Shown here: positions 1 through 64,000 of the stretch, piece after piece
Numbering within the stretch: position 1 is the first letter of the stretch
How the letters are laid out: each line of letters begins with the position of its first letter
NCBI GenBank assembly: GCA_963674755.2
Contig: CAXXVS010000002.1
Span: forward strand, 192,001-256,000
Origin: Desulfobacterales bacterium
Lineage (GTDB): Bacteria; Desulfobacterota; Desulfobacteria; Desulfobacterales; UBA5852
DNA length: 64,000 nt
Direction: 5' to 3'
Position numbers and translations under genes: made by a program
Notes under the pieces: generated by a model
Told to the model about the DNA's origin: nothing
What the model saw: only the letters and a program-made list of their open reading frames with translations
Database searches by the model: none

Positions 1-219
1 ATGCAACTCTACCCGGTCAACACCGGGCCCCGCGACCAGGTGGGCGGCGGCTTTCATTCGCAATGGGCCTGCCCGGGCCGCGACTGCATGGAAACCATTT
101 ACAACCGCGAAACCGTTGACCAGCTCATGGCCGCCATGGGGTTTAGTGCCGCACGCGCCCCCCGCCAGCCCGCCGCCGTGACGCATAAAAAAGGAGGATG
201 CTGCAATGGCGCAGCCTAA
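1..219 (+). CDS. Prophage hypothetical protein, probably 5'-truncated by the window edge; Cys motif (CPGRDC) suggests a zinc ribbon
   Basis: ORF runs from position 1 and overlaps the RBS (aggagg, 192-197) and start of the next gene. Confidence 0.55.
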   Translation: MQLYPVNTGPRDQVGGGFHSQWACPGRDCMETIYNRETVDQLMAAMGFSAARAPRQPAAVTHKKGGCCNGAA

Positions 220-862
220 TACCACTTTTCTCTTTAACAACACGGCAAACGATGGCGCCAACAGCGGCAATGCGGCCGGCGGCGCCGGCGGCAACGATAG
301 CAACTGGGTGGTGCTCGACCTGGCCAACGACCGGCTGTTTTTCCTGGACGACCAACAGGCCGACGGCGACAACCGCACCGGCACCCTTTATCCGGTGATT
401 ATTCCCCCCAGCGGCGACCTGGAGGCCCCCAAAACCTTTATTGACGACTATTCGGCCGGCGTGCTGGACCAGGTGCCCTTGGCCGGCACCACCGCCGGCG
501 AGCAATCCGGGGGCAATACGCGCTATGTTTTCGCCATCTATTTCGACGGCCCCACCGCCGGCATCCCCTACCTGGAGGCCTGGAACAGCGCCAGCCACCT
601 GGCGGCGGATGATGCCTTTTTGGGGGGCGGCACGGCCGCCGACAGCACCCTTAAAGCCATCGCCACAACCAACGCGGCCCCGGGTAGCGCCACCTGGGCC
701 GGCACGCCCCTGGCGGGCACCGGCAGCCGGGTTTCCCTGGACGCCGCCGCCCTGGCCGCGGCCAAAAACCTGTATCTCAATATCAAGCAGGTGATCCCGG
801 CGGGCTTTACGCCCCAGGAGGATGCCGCCATCGTGCTGACCCTGCGCTACCTTTACAGCTAG
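206..862 (+). CDS. Prophage putative virion/tail structural protein (218 aa, Gly/Ala/Thr/Asn-rich, C-terminal LTLRYLYS)
   Basis: Strong RBS, GC3-biased codons, beta-rich composition typical of virion proteins, position in tail module. Confidence 0.7.
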   Translation: MAQPNTTFLFNNTANDGANSGNAAGGAGGNDSNWVVLDLANDRLFFLDDQQADGDNRTGTLYPVIIPPSGDLEAPKTFIDDYSAGVLDQVPLAGTTAGEQSGGNTRYVFAIYFDGPTAGIPYLEAWNSASHLAADDAFLGGGTAADSTLKAIATTNAAPGSATWAGTPLAGTGSRVSLDAAALAAAKNLYLNIKQVIPAGFTPQEDAAIVLTLRYLYS

Positions 863-875
863 GAGGCCCGCCGCC

Positions 876-1271
876 ATGCCCAACCCCTGGCAAATGCGCA
901 TCACCCACCCGGCGGGCCCGCCCTATGTCACCCCGGACGTGCGCCTGGGCGATCCCGGGTGGCAGGACCGCCCGCGCTGGCGGCCCATCGCCAGCCTGGA
1001 GCTTTACCTGCCCGCCGGCCACCGCCTGGTGTTGTCCGGCTTCGAGGCCTACAATTTTTTTATCGAGGCGAGCAAACCGCTTTCCGGAGGGCCGGCGCGC
1101 ACCGAAGCCGTTTGGCTGTGCGGCCGCCAGGGCGCCAATGTGGAGACCTGGCGCGTGATCGAGGGCCGCATTGTGCGCGACGTGCAACCCTGGGGCCGGG
1201 AGTGGGTCGGCGGGCCCACCCGGGGCTGGCAGCCGGGTGCGCCGGGCAACGCCTTTTCGGGGGTGGTCTGA
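876..1271 (+). CDS. Prophage hypothetical protein (131 aa, Trp/Pro/Gly-rich)
   Basis: RBS aggagg at 861-866; its TGA overlaps the next ATG (tgatg). Confidence 0.7.
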   Translation: MPNPWQMRITHPAGPPYVTPDVRLGDPGWQDRPRWRPIASLELYLPAGHRLVLSGFEAYNFFIEASKPLSGGPARTEAVWLCGRQGANVETWRVIEGRIVRDVQPWGREWVGGPTRGWQPGAPGNAFSGVV

Positions 1272-2299
1272 TGGCCGTCGAATATGCCACCTGGGACCCT
1301 GCCAACGCCCACGCCAGCCTGACGTTTTCCAATGGCAACCGCACCATTGCAACCCCGGCGGTCAACGGCAGCTATAACGCCAAAAGCACCCTGGGAAAAA
1401 CGGCCGGCAAACACTACCTGGAGGTGACGGTAAACCTGGCCCCGGCATCCTTTGGGGTTTGCCCGGTGGCATATCCGCACAATCGGCATATCGGCGAATT
1501 GAGCAACTACAGCGATTTTGGATGCTATTTTTACTATGGCGGCACCGACTGCCATCTCTACAATAAGGGCGCTTATACCGGCTATTACATCACCGGACTG
1601 TCCTATCAACAGACGGTTTTCGGCATCGCCGCGGACCTTGACAATCGGCTGATATTCTACCGGGGGCCGGCGGGCTGGGGCAGCCGCGGCGGCGTGGGCG
1701 ACCCCGAAACCGGCGCCAACCCGGCCGCTACCCTGGACAGCGGCCAGACCTATTATATCGGGGGCCACGGTCAGACCTGGAATAGCGTCCCACTTTTGAT
1801 TTCCATCAACGCCGGCCAGGATGCTTTTGTCTATCCTGTTCCCAGCGGCTACAATGCCGGGTGGTACGACGGTTACGCCCCCCAAACCGCCCTTGCCGAC
1901 GCCAAACTGCAACTGGCGGCCTGGCACCAGGGCCTTGCCGACCTGCCGGCCTGGCTGAAGGTGGCCTACCTCACCGGACTGGACGACCTGCCCCTGGACC
2001 TGCGCACCTTGGGCCGGGGGCTTTACGACCTGCCCGCGCCGCTGCGGGCCGCCGCCCTTGGCCTGGGCCCCGACTTTGCCGCCCGCCTGGCCGCGGCCGC
2101 CGGATACCGCCAGGACATGGCCCTGGGCCTGGCAACGGCATCGCCCGAGGTGCTGCATGCCCTTGCTATGCGCCTATCAGCCAGCGACGGCACGCGGCTA
2201 AACGACATGGCCCTGCGCTTGGCCGCCATCAAAATGGCGCCGGCCTACCAGGCCGTGGTGGCCCAACGCCTACAGGCCGTGTCGTGGGAGGTATCTTAA
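1271..2299 (+). CDS. Prophage putative tail fibre/receptor-binding protein: N-terminal SPRY/B30.2-like domain plus C-terminal ~14-15 aa repeats
   Basis: True start is probably ATG 1271 (the ORF track extends to 959). SPRY-like motifs TWDP..LTFSNGNRT, GKHYLEV, FGIAADLDNRLIFY, INAGQDAFVYPVPSGY; repeats GLxDLPxxL. Confidence 0.7.
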   Translation: MAVEYATWDPANAHASLTFSNGNRTIATPAVNGSYNAKSTLGKTAGKHYLEVTVNLAPASFGVCPVAYPHNRHIGELSNYSDFGCYFYYGGTDCHLYNKGAYTGYYITGLSYQQTVFGIAADLDNRLIFYRGPAGWGSRGGVGDPETGANPAATLDSGQTYYIGGHGQTWNSVPLLISINAGQDAFVYPVPSGYNAGWYDGYAPQTALADAKLQLAAWHQGLADLPAWLKVAYLTGLDDLPLDLRTLGRGLYDLPAPLRAAALGLGPDFAARLAAAAGYRQDMALGLATASPEVLHALAMRLSASDGTRLNDMALRLAAIKMAPAYQAVVAQRLQAVSWEVS

Positions 2300-2869
2300 A
2301 TGGTCGAGCTTTTGCGCTGGAACGTGGCCGAAAATAGAGAGTGGTTCGTTAAGGTGGCGGATGTTAGCAGCGGCATCGGTGTGAGTCTTTACCACACCTT
2401 GGCCGACCTCCAGGCCGGCGCCAACCGCCAGGCTTATGGTGCGGCCTATTACGGCAGCGGCGTGCCGGTGATCCTGCGCAACGGCGCCGGCATCGCCATT
2501 GAAATGCTGCAATCCCAGTATGGCCACCATGTGACGGTCAGCGGCCAGAGCGGCGATGCCACCCTTAGCCTGCGCGTGGGGCGCTTTGTGGAGCTGCCCG
2601 AAATCTCCCATAGTATTTATCGTGACAGCCGCCTGATCGAGGCCCGCGCCACCGCCGAGATAGACGCCCACACCCATGCCGATATCGCCCGCAACATCGC
2701 CCTGGGCATCCACCTGCCCGAGCTTGAGGCCGGCGACATTGCCCGGCTCAACAGCACGCGCCGGGGCATCGACGCCCTGGGCCAGGTGTCCGGCCACCGC
2801 ATCGTGGGCGAGCAGAACAGCCTCACCAGCGAGCTGGATATATCCTTTTACATGGAGTTAAAGCGCTGA
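2300..2869 (+). CDS. Prophage hypothetical protein, tail-associated (189 aa)
   Basis: Abuts the upstream stop; GC3-biased coding; coupled to the next ORF. Confidence 0.7.
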   Translation: MVELLRWNVAENREWFVKVADVSSGIGVSLYHTLADLQAGANRQAYGAAYYGSGVPVILRNGAGIAIEMLQSQYGHHVTVSGQSGDATLSLRVGRFVELPEISHSIYRDSRLIEARATAEIDAHTHADIARNIALGIHLPELEAGDIARLNSTRRGIDALGQVSGHRIVGEQNSLTSELDISFYMELKR

Positions 2870-3111
2870 TGCTTGAGCAATTATTAAAGAGCAGGCCCAG
2901 CACCTTTACCACCGGGACGGTGGAGGCCGTGAGGACGGCCCAGCGCCAGGCCCTTGTGGCCCTGCCCAGCGGGTTGACCACCTGGGTGAGCTATGGCGAG
3001 GGCCCCGCCCCGGCCGTAGGGCATAGCGTTATCGTGGCCCGCGACGGGCAGCGCTTTATCGTCCAACAGCCGGCCGGCCAGCCGCCCGGTGAAACCCTCC
3101 TGGAAGTTTAA
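2869..3111 (+). CDS. Prophage small protein, possibly OB-fold/spike-like (80 aa)
   Basis: tgatg coupling; pattern GTVEAV...ALVAL...PAVGHSVIVA resembles an OB fold. Confidence 0.6.
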   Translation: MLEQLLKSRPSTFTTGTVEAVRTAQRQALVALPSGLTTWVSYGEGPAPAVGHSVIVARDGQRFIVQQPAGQPPGETLLEV

Positions 3112-3113
3112 AA

Positions 3114-3299
3114 ATGAGTGGTCGCAAAGACAGGGTGATTGAGCAAATAAACATCAATTGCGCCCAAGCCCTGATCGATATCTTGAGATTGGCGCTGGGG
3201 GAGGGAGAGGTTCGCCGGGAGAAGATTGTTTTCTGGAGCATCCATCCCGGATTGGAAAGAATGGTTCATGTAGCGGAACGGGAGTTGATGTGGCCATAA
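3114..3299 (+). CDS. Prophage small hypothetical protein (61 aa)
   Basis: Fills the gap between tail and lysis modules; lower GC; overlaps the next start. Confidence 0.4.
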   Translation: MSGRKDRVIEQININCAQALIDILRLALGEGEVRREKIVFWSIHPGLERMVHVAERELMWP

Positions 3300-3715
3300 A
3301 CCCGGCATGGGTGGGGGCTTGTATCGGTCTGGTAGGTGCTTTGTTGACCATCGGCGGGGCCTGGGCGGTTATGCGATACCAGGTAAATGATCTCAAGCGC
3401 ACCCACCGGGAACTGGAGACCCGCCAGGATCGGCAGGACAACGACGTGAACGATCTGCGGGCCCAGATCGAATCCTTCGAGGCGGTCCTGCAGCAGGCCG
3501 GCCGCAACCTGGAAAAAGCCATCCGGGAGGAATTCGAAAAGGCCCGCAAGACCATCGACAATCGCCTCTTCGGTGACGGCGGCATCCCATACTATGTGCA
3601 TGCCGGCAAATGCCTCGAGGCGCGCCAGGACTGCCGGCAGAAGATCGAGAAGATCGAGGACCGCTATGACGTCCTTTCAAAGGACCTTGAGGCGGTGAAA
3701 GCGAAGGTGACATGA
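3290..3715 (+). CDS. Prophage membrane-anchored coiled-coil protein (holin-like or spanin-like)
   Basis: GTG 3290 after ggag RBS; one N-terminal TM helix (WVGACIGLVGALLTIGGAWAV) then coiled coil; directly upstream of the endolysin. Confidence 0.6.
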   Translation: MAINPAWVGACIGLVGALLTIGGAWAVMRYQVNDLKRTHRELETRQDRQDNDVNDLRAQIESFEAVLQQAGRNLEKAIREEFEKARKTIDNRLFGDGGIPYYVHAGKCLEARQDCRQKIEKIEDRYDVLSKDLEAVKAKVT

Positions 3716-4161
3716 GCATGCACGAGAAGAAGATGATTAAAATTTTCAGGCACGAGCACACGTCGGACGGTACGTTTGGCGTTCTCCTGGTAAACGGCGA
3801 GATCATTGCGTTCACGCTGGAGCGGCCATGGATTGGAAACGAACAGAACGTTTCCTGTATCCCGCCCGGGCTCTACCATGCCCGTAAACGTGAGGATTGG
3901 TTCGGCGCGGAGAAGTACGGGCCCACCTATCAGGTTGAAAATGTTCAAGGACGGACAGGGATTCTTTTCCATGTCGGGAATACGATCGAGGATCTTCAGG
4001 GGTGTATCGCCCCCGGCCTTGCAATGGGGCGCATGAATGACCGGAAAGCGGTTTTGAATTCAGGGGCGGCCTTCCGTCTTTTTTTGAAAGAGATGGGCAA
4101 TGTCGGCGAATCGCCGCTGCTGATAACGTCGTTCGAAGCAAATCCGTATCAAAACTTCTAA
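3712..4161 (+). CDS. DUF5675-family putative phage endolysin (L,D-transpeptidase-like fold)
   Basis: Family motifs TLERPW..N...SCIPPGLY and RTGILFHVGN...DLQGCIAPG with a His/Cys pair; lysis-cassette context. Confidence 0.75.
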   Translation: MSMHEKKMIKIFRHEHTSDGTFGVLLVNGEIIAFTLERPWIGNEQNVSCIPPGLYHARKREDWFGAEKYGPTYQVENVQGRTGILFHVGNTIEDLQGCIAPGLAMGRMNDRKAVLNSGAAFRLFLKEMGNVGESPLLITSFEANPYQNF

Positions 4162-4178
4162 CAGGAAAGGGGTAGACC

Positions 4179-4376
4179 ATGGGGGGATTTTTTCTGGGAG
4201 TTCTCTTCGGGATTATCATTGGCGCCATCGTTGCTTATTTTGTGGCGCGCAACAACCAGAAGCACTTGGATGAGGCGTTTAACGTGGACGATCGGATCCG
4301 TGCTGAGTTCGAGCAGCTCAAGAAAAAAGCTCAGGCCAAGGCCTTTGAGCTGAAACAGGCCGCCCGCAATCTATAG
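4179..4376 (+). CDS. Prophage single-TM small membrane protein
   Basis: N-terminal hydrophobic helix, charged helical tail, purine-rich RBS. Confidence 0.65.
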   Translation: MGGFFLGVLFGIIIGAIVAYFVARNNQKHLDEAFNVDDRIRAEFEQLKKKAQAKAFELKQAARNL

Positions 4377-4406
4377 TTGCCGGCGGGGAAAGGACGGTAA
4401 GGAAGG

Positions 4407-4826
4407 ATGGCATTCGACCCGATATCCGCCGTATTCGAGCTGATCAATACCGGCCTCGACAAGTTCGTCGGGGACAAAATGAGCGAGAAGGACCAGGTCG
4501 AGCTCAAGCAGAATATGGAGATGTTCGTCGCCAAGGAGGCCCGCTCGGAGTCGTCCGCCTTCCGCGATTTCGTCGTCCAGTACGAAGGCGCGGCCAAGGA
4601 TGTCCCGCGGGTGATCGTTATCTTCCGATCGCTGATCCGGCCACTGTTCACGATCCTGGTTGGGTGGCTCGACTACATGTTCTTCACCGGCGCCACGACC
4701 ACCTGGCACCCGGAAGCGATCGCCATGCTCAAGGCCATCAACGTCATTGTCCTGGCTTTCTGGTTCGGCGAGCGGGCATTGAAAAACTCAGGCCTGATCG
4801 ACATTCTACGGAAAAAGGTCGACTGA
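4407..4826 (+). CDS. Putative holin (GTA/3TM-holin-like)
   Basis: RBS aagga; R..IRP followed by TM helices and C-terminal LAFWFGER, typical of 3TM holins; last gene of the cassette. Confidence 0.7.
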   Translation: MAFDPISAVFELINTGLDKFVGDKMSEKDQVELKQNMEMFVAKEARSESSAFRDFVVQYEGAAKDVPRVIVIFRSLIRPLFTILVGWLDYMFFTGATTTWHPEAIAMLKAINVIVLAFWFGERALKNSGLIDILRKKVD

Positions 4827-4861
4827 ACAGAAGAGATTGTCGATAACACCTGTGTTACCAA

Positions 4862-4904
4862 AACTACTTAGGGCCGCCTTGTTAAGAAGCGGCCCTAAGT
4901 AGTT
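4862..4904. terminator. Perfect 16-bp inverted repeat (probable bidirectional terminator) between prophage late genes and tRNA-Val
   Basis: aactacttagggccgc (4862-4877) / gcggccctaagtagtt (4889-4904), 11-nt loop, between convergent transcription units. Confidence 0.8.
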
Positions 4905-4908
4905 GATT
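4896..4908 (-). promoter_or_regulatory. IHF binding site at the prophage att junction
   Basis: taagtagttgatt is the reverse complement of AATCAActacTTA, a perfect match to WATCAANNNNTTR. Confidence 0.65.
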
Positions 4909-4914
4909 TTATTG

Positions 4915-4989
4915 TGGTGGGCGGTACTGGGATTGAACCAGTGACTTCTACCGTGTGAAGGTAGCACTCTCCCGCTGAGTTAACCGCCC
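4915..4989 (-). tRNA. tRNA-Val (anticodon CAC), encoded CCA end; probable prophage integration site
   Basis: Reverse complement GGGCGGTTAACTCAGCGGGAGAGTGCTACCTTCACACGGTAGAAGTCACTGGTTCAATCCCAGTACCGCCCACCA folds as a cloverleaf with anticodon loop TT-CAC-AC and T-loop TTCAATC. Confidence 0.97.
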
Positions 4990-4996
4990 GTTAGCG

Positions 4997-5278
4997 CTAG
5001 GATGCGGCGTTGACCATTTCCTTCAGTTCTTTGCCGACTTTGAAAAAAGGCAATTTTTTGGCGGGGACCCGAATTTTTTGTCCGGTTTTGGGGTTGCGGC
5101 CGACATAAGACTTATACCCGTTGACCGTAAAGCTGCCAAACCCCCTGATTTCAACCCGCCCTCCACCGCCAAGCGAATCCTCGATGGACTGAAAAAAAAT
5201 ATTAACGATATTTTCGGCTTCCTGACGGCTTAGGTTGATGTTTTCCTTGAGAGCCACCATCAGATCGGATTTGTTCAT
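4997..5278 (-). CDS. ihfB: Integration host factor subunit (IHF-beta/HU family)
   Basis: MNKSDL..., RVEIRGFGSF, GRNPKTG, PFFKVGKELKE motifs. Confidence 0.85.
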   Translation of the reverse strand: MNKSDLMVALKENINLSRQEAENIVNIFFQSIEDSLGGGGRVEIRGFGSFTVNGYKSYVGRNPKTGQKIRVPAKKLPFFKVGKELKEMVNAAS

Positions 5279-5354
5279 TGAGACTCCTTTGATTTTCCGA
5301 ACCCGCGCTGTTTGAAAGCGAAAGCCATCTTATAGACTTGCCGCTGTTTTGAAG

Positions 5355-6077
5355 TCAAGAATTTTTTCCTTCGTCCGGAGGGGGCGCCGCGCCGTATTCC
5401 ATGTCTTCCAATTCCGGCTTTGATGCATGGTCTTCGTCCTGGGGAAATGCTATCGCCTTCTGACCATCCGTCCCTTTTTCATCCGCCGGATCGGATTCCG
5501 AGGCGGCATCGTCAGGCTCAACCGCTTCGGTGTCCGGGAACTCCATATCGATCTCCGCTCCCAGCGCTTCAATCTCTTTGGGAGATGGCAGATCGCGCAG
5601 ATCCTTAAGATTGAAAACTTCCAGGAATTGCCGCGTCGTGCCGTAAATCATCGGACGACCGGGGATATCCTTGCGACCCATCACGCGAATGAGTTTTTTT
5701 TCAAGCAGCATCCGCAGGACCCCCCCACAGTCGACGCCCCGGATGTGTTCCACGTCGGCGCGGATGATGGGCTGCTTGTAGGCGATAATCGCGAGCGTCT
5801 CCAGGGCCGCCCGGCTCAGACGGGCGGGGGAGGGTTTCAGCAACTTCTTGACCCATTCGCTGTATTCGGCGCGTGTGCGAAACTGATACCCCCCCGCAAT
5901 CTGCCGCAGTTCGAAACCGCCGCCGCGCTGGTCATATTCCACGATCAGTTCCTCAAGGGCGGATCGGATATCGTCGGACGCCTCGATTTCCAGAATGGAT
6001 TTAAATTGCTGGATGGAGAGGGGCTCTTCGGCGACGAACAGCAGACTCTCAAGGATATGTTTTAGCGGTTGGGTCAT
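5355..6077 (-). CDS. scpB: SMC-Scp complex subunit ScpB
   Basis: LESLLFVAEEPL, LSRAALETLAIIAYKQP, GRPMIYGTT..FL motifs. Confidence 0.95.
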   Translation of the reverse strand: MTQPLKHILESLLFVAEEPLSIQQFKSILEIEASDDIRSALEELIVEYDQRGGGFELRQIAGGYQFRTRAEYSEWVKKLLKPSPARLSRAALETLAIIAYKQPIIRADVEHIRGVDCGGVLRMLLEKKLIRVMGRKDIPGRPMIYGTTRQFLEVFNLKDLRDLPSPKEIEALGAEIDMEFPDTEAVEPDDAASESDPADEKGTDGQKAIAFPQDEDHASKPELEDMEYGAAPPPDEGKNS

Positions 6078-6787
6078 TGATAGAATATCCGAATTACACC
6101 TGTCGGAATATGCTGGGTAACACGGAGGAGACTGAGCTTGACCATTTCCAGGATGGCCAGAAAAGTGACGATCACATCCGCACGCGTACGGCTTTCGACA
6201 AAAAGCTCATCAAAGGCAAGCGATCCTTTTTCTTCGAGCAGATCGACGATCTGGTTGATGCGCTCCTTCACCGAAACCCGTTCGCTGTAAAGCTCCACAC
6301 GATGTTCGCCCGTCATGTCATCCAGAATCTTACGGAACGCATCGATCAGCTCAAAAAGTCCCACCTGGATCTCTTTTTCTTCGATGGCAAAAGCGGCCGT
6401 CTGTGTAGATGTAGCGCGAATAAAGGTCTTATCACCAAGCAGGTCACGGTCGGCCAGCTGCTGGGCGGCATTTTTCATTTGCAGGTACTCGATCAGCGGC
6501 CGGGCGATGGCGCTGCGGGGGTCTTCCTCGTCCTCGTCTTCGTTTTCATAGGCCGGCAGGAGCATGCGGGACTTGATATGGGTAAGTGTTGCCGCCATCA
6601 CGATAAACTCACCGGCGAACTCGATATTCATGGCTTTCATCCATTCCAGATATTCCAGATACTGCCGGGTGATCAGGGCAATGGGGATGTCGTAGATGTC
6701 CACCTCGTTTTTTTTGATGAGATGGACCAGGAGGTCCATGGGACCTTCAAAGACATCCTCCAAATGGATCTGATAGACATCTGTCAT
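6074..6787 (-). CDS. scpA: Segregation and condensation protein ScpA
   Basis: FEGPMDLLVHLI, DIPIALIT.QY, FLAILEMVK motifs; coupled to scpB. Confidence 0.95.
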   Translation of the reverse strand: MTDVYQIHLEDVFEGPMDLLVHLIKKNEVDIYDIPIALITRQYLEYLEWMKAMNIEFAGEFIVMAATLTHIKSRMLLPAYENEDEDEEDPRSAIARPLIEYLQMKNAAQQLADRDLLGDKTFIRATSTQTAAFAIEEKEIQVGLFELIDAFRKILDDMTGEHRVELYSERVSVKERINQIVDLLEEKGSLAFDELFVESRTRADVIVTFLAILEMVKLSLLRVTQHIPTGVIRIFYQ

Positions 6788-6835
6788 GGGTGCGAGCGTT
6801 CCGGATCAGAGCGGATGGTACCGCCCGAAACGATG

Positions 6836-7846
6836 TTAGCTTAGCGCTGCAATGCCGACGGTACGACGAATTTGCGCTAAGAACGGTCTACTATATGCGC
6901 GGGCTTTACGGGCCCCCTCCTGAAGGACGCTTTCGATCTGCTCCGGGTGGTCGAGAAGTTCGAGGTAGCGGGCCCGCGGGCCCTTGAGGTGGTTGTTCAA
7001 ATACTCGAAAAGGTATTGTTTCATTTCTCCCCAGGCGATGCCTTTGGCGTAGCGGTCGCGTAGGGCGAGGGTTTCATCCGGTTGGGCAAAGGCCTGGAAA
7101 ATTTGAAAAAGGGTGCAGCTATCCGGGTTTTTGGGTTCCTCCGGGGCCTGGGAGTTGGTTTTGATTTTCATGATCAGCTTGCGCAGCTTCTTTTCGGGGA
7201 TAAAAAGCGGTATCGTGTTGTTATAGCTCTTGCTCATCTTCCGGCCGTCCAGCCCTTGCAGGACGGCCGTCTTATCATCGACCACGGCCTCCGGCAGAAC
7301 AAAGGTCGTTCCATAGGTATGATTGAACCGCATGGCAATGTCACGCGCCATTTCCAGATGTTGAATCTGATCCTTACCCACGGGCACCCGGGAAGCCTTG
7401 AACATCAATATATCGGCGGCCATAAGGATCGGATAGCTGAAAAGGCCCATGTTAATCCCCTTGTCGGGGTCCTTGGCTTTGAGCTCTTCATTTTCCTGCA
7501 CGGCCGCCTTATAGGCATGGGCCCGGTTCATCAGCCCCTTGGCGGTCATGCAGGTAATCATCCAGGTGAGTTCGGGAATTTCAGAAATATCGGACTGGCG
7601 ATAGAACAGACAGCGATCCGTATCCAATCCCAATGCCAACCAGGTGGCGGCCACCTCAAGCGTGGACTGACGCAACACGGCAGGATCATGGCATTTTACA
7701 AGGGCATGATAATCGGCCAGAAAATAAAAAGAAAGCGCCTCAGAACTACGGCTGGCCTGGATGGCAGGCCGAATGGCGCCCACGTAGTTGCCGATATGGG
7801 GAGTTCCCGTGGTGGTGATGCCGGTCAGAACGACAGTTTTGCTCAT
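6836..7846 (-). CDS. trpS: Tryptophan-tRNA ligase
   Basis: HIGN (HIGH-like) and KMSKS motifs, YPILMAADIL, VPVGKDQ.QH. Confidence 0.97.
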   Translation of the reverse strand: MSKTVVLTGITTTGTPHIGNYVGAIRPAIQASRSSEALSFYFLADYHALVKCHDPAVLRQSTLEVAATWLALGLDTDRCLFYRQSDISEIPELTWMITCMTAKGLMNRAHAYKAAVQENEELKAKDPDKGINMGLFSYPILMAADILMFKASRVPVGKDQIQHLEMARDIAMRFNHTYGTTFVLPEAVVDDKTAVLQGLDGRKMSKSYNNTIPLFIPEKKLRKLIMKIKTNSQAPEEPKNPDSCTLFQIFQAFAQPDETLALRDRYAKGIAWGEMKQYLFEYLNNHLKGPRARYLELLDHPEQIESVLQEGARKARAYSRPFLAQIRRTVGIAALS

Positions 7847-7879
7847 AACGCCTTCCATTTCCGCTGAGAACAGGATCAG

Positions 7880-10561
7880 TTAACAACAGGACGGATCGAT
7901 CAGGCGCCGGGCAAAATTCACTTCATCTTGGCGGGTCTCCAGGTGGCCATTCAGCTTTTGGTGAAGAATGGCATCCAAAATTTCCCGGTAACGGGGGCCG
8001 GGGCGAAGTCCCATAGCGCGCAGGTCTTTGCCCTTCAACAAGGGATGCACAAACCGCAGATGAACACAATAATGTGAAATCGCCTTTCGCACCCGTTCCG
8101 TTCGGGCGGTGGCCATCATATAGAGCACCAGTTCAGTCCGAAAGGGGGACAGCCGACGATATAGCTGGCTGTTGTCCGGCTGCTGGTCGCGTTCCAGGAT
8201 AGCCAGGCTTTTTTCCGCCGTAAAACGCTCCTTGCCGAATATGGCCTGCAATCGTGGTGCCAGTTCGAACCGCTGGCAGATCTCCATCGTGATCGCCGCG
8301 TCGCACGGCTGGATCAGTCCCATAAAATAAACGGCCCACTTCATATAGGATTCTTCCAGAAAAAGCAAATCATACCACGACACGACCTTCTTGATAGAAG
8401 TGAACAGCCGGGCCATGTCCTCTGTGAGTTCGATGGAAGGGTGGACCACTTTCAGCAGGTCAAAATCCTTGAGCCGGACAACGGCCGGAGCAGGGTTCTC
8501 TTCGGCCAGGATTTGACGCAATTCCGAGAACACCCGTTTGCCGCTCAAGCGTTGAAAGAAGTCCATACGAACGGCATTGCGAATCAGATTGGCCGTTAGT
8601 TTGCCGATGGTGAACCCGAAACGCTGCTCGAAGCGAATGGCCCGGAAAGCACGCGTGGGGTCTTCCACAAAGCTCAGATTGTGAAGGACGCGGACGGTTT
8701 TTTCCTTGAGGTCTTTTTGGGCCGTAAAAAAGTCGATCAGCGTGCCGAACTTTCCCGGGTTCAGGTGGATGCAAAGGGTATTGATGGTGAAATCCCGGCG
8801 AAAAAGGTCCAATTTAAGGGAACTCATCTCCACGGTGGGAAGGGCCGCCGGGAACTTGTAATACTCCATCCGGGCGGAAGCGATATCGAGCTTGAAACCA
8901 TCCGGGAAAATCACGACCGCGGTGCCGAATTTGGCGTGTGTATGAAGCCGCGCTTGCATTTCAAGGGCGAATTGGCGGGCAAAGGCGATCCCGTCGCCTT
9001 CGATGACGATATCAACGTCTTCATTGCGGCGATAGAGAAACAGGTCACGCACAAACCCCCCGATGGCATAGGCATTGAAATCGAGCGTTGCGGCGGTTTT
9101 CCCGATGTTTTGCAAAAGGGTGAGCAAGTGATCGTCCAGGCGTTCCCGCATGAATTTGGCGATGACGCGTGTCCGGGCATGGACCGTGAGCGATCCTGTC
9201 CCATCAGCCCCATTCTTTGATCGATCCTGGTTTCGGACGAGCAGATTGAGAAGATCGGTCCGCGTGATAACCCCCACAACCCCTGACGGAGTCACCACAG
9301 GCAGAATGCGCTGTTTGTTTTCAATAATTTTTTCCTGAATTTCGTCGAGGTCGGCATTGGGACCGACCTGCGCAATGTCGGTGGTCATATAGTCGGCCAC
9401 CTTGACATCGTCCAGGTGATGGTAGAGGGCCTTTTCAATCACCTGGCGGGTGATATACCCCAGCAGTTCATTCTTCCCCCGGTTGGTTCGGGTTGCGAGC
9501 AAGGCATTGATATTGTAGCGGTTCAGTAATTCGGCCGCCTGCCTACAGGTCAAATCGGCATCCACCGTGATGGGGGGCGCCGACATGACGTCCGCGGCTT
9601 TGCGACGGGGTTGGACCCTGTTGTAAAGCGTATCCACCAATTCATGCTCGGTCTGTGCCAGTGTTTTTTTCTTGACCGAGGCCGCCGCGGCATAGGCGTG
9701 GCCGCCGCCGCCAAAATCGGCCAATATCAGGGCCGTGTTTACCTCCTCAACGCGACTGCGGGCCACGATATGAATTTTGTTGTCCATGCGCGCAATGGCA
9801 AAAATGGCATCGATGTTTTCCATACGCATCATTTTGTGGACCAGAAAGGCAAAGTCCGGAACGTAGTGGCGTGTTGTGACGCTGGTGACCACGATTTCAA
9901 CGCCGTGGATATGGTGGCGGACCGCTCTTTGCAAAAGGTCGTTCAGGATGCCGACTTGTTCGGGCGTGATTTCACGGGTTATGAGGTCGTTGATGGTATT
10001 TAGATTCGCGCCTTGGGTGAGAAGCCAGGCTGCGGCTTTCAAATCACGCGCGGTCGTGGAAGGGAAGGTGAAGGCGCCCGTGTCTTCGTAAATACCGAGT
10101 CCCATGATGGTGGCCTCGTCGGCCGAGATGGCCAATTCCCTTTGGCAGATCATTTCCACTAGCAAGGTGACGCAGGCGCCGGTGTTTTCATGGACGACGA
10201 ATTGTCCTTCGATATCGTTCGCGGCGGGAGGATGGTGATCAAAAATATGGATTGCCACGGCCGGATCTTTCAGCAGACGTGCCATTTCCCCAATGCGTTT
10301 CGTCTGCCGGGTGTCAACCAAGACGAGGGTTTTGACCTGGGTAAAATCGATATCTTTGATATCGGCCATATTAAAGAGGTAGGCCATTGAGTTGACAAAA
10401 AAATTTCGCAGATTGGTCTCTTGTGAGCCGGGAAAGACGACCACGGCGTCGGCGTACAGTTTTTGGGCGGCCAACAATGAGGCCACGGCATCAAAGTCGG
10501 CATTGATGTGGGTGGTGATAACGGTCAGGTGCCTGTTTAATGGCGTATGGTCGTTGGTCAC
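7880..10561 (-). CDS. tRNA nucleotidyltransferase with DHH-DHHA1 and CBS domains (probable A-adding type); start uncertain (ORF extends to 10672)
   Basis: HINADFD, DHH and GGGHAYAA motifs, CBS pair, then GGFVRD..DVDI, DLFRRDFTIN and EDPTR class II nucleotidyltransferase motifs. Confidence 0.88.
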   Translation of the reverse strand: MTNDHTPLNRHLTVITTHINADFDAVASLLAAQKLYADAVVVFPGSQETNLRNFFVNSMAYLFNMADIKDIDFTQVKTLVLVDTRQTKRIGEMARLLKDPAVAIHIFDHHPPAANDIEGQFVVHENTGACVTLLVEMICQRELAISADEATIMGLGIYEDTGAFTFPSTTARDLKAAAWLLTQGANLNTINDLITREITPEQVGILNDLLQRAVRHHIHGVEIVVTSVTTRHYVPDFAFLVHKMMRMENIDAIFAIARMDNKIHIVARSRVEEVNTALILADFGGGGHAYAAAASVKKKTLAQTEHELVDTLYNRVQPRRKAADVMSAPPITVDADLTCRQAAELLNRYNINALLATRTNRGKNELLGYITRQVIEKALYHHLDDVKVADYMTTDIAQVGPNADLDEIQEKIIENKQRILPVVTPSGVVGVITRTDLLNLLVRNQDRSKNGADGTGSLTVHARTRVIAKFMRERLDDHLLTLLQNIGKTAATLDFNAYAIGGFVRDLFLYRRNEDVDIVIEGDGIAFARQFALEMQARLHTHAKFGTAVVIFPDGFKLDIASARMEYYKFPAALPTVEMSSLKLDLFRRDFTINTLCIHLNPGKFGTLIDFFTAQKDLKEKTVRVLHNLSFVEDPTRAFRAIRFEQRFGFTIGKLTANLIRNAVRMDFFQRLSGKRVFSELRQILAEENPAPAVVRLKDFDLLKVVHPSIELTEDMARLFTSIKKVVSWYDLLFLEESYMKWAVYFMGLIQPCDAAITMEICQRFELAPRLQAIFGKERFTAEKSLAILERDQQPDNSQLYRRLSPFRTELVLYMMATARTERVRKAISHYCVHLRFVHPLLKGKDLRAMGLRPGPRYREILDAILHQKLNGHLETRQDEVNFARRLIDPSCC

Positions 10562-10687
10562 GGGGTTACTCGATGTTGATCTGTGCTGGTGATGTCGCTC
10601 TCGCGACGAATCAGTCTTTGAGTGCAATGGACCTATGGACAGACATGTGACATAGAAAGCATGCTGAATCAAGTTTTGATGGAAGAA

Positions 10688-10717
10688 TTGACAAACCCTA
10701 TAAAATTTTAGTATTTT
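10688..10717 (+). promoter_or_regulatory. Probable sigma70 promoter for pilC
   Basis: TTGACA (10688-10693), 18-nt AT-rich spacer, TATTTT (10712-10717) in a divergent intergenic region. Confidence 0.5.
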
Positions 10718-10905
10718 AAGAACTTATGATGGTGGTTGCTGCGTCGCATGCGGTTATCCTTGTTGGATGCGCAGCGAATTGAAGAACAGACACCAGAGGC
10801 CGTGATGGCCCTGGCCCGTGGGGATAGAAGCGCCAGTCCATCCGGTTTGCAACGAAGCCTACAAACGTCATCGATTTTTCCCCAATGCTATGAGGAGGAT
10901 ATAGA

Positions 10906-12114
10906 ATGCCGGTCTACCTTTGGACGGGAAAGAACAGAAAAGGCGATACCCAGAAGGGGGAGATGGAAGCCGCCAATGAAAATGCGGTCCGGAATCATCT
11001 GACCCGATTAAAGATCACACCGGTCAGGATTAAAAAGAAGCCCAAAGACCTGCTGGAAAACGTCTCTTTTCTGCAACCAGGCGTCAAACAGAATGACGTC
11101 ATCTTGTTTTGCCGGCAGTTTTCGACGATGATCGATGCGGGCCTCCCTATCATTCAATGCCTCGATATCTTGCACAGCCAGCAAGAAAATCTGACTTTCA
11201 AGAAGATGCTGAAGAGCATCAAGGATAATGTAGAGAGCGGCAGTACCTTGGCCGAGGCATTGAAGGCTTATCCCAAACAATTCGACGATTTGTTTGTCAA
11301 CATGATACACGCCGGGGAAATGGGGGGTATTCTGGATACCATTCTCAGGCGATTGTCCACTTATATGGAAAAGGCGGCCAATTTAAAGCGCAAAGTCAAG
11401 GGCGCCATGACCTACCCTATCGTGACTCTGCTGATCGCCGTCGTGGTATTGGCGGTCATTCTTATTTTCGTAATCCCCGTGTTCCAGGAGATGTTCGCCG
11501 ATTTTGATTCCGAATTGCCGGTTCCGACGCAAATTGTCGTGGCCATGAGTGACTTTGCCAAGGCCAATTTCTTGTATGTATTGGTCGCGCTGGTATTGTT
11601 CGGTTTTGCCTTCCGGCGGTTCTACCGTACGGAAAAAGGGCGGGCCGTTGTCGATCGGACCCTTCTCCGGCTGCCCGTTTTCGGCGATTTGTTGCGAAAA
11701 GTGGCCGTGGCCAAATTTACGCGAACCATGGGTACCATGCTTTCCAGTGGCGTGGCCATTCTGGAGGCCCTCGATATCGTCGGTAAAACCGCCGGTAATA
11801 AAACCATTGAAGAGGCCATCATGAAAACGCGCAGCGGCATTTCCGAAGGTCGCACGATGGCGGACCCTCTGACCGAGAGCGGTGTTTTCCCGTCGATGGT
11901 GTGCCAAATGATATCCGTTGGGGAAGCGACTGGCGCGTTGGATGCCATGTTGGGCAAAATCGCCGATTTTTATGATGAGGAAGTCGATCAGTCCGTCGAA
12001 AACCTTACGGCCCTGATCGAGCCGTTCATGTTGGTATTCCTCGGAGTGACCATCGGCGGCCTGGTGGTGGCCATGTATCTGCCCATTTTCAAGATGGCCG
12101 GCGCCATTTCCTAA
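10906..12114 (+). CDS. pilC: Type IV pilus platform protein PilC (T2SS F family)
   Basis: FCRQFSTMIDAGLP, AGEMGG.LD, AMTYP, VGEATGALD.ML, AMYLPIFKM; RBS gaggag. Confidence 0.95.
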   Translation: MPVYLWTGKNRKGDTQKGEMEAANENAVRNHLTRLKITPVRIKKKPKDLLENVSFLQPGVKQNDVILFCRQFSTMIDAGLPIIQCLDILHSQQENLTFKKMLKSIKDNVESGSTLAEALKAYPKQFDDLFVNMIHAGEMGGILDTILRRLSTYMEKAANLKRKVKGAMTYPIVTLLIAVVVLAVILIFVIPVFQEMFADFDSELPVPTQIVVAMSDFAKANFLYVLVALVLFGFAFRRFYRTEKGRAVVDRTLLRLPVFGDLLRKVAVAKFTRTMGTMLSSGVAILEALDIVGKTAGNKTIEEAIMKTRSGISEGRTMADPLTESGVFPSMVCQMISVGEATGALDAMLGKIADFYDEEVDQSVENLTALIEPFMLVFLGVTIGGLVVAMYLPIFKMAGAIS

Positions 12115-12314
12115 TGCGCGTCCGTAAATTGTATCTTTTGGCTCCTGGCGGCGTTCTTGCCTCCTGTCGGTCCTCGGCGCAGCCGGGTTACACCTGTGGG
12201 CGCTCGTCGGCTGCGGTTTTGTCGAGCACAGATGTGTTCAAAGAATCAGACGTGAAATCCCGCGCTGTGCGGCGGGACCAGGAACCAAAATCGACAGCCT
12301 CTGGATGGGCAATA
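12112..12314. repeat. ~200-bp palindromic MITE/REP-like element with degenerate 37-bp terminal inverted repeats
   Basis: Left end 12112-12148 matches the reverse complement of 12278-12314 at 25/37 positions (12/13 in the inner ttttggYtcctgg block); TA at both ends. Confidence 0.55.
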
Positions 12315-12606
12315 CCTAAACAACAGTCATGGCTTCGTGACGCGCATATTTTCCGGACCGGATTCGTGCGTACACCCTTCTTTGAAAGGGGCGCCTAGGC
12401 GGGGTGTTGAATCGCTGAGGAGATGAAGAGCTGCACCGACCCGATGTGCTTAGGGAGAAAGGCGCCTTCCGTTCTCTCCCCCTTTACCAACGGGTCGGGT
12501 CGTCCATGGCCCTTCTATCTCCATGGCCCCCGCTTTCCGGCCGGCCAGAGCGCTAACGGCAAGAGAGGCGTGTTCGCATGGTAAGGCCATGCTGAAATCG
12601 GGGTCC

Positions 12607-13911
12607 ATGAATCTCTCCCAAGAAGCCCATCAGGAACTGAAGCAAAAGCTGCGCTGGTTGATCTTTTCGAGAGTCATTTTTACAACACTCTTGTTGGGGT
12701 CGACCCTGTTTATCCATATCAATCAGCCCTATCCGGCTGCCGAACCTCCTCTTCACACACTCTACGGTATCATATTCGTTCTGTTCGGATTATCCTTTTT
12801 CTATGCCCTTATCCGTTCCCACATTCAACGGGATGAGCTTTTTGCCTATGTCCAGGTTTCCATCGACAGTGTGGTGGTAACTTTTGTTATTTTCGTGACG
12901 GGCAGTTTTGGCAGTGTTTTCTCCTTCCTCTATTTGGTCATTATCATTTACACCAGTATGCTGCTCTATCGGAAGGGCAGCATCATCATCGCTTCGTTAT
13001 GCAGTCTGTTATATTTTTCATTGTTGCAGGCTGAATATCTGGGCTGGGTTCACCCCTTTGATTTTCGCAACACCATCGCCACTTCCTATTATGACTGGCA
13101 GTATGTTCTCTACAAAGTCGTTATAACGGCCATGGCCTGTTTCGCAGTTGCATTTCTTAGCAGCCTTCTGGCTGAGCAAGCACGGCGAACACGCAAAGAA
13201 CTCTATGCCATGAGCGCCCGGGTTCAACGGGTCGAGAAAATGGCCGCCGTTGGTGAAATGGGTGCCGGACTGGCGCATGAGATTAAAAACCCCTTGGCAT
13301 CCATTACCGGGTGTATCCAACTTTTACGCGATGAACTGCCCTATGACGCCGGGCGGGATAAATTGATGCGAATCGTCCTGCGGGAAGCGGACCGCCTGAG
13401 CGCGCTGGTAGGCAACTTCCTGCTGTTTGCACGCCCGCCTTCAGGCAAGAGCAGCCCCATTTCGCTCGATCAAGCCATACCCGAAACGATCAGCCTTTTT
13501 GAAAAGGATGAGCGCTGTCGCGATCGTATTACGATCCGACAAAGCGGACAAAAAGGGTTGTGGGTCGCGATGGATCCGGATCATTTCCGACAGGTATTGT
13601 GGAACTTGTTGCTGAATGCGGTCGAAGCCATCAAGGAAAACGGTTGGATCGATATACGGGTTGATGCCACGAAGGCCAAACAGGTCAACATCCGCATCAC
13701 GGATAGCGGATGCGGCATTCCCCCCGAGAACCTCAGCCATATTTTCGATCCTTTTTTTACCAGCAAACCCGACGGCACGGGGTTGGGGCTTTCCATCGTC
13801 CATACCATCCTCGAATCCCATGGCGGTTGGCTGGAAGTGGAGAGTGAGGATGGCCGGGGGACGACCTTCACCGTTAAGCTGACACGGTTGACATTACCGC
13901 CCGTTGGTTGA
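12607..13911 (+). CDS. pilS: PilS-like membrane sensor histidine kinase
   Basis: Multi-TM N-terminus as in deltaproteobacterial PilS; AHEIKNPL H-box, NLLLNA, DSGCGI, PFFTSK..GTGLGL; follows pilC. Start uncertain. Confidence 0.8.
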   Translation: MNLSQEAHQELKQKLRWLIFSRVIFTTLLLGSTLFIHINQPYPAAEPPLHTLYGIIFVLFGLSFFYALIRSHIQRDELFAYVQVSIDSVVVTFVIFVTGSFGSVFSFLYLVIIIYTSMLLYRKGSIIIASLCSLLYFSLLQAEYLGWVHPFDFRNTIATSYYDWQYVLYKVVITAMACFAVAFLSSLLAEQARRTRKELYAMSARVQRVEKMAAVGEMGAGLAHEIKNPLASITGCIQLLRDELPYDAGRDKLMRIVLREADRLSALVGNFLLFARPPSGKSSPISLDQAIPETISLFEKDERCRDRITIRQSGQKGLWVAMDPDHFRQVLWNLLLNAVEAIKENGWIDIRVDATKAKQVNIRITDSGCGIPPENLSHIFDPFFTSKPDGTGLGLSIVHTILESHGGWLEVESEDGRGTTFTVKLTRLTLPPVG

Positions 13912-13947
13912 CTCTTTCGTGAAAATGGTTTAATTAGCCCGTTCATA

Positions 13948-13995
13948 CCCATTCTTATAATGAGGTGTAACTCTTTGTAAGAATGGGATTTTTTT
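13948..13995 (+). terminator. Possible intrinsic terminator after pilS
   Basis: cccattctta (13948-13957) / taagaatggg (13978-13987) followed by a T7 run; the 20-nt loop is unusually long. Confidence 0.4.
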
Positions 13996-14107
13996 GTCTT
14001 AGAATTCAAAAAAGCTTGCGCGGACGCACGGACGTGTGGATAGGCAGCGAGTGGTTGCTTCGCAAATGGGTTTTCACATACGTGTAAGCGATTTGAATGC
14101 CCCCCGA

Positions 14108-14136
14108 TTGACCCCGGTGCCTGAATTGCCTATAAG
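14108..14136 (+). promoter_or_regulatory. Possible sigma70 promoter of the lol/bam/lpx operon
   Basis: TTGACC-17 nt-TATAAG upstream of lolC. Confidence 0.4.
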
Positions 14137-14273
14137 CCTCCCATAGGCCATGGGCTAATTTAAGGCCGCCATGGATATCATGCACAGATATTCGGATGGA
14201 AAGCTCCGCGGCTCTCGCCCGGACTGCGATGTGAAGTGCCCTATCGTGAGTGGTGACAGGTGATGTGATCTGA

Positions 14274-15509
14274 ATGGGATTTGAATTTTATATCGGGAAA
14301 CGCTACCTCCGGGCGCGGCGTGCGCAAGGTTTTATTTCCCTTATCAGCATCCTTTCCACGGCCGGGGTGACGGTCGGGGTGATGGCCCTCATTGTCGTCA
14401 TTGCTGTCATGACCGGGGCTCAGGCCGAATTCCGTTCCCGTATTTTAGGGGTCGACTCCCACGCCATCGTCATGCGCTATGGTGGTGATATCGCCAATTA
14501 CCGTAGTATGATCGATCAAATTAAGCAGGAAAAAGGGGTGCTATCGGCCCGCCCCTTCATTTACACCCAGTCCATGCTGCGCTCGGCCACGGGTTCTTCC
14601 GGTGCTGTATTGAAGGGGGTTGATCCCCCCTCGAAGACCGAAGCCTCCATCGACGGCATAGGCGAAGCCTTGCGAGAATTGTACGCCCCCCAGCAAGGTG
14701 ACGCGGATGCCCATGGGGTGATGCCCATCGTACTCGGCAAGGAGCTGGGACGAAAACTCGGTGTTACGGAGGGGGACACGGTTTACGTCATTTCTTTTCG
14801 TGGCATGGTTTCCCCGATCGGACATATCCCCACCATGACCAGGTTTCGAGTCGTGGGTTTTTTTGCTTCGGGCATGTATCAGTTCGATGAAGCCTATGCA
14901 TTCATACGGCTGGCCGATGCCCAGCGCATTCTGAAAATGGGCGACAAGGTCAGCGGTATCGAAATCAGGGTCAAGGATATTTATCAGGCCGATAAAATAG
15001 CCGCACAGATCAAAGAGAAATTGGGATTCCCTTACTGGACCAAAGACTGGATGCAGATGAACGCCAACCTTTTTTTCGCCCTCAAGCTCGAAAAAACGGC
15101 CATGTTCATCATCCTGACATTGATCGTGCTGGTGGCGGCGTTCAATATCGCCAGCACGCTTATTATGATGGTCATGAAAAAAACCAAGGACATTGCCATT
15201 CTGAAGGCTATGGGCGCCACCGACGGCAGCATCATGCGCATTTTCGTCATTAAAGGAATGGTGATCGGTGGATTCGGCACGCTTCTAGGCGTTCTTTTGG
15301 GGACCGCCATCTGTTATGTGTTGAAGCATTATCCCTTCATCAAACTGCCCGGCAATATATACTATTTTACGACCCTGCCGGTTCAGTTGCAGTTTTTTGA
15401 TGTCCTGACCATTGCGTTGGCGGCCATGGGGATTTGTTTTCTGGCAACCTTATACCCGGCAAAACAGGCGGCACGCTTGAATCCCGTCGATGCCATTCGT
15501 TATGGTTAA
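14274..15509 (+). CDS. lolC: Lipoprotein-releasing ABC permease (LolC/E family; single copy, LolF-type arrangement)
   Basis: RYLR..FIS.IS, VAAFNIASTLIMMV.KK..DIAILKAMGA, ATLYPA..AA.L.P motifs. Confidence 0.9.
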   Translation: MGFEFYIGKRYLRARRAQGFISLISILSTAGVTVGVMALIVVIAVMTGAQAEFRSRILGVDSHAIVMRYGGDIANYRSMIDQIKQEKGVLSARPFIYTQSMLRSATGSSGAVLKGVDPPSKTEASIDGIGEALRELYAPQQGDADAHGVMPIVLGKELGRKLGVTEGDTVYVISFRGMVSPIGHIPTMTRFRVVGFFASGMYQFDEAYAFIRLADAQRILKMGDKVSGIEIRVKDIYQADKIAAQIKEKLGFPYWTKDWMQMNANLFFALKLEKTAMFIILTLIVLVAAFNIASTLIMMVMKKTKDIAILKAMGATDGSIMRIFVIKGMVIGGFGTLLGVLLGTAICYVLKHYPFIKLPGNIYYFTTLPVQLQFFDVLTIALAAMGICFLATLYPAKQAARLNPVDAIRYG

Positions 15510-15521
15510 GGGGATGAGACA

Positions 15522-16211
15522 TTGACGGGGCAGACTATTGTCACGATCGAAGGCCTGTCAAAACGTTATCCGACGGCGACCGGCCGACCGATCGAAATTC
15601 TCAAGGCTGTCGATCTCGAGCTCAATCGGGGCGATTCATTGGCGGTGGTCGGCGCTTCGGGGATCGGCAAATCCACTCTTTTACAGATTCTTGGCACCCT
15701 CGATCGTCCCAACAACGGTCGAATGTTCTTCCAAGGGGTCGATGTTTTCCGGTTGAACAAAGACCAGTTGGCCCGGCTCCGGAATCAGTCCATAGGATTT
15801 GTGTTTCAATTTCATCACCTGTTGCCTGAATTTACCGCGGTTGAGAATGTGATGATGCCGATGCTCATCGCAGGCCACAAACGGCGAGAAGCCTATCGCG
15901 AGTCCAGGCATATCCTGGAACGCGTGGGGCTTGATGAACGTATCGATCATCGTGTGACGGACTTATCTGGAGGCGAACAGCAGCGTGTGGCTCTGGCACG
16001 GGCGTTGATCCTAGGTCCGGCCTTGTTGCTGGCCGACGAACCGACGGGCAATCTCGACAAACAGACCGGAAAGCAGATTCATGAACTGCTCTTGGAGCTG
16101 AATCGTGAAATGCAGATGACGATGGTGGTCGTCACGCATAATCCTGAGCTCGCAGCCCTTTTATCCAGAAGCGTCACGATTGTGGACGGTAAATTGATCG
16201 AATTGAATTGA
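15522..16211 (+). CDS. lolD: Lipoprotein-releasing ABC ATPase
   Basis: [41 protein letters not shown]. Confidence 0.93.
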
Positions 16212-16223
16212 GGAGTCTGGATA

Positions 16224-18848
16224 GTGAGACGTTTCCCCTGGTTAGTCTTTCTCCTTTTCTGGCTTGTTGTCTTGCCTTGCCGGGCGCGCAGCGAGATCCG
16301 GGTAATGGTGTTGCCCTTTGAAGTCAACGCTCTCCAGGATTTCAGCTATCTTCAAAGCGAAGTGCCTAAAATTATAGCTAAAAACTTAGCGGCGGAAGGC
16401 GCCCTGATCGTTGAAGCACCGATTCAATCCGTTTTGATGGACCCCGCCCAGATTCGGGAGATCGGTGTCGCGCATGGCGTCGATTACATCATCTGGGGCA
16501 GCCTGACATGGATCGATCAGCAGTTTAGCATCGATGTGCGTTTATTGGCGCCCTTGGAGGAGACGCCGGCCGAGACGTTTACGGCGGTCGGGCAGGGGAT
16601 TGAGACCCTTTCCGGCAAAATCGCCGAGCTGTCCCAGGAAATGAATGCCAAACTCTTCGGTTTGGAAACCGTGATCGCGGTCAAGGTCGAAGGCAACGAA
16701 CGCATCGAGACCGCCGCCATTCTTCCCAAGATCAGCACAAAAGCCGGTGATACATTCGTGCCCAAGGTCATCTCCGAAGACCTCCGAGCCGTCTACCAGC
16801 TGGGGTATTTCGATGACGTGCGTGTACGCACCGTCGATGTCAGCGGCGGCAAAGAGGTCATTTTCCAAGTCAAGGAAAAGCCCACCGTCGCAGGCGTCGG
16901 CTTCAGCGGGAATACGGTTTTCGATGACGATGAAATTCGTGAGAATATCACCCTCAAATCCGGTGCCGTTCTCAACCTGGTACGCGTTCAAACCAATGCC
17001 AACGTGATTGAAGATCTCTACAAGGATAAAAATTACCATAACGCCCAAGTCAAATACGAAATCAAAGCGATCGACAATAATCAGGTCAATGTGGAGTTCG
17101 TCATCACGGAAGGCGAGCAAATCAGTATCGAAAGCATCCAATTCATAGGCAACACGACGTTTGACGCCGATGACCTCAAAAACATCATGCGTACCAAGGA
17201 AAAGGGCTGGCTCTCCTGGTTTACGGGCTCGGGTGAGCTGGATATGGAAAAGCTGAACCAGGATGTCATTTCCATTGCCGCCTTTTACCAGGACAATGGG
17301 TTCATCAACGTCAAGGTTTCCGACCCGGCCGTGGTTTTCAAAGAGGATGAAATCGACATCACGATTAAGATCTCCGAGGGCGATCGCTACCGTCTGGGGC
17401 AAGTGGATATTCAGGGAGATCTGATCAAACCCAAGGAGACCCTGCTCAAACAATTGACGATCACCAAAGAATCCTATTTCAATCGCAGCCTGCTCGAAAA
17501 AGATGTCATTCATCTGACCGATATTTACGGAGATGAGGGCTATGCCTACGCCGGCGTGACGCCACGCACCATGCCGGATCCTAAAACCTTAACGATCGAT
17601 GTGACCTATGCGATCGAAAAACACCAGCTCGTCTATATCGACGAGATTATTATCGGCGGGAATACCACCACCCGTGATAAAGTCATTCGACGCGAGTTGA
17701 ACTTGATCGAACAGGGACTTTACAACGGAAGCGCGCTCCGGCATGGCATCCAGCGGATACAGGCGCTGGGCTTTTTCGAGGATGTCAAAGTCAACACCTT
17801 GCAAGGCGACAATCCGGATGAGATGATCGTCAAAATCGACGTCACCGAAAAACCCACGGGCGAACTGACCTTTGGCGGCGGTTTCGGCAGTGAGGATGGC
17901 CTTTTTGGTGTCATTTCGATCGATGAAAAAAATCTCTGGGGGTTGGGCCATAAAATCAAAGCGGCGGCAACGCTCGGCGGACAATCCACGCGTTTTGACC
18001 TCATTTATACGAATCCCTGGCTGTTCGATATACCCCTGACGGGCTGGATCAATCCTTACAAGTATTACAGGGAATGGGACGACTATGGATATGATCGGGA
18101 TAGTGTCGGACTCCAGACGGGGCTGAGCTATCCCATTTTGCCGCGCACCCGGCTTACGGGTACTTATCTCTTCGACGTGTCCGACATTACGATCACCAGC
18201 TACGAAAAGGCGTCCACCAATATTATCAAGCTGAGGGGGACGAACACCACGAGCAGCATTACCACCAATTTGCGCTATGATTCGCGCGATCGCAGTTTCA
18301 ACACCACCAAAGGATCGACGCATTTCATAGAGGTCGAATATGCCGGGCTGGGGGGCGATTTCGAATATACTAAGTATCGTGCGGAAACTGCCTGGTATTG
18401 GCCCCTCTTCTGGAAGCTGATTGGCATGACCCGCGCCCAGGGCGGGTATATCACGGGGGATAATATTCCTGATTACGAGTTATTCTATGTCGGTGGTATC
18501 AATACCATCCGGGGGGTCAGCATGGATGAAGTCAGTCCCCATGAAATTCCTAACGACCCGAATTCCCCCCTTGTCGGCGGCACGCGTTACGCGGTTTTCA
18601 ATGTCGAGCTGAGTTTTCCTCTCGGCGAGGAAATGGGGCTTTACGGCGTTACTTTTTATGATACCGGCAATACATGGGAAGAGGGGGAATCGGTGGATTT
18701 CGGCAATCTCGTCAGTACGGCCGGCGCCGGTTTGCGGTGGATGTCCCCCTTTGGTGCGTTGCGCCTGGAATACGGATTTGTTATTAATGCGGCCGATACG
18801 CAAGCCTCCGGAGGCAAGCTCGAATTCACCATGGGATCAACTTTCTGA
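16224..18848 (+). CDS. bamA: Outer membrane protein assembly factor BamA with an extra N-terminal domain
   Basis: Signal peptide, POTRA repeats (V.GN.RI, GYFDDV, TRDKVIRRE), barrel with IRG motif, WMSPFG, C-terminal Phe. Confidence 0.95.
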   Translation: MRRFPWLVFLLFWLVVLPCRARSEIRVMVLPFEVNALQDFSYLQSEVPKIIAKNLAAEGALIVEAPIQSVLMDPAQIREIGVAHGVDYIIWGSLTWIDQQFSIDVRLLAPLEETPAETFTAVGQGIETLSGKIAELSQEMNAKLFGLETVIAVKVEGNERIETAAILPKISTKAGDTFVPKVISEDLRAVYQLGYFDDVRVRTVDVSGGKEVIFQVKEKPTVAGVGFSGNTVFDDDEIRENITLKSGAVLNLVRVQTNANVIEDLYKDKNYHNAQVKYEIKAIDNNQVNVEFVITEGEQISIESIQFIGNTTFDADDLKNIMRTKEKGWLSWFTGSGELDMEKLNQDVISIAAFYQDNGFINVKVSDPAVVFKEDEIDITIKISEGDRYRLGQVDIQGDLIKPKETLLKQLTITKESYFNRSLLEKDVIHLTDIYGDEGYAYAGVTPRTMPDPKTLTIDVTYAIEKHQLVYIDEIIIGGNTTTRDKVIRRELNLIEQGLYNGSALRHGIQRIQALGFFEDVKVNTLQGDNPDEMIVKIDVTEKPTGELTFGGGFGSEDGLFGVISIDEKNLWGLGHKIKAAATLGGQSTRFDLIYTNPWLFDIPLTGWINPYKYYREWDDYGYDRDSVGLQTGLSYPILPRTRLTGTYLFDVSDITITSYEKASTNIIKLRGTNTTSSITTNLRYDSRDRSFNTTKGSTHFIEVEYAGLGGDFEYTKYRAETAWYWPLFWKLIGMTRAQGGYITGDNIPDYELFYVGGINTIRGVSMDEVSPHEIPNDPNSPLVGGTRYAVFNVELSFPLGEEMGLYGVTFYDTGNTWEEGESVDFGNLVSTAGAGLRWMSPFGALRLEYGFVINAADTQASGGKLEFTMGSTF

Positions 18849-18949
18849 CCCGAGGCCGGGCGGCTGAACGGCCGGGCTTACGATGGCACCGATGCAAGCC
18901 CATACACCACGCTGTCAATGATCGTAACAAGAGGAAAAGAGAGGCACTA

Positions 18950-19483
18950 ATGCAATTGAACAAACCGGTTCATATCGTTTTGATGATGCTCGTCCTAGGA
19001 ATAGCATTCAACGTACAGGCCGCCGAGTTGAAAATCGGGCTGGTCGATTTCCAACTCGTGGTCGAAAAATCGAAACCAGGGCAGCGCGTGGAAGCCGATC
19101 TGAAAAAAGAGGGCGCACGCATGGAGGCGGAACTCAAGAAGGACAAAGAAGAACTCCAAGCCCTGAAGGACAAGATGGAACGGGAAGCCATGGTGATGAG
19201 CCGTGAAGCCCGTGAAGAAAAAGAAATTGAATTCCGCGTCAAGGCCAGGAATCTGCAAGAAAAAGACCAGCGCTACCGGCAGGAGTTCGTTGGCAAGCAG
19301 CGCCAGGAAATCGACAACCTGCGCAAAGTCGTTCTTGAAATCGCTCAGGAAATTGGTAAAAAAGAAGGCTTTACCATGATTGTCAGCAAAGTCGGCGTGC
19401 TCTATAACGATCCGTCGATCGATTTGACGGACAAAGTAGTTCAATTATTGAACAAACGTTTGGCCGGTAAAGGCGCCCAATAG
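18950..19483 (+). CDS. skp: Periplasmic chaperone Skp/OmpH
   Basis: Signal peptide, KIGLVD, long coiled coil, DLTDKV; bamA-skp-lpxD synteny. Confidence 0.92.
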   Translation: MQLNKPVHIVLMMLVLGIAFNVQAAELKIGLVDFQLVVEKSKPGQRVEADLKKEGARMEAELKKDKEELQALKDKMEREAMVMSREAREEKEIEFRVKARNLQEKDQRYRQEFVGKQRQEIDNLRKVVLEIAQEIGKKEGFTMIVSKVGVLYNDPSIDLTDKVVQLLNKRLAGKGAQ

Positions 19484-19574
19484 ATATTGCCCATCGATGT
19501 GTTAGCAAAATGCTATCCCGCGGCAGGCCTGCCGCGGCAATATCGATGAGCGGTATCCCGGGAGACGATTCGCA

Positions 19575-20603
19575 ATGGAAAAAACACTGGGCGAATTGGC
19601 GGACTATGTCGGGGGGCGTGTCTGCGGCAACCGCGACCAGTTGATCACCGCCGTGACACCTTTTGAAGAAGCTGACCGGCAAGCCATCACGCTGGCGCGG
19701 ACGGCCAAATACCTGGACCGCATCGATCGCATCCAGGCGGGAGCGATCATTGTCCCGGAAGGGTTTACCAAAGGCGATCTCAACCTGTTGCAAGCGCCGA
19801 ATCCTTACGCCGCCTTCGCGCGTATTCTGGCCCTCTTTCATCCCGCCGAAGCGCTGCCCGACGGCATCCACCCGTCGGTCATTGTGGGTGCGCACAGCGC
19901 ATGCGGGCCAGACGCCGCCATCGGTCCGATGACCGTTATCGGCGAGAATGTTCGGATCGGACGGCGGGCTTGCATTTATCCCGGTGTCGTCATCGGGAAC
20001 GGTGTCACCATTGGTGATGATGTGCGGCTCTATCCCAATGTGGCGATCCTGGCCAACTGTCGTCTGGGAGACCGTGTGACGATTCAGGCCGGATCGGTTA
20101 TCGGCAGCGATGGATTTGGCTTCGCACCGGATGGCGAAGTGTACCGCAAAATTCCCCATACCGGTATCGTCCAGATTGACGATGACGTTGAAATCGGGGC
20201 CGGCAACACGATCGATCGCGGCACTTTCGGTAAGACACACATCAAAAGCGGGGTCAAGACCGATAATCTCGTCCATGTGGCCCACAACGTGACGGTTGGC
20301 GAGAACACGATTTTGGTCGCCCAGGTCGGCATTTCCGGCAGCACGACGATCGGCCGCCATGTTGTACTGGCCGGTCAGGTGGGGGTTGCCGGCCATATCC
20401 ATATCGGTGATCACGTGATGGTCGGTGCGCAATCCGGCATCGCCAACGACGTGCCGGCCGGGGAGATCCTTTCCGGGTCGGCGGCCATGCCGCACAAGAC
20501 ATGGCTCAAAGTGCAGCGCATTTTGCCCCGTCTGCCGGGATTAAAGAAGCAGGTGTCGGACTTGGAGAAGCGGCTTCGCCGACTGGAAGAAGGCGGACCG
20601 TAA
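19575..20603 (+). CDS. lpxD: UDP-3-O-acylglucosamine N-acyltransferase
   Basis: Hexapeptide repeats, IGSDGFGF, TIDRG, DNLVHVAHNV. Confidence 0.96.
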   Translation: MEKTLGELADYVGGRVCGNRDQLITAVTPFEEADRQAITLARTAKYLDRIDRIQAGAIIVPEGFTKGDLNLLQAPNPYAAFARILALFHPAEALPDGIHPSVIVGAHSACGPDAAIGPMTVIGENVRIGRRACIYPGVVIGNGVTIGDDVRLYPNVAILANCRLGDRVTIQAGSVIGSDGFGFAPDGEVYRKIPHTGIVQIDDDVEIGAGNTIDRGTFGKTHIKSGVKTDNLVHVAHNVTVGENTILVAQVGISGSTTIGRHVVLAGQVGVAGHIHIGDHVMVGAQSGIANDVPAGEILSGSAAMPHKTWLKVQRILPRLPGLKKQVSDLEKRLRRLEEGGP

Positions 20604-20697
20604 TCTTCTCCATGGAGAGACCCATCAATGCGCCGGGGTCGTTGGTCCGACGGGGATCATTCGAGATGACAAGGAGTGGCGTGGGGGGAACAAACCT

Positions 20698-21144
20698 ATG
20701 GATGTCGTCTACCAAATCAAAGAGATCATGAAACATCTGCCCCACCGCTATCCCTTTGTCATGGTGGACCGGGTCGTATGTTTGGAGCCCGGAGAGCGCA
20801 TCGTGACGCTTAAAAACGTTACGATCAATGAGCCCTTTTTCCAAGGCCATTTCCCGGGGAATCCCATTATGCCTGGCGTCTTGATTCTTGAGGCCATGGC
20901 GCAGTCCGCCGGTGTCCTGACGTTCGAATCCCTACCGCCTGAAAAGCGCAATATTCTTGTTTATTTCATGGGGATCGACCATGCGCGGTTTCGTAGAATG
21001 GTTGTGCCGGGCGATCAATTGATCATGGAAATACAACTCAAAAAGTTGAAGACGAAAGCTGTCAAAGCCACGGGTCAAGCCCGCGTGGACGGCAATTTAG
21101 TCGCCGAGGCGGAATTGATGGCATCGATTGGAGAGAAAGAATGA
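20698..21144 (+). CDS. fabZ: 3-hydroxyacyl-ACP dehydratase
   Basis: LPHRYPF.MVD, NEPFFQGHFP..PIMPGVLILEAMAQ. Confidence 0.97.
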   Translation: MDVVYQIKEIMKHLPHRYPFVMVDRVVCLEPGERIVTLKNVTINEPFFQGHFPGNPIMPGVLILEAMAQSAGVLTFESLPPEKRNILVYFMGIDHARFRRMVVPGDQLIMEIQLKKLKTKAVKATGQARVDGNLVAEAELMASIGEKE

Positions 21145-21911
21145 TTCATCCCACGGCGCTTGTGAGCCCCAAGGCCGAAATCGGAAAGGAGGTCGAAATC
21201 GGCCCTTATACGATCATCGGCGATCAGGTGATCATCCGATCCGGCACGGTGATCGGGTCCCATGTCACGATAGACCCTTTCGTGGAAATCGGACCGGAAT
21301 GCCATATTTTCCAGTTCGCCTCGATTGGGGCCCTGCCCCAGGCAATTAAGTTTCAGGGCGAGGAGACCCATGTCAAAATAGGCCGTAAAACGATTATTCG
21401 CGAGTTCACCACCATCAATCGGGGAACCGGTTTCGGCGGCGGCATCACCGAAGTCGGTGAAGAAAATCTGCTGATGGCCTATACCCACGTGGCCCACGAT
21501 TGCAAGACCGGACGAGGGGTTATCTTGGCCAACAACGCCACCCTGGCGGGACATATTACCATTGAAGACTATGTCACCATCGGTGGATTGACGGCGCTGC
21601 ATCAATTCGTTCGTGTCGGCAAACATGCCTATATCGGCGGCAAATCCGCCGTGGTCAAGGATGTCCCGCCCTATGTGATTGCGGCCGGCGACCGCGCCAA
21701 GCTGCATGGCCTGAACCGTGTGGGGTTGAAACGCTCGGGTTTTTCAGATGACGCCTTGGCGGCTTTGAAAAAGACCTATCGACTCATCTTTCGCATCGGC
21801 CTGACCCTCAATGAAGCCATTGCGCGGGTGCGTGCAGAGGTCGATCAGACGCCAGAAGTCGACTATTTCCTGTCCTTTATCCAAGCCTCTGAGCGGGGAA
21901 TGACGAGGTAA
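21141..21911 (+). CDS. lpxA: UDP-GlcNAc (or GlcNAc3N) acyltransferase
   Basis: IHPTA, IREF.TINRGT, HVAHDC, LAGH, HQF, DVPPY, GLNRVGLKR. Confidence 0.96.
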   Translation: MIHPTALVSPKAEIGKEVEIGPYTIIGDQVIIRSGTVIGSHVTIDPFVEIGPECHIFQFASIGALPQAIKFQGEETHVKIGRKTIIREFTTINRGTGFGGGITEVGEENLLMAYTHVAHDCKTGRGVILANNATLAGHITIEDYVTIGGLTALHQFVRVGKHAYIGGKSAVVKDVPPYVIAAGDRAKLHGLNRVGLKRSGFSDDALAALKKTYRLIFRIGLTLNEAIARVRAEVDQTPEVDYFLSFIQASERGMTR

Positions 21912-22034
21912 ATTCGCAGCAGTGCCCCCATCTCGCAGCTGACAGGTATCACAACTTGCCGGAACGCATAATAAATCGGGAGGGCCGCATCGGACAAACA
22001 AGGGTATCTCTGCGACCGCGAAAGAACACAGTCT

Positions 22035-23012
22035 ATGCCAGCAAATGATTGCTTGAAGACCATCCGCGTCGGGGTCATTGGTGCCGGATATCTGGGCCGC
22101 TATCATGCTGAAAAATATCATGGCATGGAAGCTGCGGACCTCGTCGGTATTGTCGACATTGATGCCGACCGGGCAAAGAATATTGCAGCCCGATGCCAGA
22201 CGACGGCTTTTACCGATTTCAGAGATCTGATCGGCAAGGTTGATGCTGTCAGCATCGTGACGCCGACCCCCCTCCATTTTGAAATCGGAAAAACAATGCT
22301 GGAGGCTGGGATTCATGTCTTGATCGAAAAGCCGATAACCACCGTGCTGGAAGAAGCGCATGCCCTTATCAATATAGCCGAAGCCAGGGGGCTGGTCTTG
22401 CAGGTGGGCCACTTGGAGCGATTCAATCCGGCCGTGATAGCCGTTCAGGATATTGTCAAGAAGCCCATGTTTATCGAATCCCACCGCCTGAGCATCTACC
22501 AGGGGCGTTCCACGGATGTCAGTGTCGTGCTGGACTTGATGATTCATGACATCGATATCATTCTTCATTTCGTAGGATCTGACATTGAGAGCATACACGC
22601 CTCCGGAGCCGCGGTGGTATCGGAGCATTGCGATATCGCCAACGCCCGAATCGCTTTCCAAACGGGGTGTGTGGCCAATATCACCGCAAGCCGGATATCC
22701 ACCAAAAGCCAGCGCAAAATCCGTTTGTTTCAGAAAAGCGCTTACATCGCTGTGGATTTCGCCAAACGTGAAATCATGCACATTCAACAAACCAACGTGC
22801 CGAATGATGCCTTGATTCCGGGCATGGAAGTCCATCAGTCATGCTTTCCGGAAGGGGACGCCCTGGAAAGCGAATTGCGTTCCTACGTATCGGCGGTAGC
22901 CGCTTGTCGTCAACCGGTGGTGACGGGGCGCATGGGGTATCAGGCCCTTGACGTGGCCCTCAATGTAATGGCTCAGATCGATGAAGCCACCCGCCGTTTT
23001 AGTGAGCAGTAG
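22035..23012 (+). CDS. gnnA: Gfo/Idh/MocA oxidoreductase, probable UDP-GlcNAc 3-dehydrogenase
   Basis: GAGYLG, EKP, VGHLERFNP, DLMIHDID; located between lpxA and lpxB as gnnA is in Acidithiobacillus. Confidence 0.75.
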   Translation: MPANDCLKTIRVGVIGAGYLGRYHAEKYHGMEAADLVGIVDIDADRAKNIAARCQTTAFTDFRDLIGKVDAVSIVTPTPLHFEIGKTMLEAGIHVLIEKPITTVLEEAHALINIAEARGLVLQVGHLERFNPAVIAVQDIVKKPMFIESHRLSIYQGRSTDVSVVLDLMIHDIDIILHFVGSDIESIHASGAAVVSEHCDIANARIAFQTGCVANITASRISTKSQRKIRLFQKSAYIAVDFAKREIMHIQQTNVPNDALIPGMEVHQSCFPEGDALESELRSYVSAVAACRQPVVTGRMGYQALDVALNVMAQIDEATRRFSEQ

Positions 23013-23013
23013 G

Positions 23014-24189
23014 ATGCAAGCACCTCCCAAAGTGATGATTGTTGCGGGGGAGGCTTCGGGTGACATGCACGGGGCCAAATTGGCGGAAGCATTAGTCGCG
23101 CGGAATCGCGGAGTGGATCTTTTCGGGATCGGCGGCCACCGGATGCGTTCGGCCGGTGTGCGCATTGACGTCGATGCCCATCGCCTGGCGGTCGTGGGCA
23201 TTACTGAAGTCATCACCAAACTGCCCCGGATTCTCGATGGAATGCGGACGGCTAAACGACTGATCACCGAACGCAGGCCGGATCTTCTCATCCTGATCGA
23301 TTTTCCTGATTTCAATCTCCATTTGGCGGGTTTTGCTCAAAAACACGGTGTTCCGGTATTATATTACATCAGTCCCCAAATTTGGGCGTGGCGACAGGGA
23401 CGCGTCCGCAAGATTCGGCGAATTGTCGATCATATGGCTGTCATTCTGCCTTTCGAAGAAGCCTTCTACCGGCGCCACGGAGTGCCGGTGACCTTCGTGG
23501 GGCATCCGCTAATGGATCAATACCATGAGCTGAACCGACGCCCTTCGCACTCCGACAGCAACGGCGCCCCCGCCATCGGGCTGATGCCGGGGTCACGGGA
23601 CAGTGAAGTGCGGAAACTGTTGCCGTTGATGCTTGCCGCCGCCCGCCTGATCGAACGGCAAAAGCGCATGCGGTTTCTCCTGTCCCAAGCGCCGAGCGTT
23701 ACGCCAAACCTTTTGCAGCGTCTGATGGATGACGCCGATGTCGATGTGACCCTCTTCAAAGGGAATACCGAACGCCTGCTTGAACAAGTGCACCTTGTAA
23801 TCGTCGCTTCCGGCACAAGCACTCTCGAAGCGGCCCTCCATGAAACGCCCATGATCATCATCTACAAGGTGTCGCCGCTGAGCTACCAGCTGGGTAAGGC
23901 GCTTATTCGAGTGCCGCACATTGGTCTGGTGAATCTCATCGCCGGTAAACGGGTTGTACCGGAACTTATACAGCAGGAGGCTTCGCCGGAGGCGATTGCC
24001 GGTCAGGCGCTCACTCTTTTGGACGACTCCGTTCGCCAGAAGGCGATGAAAACCGAGCTTGCCGAAGCGGCCCGTCACCTGGGTACCGCCGGTGCCTCGG
24101 ATAAGGTGGCCGGCATCGCCTACGATCTGCTTGCGCGGTCGTTCGGCCGACCTCGTATTTCGCGTATAAAGGATTCACATGAAGGTTAA
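23014..24189 (+). CDS. lpxB: Lipid A disaccharide synthase
   Basis: AGEASGD, IDFPDFN, SPQIWAWR, LPFE, FVGHPL, PGSR, SGT.TLE. Confidence 0.96.
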   Translation: MQAPPKVMIVAGEASGDMHGAKLAEALVARNRGVDLFGIGGHRMRSAGVRIDVDAHRLAVVGITEVITKLPRILDGMRTAKRLITERRPDLLILIDFPDFNLHLAGFAQKHGVPVLYYISPQIWAWRQGRVRKIRRIVDHMAVILPFEEAFYRRHGVPVTFVGHPLMDQYHELNRRPSHSDSNGAPAIGLMPGSRDSEVRKLLPLMLAAARLIERQKRMRFLLSQAPSVTPNLLQRLMDDADVDVTLFKGNTERLLEQVHLVIVASGTSTLEAALHETPMIIIYKVSPLSYQLGKALIRVPHIGLVNLIAGKRVVPELIQQEASPEAIAGQALTLLDDSVRQKAMKTELAEAARHLGTAGASDKVAGIAYDLLARSFGRPRISRIKDSHEG

Positions 24190-25945
24190 ATTGAAATTCG
24201 AACTCAGGCCGCGGCATCATAGCCTGTTGACGATGATCAAACCCCACTGGCCAGTCCTCTCGCTGGCGGGTGTCTGCATGCTGATCATGGCGGGCGGAGA
24301 GGCCGCCACCGCCTGGTTGATGAAGCCCGCTGTGGATGACGTCATTATCAACCGCGATCAACAAATGTTGATCCTGATTCCCATCGTCATCCTGATCGTC
24401 TACCTTGTTAAGGGAACGGCCATGTACTTCCAGGGCTTTCTCATGAACCGGGTGGGGCGCATGATCATCCGCGAGTTCCGGGACAAGCTCTATGACCATA
24501 TCCATGATCTGCCGCTGTCCTTTTTCCACAGCGAAAAAACAGGAACCCTCATGTCCCGCATCATCTATGATGTCATGATTGTCAAAACAATGGTTTCGAC
24601 GGCGATTACGGGATCATTGCGAGACGCCTGTTCAGTTGTGGCTTTGACAGTGACGACTTTTATGCTGGACTGGAAGATGGCCTGCTTTACTTTTTTGGTT
24701 TTGCCAGCGGCCTTCTATCCCATCCATGCCTTCGGCCGGCGCATACGTAAAATCAGCACTCGCGGACAGGTGGCCATGGCCGATCTGAGTACTTTTCTAC
24801 ACGAAACTTTCGCGGGCGCCAAAATCATCAAAGCTTTCTGTATGGAGAATCACGAAAAAAAGCGCTTTTTTAAAAAGACGGCCAAATTGTTCGATATCGA
24901 GATGAAGGAAGTGAAAGTCGATGAGTTGTCTTCACCGGTCATGGAGCTTATCGGGGGGATTGGCATTGCCGTGGGTATTTACTATGGAGGGTACCGGATT
25001 TTTCATGATACATTATCTCCCGGAACCTTTTTTGCCTTTATTTCGGCTACGGTGATGCTCTACCAGCCGGTGCGCAAACTCAGTAAACTGAACATCAATA
25101 TCCAGCGCGGACTGGCGGCTACGGACCGGATCTACGATATCCTGGAACGTAAGTCCGAAATCGCTGAAAGCGACCATCCGGTGGAACTCCCGCCAGGCCC
25201 GCATCGGGTGGTGTTTGATCAAGTCTGTTTCCGCTATGATCAAGAGAACCCCGGCGCCGATCTGATTCTGGACAATGTCAGCTTCAGCGCCAGTCCTGGA
25301 GAGGTCGTAGCCCTGGTAGGCATGAGCGGCGGCGGTAAAACGACGCTGATCAACCTGTTGCCGCGGTTCTATGACACCACCAGTGGTGCGATCCGCATTG
25401 ACGGCATCAATATCAAGGATGCATCCATCGCCTCCCTCAGACGCCACATTGCCATTGTCACCCAGGAGCCGATTCTTTTCAACGAATCGGTTCACGACAA
25501 TATCGCCTACGGCAATCCGGAGGCTTCCGAAGAGGCGATCGAGCAGGCCGCCCGGGACGCCTTCGCCCATGATTTCATTAAGAACTTCCCCAACGGCTAC
25601 AGGACACCCATCGGAGAGTTGGGCAGTCGCTTGTCCGGCGGGGAGAAACAGCGGATCTGCATTGCTCGCGCCATGCTGAAAGACGCACCCATCCTCATTC
25701 TGGACGAGGCTACTTCAGCGCTGGATTCGGAAGCGGAGATCGTCGTCCAGAAAGCTCTTGAGAACCTGATGAAAGGGCGCACAACATTTGTCATTGCGCA
25801 TCGGTTATCGACCATTACCCATGCGGACCGCATCCTCGTGCTGGTCAATGGGCGCATCGTCGAAGAGGGTACCCATACCGATTTGGTGACGTGTGGGGGG
25901 GCCTATTGCAAGCTCTATCAGATGCAGTTCGGTCAAAAGAATTGA
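24179..25945 (+). CDS. msbA: Lipid A export ABC transporter
   Basis: TM domain plus GMSGGGKT, LSGGEKQR, LDEATSALD; lpxB-msbA-lpxK context. Confidence 0.9.
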   Translation: MKVKLKFELRPRHHSLLTMIKPHWPVLSLAGVCMLIMAGGEAATAWLMKPAVDDVIINRDQQMLILIPIVILIVYLVKGTAMYFQGFLMNRVGRMIIREFRDKLYDHIHDLPLSFFHSEKTGTLMSRIIYDVMIVKTMVSTAITGSLRDACSVVALTVTTFMLDWKMACFTFLVLPAAFYPIHAFGRRIRKISTRGQVAMADLSTFLHETFAGAKIIKAFCMENHEKKRFFKKTAKLFDIEMKEVKVDELSSPVMELIGGIGIAVGIYYGGYRIFHDTLSPGTFFAFISATVMLYQPVRKLSKLNINIQRGLAATDRIYDILERKSEIAESDHPVELPPGPHRVVFDQVCFRYDQENPGADLILDNVSFSASPGEVVALVGMSGGGKTTLINLLPRFYDTTSGAIRIDGINIKDASIASLRRHIAIVTQEPILFNESVHDNIAYGNPEASEEAIEQAARDAFAHDFIKNFPNGYRTPIGELGSRLSGGEKQRICIARAMLKDAPILILDEATSALDSEAEIVVQKALENLMKGRTTFVIAHRLSTITHADRILVLVNGRIVEEGTHTDLVTCGGAYCKLYQMQFGQKN

Positions 25946-26052
25946 GACTTGATGGCGGGGCAAAGCAAATTACCGAACGAGATGCCAATTTGGGCCGCGA
26001 CCGATGCAATACCAATAGACCATAGGGTCACCTGGTCTGTTCCCATATTCTG

Positions 26053-27246
26053 ATGCTGATTCTTCATCGCTATATTTTGAGAAGTTTGATTCCGCCCCTG
26101 CTGGTCAATCTGCTCTTTCTTACCTCGATTTTTCTGATGACCAGGATGCTCCAGATCACCAACCTGATTGTTAACTACAATGTCAGCCTGGCCAGCATCG
26201 GCCTCATCCTGCTCTTTTCCATTCCCCATTTTCTGGTTTTCGTTCTGCCCATGTCCGTCATGCTGGGTATTTTACTGACCCTGATGCGAATGTCTGCGGA
26301 CAATGAAATTATCGCCCTGAAATCCGGCGGCGTCAGCCTCTATCGGTTGCTGCCGCCCATTTTCATACTTGCCATGACCGGTTTTCTGGCAACGCTTTTC
26401 ATGACGGTGTATGGCATGCCGCAAAGCAAAGCGGCCATCGCCCGGATGACCTACGCCATGTTGGCATCGAATACCGACGTCGGGCTCAAGGCGCGCACCT
26501 TCAATACCCGTTTCAAAGGGGTCACGCTTTATGTCAATGAGGTGGACCTCCATGACCGGACGATGAAGGATGTTTTTATTGAAGATCGCCGCAATCCTAA
26601 AGCCGTCAGTACGATCGTGGCACCCCGAGGGCGTTTTATCAAGGATGCCAAAGGGCGCTCCGTTCGGCTGCGCCTGTTCAACGGCATGATCAACCAGATT
26701 TCAAGAGAGAAGCGGACGGCCAATACGATTTACTTTTCGACGTATGATATCAATCTCGACCTGCGGCAACTTACCCGTGGGAAGGACATGGCCGAAAAGG
26801 ATGTGGATGCGATGGGGCTTGCGGAGTTGCTCCGGCATGTTCAATCCGTCCGAATGTCGCCCGAAGATTATCACAAAGCCTTGATCACCCTGCATGAAAA
26901 ATTTTCCATCCCGGCGGCGTGCCTGGCATTGGCCGTCCTGGCGATTCCTTTGGGCATCGAGCTGAAATCCTCCCGGCGTTCGGCCGGGTTGGGGATGGGG
27001 TTGTTCATTTTTATCGTCTACTATGTCTTGATGACGGCGGGGCGCGTATTGGGGGAAATTGGTATCATTCCCCCCGCCATAGGCCTTTGGGCACCGAATG
27101 TGATTGTCGGTGCCGGGGGCGTGGTCATGTTGATCCGCGCTGCCAATGAAAAGCCCACGTATCTCATCCCGTTCATCCGGTCTCTGGGAAGCTGGATCCG
27201 GCAGCATGCCACGGTGTGGCTGCGTCGACTGGCGCGTCGGAGATGA
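26053..27246 (+). CDS. lptF: LPS export permease LptF
   Basis: RYI.R, LPMS...ILL..RMSADNEIIALKSGG; tandem with lptG. Confidence 0.9.
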   Translation: MLILHRYILRSLIPPLLVNLLFLTSIFLMTRMLQITNLIVNYNVSLASIGLILLFSIPHFLVFVLPMSVMLGILLTLMRMSADNEIIALKSGGVSLYRLLPPIFILAMTGFLATLFMTVYGMPQSKAAIARMTYAMLASNTDVGLKARTFNTRFKGVTLYVNEVDLHDRTMKDVFIEDRRNPKAVSTIVAPRGRFIKDAKGRSVRLRLFNGMINQISREKRTANTIYFSTYDINLDLRQLTRGKDMAEKDVDAMGLAELLRHVQSVRMSPEDYHKALITLHEKFSIPAACLALAVLAIPLGIELKSSRRSAGLGMGLFIFIVYYVLMTAGRVLGEIGIIPPAIGLWAPNVIVGAGGVVMLIRAANEKPTYLIPFIRSLGSWIRQHATVWLRRLARRR

Positions 27247-27286
27247 AGCGGCGCAGATGCCGCGCGGAAGGCCGAAAGTCCATACG

Positions 27287-28354
27287 ATGACGATCCTGGA
27301 TCGCTATATTGCCCGGCAAATCCTGCGCTTTTTCGGCGCGACCCTGGCGCTGGTCTCAGTGATCTACGTCATCGCCGATTTTTTCGAAAAAGTGAACAAA
27401 TTGATCGAGTCCGGCCTGCCTTTCCAGAAAGCGGCTTTTTATTTTCTGACCCACATTCCCATCGAGCAGCTCATCCCGGCCAGCACCCTGCTGTCCGTAA
27501 TGCTCGTCTTCGGTTTGATGAACAAGCACAACGAGATTATCGCCCTCAAGGCGGGGGGCGTCAGCATCTACCGTCTGCTGAAAGTCCCCTTTATCCTGGG
27601 GATGATTTTCAGCCTGGTGCTGTTGATCCTTTCGGAAATGCTGCTGCCCGTCTTAAGATCCGATGCCAACCGTATGTGGATGGAGCAGGTGAAAAAGCTA
27701 TGGGTGGAATACCAACAACGCAATATCTGGTTGAAAGGCCATCATGCGATTTATCACATTGCCCATTTCGAACCCGCCCACAACCGCATGATCGATGTCA
27801 GCCTGACTTTTTTTGATGACGATTTCAGGATGATGCGCCGTATCGATGCCCGTGAGGGCGACTATATCGAACATCATTGGGTGCTGCATGACGTCATGGA
27901 GCAGGAGCGTAATTCGGAGGACGGGTCTTTTCGCGTCGAGCATCTCGACCAGCTGACGCTGGAACTTGATTTCACCCCCGCGGAATTGCGGCGGGTGATC
28001 AAAGAATCCGATGAAATGAGCCTGCTGGAGTTGGGGGATTATATTCGCACCACGGAGGCGGAAGGCTATGATGCCACCTCGTATCGGGTGGACTGGCATG
28101 CCAAACTGGCTTACCCACTGGTTTGCATTATCCTGTCTGTCATTGGGGTCACCATCGCCGGCCGGGGACGCCGTGACGAAAACCTTGCCATTGTGGTGGT
28201 CACCGGTATTGGTTTGGCCTTCTGCTTCTGGGTGCTGCAAGGCTTTAGTTTCTCTTTGGGGTATGCCGGCATGCTGCCGCCGGTGGTGGCGGCCTGGCTG
28301 CCCGATACGATTTTTTCCTTCGTGGCGGCCGCTTTGCTGCTGAGAGCCGAATAG
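27287..28354 (+). CDS. lptG: LPS export permease LptG
   Basis: MTILDRYI, NEIIALKAGGVS, PPVVAAWLP. Confidence 0.9.
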   Translation: MTILDRYIARQILRFFGATLALVSVIYVIADFFEKVNKLIESGLPFQKAAFYFLTHIPIEQLIPASTLLSVMLVFGLMNKHNEIIALKAGGVSIYRLLKVPFILGMIFSLVLLILSEMLLPVLRSDANRMWMEQVKKLWVEYQQRNIWLKGHHAIYHIAHFEPAHNRMIDVSLTFFDDDFRMMRRIDAREGDYIEHHWVLHDVMEQERNSEDGSFRVEHLDQLTLELDFTPAELRRVIKESDEMSLLELGDYIRTTEAEGYDATSYRVDWHAKLAYPLVCIILSVIGVTIAGRGRRDENLAIVVVTGIGLAFCFWVLQGFSFSLGYAGMLPPVVAAWLPDTIFSFVAAALLLRAE

Positions 28355-28369
28355 GGGAAAGGGAGTAGC

Positions 28370-29551
28370 GTGGACCGCGATTGCCAGTGCCTCAATCGCT
28401 TGAAGGCCGCCGTCGAGGCGGTCATGTTCGGTTCCCCGGACGTCCATCGCGGCCTGGCCGCCTTGCTGCAAGGTACCGCACTTCTTTATGGTGCGGCGAT
28501 GCGGTTCCGGGCCCGCCTGTATACGAATGGCTGCCTTGCCGCGCATCGGCTGCCCTGCAAAGTGGTATCGGTGGGGAACATCACCTTGGGGGGGACCGGC
28601 AAAACCCCGGCAAGCCTTTATATGGCACGGCTGATCCACGAAGCCGGCTTGCGGGTGGCGGTCGTCAGCCGTGGATACAAAGGGCGGGCGGAACATCAGG
28701 GCGGGATCGTCAGCGACGGGCATACCTTGCGGATGACTCCCGCTGACGCCGGCGATGAACCCTATTTGATGGCCCGGCATCTGTTACCCCTCGGGATACC
28801 GGTTATCGTGGGATCCGATCGCGTCCGCTCGGGACGTCTGGCGGTGGAGCGTTTTTCGACCGAAGTCCTTGTGCTTGATGACGGGTTCCAGCACATGCGA
28901 CTGAGGCGCGATCTCAACCTGGTATTGTTGGACGCCGGGCAACCCTTCGGCAACGGCCATCTGCTGCCCCGGGGGGCTTTAAGGGAGCCCCTGTCCGCCC
29001 TGGCGCGAGCCGATGCCTGCCTGTTGACACGCTGTCCGCCGACCTTTGTCGCGCGAATTCCCGACGATGGCGACGGAAGGGATGGGGCTCATTTGCCCCG
29101 CGACCGCCGGCATCCGGTTTTTCCGGCAACCCATGCGCCCTTTGCGGTGGAATGGATCGCCGACGGGCAGACCAATCCGCAGCAGAGGCTGCCGTCCCTG
29201 GATGACATGGCATCCTGTCCGGTTTTCGCTTTTTCGGGCATTGCCCGCAACGATGATTTTCAGGCTTCCCTGCGTGAGCTGGGATTCGATCTAAGGGGAT
29301 GGCGGGCGTTTGGGGATCACCACTTTTATTTCCGGGAGGATTTGAGCGCTATCGAATCCCTCGCCGTTCGGCAGGGCGCGGAGCTGATGGTCACGACGGA
29401 AAAAGACCGCGTCAAGATCGATGCGGCCTGGATCCGGCGCATGCCCCTGCTCGTGGTGGGCGTCCGAATCGACCTCGGTGCCCATGCTGCAGATTTCCGG
29501 CGGTTTGTGCTCGGCAAACTTGGGCCGGCGAGCCAATCCGGGGAGACCTGA
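28370..29551 (+). CDS. lpxK: Tetraacyldisaccharide 4'-kinase
   Basis: SVGNITLGGTGKTP, SRGY, GDEP, LDDGFQH, LLPRGALRE, DHH, TTEKD. Confidence 0.95.
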   Translation: MDRDCQCLNRLKAAVEAVMFGSPDVHRGLAALLQGTALLYGAAMRFRARLYTNGCLAAHRLPCKVVSVGNITLGGTGKTPASLYMARLIHEAGLRVAVVSRGYKGRAEHQGGIVSDGHTLRMTPADAGDEPYLMARHLLPLGIPVIVGSDRVRSGRLAVERFSTEVLVLDDGFQHMRLRRDLNLVLLDAGQPFGNGHLLPRGALREPLSALARADACLLTRCPPTFVARIPDDGDGRDGAHLPRDRRHPVFPATHAPFAVEWIADGQTNPQQRLPSLDDMASCPVFAFSGIARNDDFQASLRELGFDLRGWRAFGDHHFYFREDLSAIESLAVRQGAELMVTTEKDRVKIDAAWIRRMPLLVVGVRIDLGAHAADFRRFVLGKLGPASQSGET

Positions 29552-29754
29552 AACGGGTCGCAAGACCCGTTGCCCTTGCATTGCGGACCTGGATTGCTTA
29601 GAGAAAAACACGCCGGCCTGCCCCAGTCCCATGCGAACAAGAGGAACATGGCAGAAGGGCCAACCCTGGCAGGCGACGGCGTATGAGGGGGCCGCTTGCG
29701 GTGCCAGCGGATGCGCAACCGATTCCGGCCCCCAAACGAGAGAGAAGGATAACC

Positions 29755-31482
29755 ATGATCGTACTCGGATTATCAGGATCCCTGACCCATGACCCTTCGG
29801 CCGCGCTTTTCGTGGACGGCCGTCTTGTGGCCGCGGCGGAGGAAGAGCGCTTTCTGCGCGACAAACACGCCAAACGCCAATGGCCTTACCATTCCGCCCG
29901 CTATTGCCTCGAGGCGGCCGGCGTCGCGCCGCACGCTATCGACGCGGTGGCCTTTCCCTTTGCGCCCTTCGGTTTCACCTATCCCGGGCGCTGGCATTTT
30001 GCCCGACGCTATTGGTACGCGCCCGATCGGGCCCTGAACGCCCTGTTCAACGGCAACCGGCTTTTCCGTCGCAACCGCAAAGCCATCCTGAATCTGATGC
30101 GTCAGCTCGCCATCGATCCTGACCGGACCCCCTTCGTGCCGGTGGCCCATCATCTCACCCATGCCAGCAGTGCCTATCATCTCAGCGGGTTTGAAGGCAA
30201 AACGGCCATTTTAGGAATCGACGGCAAGGGGGAATATGCCACAACCTTTTTCGGCTATGGTGAAAAGGGCCGCATTCATTGCCTCAAGGAATTTTACGAT
30301 CCCGATTCCCTGGGGGGGGTCTACGGCGCCATGACTCAGTATCTGGGCTTCGAAATGCTGGATGGGGAATTCAAGGTCATGGGCATGGCCCCTTACGGCG
30401 ACCCGGGAAAATACGATTTGGGACGGCTGATTCAAAGCGACGGCCGATCTTTCAGTGTCGATACCCGGCTGGTCAATACCGTCGGGCTGCGGCGCTATAA
30501 GCAGGACGGTTTGGGGTTCTACTTCAGCCCCAAACTCGTGGCATGGCTCGGTCCCAAACGGGAGGGCGACGAAATCGACGATCCCTATGTGGACTACGCC
30601 GCCAGCATGCAGAAGCTGCTGGAGGACGTGTCCCTGGAACTCATCGAGACCTATCTCGGGGATATCCTGCGGGAGACCGGCCGCCTGTGTTTCGCGGGCG
30701 GGGTGGCCTTGAACGTCAAGTTGAACCAGCGCATCATCGATCTGCCGTATGTGAAGGAGCTTTTCGTTCAGCCGGCGGCCAGCGATGCCGGCACGGCGGT
30801 GGGTGCGGCTTCCTATGTCGCCCATCAGATGGGGGATGCCATCCACAAGCAGGAGCACGTCTATCTGGGTCCCGCTTTTTCCACGGACGACTGCCGCCGG
30901 GCCTGCGAAGCGCATCCGGAAAGCCCCCTCTTCGAACAGGTCGAAGACGCGCCCCGGGCGGCGGCCGGTTTGCTGGCCGATGGGCATCCCGTGGCCTGGT
31001 TTCAGGGGCGCATGGAATTCGGCCCGCGTGCTTTGGGCAACCGCAGCATCCTGGGGGATCCCAGCCGGGCGGGTATCGCCGACCGCATCAACGCCCAGAT
31101 CAAGTACCGCGAGCGCTGGCGACCCTTCTGCCCCAGCATCCTGGACCGGGCGGCTGAAGATATTCTGCAGACCCGCCACCCGGCGCCTTACATGACCTTT
31201 GCCTTCACAGTGGCTGACCATTGGAAAAAGCGCATTCCGGAAGTGGTCCATATGGACGGTACCGCCCGCGCCCAGGTGGTGACCCGGGCCACCAACCCCC
31301 GCTACTACGCCCTGATCGAAGCATTGGAGGAGCTGCGCGGCGTTCCGGTGGTGCTCAACACATCCCTCAATCGACGGGGCGAACCCATCGTATGCACCCC
31401 CACCGATGCCCTGAACATGTTCTACGGATCCGATCTGCAATTTCTCTTTCTGGAGGATCTCCTGGTACGCAAGCGACCGTGA
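29755..31482 (+). CDS. O-carbamoyltransferase (NodU/CmcH family), similar to the Pseudomonas LPS-core carbamoyltransferase
   Basis: [66 protein letters not shown]-cluster context. Confidence 0.9.
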
Positions 31483-31506
31483 ATCCGACCGCCTTCCGCC
31501 TTTTGC

Positions 31507-32571
31507 TCAGAACGAGCGGCCGGCGGCCAGCGCCTGGCCCAGCTTGGCCATGACCATGGCGGGGGTAATGGCGGCCATGCAGGTGGTGTTCTTGCGGGGG
31601 CAGACCTTGCGGTAGCATCCCAGGCAGTCCCCGTCGGAGCGCACGACCAGGTCACGGCAGCGGTAGGGGGCCACCCGGTCCGGATCGGTGGGACCGAAAA
31701 GGGCCACATAGGGCGTTCCCACGGCGGCGGATATGTGCCCCGGGCCGGAGTCCGGACCGGCGGCGGCGACGGCCTGGCGCAGAATGGCGACCAATTCCGT
31801 CAGGGACGTTTTTCCGGTAAGATTCAGCAACCGATCCGATTCGAAGGCAGCTGTGAGATGCCCGGCCGGGCCGGTTTGCGACCTGTCGCCCACCAGGATC
31901 ACACCATATTCCCCGCGCGCCAGGATGGCTTGGGTGAGCCCCCGATAGCCCTCATAGGTCCAGTCCTTGGATATCCAGGAAGACCCCATGACGATGACGA
32001 TGTAAGGCGCCGGCCGGCGCAACCGCAACCCGTTCGGCGGATCATCGTCACCGACGGAAGACAAGCCGAAGTCGGGGCGATCGGAAAGCGACCCTCCCAG
32101 ATAGGAGATGAATTGGAGATAATGCTCCAGTTTGGGGCGCTGCGGGCTGAAATAGGGGAGATGATGGTTGTTGAACAGCCAGTTGAATTCCTTGGCGTTG
32201 CGGGGATGGACGCCGATGCGCTGGGGGGCACCGGAAAGCAGGGAAAAGAGGCCGCTTTTGAAATGGCGTTGCATATCCAGGGTGATATCGAAGCGGCGTG
32301 CGCTCAAAGCGTGCCTGAGATCCATAACGGCCGCTGCTTTGCGGGGACGGTCGAAAACAATGACCTCATCGATCAGCGGGTGGCGGTCCACGAGGGGCTT
32401 CCAGCGGGGTTCCACAAGCCAGGTGACGGTGGCCGCGGGCCAGTTGTGTTTGATTTCACCGGGAAGGCAAAGCCCCCGCACCAGGTCTCCCAGGGCGCCC
32501 ATCAGGACAACCAGAATGGCGCTGTTGCGGGAAATCGGTGGGGGCGATGTTTGCTGTCGGATGTCGCTCAT
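31507..32571 (-). CDS. GT9 LPS heptosyltransferase (WaaC/OpsX-like)
   Basis: MGALGDL, TWLVE, DMQRHFKS, GKTSL.EL, DSGPGHIS, LFGPT. Confidence 0.88.
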   Translation of the reverse strand: MSDIRQQTSPPPISRNSAILVVLMGALGDLVRGLCLPGEIKHNWPAATVTWLVEPRWKPLVDRHPLIDEVIVFDRPRKAAAVMDLRHALSARRFDITLDMQRHFKSGLFSLLSGAPQRIGVHPRNAKEFNWLFNNHHLPYFSPQRPKLEHYLQFISYLGGSLSDRPDFGLSSVGDDDPPNGLRLRRPAPYIVIVMGSSWISKDWTYEGYRGLTQAILARGEYGVILVGDRSQTGPAGHLTAAFESDRLLNLTGKTSLTELVAILRQAVAAAGPDSGPGHISAAVGTPYVALFGPTDPDRVAPYRCRDLVVRSDGDCLGCYRKVCPRKNTTCMAAITPAMVMAKLGQALAAGRSF

Positions 32572-32643
32572 GGGCCAAACGTTTCTAACTAACAGCGGTC
32601 GCTCACGGCCGGCCGGCTACCGGACACGGCCGCGTTCGGGTGT

Positions 32644-33330
32644 TCATGGACCGGCGGCCAGGGTCATGATCTGTGCCAATTCAGCCGGCAGGCCATGTTT
32701 GACGATGGCTCGTTCCCAGCGTTGGCGATAGCGTTTCTTCAGCCGGCGCCGGTTGTTGGTATAACACGCTTTGTCGAAGTCGATGATATGGGGCTCGTTC
32801 TTCCTGTCCACTAAGACATTGCCCGGATGCAGATCAGGGTGCCAGATGCCATGCGTCATCAAGATCCGGATCTGGTCCGCGACCTGGATGCGCAACCCAT
32901 TATCCAGCCTGCCATATTGCACGGTTTGGATCAAGGAGCAGTGTTCCGCCAGGGCCTCCATGATCAGCCAGCATTGCCCGCTGACCCGGCCCCGGATCGC
33001 AAACGCGATGGGCTTTGGCGCGGCAATCCCGATCCGGCGGACGGTTTCCAGCCAGCGGAATTCCCGTTCGCTCCGGCTCCGGGGCCAGTGGATATAACGA
33101 TTCCGGTTGAAGTGCCGGATCATCCCCCCCCGGGCAAATTGTTTCACCGCCACCGATCCGATGTCCTCCACCGCCACGATGGTAACGACCTGGCGGCCGG
33201 CCAGGACACCCTGAGCCTGCGCCGGCCGCTGGTCGAAGACCGTTTGCAATTGCTGAAGCTGTCGGGGGGTGAGAGGCCGACAGGCTTCCAGACGGATCCC
33301 GTGATCATCGTGGCGGTGCAAAGCGCTCAT
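32644..33330 (-). CDS. kdkA: Kdo kinase-like LPS kinase (KdkA family)
   Basis: GR..V, K.F.RGG...HFNR.RY, RS.REF, P.P, HPDLHPGNVL, IIDFDK; in the waaA operon. Confidence 0.7.
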   Translation of the reverse strand: MSALHRHDDHGIRLEACRPLTPRQLQQLQTVFDQRPAQAQGVLAGRQVVTIVAVEDIGSVAVKQFARGGMIRHFNRNRYIHWPRSRSEREFRWLETVRRIGIAAPKPIAFAIRGRVSGQCWLIMEALAEHCSLIQTVQYGRLDNGLRIQVADQIRILMTHGIWHPDLHPGNVLVDRKNEPHIIDFDKACYTNNRRRLKKRYRQRWERAIVKHGLPAELAQIMTLAAGP

Positions 33331-34340
33331 GGCAGCTCCAAAACCCTTTTGGCCGCGGCGATCACCTCTTCGGGCCGCACTTCCTCCATGCAGGCCCGGG
33401 TCCCCGTGGGGCAGGTTTGGCCTCCGTGGCGGGCGCAGGGTTTGCAGGGCAGGTCCTTTTTTTCCACGGCCATGGCCCGTGGGTTGTGCCAGGGACCGAA
33501 GCCGAAGGAAGGGCTGGTGGCGCAGAAAACCGCGACGCAGGGAATGGCAAAGGCCGATGCCATATGGAGGGCCATACTGTCGTTGCAGATCATGAGGCGG
33601 GCCTTGTGGACGATAGCCAGGGCATCTCCCAGCGATGTCCGGCCGGCCAGATCGAGGACGTCCATCTGGTCAGCCACCCGACGATTGACCTCACGGTCGT
33701 CCGGCCCGCCCAGCAGGGCCACCGCGTATCCCTGGTTTAGGAAATGGGCCGCCACCGTCCGAAAGTGCTGCCAAGACCACATTTTGGTGGGCCAGGCACT
33801 GCCCGGAACAAGCAGTGCGAGGGGCCGCTCCTCAGCCAGCAGCTGTCTGGCGGCAGGCCCGAGCCTCGCGTAAGGCGGCGGGAAGAGCCTCAGCCGGGTG
33901 TCGAAGCTGTTCAGCGGGGCTTCGCCGGTCAGGAGACTCAGGTTGCGCAGGACATCATGGTCAGTTGGCCTGCGGGTCTGCCGGCTGTGGAAGATAAAGG
34001 GCAACTTGGCATTCTGAAAGCCCGTGCGATGGGGGATGCCGCTGACAAGCAGGGTCAGGGCGGTCCGGTAGGATCGCTGCAGGGCATAGGCCCGGTCAAA
34101 GCGTCTGCGGCGCAGATCCAGACCGGTGCGGATGAGACCTGAGAGGCCGGCCGCCTGCCGGCGCTTGTCAAAGGCCAGGACGCCTTTCAGGAGAGGGTCG
34201 TGCTGCACGAGGCCGGTGCCGGCCGGGGTGGTCATCATCCAGAGCTCCGCCTCGGGGTAGAGCCGGTGGACGCCGGCAACGACCGGTGTCGACAGGATGG
34301 TATCTCCCAAATAGCTGGTTTGTAGGATCAATATGCGCAT
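33327..34340 (-). CDS. waaF: GT9 LPS heptosyltransferase (WaaF-like)
   Basis: MRILILQTSYLGD.IL, PGSAWPTK.W, NDS.ALH.A; start ATG 34340. Confidence 0.8.
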   Translation of the reverse strand: MRILILQTSYLGDTILSTPVVAGVHRLYPEAELWMMTTPAGTGLVQHDPLLKGVLAFDKRRQAAGLSGLIRTGLDLRRRRFDRAYALQRSYRTALTLLVSGIPHRTGFQNAKLPFIFHSRQTRRPTDHDVLRNLSLLTGEAPLNSFDTRLRLFPPPYARLGPAARQLLAEERPLALLVPGSAWPTKMWSWQHFRTVAAHFLNQGYAVALLGGPDDREVNRRVADQMDVLDLAGRTSLGDALAIVHKARLMICNDSMALHMASAFAIPCVAVFCATSPSFGFGPWHNPRAMAVEKKDLPCKPCARHGGQTCPTGTRACMEEVRPEEVIAAAKRVLELP

Positions 34341-34357
34341 GGGGTCTCCGGTGACGG

Positions 34358-35692
34358 TCAGCCGTTGCGGCAGCGGTGGCGCTGGTTGGGCGGTACCATC
34401 GGTCGCTGCCGGGCCAAAAGCGCCGCGATGGCGGCGGCTGAGCGGGCTGTGCCGCCCTGGTGATTCCGGAGATAGGCGTCGAAAGCTTCCCTTACCGCTT
34501 CCCGCGGTAGGGGCGATGCTACGATCTCGAGAAGGATTTCGGCGGCGTTGCGCCAATCTGCCGCTACCCGCACGAGACCATTGGCAAAAAGGTCCTCGCC
34601 GACCCAGTCAAACGTCTCCCATGAAGGGCCGATGACGGGAACAAGCCCGCAGGGCAATGGCTCCAGGAAATTTTGGCCGCCCAGAGGCGCAAGGCTGCCC
34701 CCCACGAAAGCGCCGCAGGCGGCGGCGTAGGCCTGGGACAATTCTCCGAAGACATCCCACAGGATGACGCTCCCCGGAGGGGCGGTAGCGGTTGTTCGGG
34801 ACCGCAGCTGGCAGGGGATGCCCCCGGATGCGAGGCGCGTCAGCCACGGCCCGATACGGTGCATATGGCGCGGGAAAAGGCCGATGATCAGCTCCGGTCG
34901 ATGAGCGCGCAGATGGCCGATCATCCGGCTGACGGCCTCTTCCTCCTCGCGGCGCACGGACCCCAGCACCACCAGGGCACTATCGGGCGGAATCAATTGT
35001 GCTACCAGATTGGCAGGGTCGCTTTGCAGACCGGCGCGCAGGCGGTCGAACTTCATATTGGGTACAACAGATACGCCCTCCGGGCTGTACAGGCCGGCAT
35101 AGCGGTTGGCATCGGCGGGGCTGACAGCCAGAATGCGCTCGGGCGCCAGGGCGCGCCAGAGATCGGGCCAGACCCGATAATGCCGCAGGCTCCTGGCACG
35201 CATGCGGCCATTCACAATGATGCAGGGAATCCGGCTGCATTTAAGGGTCTTCAACAAGCCCGGCCAGATCTCCGTTTCAAGCAGGACCACGAGGCGCGGC
35301 TGGATGGCGCCGACGGCGGCAGCCATCAGAGAAGGGCGGTCGAATGGGAAATAGGCCGACACGCAACGCGTACCCGTGGGGCCCCCAGGACGGTTGGCGA
35401 TGCCGGCCTCGATGATGTCCTTGCCCTGGCGGGTATTGGTGGTTATCAGGATACGATGGTCGCCGGTTGCCGCCAGATGGTCGAGCAGCATACACGCCAG
35501 GTAGGATTCGCCGGCGGAGGCCGCCTGAATCCAGATGTCGAAGGGTCCCTCCGGGAAAGGCTTTCCGATGCGTTGCGGCAATCCTTCCTTGAGGCGCTGA
35601 TTGCGGCTGAGGAGCGGGATGGCCGCTTGCCAGAGCCATTCATATAATACCAGGGCCGCTTTCACGGACCATGTGAAATCTACCGTTGCCAT
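34358..35692 (-). CDS. waaA: Kdo transferase
   Basis: W.QAASAGE, FPFD, ETEIWP, NGR, NMKFD, PRH, GEL...Y, FVGGSL...GGQNFLEP. Confidence 0.93.
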   Translation of the reverse strand: MATVDFTWSVKAALVLYEWLWQAAIPLLSRNQRLKEGLPQRIGKPFPEGPFDIWIQAASAGESYLACMLLDHLAATGDHRILITTNTRQGKDIIEAGIANRPGGPTGTRCVSAYFPFDRPSLMAAAVGAIQPRLVVLLETEIWPGLLKTLKCSRIPCIIVNGRMRARSLRHYRVWPDLWRALAPERILAVSPADANRYAGLYSPEGVSVVPNMKFDRLRAGLQSDPANLVAQLIPPDSALVVLGSVRREEEEAVSRMIGHLRAHRPELIIGLFPRHMHRIGPWLTRLASGGIPCQLRSRTTATAPPGSVILWDVFGELSQAYAAACGAFVGGSLAPLGGQNFLEPLPCGLVPVIGPSWETFDWVGEDLFANGLVRVAADWRNAAEILLEIVASPLPREAVREAFDAYLRNHQGGTARSAAAIAALLARQRPMVPPNQRHRCRNG

Positions 35693-35720
35693 CTTTCCGG
35701 AACCATCAGTGAAGGTGACC

Positions 35721-35869
35721 TAACAGGCCGTGGATAAACGGCGTCTAAGGCCGAAATGCGGCGTTGCCGACCTCGCGAAACGGCGCTACAACCCTGATGG
35801 TTGCTGCGCTTTTCGCATCGGCCGGGGCCTTGCCTTTCGGCCTAATTCTTGTTTATTCACGGCCTGCTA
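35721..35869. repeat. ~150-bp palindromic MITE/REP-like element
   Basis: taacaggccgtggataaac (35721-35739) matches the reverse complement of gtttattcacggcctgcta (35851-35869) at 17/19; nested pairs aggccgaaa/tttcggcct, gcgaaa/tttcgc, caacc/ggttg; TA at both ends. Confidence 0.7.
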
Positions 35870-36151
35870 AACATTATGGCATGCCGCCTGCCCCCTGGGG
35901 CGGTATTGAAACGGCGATCCTATTTTAACCGCCGTGGCCTGTCAAATTAAAAGGCCATCACGGTTGCCGGCAACCCGCTGAACCCGTGGGGTCTTTGTTG
36001 AAGGTGGAAGGGTTTTGTGCTATGCACGATTGATTTAATTGTGTAGTGATTAAAGGGGCGTCGCTCGGCATCCGGCGCCCCATGCGAGCTCCGGTTGGCA
36101 CCCCGTCGTCCACGGGACGGGATAGCGGACAACCGGCAGGAAAGGAACTTC

Positions 36152-36988
36152 ATGGCTGTGCAACATCGTGTTTCGGTTGGTCCTGTAACCTGTGGTTCAG
36201 ACACCTTGTTTTTGATTTCAGGGCCCTGTGTCATCGAAGATGAGTCTATCATGATGCAGACGGCGGAACGATTGAAAGAGCTGTCCCAGCGTCTGAAGCT
36301 GCCCCTGATCTTCAAGTCGTCCTTCATGAAGGACAACCGCAGTGCCATAGAGCATTTCCACGGCCCCGGGCTGGACAAGGGGTTGGCCCTGCTGGCGAAA
36401 ATCCGGGAGACCTTTGATGTCCCCATCATTACCGATGTGCATTTCCCCGAACAGATCGGGCCGACGGCCGCAGTGGCCGACGTGATCCAGATCCCCGCTT
36501 ATCTTTGCATGCAAACCGAGTTGGTGATTACAGCAGCCAGGACGGGGCGGGCCATCAACATCAAGCACGGGCAATTCCTGGCGCCCGCCAACATGATCAA
36601 GCCCGTCCAGAAAATCGAAAGCTTCGGGTATCATGACATCCTGCTGACGGAACGCGGCTATACCTTCGGCTACAATGACCTGGTGGTCGATCCCCGCAGC
36701 TTCTATGAGCTGCGCCAAATCGGCTATCCGGTCGTTTTCGACATCACCCACAGTATCCGCCGCTACGGAATCCCCAGCAAAGATCCCCGGGGCAGCAGCC
36801 GTGAGTATCTCACGACCATCGCCCGCGCCGGTGTGGCCGCCGGCGTCGACGGGGTTTTTATCGAAACCCACCCGAACCCGCCGGAAGCGTTGTGCGATGC
36901 GGCCAGCCAACTGGCGCTCGATCAGATGGAAGCATTCCTCATGCCGTTGATCGAGATTCACAACCTTGTCAAGGAACAACGCGACTAG
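36152..36988 (+). CDS. kdsA: KDO8P synthase family protein, metal-dependent type, with divergent active-site motifs
   Basis: GPCVIE, KSSF.KDNRS, TDVH, QIPA, ERG.TFGYN.LVVD, FD.THS, F.E.HP.P..A.CD; RBS aagga. Confidence 0.88.
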   Translation: MAVQHRVSVGPVTCGSDTLFLISGPCVIEDESIMMQTAERLKELSQRLKLPLIFKSSFMKDNRSAIEHFHGPGLDKGLALLAKIRETFDVPIITDVHFPEQIGPTAAVADVIQIPAYLCMQTELVITAARTGRAINIKHGQFLAPANMIKPVQKIESFGYHDILLTERGYTFGYNDLVVDPRSFYELRQIGYPVVFDITHSIRRYGIPSKDPRGSSREYLTTIARAGVAAGVDGVFIETHPNPPEALCDAASQLALDQMEAFLMPLIEIHNLVKEQRD

Positions 36989-37100
36989 ATAAACCGATTA
37001 AAGACCCCATAGCGCTATTGCGGTAGGCGTTCGGCGGGACATCGACCGCGAGCGTTCGGCCGCCTGTGAGACGGCGCTTGGATAAAAGAAAGGATAGAGG

Positions 37101-38126
37101 ATGGATTTATATCTTGATTCGGCCGACTTCAAGGAAATTGAAGAGGCCCTCCGTTTGGGATTTATCAAAGGGCTGACCACAACCCCCACTTTCATGCACC
37201 GGCACGGGATTACCGATATCGATGGTGCCATTGTCAAGCTTTCCGGCATGGTGCCGGAGCTTCAGGTGGAAGCACTGGGGGAAACGCACGACGAAATCGT
37301 CTCCGAGGCCCATCGCCTGCTGGATTTACCTCTGGTCAAAGCGCCCGTCTTCAAGGTGCCCGTCTCCCTTGAAGGACTGCGGGCCTGCAAGACCCTGACG
37401 GACGAGGGCCACCGCGTCAATGTCCATCTGATCTATACCCTGAATCAGGCCTACATGGCGATGGCCGCCGGGGCGGCCTTTGTCTGTCCCCTGGCCGGGC
37501 GGCTGCAGGACCAGGGGCATGAAGCGATTCTGCTCTATGAGCAATGCGTCGATCTGGTGGATCGCTACGACTATCCCACCAAGATCATGTTTTCTTCGGT
37601 GCGCTATCCCGATCACGTCCGGCAGGCTGCCTTGGCCGGCGTGCATGTCTGCACCGTGCCCTGGGGCGTCATGAAGCGCCTCTGCGACAACGCCCTGACC
37701 AAGGTCGGCACCGAGCAGTTCTTCGAACACACCCGCTTGATGACGGTCAAGGTGAAAGACGTCATCCGGGCGAACAATCCCGTCTGCCGCCTGGCGGATA
37801 CGGTGAAGAATGCCCTGGTGAAGATGACGGCCTCGCGCATCGGCGCGGTGACCCTCGTCGACGATGCCGGACAATTGGCGGGTATTTTTACCGATGGTGA
37901 CATCCGCCGCCGTTTGCAGGAAGGCGGCGACGGAATCCTGGACCGCGCCATGGGGGAGGCGGGATTTACGGCCGATCCGGTTTCCATCAATGCCGAGGCC
38001 CTGCTCTATGAAGCGGTCAACGTCTTCAATGCGCGCCAGATCGATAATATCGTCGTCCTGGAAGACAATCTTCCCATCGGGATATTGGATATTCAGGACC
38101 TCGTCAAAATGGGACTTCTGGGATAA
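37101..38126 (+). CDS. Transaldolase/FSA-family domain fused to a KdsD-type CBS pair, occupying the kdsD position
   Basis: Residues ~1-212 follow the TalC/FSA pattern (LYLDSA, G.TT.P, FKVP Schiff-base Lys85, P..GR, SSVR). Residues ~213-341 are a CBS pair with GIFTDGDIRR and GILDIQDL..G as in KdsD/GutQ. Confidence 0.85.
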   Translation: MDLYLDSADFKEIEEALRLGFIKGLTTTPTFMHRHGITDIDGAIVKLSGMVPELQVEALGETHDEIVSEAHRLLDLPLVKAPVFKVPVSLEGLRACKTLTDEGHRVNVHLIYTLNQAYMAMAAGAAFVCPLAGRLQDQGHEAILLYEQCVDLVDRYDYPTKIMFSSVRYPDHVRQAALAGVHVCTVPWGVMKRLCDNALTKVGTEQFFEHTRLMTVKVKDVIRANNPVCRLADTVKNALVKMTASRIGAVTLVDDAGQLAGIFTDGDIRRRLQEGGDGILDRAMGEAGFTADPVSINAEALLYEAVNVFNARQIDNIVVLEDNLPIGILDIQDLVKMGLLG

Positions 38127-38131
38127 CCGCC

Positions 38132-38863
38132 ATGGCTACCGATGCTGCCGCAAACCCGCCCTGGTTGAAAATTTTTCAAGGTCTGGGCGGCCAGTTCGTA
38201 ACGCCTCCGCCCCAATTGCGGCAGAAGTTCGTCCGCATCCGGGCGTTGATCTTCGATTGGGACGGTGTCTTCAATACGGGCGAAAAGGGGGAGCAGCAGA
38301 CCAGCTCCTACACCGAGCCCGACTCCATGGGCACCAACATGCTGCGGTTCGGGCTGTGGCTGCCCCAGGAGGTCATGCCGGTGGTGGCGGTCATCACCGG
38401 GGTCGAAAACCGCTCGGCCATGCACCTGGCCCGCCGTGAACATTTCCAGGACGTTTATTTCAGCATCCGCAATAAGGGCCTGGCCGTGACACACCTTTGT
38501 TCGGCCCATGGCATCCGCCCCGATCAGGTGGCCTGTCTTTTCGACGATATCAACGATCTCGAGATGGCCCAGGCCTGCGGTGTGCGGTGCCTGGTAGCCC
38601 GCGGCGCCAGCCCCATGTTCACCCGCTATGTCGTCCGCCGGGGCTTGACGGACTATGTCACGGGGTGCGGGCCCCATCGCCATGGGGTGCGCGAGTTCTG
38701 CGAACTGGCGCTGGCGGCCATGGAACGCTACGATCAGGTCATTGCGGCCCGCATGTCCTGGAACGCGCAATACCAAGCCTATTTCACCCAGCGGCAGGCT
38801 ATTTTGACCAATTTTTACACTCAGAGGGCGGACCAGATCAAACCGGCCGCCAATATTGCCTGA
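38132..38863 (+). CDS. HAD phosphatase, long divergent KdsC-like
   Basis: IRALIFDWDGVF motif I, VAVITG motif II, NK, FDDINDL motif IV, G....GVREFCEL as in KdsC; kdsC position. Confidence 0.75.
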   Translation: MATDAAANPPWLKIFQGLGGQFVTPPPQLRQKFVRIRALIFDWDGVFNTGEKGEQQTSSYTEPDSMGTNMLRFGLWLPQEVMPVVAVITGVENRSAMHLARREHFQDVYFSIRNKGLAVTHLCSAHGIRPDQVACLFDDINDLEMAQACGVRCLVARGASPMFTRYVVRRGLTDYVTGCGPHRHGVREFCELALAAMERYDQVIAARMSWNAQYQAYFTQRQAILTNFYTQRADQIKPAANIA

Positions 38864-38915
38864 AACGGCCGCCCATGGACAAACCCGCACCAATCGAGAC
38901 GCCTGACAGGTTATC

Positions 38916-39839
38916 ATGCTGCTGAATAAACTGGCCGGCTGCATCGGCCGCGTGCCGCCTGCCACACTGGGCACCCTGGGACGTGGTATCGGCCGTATCG
39001 CTTATATGGTGGATATCCGGCATCGCCGCATTGTGCTGCAGAACTTGGCCTTTATCTATCCCCAATGGGATTTGCCCCGGCTCCGTCGGATAGCCCGACG
39101 CATTTTTCAGCATTTTGGCGTTGTCCTGCTCGAGATCCTTCAGGCCCCCTTCCTCGACCCCGAGGCGTTGGCGTCAAGGGTTCACGTGGAGGGGGTCGAA
39201 CAGCTCGCCGCCCTCATGGACAATCCGCGGGGCTGCCTCTTGTATTCGGCCCATCTAGGAAACTGGGAACTGGGATTTCTGGCGCTTTCCGCCCGGCTGA
39301 ATCGCCCGGTGACAACGGTGGCCAAACCCATCAAGCTGCAAATAGCCCATGCCTGGCTGACCGCCCTGCGCTCCCGCTTCGGGAACCGAGTGGTGTTCAA
39401 GGATGGCGCTCTGCCGTTTATGATCCAGGCCCTGCGCAAGGGGGAGACTGTCGGCGTGCTCATCGATCAGGGAGTCCGCCGCAAAGAAGCCGTAGAGATC
39501 TCTTTTTTCGGGAAGCACTCCCTGGCAACACCGGCCGCCGCCTTGCTGGGACTGCGCTGCCGGGTGCCGGTGGTGCCCTTGTTCTGTGTGCGGGGGGGCG
39601 ATGGGCGTTACCGGGTCAAGGTCTACCCGGCCGTAGCATTCGAACGCTCGGCCTCTTTGCACAGCGACATCACCGCCTTCACCCAAGAGCTGCTTCACAT
39701 CCTGGAGGATGTGATCAAGGCGTACCCCGAGCAATGGTTCTGGTTTCACAAGCGCTGGAAGCGAACCCACCCCGCGCTTTATCCCGAATATCGTGAACTG
39801 TTGCGCAAAAAACGCCTCAGGAAGGGGCTGCCTGAATGA
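38916..39839 (+). CDS. lpxL: Lipid A late acyltransferase (LpxL/HtrB family)
   Basis: SAHLGNWE, LIDQ, FFG, YPEQWFWFHKRWK. Confidence 0.9.
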   Translation: MLLNKLAGCIGRVPPATLGTLGRGIGRIAYMVDIRHRRIVLQNLAFIYPQWDLPRLRRIARRIFQHFGVVLLEILQAPFLDPEALASRVHVEGVEQLAALMDNPRGCLLYSAHLGNWELGFLALSARLNRPVTTVAKPIKLQIAHAWLTALRSRFGNRVVFKDGALPFMIQALRKGETVGVLIDQGVRRKEAVEISFFGKHSLATPAAALLGLRCRVPVVPLFCVRGGDGRYRVKVYPAVAFERSASLHSDITAFTQELLHILEDVIKAYPEQWFWFHKRWKRTHPALYPEYRELLRKKRLRKGLPE

Positions 39840-39957
39840 CCGCACCGACCGTCATGGCGAGAGAGCGGCGTGGGCGGGACAGCGACCGGATCGCGACTTT
39901 CTAGAAATCCTGCAACCACCGAATTCAATCGGCGTTATCGAAGTGGAGCTTTCCTTC

Positions 39958-41538
39958 ATGCGGTACCCTACGAAATGGCAATCCTCACATCTCGGCTGGA
40001 TCATACCCTTGGCGGTTTCCCTGCTGCTCAAGGGCTTTTTGTCCCTGCAGGATGTGGTGCTCAACTCCGATGGCGTCGTCTATTTGGAAGCCGCCCGGAT
40101 GATCGCCGAGGGCCATTTCTCCCAAAGTCTTCTTCTATACCCGATGCCGGCTTATCCACTATTGATCGCGGCCGCTCATCTCATTGTGCCCGACTGGATA
40201 CTAGCCGCCAAGCTCATTAACGTTATTGCCGCCGCGGCGATAACGCTTCCGGTCTACTGGCTTACCCAACTGTTGTTCGATCGACGGGCCGCCTTCTATG
40301 CGGCTCTGGCCGTGGCTCTGCTGCCCAAACTGAATGACATGGCGCCGGACGTGATTCGCGATCCCTGCTTTCTCCTGCTGGCTTGCGGTTCGGTGGCCTG
40401 GATGGTCGAGGCATTTGCCATGAAGCGCATCCGCGGGGTTTTGGGGGCCTTCGCCCTCGCCGGCGCCGCTCTCTTGTTCCGCATCGAAGCGATTTCCTTG
40501 TTCATGGTCTATCTCCTCTATTTGGCCGGGGTGGCATTGGTTGCAAAAGAACAGCGCCGTTTTGCTCGCAAGGCGCTGCTGGTGGTCCTGATCCCCGCGC
40601 TGCTCGGCATGGTAGGCCTGGTCGGTGTGGGAGCTACATCTGGAGGCGCCGACCGCGTCGATCAGCTGCAGGCCTTCGGCCGGAGTATTCTCGATGGTCG
40701 CTTTTTCTCCCGGTACCAGGATATTTACGCCCACCTTAAAGACAGCGAGCGTTTGTCCCCGGGGACATCAGGGGAGCTTTTCAAGCTGGCCCGGCATTAC
40801 CTGCCGCTTCTCTGCCTCGTTGGCATGCTGGAGGCGTTTTTCAAAGGACTCTTCTGGCCTAACGCCGTGCTCCTCTGGATCGCCCGCCGGAGGGTCTCAA
40901 CCGGCGGCATACCGTTGGTGCTCCTTACGATCATAATCCACAGCCTGCTAGTGTTGATTTATTTCCTGCGTATCGATTATTTGTCTTCGCGCTATCTTCT
41001 GTTTTGTGCGCTTTTGACCCTGCCTTTGGTCGGCCAGGGGGCTGTTTTGTTGGAGGGTAAGGCCCAGAGGGTGACTTGGCGCAAAACGGCGCTTGCGCTT
41101 ATCGTTCTTGTTTTTGTGGCTTTTCCGCTGTACCGCTCGGTCGTCCAGGGCTTCGGGGAGGATCGCGCCATTGCCATGACAGGCAGATGGCTGTCCCATG
41201 AATCTGAATTGCGGCGGGTGCCGTGGGCTGTCAACGACTTGCGCTACTACATTTACGCCGGCAAACCTCTCGACCTCCAGAAAGAGGAGGAGGGGGCTAT
41301 TAAAGTGGCGCGGTACCAGATTGAGAAAAACTATCGCGCGCTGGAGAAACTGGCCCGCGACGGAGGCAAAGACGTTATCATCCTGAGGAGACGCAGAAAG
41401 GATCCAAGCGGGACCGTTCACTTCGCGACCTTTCATAAAGTCAAGGCGATCGAGAGTTCGCAAAGCATCATCACCGTTTACGCACGAAACGGCCTCTTCC
41501 CAAAAGAGGCTGGTGCACACGGGGAATATTCGGATTAG
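39958..41538 (+). CDS. Polytopic GT-C glycosyltransferase (ArnT/PMT-like)
   Basis: TM1 followed by NSDGVVYL...A acidic loop, YPLLIA, RD, R.E, RY motifs, ~12 TM helices and a C-terminal soluble domain. Confidence 0.7.
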   Translation: MRYPTKWQSSHLGWIIPLAVSLLLKGFLSLQDVVLNSDGVVYLEAARMIAEGHFSQSLLLYPMPAYPLLIAAAHLIVPDWILAAKLINVIAAAAITLPVYWLTQLLFDRRAAFYAALAVALLPKLNDMAPDVIRDPCFLLLACGSVAWMVEAFAMKRIRGVLGAFALAGAALLFRIEAISLFMVYLLYLAGVALVAKEQRRFARKALLVVLIPALLGMVGLVGVGATSGGADRVDQLQAFGRSILDGRFFSRYQDIYAHLKDSERLSPGTSGELFKLARHYLPLLCLVGMLEAFFKGLFWPNAVLLWIARRRVSTGGIPLVLLTIIIHSLLVLIYFLRIDYLSSRYLLFCALLTLPLVGQGAVLLEGKAQRVTWRKTALALIVLVFVAFPLYRSVVQGFGEDRAIAMTGRWLSHESELRRVPWAVNDLRYYIYAGKPLDLQKEEEGAIKVARYQIEKNYRALEKLARDGGKDVIILRRRRKDPSGTVHFATFHKVKAIESSQSIITVYARNGLFPKEAGAHGEYSD

Positions 41539-41620
41539 ACGTTGTTTTGGGCGGGGAAAGTGCGTTGGCCTTTTTAGAGCGGCTTGATGCTGTCGTCGTA
41601 TCACTGTTGGAATGGCAGCC

Positions 41621-42319
41621 TCAAGCCTGGCTGTTGTGTTGCGCAGCAGATGCTGTAAAATAGGCCTCATAACGTTCGCGCAGCCGCCGCTCGTTAGAGG
41701 ATGGCAGCTCGGCGGAAGCGCAATAGGCGTCAATGAAAATATGCCTTGCCGGCGACAGGCAGCCGAGATCGGAATCATAGCGAAACAAATGGCGCAGGTT
41801 GCGGATGCGCAAATTTAGCGTAAGGGGGCCGCGCCGAAAACGCATATCCGCGATGTCGATCAGCCCGACTTGACTGCGGGGCGTCAGCACCACGTTGCCG
41901 AAGTGGATGGACCGGAAATAAATTCCGCTGTGATGCAGTCGTTGAAAAAATATCCCCAATTGGCTGGCCAGCTGCCGGTCGATGGCGTGATGTTCGCAGT
42001 GCTCACGTAGCGTTTGACCCTCAAGGGGGCTGTAATGGACAGCGGTCCGCTGCAGGGCGACGATTTTGAAGACCCCCTGGATTTCCACCGTCGGAATATC
42101 GGCGGTTTGAAGCCTGTGGGCATGACGCCGGAAGCGAATAGGGTAGGGAACCAGGCGTGCAGATGTCAGCAGCCGCTTGATACGAAATAATTTGAGAATG
42201 CTTTGGTCCCTGAGGCGCAGAACCTTGGGTGAAAGCTGGCCATCGACGTATTCACTCGACAAAATTTCAGCACCCTCAATGAGATCGTAGTACCGCGCCA
42301 GAGGAACCGACTGCATCAT
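41621..42319 (-). CDS. LPS kinase-like protein (Kdo/WaaP superfamily; Pseudomonas PA4998/toluene-tolerance type)
   Basis: KVLRL.D.S.LKLFR.KRLL.SA...PY..RF, Y.PL.G.TL, LH..GIYFRSIHFGNV, GLID.AD; RBS aagga upstream of 42319. Confidence 0.75.
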   Translation of the reverse strand: MMQSVPLARYYDLIEGAEILSSEYVDGQLSPKVLRLRDQSILKLFRIKRLLTSARLVPYPIRFRRHAHRLQTADIPTVEIQGVFKIVALQRTAVHYSPLEGQTLREHCEHHAIDRQLASQLGIFFQRLHHSGIYFRSIHFGNVVLTPRSQVGLIDIADMRFRRGPLTLNLRIRNLRHLFRYDSDLGCLSPARHIFIDAYCASAELPSSNERRLRERYEAYFTASAAQHNSQA

Positions 42320-42425
42320 GAATCCTTTATCGTTTGCGGTTTGCCCTCGTGTGACCGTGTGATTCATACTGCTTGGCACCGCTGTTCAAACATGAAAAGG
42401 CCGATGGGGGGTACAATTGTTGGCG

Positions 42426-43553
42426 ATGCCCAAACGCAATGTGTTGATTTTGAATCACAGCTATAAATCCCCCTTCAAAGAGCTGGATGTCCAGTACGCA
42501 AAGCTGTTTCATCCAGACCGTTTTAGGGTGACGATGGCCTATCTCACCGGCGGCGCAGACTCGGAGGAGGTCGTCTTCTCTTCCCCGTATGATACCATAT
42601 TTCTGAATTTAAGAAAAAAGGATATTCGCCGGTTTAAGGTGCGCGCCATTCGTAAGGTGCGGGCGTTGTGCGAAGAACGCAACATTACGGTCAGCATCTG
42701 TCATCGTTACAAACCGACCTATATAATGGCCTGGGTCGCGCGCTCGTGCCGGATTCCCTATCTCATTTCCGTGATGCACGATTTCCGTACCTTGAATCGA
42801 CTGTCCCACAAATTATTTGTCTATTGGCGTTTACGGCATCAATTCGTGTTTGCCGGTGTTTCGGATGCGGTGCGCGATGATATTTATCGAGATGGATGGG
42901 GATTGCGGCGGGATCAGGTTATTACCCTGCCGAATTCAATTGATTTGCCGGAGACAGAAGCCCGGCAGCTCGATCGCGAGACAGCGCGTCGCCAACTCAA
43001 CCTTCCCGAGGATGCGTTCGTCCTGGGCACCGTGGGACGTCTGCATCCTGCAAAAGACCATCTGACCCTGATAAATGCAATGGCACTGGCAGCCTGCGAC
43101 CGCCCGGATATTCGTCTTGTCATCATCGGCAATGGTCCTCTGGAAGAATCGTTGCAAGAGGAAATTCAACGCCATCGCCTCGACAACCACATCAAGCTGA
43201 CGGGTTTCATACCGGAGGCATCACGCCTGATGCGCGCCTTCGATGTCTATGTATCCTCTTCAGGCAAGGAGCCTTTTGGCATGGTGCTTCTGGAGGCAAT
43301 GGCAGCCGGCCTTCCCATTATCGCGACAGCTGTGGATGGCGTGCCTCAAGTGATGGGCGATTGCGGTTGTTTGGTCCCCGCCGGTGACGCACAAACGCTG
43401 GCTGAAGCCATTACGGCGTATTCTAAAAAGCCCTCCTCCGAATTGTTCGATTTAGGTAGGGTGAGCCGGCAAAGATTGCAGGATAATTATACAACAGAAC
43501 ATTTTCGCGACACTTTCTGGGAATTGTTTTCGGCCAGAGGCCTGTTGCCATGA
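42426..43553 (+). CDS. GT4 glycosyltransferase
   Basis: GVSDAV, N.ID, VGRLHPAKD, EPFGMVLLEAMAAG.P. Confidence 0.9.
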   Translation: MPKRNVLILNHSYKSPFKELDVQYAKLFHPDRFRVTMAYLTGGADSEEVVFSSPYDTIFLNLRKKDIRRFKVRAIRKVRALCEERNITVSICHRYKPTYIMAWVARSCRIPYLISVMHDFRTLNRLSHKLFVYWRLRHQFVFAGVSDAVRDDIYRDGWGLRRDQVITLPNSIDLPETEARQLDRETARRQLNLPEDAFVLGTVGRLHPAKDHLTLINAMALAACDRPDIRLVIIGNGPLEESLQEEIQRHRLDNHIKLTGFIPEASRLMRAFDVYVSSSGKEPFGMVLLEAMAAGLPIIATAVDGVPQVMGDCGCLVPAGDAQTLAEAITAYSKKPSSELFDLGRVSRQRLQDNYTTEHFRDTFWELFSARGLLP

Positions 43554-43660
43554 AAAGCCTGGGACGATGTGTTGAGGGGCCGCTATGTTTGTGGTAAGGG
43601 CAACATACTTGGGACATTAGCCCCGATAAGGCGTTATCCACAAAACAAGGATGGAAAGGA

Positions 43661-44203
43661 ATGGACTATTCTCTAAAAGCGTATTTCCATGCCGAGATTA
43701 ATGGCCTCGAAAAGACGTTTTCATGGATACGCGTGCTTCGCAAGGCCTTTCGGGGGCGCCATGACAATTATCTCTTCTGGTGGCGCATTGCTTCCCGTCT
43801 CCATGGCTCTAAAATCCGGTTGGTCAAATCCATCGGTAAATCCATCAATCGGCGCATAACCCGTAGACACGGGATCGATATTATGATGGGGGCAAAAATA
43901 GCGCCGGGTCTCAACCTCGGCCATATGTTGGGTGTCTGCATTACCAGCGGCCTCGTTGCCGGCAAAAACCTGAATGTGAGACAAAACGTGCAGATCGGAG
44001 CGCTTCGTAAGGGGGAGTGCAAGATCAGTATTGGCGACAATGTTTTTGTCGGCACCAATTCCTGCATTCTCGGAACCGGCTTGCACATTGGCGACAATGT
44101 GGTCATCGGTGCAATGAGTTTTGTCAGTCAAAGTATTCCCGACAATGCAACCTTCATTACGGAAAAGGTAAGCCGCATCCTGGTCAGGGAGGAGGGGCCC
44201 TGA
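43661..44203 (+). CDS. Hexapeptide-repeat O-acetyltransferase (CysE/WcaB-like)
   Basis: A.IAPGL.LGH..G, RQNV.IG, IGDNVFVG.NS, IGDNVVIGAMSFV..SIP. Confidence 0.8.
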   Translation: MDYSLKAYFHAEINGLEKTFSWIRVLRKAFRGRHDNYLFWWRIASRLHGSKIRLVKSIGKSINRRITRRHGIDIMMGAKIAPGLNLGHMLGVCITSGLVAGKNLNVRQNVQIGALRKGECKISIGDNVFVGTNSCILGTGLHIGDNVVIGAMSFVSQSIPDNATFITEKVSRILVREEGP

Positions 44204-44258
44204 TCACACGCACGCCCGGAAAGGGCCGGCGTCTGACAACCGTCCAGCGTTCAGAGAT

Positions 44259-45164
44259 ATGTCCTTAAACACGCTAAAATCCATTATCATGGTGATGCCC
44301 TATTTCGGTCAATGGCCTGAATGGATAGATCTTTTCATGATCTCGTGCCGCTGGAATGCCACGGTCAACTGGCTGTTCATAACGGATTGCGGTACCCCGG
44401 CCTGCGCGCCGGACAACGTCGAGTTCATTCAGATGTCCTATGCTGACTACCGCCAGTTCATCTCCGAGCGTCTGGGCATCCGCTTCCCCGACACATCCCC
44501 CTATAAACTCTGCGATTACAAGCCGACCTACGGTTATCTCCATGAGGATTTGGTCAGGGGATACGACTTCTTCGGGTTCGGTGACATTGACGTGATCTAC
44601 GGCAATATCCGTCATTTTTACACACCCGAAGTCCTTCGCCACAATGTCATCTCAACCCATGACAACCGTCTTTCGGGGCATTTTTGCCTGCTCCGCAACA
44701 ACGAGCGCATGCGGCAAGCCTTCCGTCGTGTTGAAAACTGGCGTATGTACATGGAGACTCCGGAGCACAGAGGATTCGACGAACACAAGTTCCGGCGGAT
44801 TGTACTGCGCCACAACAAACATCCGCGTTTCATGCGCAAAATCAGCGGTTGGCTGGATCCCTATCAACGCGGGACCTATTTTAGAGAACAATACAGCACT
44901 ATTCTGTCGCCGGTGCCATGGCACAACGGTTCACTGGACCATCCCCAGGAATGGCGATGGCGAAGAGGTCGGCTTACCAATACACGGGATGGGGAGCGCG
45001 AGTTTCTCTACCTCCATTTCATGAATTGGAAATCTTCACGCTACCTGTATAAATATCGCGGGGAGGCCGCTGCCTGGGAAGACCATGACGGGGTAGTCCC
45101 TTTCACCGTGACGCCTGATCTCGAAGGGTGGTGGATAACGCGCCGCGGCTTCCACCTGCTATGA
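44259..45164 (+). CDS. DUF6625-like putative glycosyltransferase
   Basis: PYFG.WP.W..LF..SC..N, YKLCDYKP.YG, GDIDVIYG (DxD), GHF.L.RN, FDE, YLHF. Confidence 0.7.
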   Translation: MSLNTLKSIIMVMPYFGQWPEWIDLFMISCRWNATVNWLFITDCGTPACAPDNVEFIQMSYADYRQFISERLGIRFPDTSPYKLCDYKPTYGYLHEDLVRGYDFFGFGDIDVIYGNIRHFYTPEVLRHNVISTHDNRLSGHFCLLRNNERMRQAFRRVENWRMYMETPEHRGFDEHKFRRIVLRHNKHPRFMRKISGWLDPYQRGTYFREQYSTILSPVPWHNGSLDHPQEWRWRRGRLTNTRDGEREFLYLHFMNWKSSRYLYKYRGEAAAWEDHDGVVPFTVTPDLEGWWITRRGFHLL

Positions 45165-45229
45165 AGAATGCGGCCGGTTCCCGGATCCGCTTGGAGCCCG
45201 TCCGGTTAATTTGAAAAACAAGGAAATTC

Positions 45230-45919
45230 ATGATGTCTTTCTTCAAGAAATTTCGCGCTACCGCGCCCAACGACATTCGCGCCGAACGTTTTATCCAAAG
45301 CCTTTATTCTGAAACACATGTCGATTATCCCAGCGTCAAACATAGTCTCGACTGGTCGACCAAGAGAAGGCATCTCGACTTTCTCCATAATTTTGTTAAC
45401 GCTTTAAAACCCAAGGTCATTATTGAGACAGGCACCTTTGAAGGCCACGGAACCTATGCAATGGCGGCTGCGGCCCATGCGAACGACAATCACGCGCGAA
45501 TATTTACCATCGACTACGATGGCGATCCTATTCAAGATGCAAAAGGCTCGGTAAGCCAGGAGCAATGGTTGGCGCTTAAGCATATTCGTCAAAGCCACTT
45601 GGAAACCATAAAGAAAAAATTCCCGAATTGCATGGTGACCTTCGTGGAAGGTGATTCTCGCGAAGTGCTGCCGGTGCTGTTGGATACGATTGATCAATGG
45701 GATTTTTGGTATCAGGACTCCATGCATTTTGCCGAGGGCATACAGCAGGAATGGGAAATTATGGAGGCGAAAGCCGCCGTGAATGCCACCATTATATTTG
45801 ACGATATCAGTAAGAAAAATCGATTCAGTCGCTGGTTTAAGGCCAACTATAAACGCTCGTGGCGTTATGCACCACGTCGGGATTTTGGCCACAAACAGTG
45901 TTTGGCGCAAAAAAAATAG
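45230..45919 (+). CDS. Class I SAM-dependent methyltransferase (Methyltransf_24-like)
   Basis: IIETGTFEG, TID, VEGDS..VL, QDS.H, IIFDD. Confidence 0.8.
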   Translation: MMSFFKKFRATAPNDIRAERFIQSLYSETHVDYPSVKHSLDWSTKRRHLDFLHNFVNALKPKVIIETGTFEGHGTYAMAAAAHANDNHARIFTIDYDGDPIQDAKGSVSQEQWLALKHIRQSHLETIKKKFPNCMVTFVEGDSREVLPVLLDTIDQWDFWYQDSMHFAEGIQQEWEIMEAKAAVNATIIFDDISKKNRFSRWFKANYKRSWRYAPRRDFGHKQCLAQKK

Positions 45920-45970
45920 AAATATTGTATAGCGATTGGCCTCAATTCCGCGGCCTTACCCTGCCAAGTG

Positions 45971-47461
45971 CTAAGGATAGCGTTGGCGGCCTTGCGGTGC
46001 CGTATCGAGCGCATCCGTCAGCCGCTCCGCCATTCCGGTTATTTGGTGGTTAACCTCACGCAAACCTCTCCAGTTGAGTTGCAGGCGTCTTAGATCTTTA
46101 CGGAAAGCCCGTTTGAATTTGGCTGGATTGCGATGAGCTTGCATTCCGTCCAGGTCCACCAAATAGAGTTGGTTTGAGGATATAAGGAAATTGGTCGCTT
46201 TGAAATCACCATGGCTGATTCGTGCTCCGGCTAACTGCATAAGAAGCGTCTCCAGTTGACCGAACCAATGGGCAATGGCTAGGGGCTGGTCGATTCTGGC
46301 GCGAATGATCCGATCAATCGTTTCTCCCGGCAGATAGGCCATTATGAAATAGGCTCGTCTCCGAATCCACCCCCATCTTTCTTCAATCACGGCCAGCGGC
46401 CGCGGTGTGGCAATCCCTATAAAACGAAGTCGCTGTGCGTTCTGCCAGGAGATCATGGCCCGGCTGGGACGCAGGCTGCGGCTGAGGGCATGGACCCTGT
46501 TTTTGATGTTGTAGCGCTTGACCACAACATCCTGACCATCGACGGAACATCTTGCAACCGTGGCACTGTTGCCGGCTTTGAGAATGGTGCCGGTCTCGAT
46601 GAAGGCATCCGGATCGTTCAACAGGGGCTGGAAGACGGGGGTATACCATTCGCGGTCACATGCTATGAATCGGCGCCATTGCTTGCGGACGACAAAGGCT
46701 GTGCATGACCGCCGCGTTTTGGGGAGAAAGCGTTTTAAGCGCCACGCTCGCCAGCGCTGGATAGCCGCGTTGATGTCGTGGTAGACGAGGGATTGGGGCG
46801 GCCAATTGCGGCAGGTGCGATAGACTTCCAGCAAGGGGGGCACCAGGGCGTCAAAGCTTGGCTGAAACTGGGCGAAAAACAGGGCCAGATTGGAAAGGCT
46901 GTGCCGCTGGGAAAGCGGTACAGGGCCGGGCTTTTCGATATCATCGCCATCGATGACCATCACCTGGTTGCCCGCTATCAGAAAATTGCCGGGATGGATA
47001 TCCCGCTGTCTGAGGCCGGCCGCATGCAGCCCGGCGATGGATGCCACCACGGGCCGTAGCGTCTCGAACCGTCCCTTGGCGCTGCACCGTCTCAGGCGTT
47101 CGCTTAGGTCCGCAAAACCGCACATTTCACGGACCAGGAGCACGGGGGCCTGACCATCCGCCAGTCGCCCCTGGAAAAGAATGTCGGGCGTAGGGATCCC
47201 GGCCGCCCTCAGGGCTTCGATTCCCTGCCGCTCCCGTCGGTAGTGTCGTTCGGCGCCTGACGGGTCAAGGAAGAGTTTGGCGACGACCGGCACGCCGTCG
47301 GCTCGCGTGCCGGAACAGACCAGACGTTTGCCGGGCAGATGTCGCAGCACAGCGGTGCATGTCAGGCGGGAAGGGCCTTCATCCGTGCACAGAACCAATT
47401 GAAACGGAGTCGGCATCCCCCGTTTCGCATCGCGCAGCGTGCGGGTTTCAAAGCGGCGCAT
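45971..47461 (-). CDS. Tandem-domain LPS kinase (InaA/Kdo-WaaP family; Pseudomonas PA5006-like)
   Basis: Two kinase-like halves: LR.LPGKR.V, QRDIHPGNFL..IDGD; then LK.GNSATV, VKRYNIK, HGDFKATNFL, VDLD. Confidence 0.8.
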   Translation of the reverse strand: MRRFETRTLRDAKRGMPTPFQLVLCTDEGPSRLTCTAVLRHLPGKRLVCSGTRADGVPVVAKLFLDPSGAERHYRRERQGIEALRAAGIPTPDILFQGRLADGQAPVLLVREMCGFADLSERLRRCSAKGRFETLRPVVASIAGLHAAGLRQRDIHPGNFLIAGNQVMVIDGDDIEKPGPVPLSQRHSLSNLALFFAQFQPSFDALVPPLLEVYRTCRNWPPQSLVYHDINAAIQRWRAWRLKRFLPKTRRSCTAFVVRKQWRRFIACDREWYTPVFQPLLNDPDAFIETGTILKAGNSATVARCSVDGQDVVVKRYNIKNRVHALSRSLRPSRAMISWQNAQRLRFIGIATPRPLAVIEERWGWIRRRAYFIMAYLPGETIDRIIRARIDQPLAIAHWFGQLETLLMQLAGARISHGDFKATNFLISSNQLYLVDLDGMQAHRNPAKFKRAFRKDLRRLQLNWRGLREVNHQITGMAERLTDALDTAPQGRQRYP

Positions 47462-47643
47462 GCGTCGCTCCCCCCAGCGTCGGCTGATCCGCCGCTGGAC
47501 GCTTCGAATTGTTCCGGGGACACTCTGACTGTAAGGTGAATTTTATCATTATCATTGGCCTGAGCCGTTGGGTTGACGACGGGTGTTCCCGGCGGCTTAG
47601 ATTCGGAATTCCCGGAATTTTGGAGATCGGTCTTTGGTTCCCG

Positions 47644-48477
47644 TCAGGAAGCACGGGGTTTACCGATGCACAAGGGCGCTTTGCGTTGGTATTCGCGATA
47701 CCCGGCCTGGGCCCTACGGGCCACCTTTTTCCAGAACCGTCCCTCCTCGCGGAGCACCGTCCGCCAGGGGCGCTGGTGATATTCTTGGATGAATCGCAGA
47801 AGATCCCGCCGGGTCAGACCGATATCCATGCTCGAAAAATAAAGGCCGGCCACATCTTTGATATGCCAGCGTCGTTTCATCCGGCGGTGCTGCTCCGCCC
47901 GATGGAGATCGATCAGGTACAAGCGGGGCAGAGGGCTTGCGGGGGCCTGGAGATCTGCCGTGGTATCCAGCAGGAAGTGGCAGAGGTATAGATCGCGGTG
48001 TACCATGCCGTTGGTATGCAGGGTTCGGGCGATTTGGGCGACCCGTTCGATCAGGGCCCGCTTCAATCGGGGAGACGGGGGCTGCGTTTTCCAGTTCAGG
48101 CAGAAATCTTCCAGGCTGATGGTGGGCCGCAATTCTTCCGTGATGATGAAGGAGCGTCGATGCACGGGATGACGCCCCTGTTTCCCATAACCCGCCAGCT
48201 GCATGGTTTCAATGCCGATGCGCGGGAGGATCTCGATGGCCTGCCATTCATTTTCGGCGCCGATGAAGGGTTTACGAAATTTCAGCAGGCAGGCCAACAA
48301 GGCCTTCCAGCCGATGCCCATGTAGACTTTGGCAAAATAGCTTTGCCCGTCCAGTTCGAAACGGAAAGTGCGGCGCCCCTCCTTTTCGCGGTAGACTTGG
48401 CCTTCCAGGTGCGCAAGGATGGTGTAGATATCCTGGCCGGCCCAGACCTTTTGCAGGGGTTCAACGAGTTTCAGCAT
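47644..48477 (-). CDS. waaP: LPS core heptose(I) kinase
   Basis: G.VYRE.EGRRT.RF, GIGW, GA.NEW.AI, SFIITEEL.PTISLEDFC, HRDLYLCHFLL, IDLHRA, KD.AGLYFSSMDIGLT.RD. Confidence 0.93.
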   Translation of the reverse strand: MLKLVEPLQKVWAGQDIYTILAHLEGQVYREKEGRRTFRFELDGQSYFAKVYMGIGWKALLACLLKFRKPFIGAENEWQAIEILPRIGIETMQLAGYGKQGRHPVHRRSFIITEELRPTISLEDFCLNWKTQPPSPRLKRALIERVAQIARTLHTNGMVHRDLYLCHFLLDTTADLQAPASPLPRLYLIDLHRAEQHRRMKRRWHIKDVAGLYFSSMDIGLTRRDLLRFIQEYHQRPWRTVLREEGRFWKKVARRAQAGYREYQRKAPLCIGKPRAS

Positions 48478-49589
48478 GGGGGGCGCCCTTCGATGATGTC
48501 GGCGGCTTTTTCCGGCATGCTGAAGACGTCGTGGCGGGTGACATAGCGCCAGCCGTTTTCCCCCCATGCCGCGCGATGATCGCATGTGAGCATTTCCGTC
48601 AGAAGGCGATCCAATTCGGGCTGCTGAAAGGGTGAGGGCAGCAGCCGTCCGGCGCCGGCCCGCTCGACATGATAGCCGTACCCGCACACATCGGTGGCCA
48701 GCACCGGCAGACGGGCCGCCATGGCCTCGATGAGGACGGTGCCGGTGTTCTCCCGGTAGGCGGGGTGCAGGAGGAGATCGGCGCTGAAGAGAAAGCGGGG
48801 GATGTCGTCACGTCCGTGGAAGAAAAGGATGTGTCTGGCAATGCCCAGACGGCGGGCCAACGCCTGAAAAGGCCGAAAATTATCCCGGCCGATAATGACC
48901 AGCACGGCCTTGCGGCGCAGACCTTCCGGCAGGGCTGCAAAAGCCTTCATGGCGCGGTCGGTGCCCTTGGTCCGAAACCCCGAACCGACCATGAGAATCA
49001 TATGGCTGTCCGCCGCAATCTTGAGTTCGGCGCGCAGCTGGCGGCGTATATCAGCGCCATCGGCCGGGAAAAGGCGGTCCCGCGCGATACCGGGCGGCAG
49101 GACATGAAATCGGTCTCCCGGCGTACCATAGTAATGCTGATAGACCGTGCGATCCTTCTCCGTCAGCAGCAGGATGCGGGTGGCGGCCGTCGGCGCGAAC
49201 ACCGCTCGCTCGAGGGCCAGATAGGACCGGCCGCGTCCGGTGTAAGGATACCAGAAAGGTTTGGCTTCCACCCGTTCGGCAAAACAGCTGTCGGCGGCAT
49301 AGTAGAAATCGAGCCCGGGCATCTTGCTGAACCCCACGACGGCATCATACCCGTTAGAGCGGGTCCGGCGCCGAACCTCCCGGGACAGGGCCAGCCGCCG
49401 CTGGTGGTTGCTGAAGGCCCGCAGCCCAAGAACGGTGACGTTCAATCCTGCGGGCACCTCGCCCTGCCAATAGGGGGTGAATACATCCACATGGTGCCCG
49501 CGGGCCATGCAGGTCCGGGCGATTTGCAAAAAGTCCCGCTGCAGGCCGCCAAAAGGAAAATATTTTATCAAGGTGAAGGCGAACTTCAT
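48471..49589 (-). CDS. waaG: LPS core hexosyltransferase (WaaG/WapG, GT4)
   Basis: KYFPFGGLQRDF, GF.KMPGLD.YYAAD, LPPGI, GSGF.TKG.DR, HPAY.ENTGTVL.EA. Confidence 0.92.
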   Translation of the reverse strand: MKFAFTLIKYFPFGGLQRDFLQIARTCMARGHHVDVFTPYWQGEVPAGLNVTVLGLRAFSNHQRRLALSREVRRRTRSNGYDAVVGFSKMPGLDFYYAADSCFAERVEAKPFWYPYTGRGRSYLALERAVFAPTAATRILLLTEKDRTVYQHYYGTPGDRFHVLPPGIARDRLFPADGADIRRQLRAELKIAADSHMILMVGSGFRTKGTDRAMKAFAALPEGLRRKAVLVIIGRDNFRPFQALARRLGIARHILFFHGRDDIPRFLFSADLLLHPAYRENTGTVLIEAMAARLPVLATDVCGYGYHVERAGAGRLLPSPFQQPELDRLLTEMLTCDHRAAWGENGWRYVTRHDVFSMPEKAADIIEGRPPC

Positions 49590-49899
49590 GCCCTGGCTCG
49601 TCAATTTGGGTGGCGTCCTAAATCGGGCCTTGTATTAGACCATGCCCTGCCGGATTGCAAGGGGCGGCCTTGGGCGACCGGCACGGAACACGGGGTTACA
49701 TCTTGCCAAAGCAGGGTAACCCTGATAACCATGGTGCGCATTCCGGCTGCGGCCGCGGGCGCTTCGGCGACCTGTTGGGCAGGCACCGCAGAGGGATGGG
49801 ATACCATCAGACTGGGGGCCGATGCGCCTGCAAACAGACGGCAGCTTCGCGCGGATGCCCGGGAAACGATGTGACCGATTTGAAACGGGAGGTTGTGAT

Positions 49900-50073
49900 A
49901 TGAGTCTGAACAAGGCCCTTTTGGACATTCTGGTTTGTCCGCAGTGCAAGGGAGAATTGCAGCTGGAGGCGGATGAGAGCGGTTTGCGTTGCGAGGCCTG
50001 CCGCCTGCGCTACGCCATCCGTGACGATATCCCCATCATGCTGGTGGACGAAGCCCAGCCTTTGGATGCATGA
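49900..50073 (+). CDS. ycaR: Trm112/YcaR family protein
   Basis: LLDILVCP.CKG.L...C..C.L.Y.IRDDIPIML.DEA; RBS ggagg. Confidence 0.9.
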   Translation: MSLNKALLDILVCPQCKGELQLEADESGLRCEACRLRYAIRDDIPIMLVDEAQPLDA

Positions 50074-50612
50074 GTGTCCCGGCGCCACCACGTCCGGCCA
50101 AACTGATCGTCGGTTTTTTCCTGGCACGCCAAACCCTGGCCGAAAGCGTTGGCGGTCGGCTGGAAGACCTCTTCGGCCCGGTGGATCTTGTCAGTGAATG
50201 GCTGCCCTTTGATTTTACGGACTATTACGCCAGGGAAATGGGGGGGCCGCTCTACCGGCAACTTTTGGCCTTTAAAAACCTGATCGATCAGGAACAGCTG
50301 CCGGATATCAAGCACCAAACCAACGCCATCGAATCCGCCTTTACCCGCGAGGGGCGCCGGGAAGTCAATATCGATCCGGGCTATCTCCTGCTGGAGCGGC
50401 TGGTTCTGGCCACCGGTAAAAATTTTTCCCATCGGATCTATCTCCGGCGGGGCATTTATGCCGACCTGACGCTTGTCTATCGCAAGGAGCGTTTCGCATC
50501 CCTGCCATGGACTTACCCGGATTATGCCGATGCACGACTGCAGGCCTTCCTCCTTGAGGTGCGGGAAAAGTACGCCTTGGACCTGAAACAGCAACCGTCC
50601 GGTCAACACTAG
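50070..50612 (+). CDS. DUF4416 family protein
   Basis: F..TDYY..EMG, K..TN..E, R.VNIDPGY, LATGKNFSHRIYL..GIYA, PWTYPDY. Confidence 0.85.
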   Translation: MSVPAPPRPAKLIVGFFLARQTLAESVGGRLEDLFGPVDLVSEWLPFDFTDYYAREMGGPLYRQLLAFKNLIDQEQLPDIKHQTNAIESAFTREGRREVNIDPGYLLLERLVLATGKNFSHRIYLRRGIYADLTLVYRKERFASLPWTYPDYADARLQAFLLEVREKYALDLKQQPSGQH

Positions 50613-50677
50613 GCGCGTTTGCGGAGTACCAGCCGGTCGACATGGAATTCATTCCGAAGGACAGACGATAGGGGATT

Positions 50678-51559
50678 ATGTTGAAAAGTATGACGGGCTA
50701 TGCCCGGGCGGAATGCCATACCGCCCAGTATGAAGGCGTGGTGGAGATTCGCTGCTATAACAGCAAGAACCTGGATATGGCGCTGCATATCGCCCGTGCC
50801 TATCTCCCGCTGGAAGAGCGTATCAAGACCATTGTGACGGGGCGCATCCATCGAGGGCGCGTCGAAATGCGGATCGACATCAAGGTGCTGCAGGATGAAC
50901 AGCAGACCTTTGACATCGACGGGGTCCGCGCCCGGGCCTACCGGGATGCCCTCCAGCAGTTGCAGCGTGAGCTGAACATCCCGGGCGAGATCTCGCTGGA
51001 CATGCTGATCGGGGCCGGTGGCATCATCAAACCGGCGGAAAGCGAGCGGGACATGGATCCGATCTGGCCGGTGGTGCAGGAAAGCCTGGAAGACGCCCTG
51101 GCATCCCTGGACCGCATGCGGCAAAGAGAGGGACAAGCGCTGGCCGCGGATTTGGAGCAGCGGCTGGCGACCATCGAAGACCACCTGAAGCAGATCGAAC
51201 AGGCCAGTGAGGGCCTGTTGGATATTTACCGGACAAAACTGCTCGACCGCATTCAGGCGCTTACCCAGGGCCAGATTGAGATCGATCCTGGCCGTATTGC
51301 CCAGGAGGCGGCTTTTCTGGCGGACCGCAGCGACATTTCCGAGGAGCTCGTGCGGGCGGCCAGCCATCTGGAACAATTTCGCCGTATTCTGGCCGGCGAG
51401 GCCCCGGCCGGCCGCAAACTCAATTTCCTGCTGCAGGAATTCAACCGCGAATTCAACACCATGGGTGCCAAAACTTCCCAGAGCGCGATCGCCCACCGGG
51501 TGGTGGAGCTCAAGTGCGAACTGGAAAAGATTCGGGAGCAGATTCAGAATATCGAATAG
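50678..51559 (+). CDS. yicC: YicC/YloC family endoribonuclease
   Basis: SMTGY, RG.V, DISEE..R..SH, GRKL.FL.QE.NRE.NT, LEKIREQ.QNIE. Confidence 0.93.
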
Positions 51560-51612
51560 GCGATGCCGGCATGGCCGTTCGAGGGACCTCCAAAGGGATT
51601 AATTATCTGGTT

Positions 51613-51867
51613 ATGGAACCGAATTTATTAAATATCGGGTTTGGAAGCACCGTGGTTGCGGATCGCGTGGTGGCGATCGTGGCACCCAATTCGGCACCGA
51701 TGAAACGTCTCAAGGACGAGGCCAAGAAGGATCAGCGGCTGATCGATGCCACCCATGGCCGCCGTACGCGCTCGATCATCGTCATGGACAGCAATCATGT
51801 TGTCCTCTCGGCCATCCAGGCCGAGACGGTATCCCAGCGTTTCGCCATGTTGAAAGAGGGCTCGTGA
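51613..51867 (+). CDS. remA: RemA/DUF370 family protein
   Basis: LNIGFG..V...R.VAI....SAP.KRL, LIDAT.GRRTRS.I..DS.HV.LSAIQ.ET; yicC-remA-gmk synteny. Confidence 0.88.
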
Positions 51868-51883
51868 CGAGAGCGGCCTGCCA

Positions 51884-52504
51884 ATGACCACCGCGAATCG
51901 CCGTTTGTCCCCCGAGTTAGGGCGGTTGTTCATCGTATCGGCCCCATCGGGCGCCGGCAAATCCACTCTTTGCGGTCTTCTATTGGCGCGTATGCCGAAC
52001 CTGCGCTATTCGGTTTCCACCACGACCCGGTCGCCGCGCAAAGGCGAGGTTGAGGGCCGCGACTATTTTTTCACCGATGTGGAGCGCTTCAAAGCCGGTA
52101 TCGCCGCCCATCAGTGGGCCGAATGGGCGGAAGTGCACGGCCACTACTACGGCACCTCGGCGGCCTTTATCGATGCCCAGCGGGCGGCCGGCCATGACCT
52201 GCTGCTGGATATCGATGTCCAGGGCGCGGCCCAACTGCGTGCCATGTACCCGGAAGCCGTCTCCATTTTTATCATGCCGCCCTCCATGGCGGTTTTGCGG
52301 CAGCGCTTGGAACAACGCGGTGCGGATGCCCCTGAGGTCATCGAGCAGCGCCTCGCCAACGCCCGCCGGGAAATGGACCAGCGTGACGCCTACCAGTTCA
52401 CCATCGTCAACGATCGCCTTGAAGAAGCCCTTGGGGATCTTCTTCGAATCGTAAGTCGTCCGGCAGCGGGCGACGACAGGGTAGGGCCGCACCCGAGCCG
52501 CTGA
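51884..52504 (+). CDS. gmk: Guanylate kinase
   Basis: SAPSGAGKST, TTR.PR.GE..G.DY.F, YYGT, LDIDVQG, FI.PPS. Confidence 0.96.
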   Translation: MTTANRRLSPELGRLFIVSAPSGAGKSTLCGLLLARMPNLRYSVSTTTRSPRKGEVEGRDYFFTDVERFKAGIAAHQWAEWAEVHGHYYGTSAAFIDAQRAAGHDLLLDIDVQGAAQLRAMYPEAVSIFIMPPSMAVLRQRLEQRGADAPEVIEQRLANARREMDQRDAYQFTIVNDRLEEALGDLLRIVSRPAAGDDRVGPHPSR

Positions 52505-52526
52505 AAGCGGCCGGAGGACGCGCACC

Positions 52527-53291
52527 ATGACAGACCCCAGAACCGAAGTGCTATACGGCTTTCATCCGGTATGCGAGGCCTTGCGGGCCAGGCGGCGTGC
52601 CATTCACGCCCTGTTGATCCGTAAGGAGCGCCAGGATGCCCGCCTGCAATCACTTTGTGCCATGGCGGCGGAACAGGGGATCGCCATTCAAGGTGTGGAT
52701 GAAAGGCGTTTGACGGATATGGCCGGCCGGGGCGTTCACCAAGGCGTATGCGCCCAGGTGGGGCCTATGCCATACAGCGATCTGGCGGATGTCGTGGAAA
52801 GGACGGACGGCCTTACCGGCGCTCCCTTTGTGCTGCTGCTCGACTCCCTGCAGGATCCCCGCAATCTGGGGGCCGTCCTCCGGTCGGCCTATTGCGCCGG
52901 CGTGGACGGGGTGGTCATCCCCCGGGACCGTTCGGCGGCACCGAGTCCCCTGGTATCCAAGGCCTCGGCCGGCGCAATGGAACATCTGCCCATCGCCCGT
53001 GTTCCCAATATCGTCAATGCGTTGAAACACCTAAAGAAAAGGGGGCTGTGGGTGGCGGGGCTGGCAGGTGGCGCGGAACGATCCCTTTTTGACGCCGATC
53101 TGACGGTTCCCCTGGGAGTGGTTGTGGGGGGGGAGGAAAAGGGTCTGCGACCGCTGGTGAAACAGCATTGCGATTTCCTGGTAGCCATTCCCCATGCCCG
53201 TGAGTTTAATTCACTAAACGCCTCCGTGGCGGCAGGCGTGGCGATGTTTGAAACCTATCGCCAGCGGTCCCGAAGGCGTCCGACAGCCTAA
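52527..53291 (+). CDS. rlmB: 23S rRNA Gm2251 methyltransferase (SpoU family)
   Basis: G.HPV.EAL, HQGV, LD..QDP.NLGA..RSA, KASAGA, G.E..GLR, SLNASVA. Confidence 0.93.
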   Translation: MTDPRTEVLYGFHPVCEALRARRRAIHALLIRKERQDARLQSLCAMAAEQGIAIQGVDERRLTDMAGRGVHQGVCAQVGPMPYSDLADVVERTDGLTGAPFVLLLDSLQDPRNLGAVLRSAYCAGVDGVVIPRDRSAAPSPLVSKASAGAMEHLPIARVPNIVNALKHLKKRGLWVAGLAGGAERSLFDADLTVPLGVVVGGEEKGLRPLVKQHCDFLVAIPHAREFNSLNASVAAGVAMFETYRQRSRRRPTA

Positions 53292-53313
53292 GGGACTTGA
53301 CACCTAGGAAGGC

Positions 53314-54270
53314 ATGGCGGACGCCATGCGGGGAGGCGCTGTTTTGCCGGGAACGGTTGACGATAGCCCAAGCCCCTCCAACCGCTGGATGGGAACATTC
53401 CACTATGTCGCAAGAGTGGTCACCGAGGCCATCTTTCCGCGCCAATGCCTGGCCTGCGGTGACCATTGGACCATGGCCGCGGATAGAGGCCCGGATTCGC
53501 GGGCCGATACACCGGAAGCGGTTCTGGCCGATGTGTTCCAGCAGGTCGCGCATCCCCATCTTTGCCCGGCGTGCATCCGCGCCTTCGAACCGATGACAGC
53601 ACCGCTTTGCACCTGCTGCGGGGTGATGTTTCCAAGCCGCATCGGCGAGAACCATCGCTGCGGGACATGTATCCGGCATCCGGTCGCCTACCGGCAGGCG
53701 CGCTCGGCCGGGGTTTATACCGGCGGACTGATGGCGCTGATCCACCACCTGAAATACCGCGCCTGTCTGGCCTTAAGGGATCCCCTGGCGCGGCTCCTGC
53801 AGGCGGTTTTCGCCCAACACTGGCCAGAGGGGGAGGTCGATATGGTGCTGCCGATCCCGCTGCATGCCCGTCGCTGGCGGGAACGGGGGTTCAACCAGGC
53901 GCAGATGCTGGTGGATGCCTGGGCGCCATCCGGGGGCGCGTTTAAACGCGACCGGCGGCCATTCCCCAGGGCGCGGCGGATCCTCGTCAGGTCTCAGCCG
54001 ACCTTGCCCCAGACCGGTTTGGGCAAACGGGACCGCCGCCAAAATATCCGGGGGGCTTTTGCCGTGATCGCCCCCCGGGCGGTAAAAGGTGCTCATATCC
54101 TTCTGGTGGACGATGTCTATACCACCGGTGCCACCGCCGACGAGGCGGCACGGGCCCTCATGCGAAGCGGGGCCGCCTGCGTGGACGTCCTCACCGTGGC
54201 ACGCACCATGCCCCGGAGCCGATCTCAGCAACCCCTTACAATGCTAACTGCCGGACCAGATCATGAATGA
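53314..54270 (+). CDS. comF: ComF/ComFC family protein (zinc ribbons plus PRTase domain); start uncertain
   Basis: FP..C..C and further CxxC pairs, P.PLH..R..ERGFNQA, Q..L....R..N...AF, LLVDDV.TTGAT. Confidence 0.88.
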   Translation: MADAMRGGAVLPGTVDDSPSPSNRWMGTFHYVARVVTEAIFPRQCLACGDHWTMAADRGPDSRADTPEAVLADVFQQVAHPHLCPACIRAFEPMTAPLCTCCGVMFPSRIGENHRCGTCIRHPVAYRQARSAGVYTGGLMALIHHLKYRACLALRDPLARLLQAVFAQHWPEGEVDMVLPIPLHARRWRERGFNQAQMLVDAWAPSGGAFKRDRRPFPRARRILVRSQPTLPQTGLGKRDRRQNIRGAFAVIAPRAVKGAHILLVDDVYTTGATADEAARALMRSGAACVDVLTVARTMPRSRSQQPLTMLTAGPDHE

Positions 54271-54757
54271 TGTCCACAAAAGAAACCATCTTGTATCATG
54301 GGAAGCGGCTGCGGCCCTGGTCAGGCAGGCCCGCCACGACGGCCAACGGATCGCCTTTACCAACGGCTGTTTCGACATCCTGCATGCCGGTCACGTTCGC
54401 TATCTGACGGCCGCCCGGGCCACGGCCGATATGCTGGTGGTGGGCTTGAATTCCGATGCCTCCGTGCGGATGATCAAGGGGCCCCGCCGCCCGCTCAATC
54501 CCGAAACCCTGCGGGCCGAAGTGCTGTCCGGCTTGCGCTGTGTGGATTGGGTGGTGCTTTTCCAAGAACCGGATCCCCTGGCGCTGATCACGACCCTGCA
54601 ACCGGACGTGCTGGTCAAGGGGGCGGATTGGGCGGAAGATCGCATCATCGGGGCCGACATCGTCAAACAGCGAGGTGGACGGGTGGAACGGATCGCGCTG
54701 GTTCCGGCCATTTCCACCTCGGCCCTGATCGATCGGATACGGGAGCGCTATTGCTGA
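54263..54757 (+). CDS. rfaE2: D-glycero-beta-D-manno-heptose 1-phosphate adenylyltransferase (stand-alone HldE domain II)
   Basis: FTNGCFDILHAGHV.YL, VGLNSD.SV..KG..RP, PDVLVKG.DW, STS.LI.RI. Confidence 0.92.
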   Translation: MNDVHKRNHLVSWEAAAALVRQARHDGQRIAFTNGCFDILHAGHVRYLTAARATADMLVVGLNSDASVRMIKGPRRPLNPETLRAEVLSGLRCVDWVVLFQEPDPLALITTLQPDVLVKGADWAEDRIIGADIVKQRGGRVERIALVPAISTSALIDRIRERYC

Positions 54758-54818
54758 GACGGGTTGCACCGGACTTTCGGCCTAGTGGGGCCGCAACCGC
54801 AATCGCGCCAACGGATGT

Positions 54819-55631
54819 GTGAAAGGAAATCAGCTCGCCGTGCAAGTGGTTTGCAAAAATGGCCTGACCCTCCAGCATTTCCAGCATTTGTCGTCCTGCC
54901 CGGAGGTTTGCCACGGCATTACGACCCGCCGGGGCGGGACCAGTGCCCCGCCCTTCGACAGCCTCAATATGGCCTGCAGTGTGGGGGACGACACCGTGCA
55001 TGTGGCGGCCAATCGGCGGCGGCTGGGGGGGCGGTTTGATGGGATGGATCCCGTTTATCTGAAGCAGGTTCACGGCAACACCGTTGCGGTGCTGGACGGC
55101 GCAGTGGCGGGGGAAGTCTCTCACTTGCCAGGTGAGGCCGATGCCGTCGTGACCGATCGGCCGGGGTATCTCTTGACCATCCTGGTGGCCGACTGCCAGG
55201 CGGTCATGCTATACGATCCGGTGCGTTCGGTCATTGCCAATATCCATTCCGGGTGGCGGGGCAGCATCGCCAATATCATCGGCCGTACGGTGGCGGTGAT
55301 GAAGGAACGCTTCGCATGCCGGCCGGCCGACGTCCTGGCCGGCATCGGCCCTTCGCTGGGGCCCTGCTGTGCCGAATTTATCAACTTCCGCAGCGAGATT
55401 CCCGATTCGCTATGGTCTTATCGGGTATCGGAAAATCATTTCGATTTCTGGGCCCTGAGCCGCGACCAATTGATAGACGCCGGTCTCCGTCCGCCGCATA
55501 TCGAAGTTGGCGGTATCTGTACCCGCTGCCGGAGCGATCTCTTTTTTTCCTACCGCGCAGCGAAGGTCACCGGACGCATGGCGGCCGTCATCGGCCTGAC
55601 CTCATTATCCCGGGAGAGCCGCCGCCCATGA
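54819..55631 (+). CDS. pgeF: PgeF/YfiH family protein
   Basis: TTR.GG.S, LN....GD, QVHG, ADA.VT, ADC, H.GWRG, GP....CC, CT.C, FFSYR. Confidence 0.92.
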   Translation: MKGNQLAVQVVCKNGLTLQHFQHLSSCPEVCHGITTRRGGTSAPPFDSLNMACSVGDDTVHVAANRRRLGGRFDGMDPVYLKQVHGNTVAVLDGAVAGEVSHLPGEADAVVTDRPGYLLTILVADCQAVMLYDPVRSVIANIHSGWRGSIANIIGRTVAVMKERFACRPADVLAGIGPSLGPCCAEFINFRSEIPDSLWSYRVSENHFDFWALSRDQLIDAGLRPPHIEVGGICTRCRSDLFFSYRAAKVTGRMAAVIGLTSLSRESRRP

Positions 55632-55632
55632 G

Positions 55633-56436
55633 GTGCCCCACATGATTCAGGAAAAGGCCCGTATCCTGGCCAATGAGCCTGTTGCCCAGGCGTATCGCAC
55701 CATGCGGCTGGAATGCAGCGGTTCTTGGGGCGAGGCCCGCCCCGGGCAGTTTGTCATGCTTACCGGCGGTAGGGGGCCGACGCCCCTGCTGCGGCGCCCG
55801 TTTTCCATTTATCGCCTTCAGCCGGAGGGCCCGAAGCGTGCCATCGTGGAGATTCTCTATAAGATCGTCGGCGAAGGTACGGCCCTGATGGCCGGTATGC
55901 CGGTGGGCAAGACCGTGGACATGATCGGTCCTTTGGGGCAGGGGTTTGCCCTCCGAGACAGCTACCGGCGCATCTACCTGGCGGCCGGCGGTATCGGTGC
56001 CGCCCCCATGGTCTTTTTATTGGAGACCCTTCGTAGGAATGCTGCCAACGGCCACTATCAGGTTTTCCTGGGGGGACGATCCCGGGATGATCTCTTATGC
56101 CGCGAGACCTTTAAACACCTGGCCGACGCTTTGCATTGTACCACGGATGACGGCAGCGCGGGGGCCCAGTGCTTTCTTACCAGCCCGCTGGAGGAGGAGG
56201 CCCGTCGCCATCCGCCGGATGCCATCATGGCATGCGGCCCTATGGACATGCTGGCCTGTGTGGCCGGTATGGCCGAACGGCTGCATATCCCCTGCCAGCT
56301 CTCCATCGAATCGGTCATGGCCTGCGGAATGGGGGCCTGCCTGGGGTGCGCCGTTCCGGCTGCCGGTGACAGCGGGCGTTACTACCACGTTTGCAAGGAT
56401 GGCCCGGTTTTCGACGCCACTCTTTTGAAGCTCTGA
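55633..56436 (+). CDS. pyrK: Dihydroorotate dehydrogenase electron transfer subunit
   Basis: PGQF, RRPFS, GPLG.GF, GGIG.AP, TDDGS, CGP..M, MACG.GAC.GC, VC.DGPVF. Confidence 0.9.
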   Translation: MPHMIQEKARILANEPVAQAYRTMRLECSGSWGEARPGQFVMLTGGRGPTPLLRRPFSIYRLQPEGPKRAIVEILYKIVGEGTALMAGMPVGKTVDMIGPLGQGFALRDSYRRIYLAAGGIGAAPMVFLLETLRRNAANGHYQVFLGGRSRDDLLCRETFKHLADALHCTTDDGSAGAQCFLTSPLEEEARRHPPDAIMACGPMDMLACVAGMAERLHIPCQLSIESVMACGMGACLGCAVPAAGDSGRYYHVCKDGPVFDATLLKL

Positions 56437-56462
56437 GCCGAGTCGCAGAGGGGGGTTTTTCG

Positions 56463-56491
56463 TTGACTTCACCAGACGGCTATGTTAGATG
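56463..56491 (+). promoter_or_regulatory. Possible promoter of the F0 atp operon
   Basis: TTGACT-17 nt-TAGATG with an extended -10 TG. Confidence 0.4.
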
Positions 56492-56550
56492 CTCTTGACT
56501 CGAACGGGGTGGAAACTGCCCTGATTACAGTCGCAACCCCGATTGGTTCC

Positions 56551-56769
56551 ATGAAACGAGAAACCCGGCGGGCGATACGAGAACTCGCCTATTTCAGCAG
56601 TTTAGGTTTGCAGGTCGCCCTGTCGATTTTTATCGGCCTTTTTCTTGGAATCTACCTGGATCGCTGGCTGGACAGCGCCCCTTGGCTGACCCTGGCCGGT
56701 CTGGGAATGGGGATTTTCGCCGGCTACCGCAATATCGGGCTGGCGATCAAGAAAAGCCGCCGATTCTGA
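56551..56769 (+). CDS. atpZ: AtpZ/AtpI-family ATPase gene 1 protein
   Basis: Two TM helices, G..LG.YLD.WL...PW; first gene of the atp cluster. Confidence 0.82.
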   Translation: MKRETRRAIRELAYFSSLGLQVALSIFIGLFLGIYLDRWLDSAPWLTLAGLGMGIFAGYRNIGLAIKKSRRF

Positions 56770-56808
56770 ACGTCAACCCCGCGACGGACAAGGACGAACA
56801 GGACCAAC

Positions 56809-57195
56809 TTGGACATTCAGAAGCGCATACTGCGGTTTATCACCTACGCCAACTGGATCTTCTTTGGGGCGGCCTTCCTTGTAGGGTTGCTGGTCTTCCA
56901 GCGGGATTTTGCCTTGGGTGTCCTGGCTGGCGGTCTGATCGTCACGATCAATTTTCACCTGCTGGCGCGTACCCTGAAAAAATCCCTCACCCCGCAGCAT
57001 CTCGTCTCCCATAATGTGATTATCGCCAAATACTACGTCCGCTTCATTGCCAGCGGCGTCATCATATTCTTCCTGATCTCGGGCCACTACGTCGATCCGC
57101 GGGGGTTGTTCGTCGGATTGTCGGTGGTAGTGGCCAGTATCGTCGTCGCAACCGTGCGCGAGTTGAAAAATCTCATTTTCAAGGAGGCGTTTTAA
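56809..57195 (+). CDS. atpI: ATP synthase subunit I-like membrane protein
   Basis: Four TM helices upstream of atpB; TTG start. Confidence 0.8.
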   Translation: MDIQKRILRFITYANWIFFGAAFLVGLLVFQRDFALGVLAGGLIVTINFHLLARTLKKSLTPQHLVSHNVIIAKYYVRFIASGVIIFFLISGHYVDPRGLFVGLSVVVASIVVATVRELKNLIFKEAF

Positions 57196-57197
57196 GG

Positions 57198-57893
57198 ATG
57201 GAACACCCGTGGCTGTTTCTAGTCAAATTTTGCGAGATGCTTGGTCCGGGCCCGGCCCACTTTGCCCATGAATATCCTCACGTCCTTTACGCCTGGCTGG
57301 TAATGCTGATCCTGATCGGGATCGGCATCCTCGGCGCCAAGAGCATCAAGATGATTCCGGGTAAAGCTCAGAATTTTTTCGAAGTGGTGATTACCGGCAT
57401 CGAAGATTTCATGGTCGATGTGGCCGGCGAGGAAAGCCGCTGGCTGTTCCCGCTGGTGGCGACGGTTTTCATCTATATTTTCATCGGCAACTTGATCGGT
57501 CTGGTACCGACCTGCTTTCCGCCTACGGCCGACCTCAATACGACTTTGGGATGTGCCCTGGTGGTGGTCATCTTCACCCATATCATCGGCGTCAAATATC
57601 ATGGCGCCGGCTATATCAAACATTTTCTGGGGCCGGTCTGGTGGATGGTCCCGATTATTTTCCCCATCGAACTGATCGGACATGCCGCCCGGATCCTCTC
57701 TCTGTCGTTTCGTCTCTTCGGCAATATGATGGGGCACGAACTGGTGTTGGCGATTCTTTTCGGTCTGGCCGGTGCTTTTTTTGCGCCTTTGCCGATCATG
57801 GCCCTGGGGGTTTTTGTGGCCCTGGTGCAGGCCTTCGTATTTTTCCTGCTTTCCATCATGTATTTTGCCGGTGCCATGGAACACGCCCATTGA
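57198..57893 (+). CDS. atpB: F0 ATP synthase subunit a
   Basis: P...QN..E, N..GL.P, PTA..N, R.LSLSFRLFGN, QAFVF..L...Y. Confidence 0.96.
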   Translation: MEHPWLFLVKFCEMLGPGPAHFAHEYPHVLYAWLVMLILIGIGILGAKSIKMIPGKAQNFFEVVITGIEDFMVDVAGEESRWLFPLVATVFIYIFIGNLIGLVPTCFPPTADLNTTLGCALVVVIFTHIIGVKYHGAGYIKHFLGPVWWMVPIIFPIELIGHAARILSLSFRLFGNMMGHELVLAILFGLAGAFFAPLPIMALGVFVALVQAFVFFLLSIMYFAGAMEHAH

Positions 57894-58003
57894 TGGGGGC
57901 ACTTCTATCGTGCCGGACAAAAGAATTCTAAGCTTGTTTATGCCTTTAATGGGGGCATTGGAAGAAGCCTAAATTAACTTTTTAACAAGGAGGAAGTGTA
58001 AGT

Positions 58004-58282
58004 ATGGAAGCTGAAGCTCTAAAATTCTTTATCGCTTGTGTAACGGCAGCTGGATTCGGAATCGCCATCGCCGCTTTCGGTTGCGGCATCGGTCAGGGCA
58101 TGGGCCTCAAAGCGGCCGTGGAAGGCATTGCCCGTAACCCTGAGTCTTCCGGTAAAGTTACCGTTACGATGCTGATCGGCTTGGCCATGATCGAGTCCCT
58201 TTGTATCTACGCCCTGGTTATCGCGCTGATCCTGATCTACGCGACACCGATGGCGGGCATCGTGGAAGGCCTGCTGAAGTAA
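58004..58282 (+). CDS. atpE: F0 ATP synthase subunit c
   Basis: GxGxG, ARNPE loop, IESL.IY ion-binding helix; RBS aggagg. Confidence 0.96.
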
Positions 58283-58305
58283 GCATAAGTACACTCCTGT
58301 TGAAT

Positions 58306-58339
58306 AAAAAAGCCCGGCCATTACGGCCGGGTTTTTTTT
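58306..58339. terminator. Bidirectional intrinsic terminator between atpE and uvrA
   Basis: aaaaaagcccggcc-attac-ggccgggtttttttt: GC stem flanked by A and T tracts. Confidence 0.9.
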
Positions 58340-58352
58340 ATGGCGCAGGCCG

Positions 58353-61193
58353 TCAAATGGATGCGGTTTTTAATGTACCGGCCGCCAAGACCGGCCGCAG
58401 AAAGCGCCCCGTGTGGGAGGCCGGCAAGCGGCTGATGTCCTCCGGTGTGCCGCAGCCCAGCAGCAATCCGCCCTCACTGCCCCCTTCGGGACCTAGATCG
58501 ATGATATAATCCGCTGTTTTGACCAGATCCATATTGTGCTCGATAACGATCACGGTATTGCCGGCGTCCACCAGGCGATGCAATACCTCCAGCAATTTGC
58601 GGATATCCTCAAAGTGCAGGCCGGTTGTCGGTTCATCCAGGATATACAGGGTACGGCCGGTATCCTTGCGACTGAGTTCCTTGGCCAGCTTGACCCGTTG
58701 CGCCTCGCCGCCGGAAAGGGTGGTCGCCGACTGCCCTAAGCGGACATAGCCTAAACCGACATCGATCAAGGTTTCGAGCTTGTCCCGAATGTTCCCCATG
58801 CGGTCGAAAAAGCGATAGGCCTGGCGAACCGTCATGTCGAGGATGTCGATGATGGAATGGCCGCGGTATTTGATCTCAAGGGTTTCCCGGTTATAGCGTC
58901 GGCCCTGGCAGGCATCGCAGGTGACGTAGATATCCGGTAGAAAGTGCATCTCGATTTTAATGATGCCGTCCCCGCGGCAGGCTTCGCAACGGCCGCCCTT
59001 GATATTGAAGCTGAAGCGGCCCGGTTTGTACCCCCGCGCTCTGGCTTCCGGGGTGAGGGCGAACAGGTCACGAATCGGTGTCAATAAGCCGGTGTAGGTG
59101 GCCGGGTTGGAGCGCGGCGTTTTGCCGATGGGGGATTGATCGATATGAATGATTTTGTCCAGGTGGGAGGCGCCTTCGAGTTGCCGGTATTGCCCTGCAA
59201 CGATGCCGGTGCGATGCAGTTTCTGCAGCAGGGCCGGATAGAGGGTCTCCAAAATCAAGGTGGATTTGCCGGAGCCGGAAACACCGGTCACGCAGATGAA
59301 ACAGCCCAGCGGGAATTCCACATCGATGGTCTGCAGGTTGTTGTGGGAGGCCCCTGTGAGGCGCAGCAGCTGGCCGCTGCCGGCGCGGCGTGCGATCGGC
59401 ATGGGGATCTGCCGGCGTCCGGATAAATAATCGCCGGTCAGCGAATTGGCGGCCTCCATGAGGTGCTCGGGGGGGCCGCTGTAGACCACTTCCCCTCCCT
59501 GGGTGCCGGCTCCCGGTCCCATGTCGACAACATGGTCGGCCTGTCGAATGGCGTCCGCGTCATGCTCCACCACCAGGACCGTATTGTCCATATCCCGCAT
59601 GGCTTTAAGGGAGGTCAGCAGCCGCTGGTTGTCCCGGGGGTGGAGGCCGATGCTGGGCTCGTCCAGGACATAGAGGACGCCGGTCAGTTTGGCGCCGATC
59701 TGGGTGGCGAGACGAATGCGCTGGCTCTCGCCCCCGGAGAGGGTCATGGCCCGGCGGTCAAGGGTCAGGTAAGGCAGACCCACATCCACAATGAATTGCA
59801 AGCGGTTTTTTATCTCATGAAGAATCTTGGCGGCGATGACCTGGGCCTGGCCGGCCAATGACAGGCCCTCCACCCAGGTTAACGCGGCCGCAGCGTTCAG
59901 CGCCGAAAAGGCGGCGATGGTCAGGTCCCCCACACGTGCGGCACTGGCGTGGGGGTTTAAGCGCGTGCCGCGGCAGGTTTGGCAGATCTGGGTGCACATG
60001 TAGCGCCGCATTTCCTCCCGGGACGCACTCGAGCCGGATTCGCGATAGCGACGGGTGAGATGGGGAATGAGGCCCTCGAAGGTCTTGCGATAGGTGTGGC
60101 GTCGATCTTTTTCGAAAAAAAAGGGAATTTCCTCCTTACCGGAACCGTGCAGCAAGACCGTCTGCAGCGTTTCGGGGAGTTGGTTGTAAGGCGTATAGAT
60201 ATCGCTGCCATAGTGGGCGGTGAGGGCTTGCAGAAACTCGCTGAAATGCACGGAATGCCGATGGGCCCAGGGGGCGATGGCACCCTCCCGCAGGGAGAGG
60301 GATGGGTCAGGCACGATCCGCGCGGGATCAAAGGCCGTCGTCGTCCCCAGACCGTCGCAGGCGCGGCAAGCCCCCTGGGGCGAATTAAAAGAAAAGCTGG
60401 CCGGGGTGAACACGGGATGCCCGGTATGGCAGACCGGACACAAGGCCTGCTCGCTGAAATAGTGCCCGGCGCCCTCCAGTTCCTCCACCAAGACGCGGCC
60501 TTCGGAAAGGGCGGCGGCCAGCTCCAATGAATCCGCCAGACGATTGCGGATGGTGGGCTTGATAATGAGGCGGTCCACCACCACTTCAATGGCCTGTTCG
60601 GCCCCCTTGCGGTGCGGCTTGACCGTGTCGATTTCATGGATGACCCCGTCCAGACGAATGCGGGCGAAGCCCTCCCGCTGCAGTTTCCGCAGCCGTTCCT
60701 TGAGGGGCGTGGCCGCAGGTTGCGCCAGGGGCGCAAAGATGATGATCTTGGTGCCTTCGGAAAGGGCCATGAGGTGATCGATAAACTGATCGAGGGTTTG
60801 GGATTGGATGGGGTGGCCGCACCGGTGGCAGTAGGGTTGCCCCACGCGGGCATACAAGAGGCGCAGGAAATCGTAGATTTCCGTGATCGTACCGACGGTG
60901 GAACGGGGGTTGTGAATGCCGGTTTGCTGCTCGATGGCGATGGCCGGTGACAGCCCGTCGATGCGCTCGACATCGGGTTTTTCCATGCGTTCCAGAAATT
61001 GGCGAGCATAGGTCGAGAGGGACTCGACGTAGCGGCGCTGGCCCTCGGCATAGAGCGTGTCAAAGGCCAGCGTGGATTTCCCTGATCCGGAAAGACCGGT
61101 CACCACGATGAAACAGTTGCGGGGCAGGTCCAGATCGATGTTTTTGAGGTTGTGGTGTCGGGCCCCTCTGATTTTAATATAGGGTGATGTCAT
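58353..61193 (-). CDS. uvrA: Excinuclease ABC subunit A
   Basis: [24 protein letters not shown], zinc fingers, LSGGE.QR twice, GVSGSGKS. Confidence 0.98.
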
Positions 61194-61827
61194 GGCTGCA
61201 TCGATCTTTCCAAACGTGCGTCAGGTATTCAGGCATTGCAGAAACACCTGCACGCGCGTTGGTGTAGTCTCGCAGATGGTTGGGAAGTACCGGCCTAAGT
61301 GGTCCCAATATCGGCCGGTGACCATCACGAAGCGTGATTGAAACATAAAATTATAGAGATCCGTTTTCGAGATATCAAATAAAAAGAATCCCGCTTGAGT
61401 GAACCGCTTTCATTTATTAGAAATTTATTTGATTGTGGTTAAAATAGACAAAAAACATAGAAAATCATAGCTAAAACAAGAAACCGAAAATGTTGATAAC
61501 TGGCCGGCCCCACCGGATACCCTTAGAATTCCTACGAAAAAGACCAGCGTAAAAAATGACCGTATTTAAGGATAGTTGGAACTTTATAAATGAATAAAAA
61601 TAAAAATTACGATAGGTTATATAGTGTTGAAAACAATTGGCCGAATCATGAAAAACCTCATGGGATTCGGTTTGACATGGATTGGCCATTCCCATAAAGA
61701 GAGGCCTGTTTTTCTCACAGGACTTTCTGATAATCTAATCTAAATATCCAAAACCGCTGTTTAATTGTCCCAAAACATTAGGAGTGTATTAGTAACCTCC
61801 TGATTTCACGGTCGGTGTGTCTGACGT

Positions 61828-63192
61828 ATGAGGATAAATCGCGAAGGTCAAATGCCGTTAATCTGGAAGCAGGTCAAGACGACCATCCAAAACCAAATTC
61901 CTGCCCATTGCTACCGCATGTGGATTGATCCCCTTTCGCTGGAAGAAACGGATGAGGGCGACTTGGTGCTCGTCTGCCCGAATGCGTTCTCCTGTCGCCG
62001 GGTTCAGGAAAACTACGGTGATCTCATTCGCCAGGCGATGCTCACGTATGGGGGCCAGCCGTGTCGGATTGTGGCGCGCAACGGCCATAAGCCGGTTACC
62101 GAAGCTTCCCCGGCCTCCGGCCACGAGCAATTGACCTTTCAGGATATAGCCCCCAAACCGGCTGCCGGTCGGTTTTTGCACAAGGATTTTACCTTCGACC
62201 AGTTCGTTGTGGGCCGCAACAACGATTTTGCTTATTCGGCCTCCCTTGCCATGGCTTCCCGCCGTAAATCGGACCAAAGTTGTCTTTATCTGCTTTCCAA
62301 GACCGGATTGGGCAAAAGTCATTTATCCCAGGCCATCGGTCATCATATTATCGCCGAATATCCGGAGGAACGGGTCTATTACGTTACGGCCGAGGATTTC
62401 AGCAACGAAATGGTGCAGTCGTTTCGCAACGACAGTTTCGAGCAATTCAAAGGCAAATACCGCAAACAATGCGATGTGCTGTTGCTGGAGGATGTCCATT
62501 GTCTGGGGGGCAAGGACCGCACGCAGCTGGAACTGGCCTCGACCCTCGATTCGCTTTTTGAGGCGGGTAAGAAAATCATTTTTTCAAGCTGCTACAGACC
62601 CGCCGAGATTCCCCGTCTGAACGACAAGCTGCGGTCGCGTTTTTCCTATGGCCTGGTTTCGGTCATCGACCCGCCGGATTTCAAAACGCGGGTGCGCATT
62701 CTGAAAAAAAAGGCCAAAGCCAAAAATATCATCGTTCCACGTGATGTAACGCAATATCTGGCCGGCGAACTAACAGAGGATATCCGGCAGCTGGAAAGCG
62801 GCATCATGCAGGTGGCGGCCAAATCATCGCTACTGGGAATGCCCATCGACAAAATGTTGGCCGAGAGCATCGTTCGCAACATCATCCGGTCGCGCAAAGA
62901 GATTACGGTGGATGTCATCAAAAAAATCGTCTGCCACCACTACAATGTAACCCCCAAAGATTTGACGTCCCGCTCGCGCAAACAGGCCGTCGTTCGGCCT
63001 CGACAGATGGCCATATTCCTTACCCGGCGTTACACGGACGCCCCCCTGCAGGCCATCGGCAAGGCGTTCAACCGCTACCATGCCACCGCCCTGCACTCCA
63101 TCAATGCCATTGAAAATGGAGCCCGCAAGAGCGCCTCGCTGCGCAAACAGGTGGAATACCTTTCCAATAAACTGGATCGCGGGGACTTTTAG
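61828..63192 (+). CDS. dnaA: DnaA paralogue (solitary second dnaA, not followed by dnaN)
   Basis: Domain I W...W, FTFDQFVVG..N..A, Walker A TGLGKSHL, RSRF..GL, RQLES, domain IV R......RQ.A..L.......L..IG..F. Confidence 0.88.
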   Translation: MRINREGQMPLIWKQVKTTIQNQIPAHCYRMWIDPLSLEETDEGDLVLVCPNAFSCRRVQENYGDLIRQAMLTYGGQPCRIVARNGHKPVTEASPASGHEQLTFQDIAPKPAAGRFLHKDFTFDQFVVGRNNDFAYSASLAMASRRKSDQSCLYLLSKTGLGKSHLSQAIGHHIIAEYPEERVYYVTAEDFSNEMVQSFRNDSFEQFKGKYRKQCDVLLLEDVHCLGGKDRTQLELASTLDSLFEAGKKIIFSSCYRPAEIPRLNDKLRSRFSYGLVSVIDPPDFKTRVRILKKKAKAKNIIVPRDVTQYLAGELTEDIRQLESGIMQVAAKSSLLGMPIDKMLAESIVRNIIRSRKEITVDVIKKIVCHHYNVTPKDLTSRSRKQAVVRPRQMAIFLTRRYTDAPLQAIGKAFNRYHATALHSINAIENGARKSASLRKQVEYLSNKLDRGDF

Positions 63193-63333
63193 GGCGGCCG
63201 GAGCCGCGGGAGGGGGCGAGAGCCGCGGCCGATTCACCGGATAAAAGGAAAGGTGCAACGATCCGCGGCGTTTCTAAAAAAGCCCTGGGGCAAGTCTGCC
63301 GTTGGAATCCCTTGGGGCAAACGCCCCCTTGCT

Positions 63334-63531
63334 TTACTGCATTTTCAGGATATAGCCGCTGGGGGAAATGAGGTCCTCCAGTAATTCCATCTGGTCGTGG
63401 TGGTCCTTTTCGATGGCGCAACGGAGGCTCAGCGCACATTGGTTCTGGCAGATGGTGTCTTCCACCGAAAAGCTGCCGTAACATCCCAGATACTGATCCA
63501 GTTCCCTGCCATCTTGTTCCGCGTTTTTCAT
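63334..63531 (-). CDS. Small Cys-rich hypothetical protein
   Basis: Start overlaps the suhB stop (ATGA), RBS aagga, four Cys (C-x10-C-x3-C-x5-C). Confidence 0.6.
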   Translation of the reverse strand: MKNAEQDGRELDQYLGCYGSFSVEDTICQNQCALSLRCAIEKDHHDQMELLEDLISPSGYILKMQ

Positions 63532-64000
63532 TCAGTTTCCTTCAAGGCCAACAAGGTGATCATTTCATTATGGATGCGTCCATTGGTGGCCAGAACGGAT
63601 TTCATTTCCGGCTTGAACGGCTGGTTGTTAAAGTCCGTCACACAGCCCCCCGCCTCGGTCACGATGAGATGGCCGGCGGCCACATCCCAGGGTTGAAGGT
63701 TCTCCTCCCAAAAGGCTTCAAAGCGTCCTGCGGCGACATAACTCAGGTCCAGGGCGGCGGCTCCCAGTCGGCGGACGCCCTGGGAGGCGGCCAGGCAGCG
63801 TGTGAAGCGCGGCATGACGGTTTCCATGATCGCCTTGACATTGTAAGGGAAGCCGGTCACCAATAAACTGTCGTGGACTTGGCCGATGCCTGACACAGAG
63901 AGCCGGCGGCCGTTTAAAAAGGCGCCCTGTCCCCGAACAGCCGAGAAAAGCTCGTCCGTAAAAGGGCACCAGATCATCCCGATGAGGGGTTGCCCCCTTT
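63528..64000 (-). CDS. suhB: Inositol monophosphatase family protein (5' end outside the window)
   Basis: ELF.A.RG.GAFLNG, TGFPY, RRLGAAALDL.YVA.GR, WE..L.PWDVAAG.LIV.EAGG. Confidence 0.92.
   Translation of the reverse strand, partial: RGQPLIGMIWCPFTDELFSAVRGQGAFLNGRRLSVSGIGQVHDSLLVTGFPYNVKAIMETVMPRFTRCLAASQGVRRLGAAALDLSYVAAGRFEAFWEENLQPWDVAAGHLIVTEAGGCVTDFNNQPFKPEMKSVLATNGRIHNEMITLLALKETE

Follow-up and report, generated by a model that had tools for sequence, protein, structure and literature searches.

A window of 64,000 nucleotides of Desulfobacterales DNA, the whole stretch that was analysed, carries a kdsA gene whose product, judged from its sequence and those of its relatives, is a member of a real and uncharacterised KdsA subfamily, a variant and not a typical member. 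On balance, we favour the view that this protein is an A5P-using KDO8P synthase in which an Arg of loop 7 has taken the place of the cross-subunit Arg, and that its A5P comes from a route other than KdsD, predicted to be the transaldolase-CBS protein encoded beside it. In the literature searched, outside which most subscription journals lie, we found no description of a KDNRS-type KdsA or of a transaldolase-CBS gene. The gene and its motifs are placed as follows.

36152..36988, plus strand: variant kdsA, KDO8P-synthase-family gene of the KDNRS/PAYLCM/loop-7-Arg clade, 278 aa
36221-36238, plus strand: GPCVIE, motif of the metal ligand Cys26
36329..36343, plus strand: KDNRS of loop 2, Asp61 for Ala, with Lys60, Asn62, Arg63 and Ser64 kept
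36494..36511, plus strand: PAYLCM, Met120 for the cross-subunit Arg (Aquifex R106) and Tyr117 for Phe
36557..36577, plus strand: NIKHGQF, His139 for the second Lys, the first (K138) being retained
36746..36805, plus strand: rebuilt loop 7, with His200 retained, Arg203 for Gln, and the loop Ser lost
36746-36769, plus strand: THSIRRYG, the loop-7 motif
36860-36874, plus strand: IETHP motif
36893-36904, plus strand: CDAA motif

The gene starts with an ATG that has AAGGAA 5 nt upstream, and its closest relatives carry Desulfobacteraceae labels. It is the only kdsA detected by tblastn in the source genome (6.7 Mb, 97% complete), the two other matches being DAH7P synthases; neither a second canonical kdsA nor any kdsD was found in this genome. 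The protein passes both curated KdsA family models (NCBIfam PRK05198, 337 bits for a cut-off of 242; TIGR01362, 327 bits for a cut-off of 314), and its closest PDB entry by sequence is the Aquifex KDO8PS (E 2e-72). Its AlphaFold model (pLDDT 89) predicts a (beta/alpha)8 barrel with an extended loop 7, at a TM of 0.90-0.91 to solved KDO8PS, loop 7 itself having a low local pLDDT of 67-73. A DAH7P synthase identity is ruled out: the protein belongs to the same superfamily as the type I-beta enzymes and is 27-30% identical to the two copies of the genome, but it reaches only 98-112 bits, far under the DAH7P-synthase cut-offs, and has neither KPRS/T nor GARNxQ nor the short loop 7.

With the metal-dependent KDO8PS of Aquifex aeolicus (1fwn/1fww), Acinetobacter (6bng) and Burkholderia (3tmq), the protein shares 39-47% identity, the Cys/His/Glu/Asp metal set, the residues that bind PEP, and two marks of KDO8PS, the Asn insertion and the extended loop 7; most likely, it works as a metal-dependent KDO8P synthase, as predicted from these features. 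It differs from them by KDNRS for KANRS, PAYLCM for PAFLxR, KH for KK, Arg for the loop-7 Gln, a lost loop Ser, one extra residue in loop 7, and the lack of a KdsD feeding it. Three motif tests of family membership thus give a negative result, namely KANR(S/T) (K, N, R and S are nevertheless retained), PAFLxR with its cross-subunit Arg, and the Gln and Ser of loop 7 (Arg203 in 67/67 clade members), and the protein is therefore filed as a variant.

These motifs are invariant among relatives, and sequencing error, chance or gene decay is ruled out as their source. KDNRS and PAYL[C/V]MQ each occur in 211/211 relatives and His139 in 210/211, these rows having been chosen by similarity and consisting of 120 database proteins and the ORFs of loci, with some duplicates. 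In 67 de-replicated clade members, with pairwise identities down to 61%, D61, M120, H139, R203 and Y205 are invariant, and the rebuilt loop 7 has acquired Tyr205, Pro208, Ser209 and Asp211 as new invariants. The wider KdsA family has A/R/Q at positions 61/120/203 in 114 of 150 representatives, and D61, Y117, M120, H139, R203, Y205 and the loop-7 insert, near-invariant in the clade, are rare among these 114 canonical sequences. The same 67 members have kept C26, K55, K60, N62, R63, S64, D95, H97, Q113, K138, R168, H200, E238 and D249. This set includes the four metal ligands (Cys26, His200, Glu238 and Asp249), which correspond to the ligands of the metal-dependent class given in PMC3052366 and are retained, as the original prediction had it. 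It also includes the PEP-binding residues K55, K60, K138, R168, H200, D95 and H97, with roles mapped by spacing onto those described, together with the part of loop 7 in A5P binding, in PMC6650799, where K138 would correspond to the PEP-phosphate Lys133.

All five motifs listed in that prediction as altered (KDNRS, PAYLCM, NIKHGQF, THSIRRYG and CDAA) are found in the ORF, but they do not weigh equally. CDAA is not distinctive: Aquifex KDO8PS has SDAST, 9/27 canonical Bacteroidota KdsAs have SDAASQ, and an Ala follows the Asp in 37/150 representatives, which is ordinary for metal-dependent enzymes. For NIKHGQF, the His is present, but only the second Lys of NxKK is replaced. A further change, absent from the list, is the loss of the loop-7 Ser preceding GGxR, which is found at the aligned place in only 6/67 clade members.

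The phylogeny proposed at the outset recovers the KDNRS sequences as one tight clade, with an SH-aLRT of 98 in a tree of 125 rows (33 of the 150 representatives being left out as partial or chimeric) and support of 96/91 in another. The clade is present in at least seven phyla. The best 80 genome loci are distributed among Bacteroidota (33), Pseudomonadota (32) and Thermodesulfobacteriota (7), with smaller numbers in Ignavibacteriota, Gemmatimonadota, Myxococcota, Chlorobiota and Planctomycetota. Among 50,697 phage and 72,556 plasmid records, none matched at more than 60% identity, and IMG/VR scans yielded no clade member.

Ala-to-Asp and the loss of the Arg had been regarded as a concerted change. 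They are indeed fixed together, with the other substitutions, in a single clade, but outside it they are unlinked, as only 1/5 Asp61 rows lacks Arg120 (Fisher p = 0.21), and 5/150 representatives, otherwise ordinary KdsAs, have Asp61 with Arg120 kept; Ala-to-Asp as the partner of the Arg loss is thus unsupported outside the clade. Arg203 and Arg120 are mutually exclusive among the 135 scorable of the 150 representatives (9/9 Arg203 rows without Arg120, 0/123 Arg120 rows with Arg203), and this extends to the 3/3 Arg203 rows outside the clade. From these alignments, it is Gln-to-Arg203 and not Ala-to-Asp that seems to be paired with the loss of the Arg. When the Arg swap, Asp61 or the phage KdsAs L465/L466 were each constrained to a single clade, no tree was rejected by AU tests (p 0.85, 0.59 and 0.91), the free quick trees being under-searched; as the tests separate no groupings, the Arg swap may have arisen once. 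Five divergent KdsAs (P0251, P0267, P0333, P0304 and P0352) combine the loop-7 Arg with absence of the cross-subunit Arg, Asp61 or His139 being missing from some, and are possible early stages of the clade.

The Asn of KANRS, Asn62 here, presumably reads the C2/C4 hydroxyls of A5P, an assumption that we take from KANRS mutagenesis. We further take the cross-subunit Arg, the loop-7 Gln and the loop-7 Ser to be direct or near-direct A5P contacts, which would touch the phosphate end of the sugar or close loop 7 over it. In KDO8PS without the cross-subunit Arg, catalysis is harmed. Met120 aligns with Aquifex R106 (1fwn; Gly in the R106G mutant 1t8x) and Arg203 with the Gln of THSVQ, so that the Aquifex R106G and Neisseria PAFLxR/loop-7 mutants (1t8x, 1t96, 3stc, 3stg and the 4jt series) remove the same cross-subunit Arg or residues of loop 7 (R106G and the loop-7 truncation are named in structure titles). 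Those mutants are engineered single losses, whereas in the natural clade the missing Arg goes together with a new Arg in loop 7 and an Asp in loop 2. We suggest that the variant enzyme condenses PEP and A5P, giving ordinary Kdo 8-phosphate, and that its sugar-phosphate pocket has probably been rewired; in this pocket Arg203, on the subunit's own loop 7, would replace the Arg reaching in from the neighbouring subunit, and Asp61 would be a likely counter-ion helping loop closure. The changes would in this way make up for one another and would not select a new sugar. That three presumed A5P contacts are all gone is nevertheless a lot for an unchanged substrate, and it counts against this view.

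The genes around the variant kdsA that bear on its substrate are the following.

37101..38126, plus strand: transaldolase/FSA-type barrel carrying a KdsD-type CBS pair and predicted to provide the aldose phosphate
38132..38863, plus strand: HAD phosphatase distantly like KdsC (44.7 bits for a cut-off of 208), predicted to remove the 8-phosphate
34358..35692, minus strand: waaA, Kdo transferase, divergent; the only copy of the genome; its type occurs in module-free Desulfobacterales as well
38916..39839, plus strand: lipid A acyltransferase (PF03279), downstream of the module in the same direction

The partner protein is composed of a barrel (residues 1-211) with the fold of short transaldolases (TM 0.90-0.94 over the domain) and a CBS-pair tail whose best PDB match is the CBS pair of an A5P isomerase (4o9k). 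As in TalC/FSA, its barrel keeps the Schiff-base Lys and the phosphate Args, within an active site made of Asp6, Glu57, Lys85, Arg134 and Arg168, but it differs by four replacements present in 287-288/288 rows (Asn to Thr28, Thr to His109, Ser to Cys129 and Phe to Leu131) and by the CBS fusion. It lacks the TalC/FSA motifs TTNP, NVT and SPF (here TTTP, NxH and CPL), with 152 bits for a cut-off of 246, and an ordinary TalC is also present in the source genome. Like KdsD/KpsF/GutQ, it has a KdsD-type CBS pair, but its catalytic half is a transaldolase barrel and not a SIS domain, only positions 153-265 of the SIS-CBS profile (the CBS part) being matched. KdsD-type CBS pairs bind CMP-Kdo, and feedback on the partner may operate through this domain.

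E. coli FSA can form A5P out of glycolaldehyde and G3P (PMC6298115), and in the L-type pentose pathway, which is disputed, A5P accompanies octulose phosphate (PMC4470864); A5P would for these reasons be a natural ligand of the transaldolase scaffold. The neighbouring protein is thus predicted to supply A5P instead of KdsD. More speculatively, its Lys85 might form a Schiff base with an aldose phosphate, His109 and Cys129 serving to make A5P, most economically by 2-epimerisation of ribose 5-phosphate.

The link between the clade and an aldolase-CBS gene, which the original prediction had put forward for checking, is borne out. The transaldolase-CBS gene adjoins the clade kdsA in 74/80 of the best loci; in 5 of the 6 others it lies elsewhere in a genome without KdsD, and the sixth has a CBS-only match, unconfirmed as transaldolase-CBS. 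Conversely, among 80 metagenome loci of the transaldolase (close relatives only), kdsA is readable in 58 and is of KDNRS type in 58/58, the other 22 loci being cut (12) or ending ahead of kdsA (10). Among the 201 Bacteroidota genomes, the clade kdsA and the transaldolase are present in the same 3, one of which is the seed, and the coupling has no exception among the bacterial genomes surveyed. The partner gene and KdsD show almost complete mutual exclusion, KdsD being absent from 47 of the 50 carrier genomes examined out of the 80. In these 50, the clade kdsA is alone in 36, is accompanied by a second canonical copy in 13 and by a second clade copy in 1 (G048, locus L118). The pattern recurs within orders, in which carriers are not independent by kinship (10/12 gammaproteobacterial carriers group together by KdsB). 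In the gammaproteobacterial order, KdsD is present in 79/79 genomes with canonical kdsA only and absent from 11/12 carriers; in the order of the source genome, none of the carriers (5/71) has KdsD, which is found in 57/62 canonical genomes; in the order of the Scalindua carriers (3/41), all carriers are without KdsD and 3/3 non-carriers tested have it. Labilibacter marinus (L036/L119, G036) has a second CBS match of transaldolase-CBS size.

The module lies in an LPS cluster that holds lpxB, an MsbA-like ABC transporter, lptF/G, lpxK, two GT9 heptosyltransferases, Kdo/WaaP-type kinases, waaA and the lipid A acyltransferase. A NodU/CmcH-type carbamoyltransferase (window 29683-31482) is also located in this cluster, and beside the module in 7 related loci; it may be involved in core or lipid A carbamoylation. 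The roughly 460 nt between the divergent waaA and kdsA (35650-36150) contain a GC-rich, repeat-element-like hairpin region at 35720-35870, and a promoter scan gave no signal exceeding chance. The source genome has no KdsC above cut-off, and the HAD gene is present in 51/80 loci; carriers G021, G031, G035 and G043 have neither a KdsC above cut-off nor an HAD gene in the module. Elsewhere in the source genome, kdsB lies upstream of a GlmS-like, SIS-containing frame of more than 1300 aa (G000:C3:2603346-2606329), and a second GlmS-like frame of about 1500 aa is found at C3:2034457.

The main alternative is that the transaldolase-CBS protein makes another aldose phosphate, a pentose-5-phosphate stereoisomer or a longer sugar, for which KdsA has been retuned, the LPS then being built on a Kdo stereoisomer or analogue. 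We regard it as unlikely, at perhaps one chance in a handful, and still somewhat less likely its stronger form, a two-enzyme cassette spread over at least seven phyla in which a non-arabino aldose phosphate and a rewired KdsA yield a Kdo stereoisomer or analogue that anchors the LPS. The active-site changes fixed clade-wide in both enzymes speak for another sugar, as does the exceptionless bacterial coupling, which weighs against A5P. The same direction is indicated by the deletion of both kdsD and kdsC upstream of lptC in 4/4 gammaproteobacterial carriers examined. The evidence that we consider below, from phages, leftover kdsA copies, WaaA and KdsB, together with the invariance of Lys60 and Asn62 and the Arg203/Arg120 exclusion, leans against a changed sugar.

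Fourteen phage loci have a remodelled transaldolase, and the 11 of them with a kdsA all encode KANRT and the loop-7 Gln, 8 with PAFLCRQ. Three phage transaldolases fall inside the transaldolase-CBS clade of bacteria (100/100); the two of these with a kdsA have it of KANRT type, at 37-44% identity to canonical best hits versus 31-36% to the KDNRS clade. KdsAs of ordinary loop-2 type thus pair with the same transaldolase family, which argues for A5P, although these two, which lie on a long branch, have also changed at the phosphate end (Lys for Arg, Asn for the loop Ser), a point on the other side. In viral contigs L465-L478, the remodelled transaldolase, mostly without CBS, lies beside a canonical-type kdsA; a phage TTNP-subtype transaldolase is sister to the TTTP clade, and many other phage kdsA genes adjoin a SIS-only gene instead.

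A canonical kdsA has been kept without KdsD in 10/50 carrier genomes. It is intact and under purifying selection (the two closest pairs give dN/dS values near 0.07 and 0.14), and its persistence speaks for ordinary A5P use. On the other hand, Phe-to-Leu in PAFLxR affects 11/13 leftover canonical copies versus 3/119 in non-carriers, in three lineages (nine copies from one gammaproteobacterial lineage, one of three from the Scalindua order and one from Bacteroidota), a drift that fits relaxed use of A5P and thus another sugar. Leftover copies combining Phe-to-Leu, loop-7 drift and low dN/dS are those of L105-L113, L115-L117, L395, L458 and L459; redundancy, a new role or mixed tetramers are possible.

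In a tree of 101 rows, the WaaA of Bacteroidota and Desulfobacterales carriers are interleaved with those of non-carriers. Resident WaaA and KdsB are used in these two phyla, and no convergent change was found. A candidate convergent WaaA change, the loss of an Asn in one column, turned out on inspection to be lineage differences. No module-specific WaaA was found across phyla; only gammaproteobacteria and Scalindua have one, which travels with the module, is the sole WaaA in two small genomes, and can be read in favour of another sugar. In gammaproteobacterial carriers (L016, L022, L029, L030 and others; G026:C1:374838-379405), the module is bracketed by two waaA, the upstream type having a loop insertion before GGHN and being common to Scalindua-order carriers. 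Orthologues of the Kdo-8-amino enzymes KdnA and KdnB (E 7e-139 to 5k8b and 8e-98 to 5k8c) flank the module in 19/80 loci, which again argues for ordinary Kdo. In KdsB, the Gln that reads the Kdo C5-OH is kept in 39/39 carrier copies and the Tyr in 34/39, the 5 others being unread by the pattern (roles as given in PMC12199768). The same paper reports that E. coli KdsB and LPS assembly tolerate 5-epi-Kdo, which passes KdsB slowly and enters LPS, so that resident KdsB and WaaA cannot exclude an epimer; the 5-epimer could however be derived from ribose 5-phosphate, with no need for a supplier gene.

The suggestion that the substitutions shift aldose specificity is thus unsupported so far by the sequences, Asp61 being uncoupled from the Arg loss and tolerated in a genome that encodes KdsD. 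The latter is G386, with two KdsD copies, in which a KDNRT/PAFLCRQ/THSVQ kdsA precedes kdsC in an operon of the kdsA-kdsC-lptC type. It provides the KDNRS-like variant beside an ordinary KdsD that was to speak against such a shift, but not the common occurrence that had been specified. In the order of the source genome, another kdsA, of KDCRS/PAYLCRQ type, lies in a polysaccharide locus (L385:2473-8520; G390:C2) with a flippase, a lone CBS-pair gene, an HpcH-type aldolase, two short-chain dehydrogenases and a CMP-sugar transferase, KdsD being elsewhere in the genome. Asp61 and Tyr117 occur here a second time next to an aldolase, with the CBS pair as a separate gene, and another ulosonic acid may be made.

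Two further explanations appear improbable to us, to a similar degree. In the first, KdsA and the transaldolase-CBS protein would bind each other and pass an open-chain aldose phosphate directly, through a putative interface made of the fixed surface changes His139, Asn147, Lys150, Pro151, Pro265, His270 and loop 7. Such a complex would account for the strict co-occurrence even when the genes are apart (5/5 genomes checked), for several clade-specific invariants outside known active-site motifs, and for the correlation between the pairwise identities of the two proteins (Spearman 0.62, 67 gene pairs), but co-inheritance alone yields the same correlation, and in phages the members of this transaldolase clade are found with KdsAs of KANRT type. 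In the second, the substitutions would be meaningless founder changes in a kdsA of ordinary kinetics riding on a transaldolase-CBS cassette, for which a single origin suffices, given one clade and an Asp61 tolerated elsewhere, but the new residues are invariant across members just 61-70% identical, and must therefore be under selection, and loss of the cross-subunit Arg is harmful to catalysis.

KANRS, PAFLxR and the loop-7 Gln and Ser are regarded as fixed features of KDO8P synthases, and KdsD as the route to their substrate. A natural clade without these features, which provides the only kdsA in 36/50 carriers tested, is a ready-made test of how aldose phosphates are selected. Some carriers are in culture (Thermonema rossianum, Saccharicrinis aurantiacus, Labilibacter marinus and Plebeiibacterium sediminum), and the sugar question is therefore directly testable. 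An A5P-using enzyme of this kind would point to an undescribed A5P supply, which bears on metabolic reconstruction, as carriers look KdsD-deficient, and on inhibitors directed against KdsA or KdsD. If the product were not Kdo, a near-universal core sugar of the outer membrane in bacteria, the clade would break with the sugar that is most conserved in LPS.

Follow-up and report, generated by a model that had tools for sequence, protein, structure and literature searches.

A gene labelled 'transaldolase' by automatic annotations, located among LPS genes in a 64,000-nucleotide stretch of a Desulfobacterales genome (hereafter, the window), raises the question of how its host supplies arabinose 5-phosphate (A5P) for Kdo synthesis. 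To our knowledge, A5P supply for this pathway is regarded as the job of SIS-domain isomerases only. The initial annotation of the locus had described the gene product, referred to here as TAL-CBS, as a KdsD in which the catalytic domain was exchanged for a transaldolase-type barrel. Judged from its sequence, TAL-CBS appears to be a variant of the known Kdo pathway, likely with new chemistry.

Architecture and Distribution of TAL-CBS

The TAL-CBS gene starts with an ATG codon preceded by a ribosome-binding site of the AAGGA type, and its translation contains the previously quoted motifs VKDVI, GIFTDGDIRR and GILDIQDLVKMGLL. Pfam searches assigned TAL_FSA (PF00923) to residues 3–211 (E 7.5e-32, 111 bits versus a cut-off of 27) and two CBS stretches to the C-terminal part (E 5.3e-15), and thus recovered the predicted architecture. 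Scores for curated NCBIfam models were below the cut-offs, namely 152 bits for TIGR00875 on residues 1–209 (cut-off 246) and 83 bits for the FSA model NF009296 (cut-off 306). Moreover, the KpsF/GutQ model TIGR00393 and the KdsD model NF008141 matched exclusively at profile positions 153–265 and 200–327, respectively, and no PF01380 match was obtained in TAL-CBS using Pfam. Since both models match at their later positions only, the SIS half is absent, as had been noted initially. KdsD itself consists of a SIS domain and two CBS domains (accessible part of PMC10448790). In the AlphaFold model of TAL-CBS (61-sequence alignment; mean pLDDT 91.9, pTM 0.64), the barrel superposes on short transaldolases at approximately 2 Å (Z 28.7).

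Among 6927 candidates, 3886 clusters were assigned to the family at E 1e-60 or better, and both domains were present in all of the 120 best matches, which rules out an assembly artefact or a chance fusion. Roughly a sixth of the sampled Bacteroidia are carriers, and further ones were found scattered among Desulfobacterota, Gammaproteobacteria, Leptospiraceae and viruses; cultured carriers exist, among them Rapidithrix thailandica JCM 23209 (L065) and Labilibacter marinus Y11 (L086). Within the accessible open-access literature, no account of a TAL-CBS fusion or of a non-SIS source of A5P was found. A paper retrieved in this context (PMC13326640) deals, in its accessible part, with isomerases of the ordinary type from phages and has no bearing on TAL-CBS.

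Genomic Context and Host Genome

The TAL-CBS gene is part of a three-gene cassette comprising a variant KDO8P synthase (KdsA*) and a KdsC-like phosphatase (Table 1). A promoter scan was uninformative, with two sites versus 1.6 expected, and terminator-like matches were also present.

Table 1. Coordinates of the features discussed; positions refer to the window unless a locus (L) or a contig (C) is named.
Feature	Coordinates	Strand	Description and evidence
LpxK	28370..29551	+	Pfam
Carbamoyltransferase gene	29755-31482		Between lpxK and the heptosyltransferase genes
Two GT9 heptosyltransferases	31507-32571, 33327-34337	-	Pfam
Kdo/WaaP-family kinase	32644-33330	-	Pfam
WaaA Kdo transferase	34358..35692	-	PF04413; sole copy of the genome
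KdsA* (variant KDO8P synthase)	36152..36988	+	278 aa; KDNRS, PAYLCM, NIKHGQF, HSIRRYGIPS; NF003543 337 bits versus cut-off 242
TAL-CBS	37101..38126	+	341 aa; remodelled TalC-type barrel and KdsD-type CBS pair; Pfam, NCBIfam, structure
TAL-CBS, barrel	37101..37733	+	Residues 1-211; alignment to 3s0c, conservation in 194 family sequences
TAL-CBS, codons of K85, H109, C129, L131	37353-37355, 37425-37427, 37485-37487, 37491-37493	+	
TAL-CBS, CBS pair	37734..38123	+	Residues 212-341; GxFTDGDxRR invariant; likely regulatory
Long KdsC-like HAD phosphatase	38132..38863	+	243 aa; 5 bases past TAL-CBS; NF007019 E 1.1e-11, below cut-off
LpxL-family lipid A acyltransferase	38916..39839	+	Profile matches
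Downstream LPS-related run	39793-47461		
Region of lower GC	42001-46000		GC 0.51-0.52
kdsB and GlmS-like SIS protein, host genome (G000)	C3:2601828-2606359		kdsB directly upstream
Second, longer GlmS-like frame, host genome	C3 near 2034457		
Third-cassette loci	L133:877-3351, L135, L136, L138, L154-L156, L182-L211		
TAL-CBS lacking the catalytic lysine	L140:6749-7756, L141:6889-7890, L142:6738-7745		CBS motif intact; likewise P0138, P0155, P0167, P0189
CBS-less remodelled barrel, viral contigs	L212:4001-5385, L213:4001-5373, L214:4001-4642		213 aa; all key residues
kdnA-kdnB-kdsA*-TAL-CBS-kdsC*-kdsB run (G241)	L146:3498-9122		1.3-Mb genome

The host genome (97.4% complete, three contigs) encodes lipid A, WaaA, KdsB-like and heptosyltransferase functions, a single KdsA (the other four PF00793 matches bear the KPRT motif) and a single KdsC-like protein. 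No KdsD was detected in this genome, where all TIGR00393 matches were CBS-only except a weak GlmS-like one. The four SIS matches, read by eye, represent one RpiR-like, two GlmS-like and one GmhA-like protein, with no SIS-only isomerase among them, and a hidden isomerase of this kind was found neither in the host genome nor in five other carriers. Two further transaldolases are encoded by the host, and an ordinary TalC exists alongside TAL-CBS in the host genome and in five of five others. One GlmS-like SIS protein of the host, comprising 1256 aa, is encoded directly downstream of kdsB, and a second, longer frame of this type is located on the same contig.

In relatives, kdsD is often located beside pfk, and kdsA-kdsC is often flanked by an M23 peptidase gene and lptC. 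Both slots are empty in the host, indicating that the cassette of three genes took the place of the native ones. The earlier proposal of a non-orthologous replacement of KdsD with retention of a KdsD-type tail is therefore upheld with regard to the absence of KdsD and the affinities of the CBS pair, but not as an in-place exchange: a swap within the host's own kdsD is ruled out by the empty ancestral slots together with the grouping of the tail away from the KdsD of the host order. The variant nature of the neighbouring KdsA and KdsC had been missed.

Further genes of the region were noted. The carbamoyltransferase is possibly involved in LPS core modification, and relatives possess partial copies of its gene in the equivalent position (87–93% identical). 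The downstream run contains a gene for a PMT_2 membrane glycosyltransferase, and inspection by eye suggested two ORFs resembling kinases along with one each for a glycosyltransferase, an acetyltransferase and a methyltransferase; the lower GC content was recorded within this run.

Affiliation of the CBS Pair

Among solved structures, the one closest to the tail, by sequence as well as by fold, is the CBS pair of arabinose-5-phosphate isomerase 4o9k (E 4e-17; Z 18.5, rmsd 2.0 Å over 126 residues), the next CBS entry reaching Z 16.3. When scored with a profile built from the CBS pairs of the family, KdsD tails reached 42–81 bits, IMPDH reached 34–46 bits and the remaining CBS pairs stayed lower. 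Among 48 mid-length relatives, drawn from the 150 best representatives after short fragments and long multi-CBS proteins had been left out, 10 were TAL+CBS, 34 SIS+CBS and three CBS only, so that SIS+CBS proteins account for 34 of the 38 non-TAL members; the last one (P0216) represents a GTP cyclohydrolase II joined to a related CBS pair. In a quick CBS tree (73 rows, 131 columns, with a long branch and few outgroups), TAL-CBS tails formed a single clade (support 100) nested among mostly Bacteroidota and gammaproteobacterial KdsD tails (support 86) and separate from the KdsD of the host order (support 95). Profile, tree and structure consequently agree with the earlier assignment of a C-terminal CBS pair of the KdsD/GutQ type.

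Co-occurrence with KdsA, KdsA* and KdsD

Across 79 related loci from several phyla, KdsA was encoded in 65, in 64 of them directly upstream of TAL-CBS, and a KdsC-like gene in 49. Where at least 1.2 kb of upstream sequence was available, KdsA was found in 60 of 67 loci, all copies being at least 63% identical to that of the window. TAL-CBS was present in seven of 161 genomes of the host's own order (four genera), with KdsD in none of these versus 141 of the 154 non-carriers; similarly, KdsD was found in 0 of 33 Bacteroidia with intact TAL-CBS versus 123 of the 168 others, counts in which the samples share a few genomes, related genomes do not represent independent cases, and the majority of carriers are incomplete MAGs. 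Tallied by hand, the 201 Bacteroidia comprise 119 genomes with ordinary KdsA and KdsD (including the unpublished genomes G294 and G366), 33 with KdsA* and intact TAL-CBS lacking KdsD, 40 without KdsA featuring the third cassette described below, three with the third cassette and a degenerate TAL-CBS, two with ordinary KdsA and the third cassette, two with KdsD only, one with a partial KdsA* at a contig end and one with nothing.

Among 50 carriers selected from the 79 loci, 11 possess KdsD, and exactly the same 11 possess a second KdsA of the ordinary type. Neither intact TAL-CBS with ordinary KdsA only nor KdsD with KdsA* only was observed among the bacterial genomes examined. Counter to strict pairing, two genomes (G325, G410) encode an extra ordinary-type KdsA and no KdsD was found in them. 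Borderline KdsA matches in G084 (52%), G357 and G370 were rejected as KdsA* and represent ordinary KdsA.

In Woeseiaceae-like Gammaproteobacteria (L035, L041-L043, L048, L049 and others), two WaaA paralogues flank the cassette, and several of these genomes retain ordinary kdsA and kdsD elsewhere. Furthermore, KdnB-like genes adjoin the cassette in 10 of the fetched loci and KdnA-like genes in nine; the KdnB-like copy of L146 matches 5k8c at E 1e-109. KdnB is the Kdo 8-oxidase, and the predicted functions of these neighbours fit an eight-carbon product. The genome harbouring L146 encodes kdnA, kdnB, the cassette and kdsB in one run, in addition to an ordinary TalC.

Features of the Partner KdsA*

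KdsA* passes the curated scores for KdsA (TIGR01362 327 versus 314; NF003543, Table 1). The KANRS, PAFLxR and HSxQ motifs, which we take to mediate aldose binding, were not found in it; KDNRS, PAYLCM and HSIR occur instead. The residues D61, M120, H139 and R203 are present in 63 of 63 KdsA* sequences, whereas the 10 ordinary copies, originating from 10 of the 11 genomes with both types, uniformly contain A, R, K and Q (Aquifex positions A47, R106, K125 and Q188). Of these changes, A47D, R106M and Q188R are located near the aldose site. KdsA* forms a separate clade (FastTree 99; 70 rows, the window's copy being included twice), the deepest member of which retains D, M and R only.

Active Site of the Barrel

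In an alignment to the transaldolase of T. acidophilum (3s0c), the barrel keeps D6, E57, K85, N107, R134, S166 and R168 (D6, E60, K86, N108, R135, S167 and R169 in T. acidophilum), whereas N28, T110, S130, F132 and D211 are replaced by T28, H109, C129, L131 and H210. Each of these residues occurs in at least 193 of 194 family sequences, a set that is partly redundant, and L131 in all 194; the catalytic lysine and the phosphate site are near-invariant. The Schiff-base lysine on strand 4 and the phosphate site typical of the TAL/FSA family are accordingly present, and Lys85, the previously proposed Schiff-base candidate, is the equivalent of transaldolase K86. The donor/hydroxyl pocket of TalC (Asn28, Asn108, Thr110, Ser130) was not found in TAL-CBS, which features T28, H109 and C129. 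A deep-branching relative (P0219) retains N28 and D210 and already possesses H109, C129 and L131, suggesting that the central alteration concerns the donor pocket.

With respect to reaction type, the Glu60 equivalent of transaldolases is present and Phe132 is replaced by Leu. The FSA switch (Tyr at 131/178 and Gln for Glu) was not found, TAL-CBS containing L131 and E57. E. coli FSA presumably carries a Tyr131-type residue and Gln at position 60. For this comparison, FSA A129/TalB S176 and F178 were assumed to map to S130 and F132, and the roles of other transaldolase residues were assumed likewise. PDB titles support K86 and the E60Q/F132Y switch in transaldolase (4xz9 for the switch), and in the accessible part of PMC3962226, the aldolase switch is given as TalB F178Y, with the donor site at FSA A129/TalB S176. 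By sequence, the short transaldolase 1vpx is a much closer match to TAL-CBS (E 5.6e-35) than E. coli FSA is (1l6w, E 4.7e-14); of the earlier designation as a TalC/FSA-like barrel, the fold stands and the proximity to FSA does not.

Degenerate and CBS-Less Forms

In three Bacteroidia without KdsA (G305, G336, G390), the barrel carries K85R and no longer possesses D6, H109 and C129, whereas the tail is kept. Members lacking the catalytic lysine have an intact CBS motif (Table 1), and the three genomes examined among them contain the third cassette and no KdsA. Conversely, the tail is absent and the key barrel residues are present in 53 clusters of approximately 213 aa and in three viral contigs, in two of which the barrel gene overlaps the start of a kdsA whose KANRT and HSTQ motifs are of the ordinary type. 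The viral KdsA is divergent (34–39% to both KdsA types, R106K). Dead barrels in the absence of KdsA and tail-less barrels with key residues suggest that catalysis depends on the presence of a partner KdsA but does not require the tail.

The Third Cassette

A third cassette was recognized that encodes a barrel of the RPE family, to which a CBS tail is attached in most cases, together with a DAH7PS-like synthase of 333 aa bearing a KPRT motif and a KdsC-like phosphatase. Its synthase is present in 43 of 46 KdsA-less Bacteroidia, and the RPE gene adjoins the synthase gene in all 33 loci viewed. From the predicted functions, the cassette may epimerize erythrose 4-phosphate and produce a seven-carbon Kdo analogue.

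Proposed Role of TAL-CBS

Based on genome interpretation, TAL-CBS probably supplies A5P to the adjacent KdsA* in place of KdsD. This role is supported by the lack of KdsD in a genome that nevertheless encodes the Kdo/lipid A pathway, by the loss of K85, D6, H109 and C129 in the three carriers without KdsA, and by the parallel cassette, in which the product of the first gene is an epimerase barrel of the RPE family joined to a CBS tail. A5P as the product is further favoured by the pairing of viral barrels with a KdsA of ordinary motifs. The strict pairing of TAL-CBS with KdsA* counts against it, as interchangeable parts should mix.

This last point leads to the alternative that the cassette produces another aldose phosphate for KdsA*, and that the LPS contains a stereoisomer or homologue of Kdo instead. 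Such an outcome is rather unlikely, although the first enzyme and the synthase type pair all-or-none, the four characteristic KdsA* residues occur in none of the 10 ordinary copies, genomes with both pathways often encode two WaaA paralogues around the cassette, and the third system likewise changes both first enzyme and synthase. It is opposed by the KANRT/HSTQ motifs of the viral KdsA, by Kdo8N genes next to the cassette and by the extra ordinary-type KdsA in G325 and G410 without detected KdsD. Moreover, K-x-N-R-S and the long loop are retained in KdsA*, its scores exceed the KdsA cut-offs, and three of its changes could reflect an arginine shifted between positions.

Possible Reaction Mechanisms

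Regarding the chemistry, we tentatively favour a 2-epimerase that would interconvert ribose 5-phosphate (R5P) and A5P via a Schiff base on Lys85. In stereochemistry, A5P corresponds to carbons 2–6 of fructose 6-phosphate, and only the configuration at C2 sets it apart from R5P. The unchanged lysine-to-phosphate span and the rebuilt C1 pocket fit an aldopentose substrate, which is why this reaction is preferred. A5P is reportedly bound by ordinary transaldolase as an inert Schiff base (attributed to Light and Anderson, 2014), and its turnover would consequently depend on the new residues. In the proposed sequence, the aldehyde of R5P would form an imine with Lys85 while R134, S166 and R168 grip the phosphate, as for C2 and P6 of fructose 6-phosphate. 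His109, Cys129 and Leu131 would occupy and re-tool the pocket of the ketose C1 hydroxyl, a group that is missing in an aldose. The C2 proton could then be taken off one face and put back on the other (Asp6 versus Glu57/His109) to give A5P, from which KdsA*, the KdsC-like phosphatase, KdsB and WaaA would make and attach Kdo. The CBS pair may act as a brake by binding CMP-Kdo, which we take to be the ligand of KdsD CBS pairs (4o9k/3k2v). No gene was tied to a Schiff-base pentose-phosphate 2-epimerase activity in the accessible open-access literature.

The same role could be filled by a transaldolase acting on octulose 8-phosphate, which we consider unlikely. The kept Glu60 equivalent and the lack of Tyr at 131 form a transaldolase pattern, octulose carbons 4–8 should have the configuration of A5P, and plant transketolases are reported to make this octulose from G6P and F6P (accessible part of PMC5854111). 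However, the C1-hydroxyl donor pocket needed for this route is precisely what changed (S130C, T110H), and evidence for octulose routes is called limited in the accessible part of PMC4470864. Transketolase was found in 60 of 61 carriers, as the route demands, but it is near-universal and its presence discriminates nothing; RpiB, found in 50 of 61, does not separate the mechanisms either.

A KdsD-like isomerization of Ru5P to A5P via an enediolate would be the simplest drop-in for KdsD; Cys129, His109 or Glu57 would serve as the base, and the carbonyl would be polarized by Lys85. The near-invariant Cys/His/Glu/Lys/Asn set resembles RpiB and triose-phosphate isomerase, for which comparable catalytic residue sets are known. 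We nevertheless regard this reaction as quite unlikely, because the lysine-phosphate distance suits an aldopentose 5-phosphate or a ketohexose 6-phosphate, Ru5P being one carbon short, and because a ketose imine tautomerized in this manner would be expected to end in a dead-end amino-aldose.

The initial annotation had proposed an A5P aldolase/epimerase; the epimerase persists as one option, whereas the analogy to FSA is not supported, given Glu at the position of TacTAL Glu60, Leu instead of Tyr at Phe132, and His109 and Cys129 in place of the transaldolase Thr and Ser. An FSA-like condensation of glycolaldehyde and glyceraldehyde 3-phosphate is accordingly very improbable, even though E. coli FsaA cleaves A5P (KM 0.65 mM, kcat 3.6/s; accessible part of PMC6900487) and forms it in an engineered pathway (accessible part of PMC13550131), and His109 could replace the aldolase Tyr. 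The switch position lacks Tyr (compare TalB F178Y, accessible part of PMC3962226), the invariant L131 occupying it; the barrel is far nearer to TalC; and no glycolaldehyde source was found among the recurring neighbour genes. Least probable of all, TAL-CBS would be a transaldolase with a housekeeping function or a sensor without catalysis that is merely located in the operon, as suggested by the automatic annotation and the catalytically dead forms; ordinary TalC is kept in parallel, dead forms were seen only where KdsA is missing, and KdsD is excluded in the carriers of the host order and in the intact carriers among Bacteroidia.

Wider Implications

A broader interpretation, to which we assign somewhat less than even chances, places the transaldolase scaffold, as a Schiff-base pentose-phosphate 2-epimerase, at the head of one of three mutually exclusive ulosonic-acid cassettes (KdsD with KdsA, TAL-CBS with KdsA*, and RPE-CBS with the DAH7PS-like synthase) that together cover 195 of the 201 Bacteroidia; the two non-standard cassettes would possibly provide a non-Kdo sugar at the LPS base. 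If TAL-CBS has the proposed role, a second, unrelated enzyme fills a pathway hole masked by the annotation 'transaldolase'; new chemistry would have arisen on a scaffold much used in biocatalysis, and a feedback domain would have been regrafted onto different catalysts. Should the product not be Kdo, assumptions on the conserved LPS core would change.

Comparison with Known Systems

Compared to KdsA of Aquifex (1fwn) and others, KdsA* keeps the metal and PEP residues C11, K41, K46, D81, H83, K124, R154, H185, E222 and D233 as well as N48-R49-S50. It differs from the Aquifex enzyme by A47D, F103Y, R106M, K125H and Q188R and by a loop rebuilt as RYGIPSxDP. Short TalC-type transaldolases (T. maritima 1vpx, B. 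subtilis 3r8r, T. thermophilus 1wx0, T. acidophilum 3s0c) share the fold and the seven kept active-site residues with TAL-CBS, whereas T110H, S130C, F132L and usually N28T and D211H, the CBS tail, the LPS context and a score below the TIGR00875 cut-off set the latter apart. E. coli FsaA (1l6w) has the family and the Schiff-base lysine in common with TAL-CBS and turns over A5P in vitro (PMC6900487, accessible part); TAL-CBS differs in lacking the Tyr131-type residue, in Glu instead of Gln at position 60 and in the weaker similarity noted above. Finally, KdsD/GutQ/KpsF proteins (SIS and CBS pair; TIGR00393; 4o9k, 3fna, 3k2v) resemble TAL-CBS in the CBS pair, in the place between kdsA and kdsC and likely in the product, whereas TAL-CBS has no SIS domain and its catalytic barrel is unrelated to theirs.

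What the first reader, a model, noticed from the sequence alone, without database searches (positions are those of the whole stretch)
37101..37610. Remodelled transaldolase active site fits neither TAL nor FSA
Seen (numbering of this protein, aligned by eye): kept are Asp6, Glu57 (TAL-type acid/base), Schiff-base Lys85, Asn107 and phosphate ligands Arg134/Ser166/Arg168. Changed are TTNP->TTTP (Asn28->Thr), the conserved Thr->His109, Ser/Ala->Cys129 and Phe/Tyr->Leu131. Known: the Glu/Phe versus Gln/Tyr pair distinguishes transaldolases from FSA, and the Asn/Thr/Ser positions line the pocket for the C1 hydroxymethyl of the ketose donor. Inference: His and Cys in that pocket could exclude the extra carbon (A5P is F6P minus C1) and provide new acid/base groups. 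This would suit an aldopentose-5-phosphate aldolase or an R5P<->A5P 2-epimerase (R5P and A5P are C2 epimers).
Basis: partly seen in the sequence, partly recalled or inferred. Interest (0 to 1): 0.75.

Follow-up and report, generated by a model that had tools for sequence, protein, structure and literature searches.

The report
Rebuilt transaldolase feeding Kdo synthesis
This gene encodes a transaldolase-shaped enzyme with a rebuilt, conserved active site that travels with the Kdo-synthase gene in many bacteria lacking the usual arabinose-5-phosphate isomerase, so it probably makes that lipopolysaccharide precursor by an undescribed reaction.

Summary
All eleven residues are as stated. The changes are not drift: His109 and a non-aromatic 131 mark a subfamily separate from transaldolases and FSA. 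The gene (37101-38126) is a transaldolase barrel fused to a KdsD-type CBS pair, between kdsA and a kdsC-like gene. KdsD is found in 1 of 7 carriers versus 67 of 70 non-carriers in this class, and in 4 of 50 carriers across phyla. Eight carriers without KdsD keep a canonical KdsA, so the product is probably arabinose 5-phosphate (A5P; about 0.85).

- Asn28 binds the 4-OH, not C1, and about half the family keeps it.
- Cys129 is Thr in 5 of 80 loci, so His109, not a His/Cys pair, is the invariant novelty.
- Further changes sit at 55, 163 and 165, and the partner KdsA is itself remodelled (KDNRS).

The chemistry is untested. Odds: Schiff-base R5P/A5P 2-epimerase 0.42; Ru5P isomerase 0.2; octulose-8-phosphate transaldolase 0.12; glycolaldehyde aldolase 0.1. 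No paper describing it was found in five searches. This scan already reported the family on other genomes.

The parts
37101..38126 (+). Whole gene, 341 aa: remodelled transaldolase-family barrel fused to a CBS pair
   Evidence: AlphaFold model mean pLDDT 90.7
37101..37739 (+). TAL/FSA barrel (residues 1-213), TalC-type with C-terminal helix
   Evidence: Pfam PF00923 E 7.5e-32; VIA Z 28.8, rmsd 1.5, 210 aligned to B. subtilis TAL 3r8r; Z 26.8 to FSA 1l6w
37116..37118 (+). Asp6 (kept; binds 3-OH and 5-OH of F6P in FSA/TAL)
37182..37184 (+). Thr28 (Asn in TAL/FSA; Thr in this branch only)
37263..37271 (+). Gln55 (Ser in 50 of 65 canonical barrels; His/Gln in 30 of 32 family members) and Glu57 (TAL-type acid/base)
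37353..37355 (+). Lys85, Schiff-base lysine position
37419..37427 (+). Asn107 (kept) and His109 (the invariant new residue; Thr in TAL/FSA)
37485..37493 (+). Cys129 (Ser/Ala in TAL/FSA; Thr in 5 loci) and Leu131 (Phe/Tyr in TAL/FSA)
37500..37604 (+). Phosphate ligands Arg134, Ser166, Arg168 (kept) and family-specific Met163, Ser165
37740..38117 (+). CBS pair most like the CBS pair of arabinose-5-phosphate isomerases
   Evidence: TIGR00393 positions 153-265; Foldseek ranks 1-4 are API CBS pairs 4o9k and 3k2v, rank 7 is 3fna
36152..36988 (+). Partner kdsA, metal-type (Cys26), remodelled: KDNRS for KANRS (36329-36343), Met120 for Aquifex Arg106, His139 for Lys124, Arg203 for Gln188; the only KdsA in the genome
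38132..38863 (+). Divergent KdsC-like HAD phosphatase, third gene of the cassette (below curated cut-offs)
   Evidence: present in 62 of 86 loci

Best explanation
The protein is the A5P-supplying enzyme of a mobile kdsA*-TAL*-phosphatase cassette that has displaced KdsD. The role is inferred from genomics at about 0.85; the confidence given below is for role plus chemistry. Most likely chemistry (inferred, not shown): an aldopentose-5-phosphate 2-epimerase, ribose 5-phosphate <-> A5P. (1) The open-chain aldehyde C1 forms an aldimine with Lys85, where C2 of F6P binds; O2 sits on Asp6 and the phosphate on Arg134/Ser166/Arg168. (2) The vacated C1-hydroxymethyl pocket is partly filled by His/Gln55, Cys/Thr129 and Met163. 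(3) His109, taking the place of the Thr-held water next to Glu57 and given room by Phe->Leu131, acts as acid/base. C2 is inverted through the amino-enol, either by direct proton removal and return or by retro-aldol and re-aldol with G3P held in the site. (4) The imine is hydrolysed. The KdsD-derived CBS pair probably keeps feedback by CMP-Kdo (ligand recalled; entry titles were truncated).
For: Role: kdsA lies in 81 of 86 and 81 of 97 loci (44 of 45 with at least 1.5 kb on both sides), and the KdsD SIS domain in none. KdsD is in 1 of 7 carriers versus 67 of 70 non-carriers in the class, and in 4 of 50 carriers across phyla. No API-like SIS domain is found in the own genome, which has two ordinary transaldolases. 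All 5 genomes with both KdsD and the cassette have two KdsA. Eight KdsD-less carriers keep a canonical KdsA, and 31 of 145 loci pair the family with canonical KANRT KdsA. Chemistry: the Schiff-base and phosphate residues are fixed. A TAL in covalent complex with A5P has been solved (3upb title). FsaA and TalB F178Y form A5P through the glycolaldehyde nucleophile (PMC13550131, passages). A TIM-barrel lysine enzyme, NanE, epimerises C2 of an aldose phosphate (PMC8482478, passages). No second substrate-supplying enzyme is co-conserved in 177 loci. Asn28, needed for aldol activity in FSA variants, is dispensable in the family.
Against: There is no activity data, and no coordinates were available for docking. 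One invariant new base (His109) fits a one-face isomerase as well as an epimerase. Cys129 can be Thr. Asp6, Thr26, Glu57 and Asn107 are kept, so ketose binding is not excluded. Eukaryotic GFATs moonlight as API and rescue the E. coli kdsD gutQ mutant (PMC11301363, section 5), and the own genome has a divergent GlmS-like protein, so absence of KdsD alone is not proof. The partner KdsA is remodelled in 114 of 145 loci, which could mean another substrate. Many genomes are draft assemblies of unknown completeness, and kin are not independent.
Confidence: 0.42

Rival explanations
1. A drop-in Ru5P <-> A5P isomerase working without a covalent adduct. Lys85 or His109 moves the proton between C1 and C2 on one face of a cis-enediolate, while His109/Glu57 and Asp6 handle O1 and O2.
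For: It is the same reaction as the displaced KdsD, whose CBS pair it carries. Only one new polar residue is invariant. NanE uses its lysine as a Bronsted base rather than a nucleophile.
Against: The whole Schiff-base constellation is fixed, and ordinary TAL traps A5P covalently (3upb title). By established chemistry a covalent route from Ru5P gives a Heyns/Amadori adduct and cannot release the isomer.
Confidence: 0.2
2. A true transaldolase re-specialised for D-glycero-D-ido-octulose 8-phosphate. Host transketolase makes the octulose from G6P, and this enzyme transfers its DHA unit to G3P, releasing A5P and F6P, as in the proposed L-type pentose pathway (reaction steps recalled).
For: The Glu57/non-Tyr131 signature is transfer-type. 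The donor-half residues Asp6, Thr26, Lys85 and Asn107 are kept, while acceptor-side 28, 131 and 165 change. [quoted passage not shown] Transketolase is present in 23 of 24 carriers.
Against: Bulkier residues at 55, 109, 129 and 163 suggest a filled C1 pocket (inferred). No transketolase is among the recurrent neighbour clusters. The same review says the evidence for the L-type pathway was questioned.
Confidence: 0.12
3. An A5P aldolase condensing free glycolaldehyde with G3P.
For: FsaA and TalB F178Y catalyse this reaction. His109 could replace Tyr131 as the proton donor. Residue 129 governs donor choice in FSA/TalB (PMC3962226, passages).
Against: No glycolaldehyde-producing gene recurs among the neighbours. 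FolB was not found in G000, G073, G223 or G031. Asn28 is lost in this branch although N28X abolished activity in FSA D6 variants. A host-independent cassette, also found on viral contigs, is more likely to draw on a core metabolite.
Confidence: 0.1
4. The cassette makes a Kdo variant: the enzyme supplies, or works on, a different sugar phosphate suited to the remodelled KdsA*.
For: KdsA* has four active-site changes. It was found in 6 of 251 class genomes, all of them carriers.
Against: The family also pairs with canonical KdsA (31 of 145 loci). Eight KdsD-less carriers keep a canonical KdsA. KdsA* is the only KdsA in this genome, beside waaA. The Arg loss at 120 with Arg gain at 203 and Asp gain at 61 looks compensatory (inferred).
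Confidence: 0.07
5. An ordinary transaldolase with drifted residues, or a non-catalytic regulator.
For: Four CBS fusions nested in the family have lost Lys85, so catalytic decay does occur.
Against: His109, Leu131 and Met163 are fixed in 170 of 170 locus proteins while synonymous codons are mixed (His109 was in some search patterns). The family is separated from TAL/FSA by a branch of SH-aLRT 99.7. Two normal TALs are present.
Confidence: 0.03

Closest known systems
Small TalC-type transaldolases (B. subtilis 3r8r, T. maritima 1vpx, T. acidophilum 3s0c)
   Same: Fold (Z 28.8, rmsd 1.5), Asp6, Thr26/27, Glu57, Lys85, Asn107, phosphate site; 31-33% identity.
   Different: His109, Cys129, Leu131, Gln55, Met163, Ser165, Thr28; CBS fusion; Kdo cassette; 152 bits against a 245.95 cut-off for TIGR00875; separate clade.
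E. coli fructose-6-phosphate aldolase FsaA (1l6w)
   Same: Fold (Z 26.8), Asp6, Lys85, Arg134, Ser166; FsaA can form A5P from glycolaldehyde and G3P.
   Different: Glu for Gln59, Leu for Tyr131, Asn/Cys for Leu107/Ala129; 25% identity.
KdsD/KpsF/GutQ arabinose-5-phosphate isomerases
   Same: CBS pair, link to kdsA/kdsC, inferred product.
   Different: No SIS domain; unrelated catalytic fold; possibly a different substrate (R5P instead of Ru5P).
NanE, ManNAc-6-phosphate 2-epimerase
   Same: Works-like precedent: TIM barrel, catalytic lysine, C2 inversion of an aldose phosphate by proton transfer.
   Different: Different family; N-acetyl amino-sugar substrate; lysine described as a base; no homology shown here.

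Membership tests
Transaldolase (TalC type) | TAL barrel with C-terminal helix | tested here: met
Transaldolase (TalC type) | Schiff-base Lys, Asp6, Glu60, Arg/Ser/Arg phosphate site | tested here: met
Transaldolase (TalC type) | Asn28, Thr110, Ser130, Phe132 | tested here: not met
   Thr, His, Cys, Leu here; canonical residues in 62, 65, 60 and 60 of 65 controls
Transaldolase (TalC type) | Curated cut-off TIGR00875 | tested here: not met
   152.2 vs 245.95; the genome's own TalC scores 332.4
Transaldolase (TalC type) | DHA transfer activity | not testable with these tools
   needs an assay
Fructose-6-phosphate aldolase | Gln59 / Tyr131 pair | tested here: not met
   Glu57 / Leu131
Fructose-6-phosphate aldolase | Hydrophobic donor pocket Leu107/Ala129 | tested here: not met
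   Asn107/Cys129
KdsD/KpsF/GutQ API | SIS catalytic domain | tested here: not met
   TIGR00393 matches only positions 153-265, 66.9 vs 203.7 bits
KdsD/KpsF/GutQ API | API-type CBS pair | tested here: met
KdsD/KpsF/GutQ API | Ru5P/A5P isomerase activity | not testable with these tools
   needs an assay
NanE-type 2-epimerase | Homology or NanE active-site residues | not tested
   used only as a mechanistic precedent

The most novel reading that the evidence does not exclude
A Schiff-base ribose-5-phosphate/arabinose-5-phosphate 2-epimerase evolved from a transaldolase. It gives a second entry into Kdo biosynthesis from R5P, and it spreads as a cassette with a rewired KDO8P synthase across at least eight bacterial groups and viral contigs.
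Probability: 0.42. Interest if true: 0.8.

Novelty: new variant of a known kind. Interest (0 to 1): 0.62.

Why it matters
It would fill the missing first step of Kdo/LPS synthesis in many bacteria that have no KdsD. It would add a new reaction to the much-engineered transaldolase/FSA scaffold, turning A5P from a covalent ligand into a product. It also warns that these proteins are mis-annotated as transaldolase or FSA. One complementation test in an existing E. coli auxotroph and three enzyme assays would settle the role and the chemistry.

Tried and rejected
Drift: rejected.

His/Cys two-base pair as an obligatory feature: weakened by Thr129 variants.

Thr28 as a family marker: rejected.

Hidden SIS-only API in the own genome: not found; the best hits are a GlmS-like protein and an RpiR-like regulator. 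One of 50 other carriers (G278) has a SIS-only hit below cut-off.

Physical complex of the enzyme with KdsA*: predicted once, no verdict.

Using host metabolism to choose the substrate: not discriminating, as transketolase is in 23 of 24 and RpiA or RpiB in 22 of 24 carriers.

Second (degenerate) copy in five Bacteroidota carriers: none. ESM Atlas: only TAL_FSA leads below 0.9. Promoter/terminator scan: uninformative.

Docking and superposition at residue level could not be run because no coordinates are returned. The careful tree did not finish; the quick tree was used.

Primary papers on the A5P-TAL adduct, TalB F178Y and C. perfringens NanE were not held. Roles of TAL Thr110/Ser58 and of KDO8PS Arg106/Lys124/Gln188 are therefore recalled; two KDO8PS papers gave no passages on them. 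No supplements were read.

Full report
Observation. The finding lies in a 341-aa ORF at 37101-38126 (+). It has a TAL_FSA barrel (residues 3-211, E 7.5e-32) and a CBS pair. The model (mean pLDDT 90.7) matches small transaldolases best (Z 28.8, rmsd 1.5, 210 aligned) and FSA slightly less well (Z 26.8). The CBS pair, folded alone, matches the CBS pairs of arabinose-5-phosphate isomerases first. The protein passes no curated NCBIfam cut-off.

Is it drift? No. In the query plus 120 homologues at 69-90% identity, T28, C129 and L131 are 121/121 and H109 is 120/121. A less biased test used 50%-identity cluster representatives; 149 were aligned and 102 cover at least 85% of the barrel. Of these, 32 have His109, and all 32 also have Cys129, Leu or Cys at 131, Glu57 and Lys85. 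All 65 other Lys-bearing barrels have Thr109. Of 15 CBS fusions, 11 are His/Cys and 4 have lost Lys85; no canonical barrel carries a CBS pair. In a quick maximum-likelihood tree of 76 rows (about half of the canonical rows left out for time), the His family plus those four degenerate fusions lies on one side of a branch with SH-aLRT 99.7. In 170 locus proteins His109, Leu131 and Met163 are invariant while synonymous codons are mixed. His109 was part of the search patterns, but not.

Corrections to the reading. First, Asn28 is not a C1-pocket residue. PMC6099348 (passages) states that its side chain binds the 4-OH, that Asp6 binds the 3-OH and 5-OH, that N28X abolished activity in D6 variants, and that Thr26 lines the C1 cavity; Thr26 is kept here. 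Position 28 is Thr in 17 and Asn in 14 of 32 representatives, scattered over the tree. The Asn28 branch is just as tied to kdsA. Second, position 129, the donor-side residue in FSA/TalB (PMC3962226, passages), is Thr in 5 of the 80 loci where it was not selected for. One is in G031, 97% complete with no KdsD found. The thiol is therefore not obligatory. Third, other diagnostic changes were missed: Ser->His/Gln55, Leu->Phe31, Leu/Ile->Met163 and Ala->Ser165.

Context. The gene sits between kdsA (36152-36988) and a kdsC-like phosphatase (38132-38863) in an LPS region with waaA, lpxK, two GT9 genes and a lipid A acyltransferase. A genome scan gave at least 584 relatives; the best 80 span Desulfobacterales, Gamma- and Alphaproteobacteria, Bacteroidota, Scalindua, Leptospiraceae, Anaeromyxobacter, Nitrospira and Gemmatimonadota. 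kdsA lies in 81 of 86 loci, the kdsC-like gene in 62, waaA in 54 and the KdsD SIS domain in none (a few loci are duplicates between two searches). For the distant branch, in 80 metagenome and 17 viral loci, kdsA lies in 81 of 97, and in 44 of 45 with at least 1.5 kb on both sides. Recurrent neighbours are KdsA, phosphatases, WaaA and KdsB-type cytidylyltransferases; no enzyme that would supply a second substrate recurs widely.

KdsD displacement. The own genome (97% complete, 3 contigs) has no KdsD by family search or by a SIS profile, and it has two ordinary transaldolases. Of 251 class genomes, 7 carry the fusion. KdsD is in 1 of these 7 and in 67 of 70 non-carriers tested (70 of 244 given). 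Four of the seven are one genus. Across phyla, 4 of 50 carriers pass the KdsD cut-off and one more has a SIS-only hit (50 of 80 loci given, completeness unknown). All five genomes with both KdsD and the cassette have two KdsA, which suggests a native pathway plus an acquired one. It is better called a mobile cassette than KdsD's own slot. A caveat: eukaryotic GFATs rescue the E. coli API mutant (PMC11301363, section 5), and this genome has a divergent GlmS-like protein.

What is the product? The partner KdsA differs from Aquifex KDO8PS at four active-site positions: KDNRS for KANRS, Met for Arg106, His for Lys124 and Arg for Gln188 (residue roles recalled). This type was found in 6 of 251 class genomes, all carriers (in the seventh carrier the gene is cut at the locus edge). 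That raised the possibility of another substrate. Two results argue for ordinary A5P. In 31 of 145 loci the enzyme is paired with a canonical KANRT KdsA. And 8 of 37 KdsD-less carriers keep a second KdsA with canonical motifs (7 KANR[S/T], 1 KGNRT). Six of these are beside eno/pyrG-like genes (recognised from recalled N-termini), and two are on chromosome-length contigs; a KdsD SIS query found nothing in four of five of them and only E 7e-4 in the fifth.

Mechanism. Shown: residues, family, context and anti-correlation. Inferred: everything chemical. A5P equals F6P without C1, and a transaldolase in covalent complex with A5P is in the PDB (3upb, title only). FsaA and TalB F178Y form A5P from glycolaldehyde and G3P (PMC13550131, passages). 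With Lys85, Asp6, Glu57 and the phosphate site fixed, the simplest new step is inversion of C2 of an aldimine, with His109 as acid/base in the space freed by Phe->Leu. That would convert R5P to A5P. NanE is a precedent for a TIM-barrel lysine enzyme inverting C2 of an aldose phosphate (PMC8482478, passages). I give this 0.42. A non-covalent Ru5P isomerase gets 0.2. A transaldolase for glycero-ido-octulose 8-phosphate, as in the disputed L-type pathway (PMC4470864, passages and section 5), gets 0.12; the kept donor-half residues allow it. A glycolaldehyde aldolase gets 0.1, as FolB was not found in this genome and three class relatives but was found in one other carrier. Host enzyme content did not discriminate.

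Known or new. It is not a member of TAL, FSA or KdsD by their defining residues or domains, but it probably works like KdsD in the pathway. Five full-text searches aimed at such an enzyme gave 0, 3, 2, 2 and 0 papers. Three of the listed papers were read in passages or a section, the others as listings only; none described this family. Subscription journals were not searched and no supplements were read. Earlier agents of this scan reported the same family and role on other genomes and the KDNRS KdsA; one report is marked as partly fallen. Those notes are not independent support. Added here are the Thr129 variants, the dispensability of Thr28, the retained canonical KdsA in KdsD-less carriers and the octulose rival.

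Verdict. A real, conserved, undescribed enzyme subfamily on a known scaffold, very probably supplying A5P for Kdo, with unresolved chemistry. Interest 0.62.

Noticed in passing
window 36152-36988 (+): KdsA with KDNRS, Met for Arg106, His for Lys124 and Arg for Gln188; 114 of 145 cassette loci have the KDNR type, and it occurs only in carriers in the class sample.
   Followed up: yes
proteins P0129, P0133, P0138, P0159: Full-length barrel+CBS fusions nested in the family that have lost Lys85 and most site residues; possible pseudo-enzymes; genomic context not obtained.
   Followed up: partly
window 38132-38863 (+): KdsC-like phosphatase of 243 aa, far below curated cut-offs and forming its own cluster in 58 loci; in the Asn28 branch an unassigned protein of about 103 aa follows the gene in 41 loci.
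   Followed up: partly
L209-L225 (viral contigs): Seventeen viral contigs carry the family, 14 with kdsA in the locus, mostly CBS-less and with canonical-type KdsA.
   Followed up: partly
L238 (G000:C3, 1357-aa frame) and L239 (1522-aa frame): The genome's best GlmS match is an unusually long, divergent protein below cut-off; no typical ~610-aa GlmS surfaced in the SIS search.
   Followed up: partly
window 37188-37190 and 37728-37730 (+): Thr30 is kept but the partner position of T. acidophilum Asp211 is His210 in this branch and Asp in the other; may alter inter-subunit coupling (role recalled).
   Followed up: no
window 29683-33330: A carbamoyltransferase, a GT9 and a Kdo/WaaP-type kinase gene in the LPS cluster suggest core modification.
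   Followed up: no
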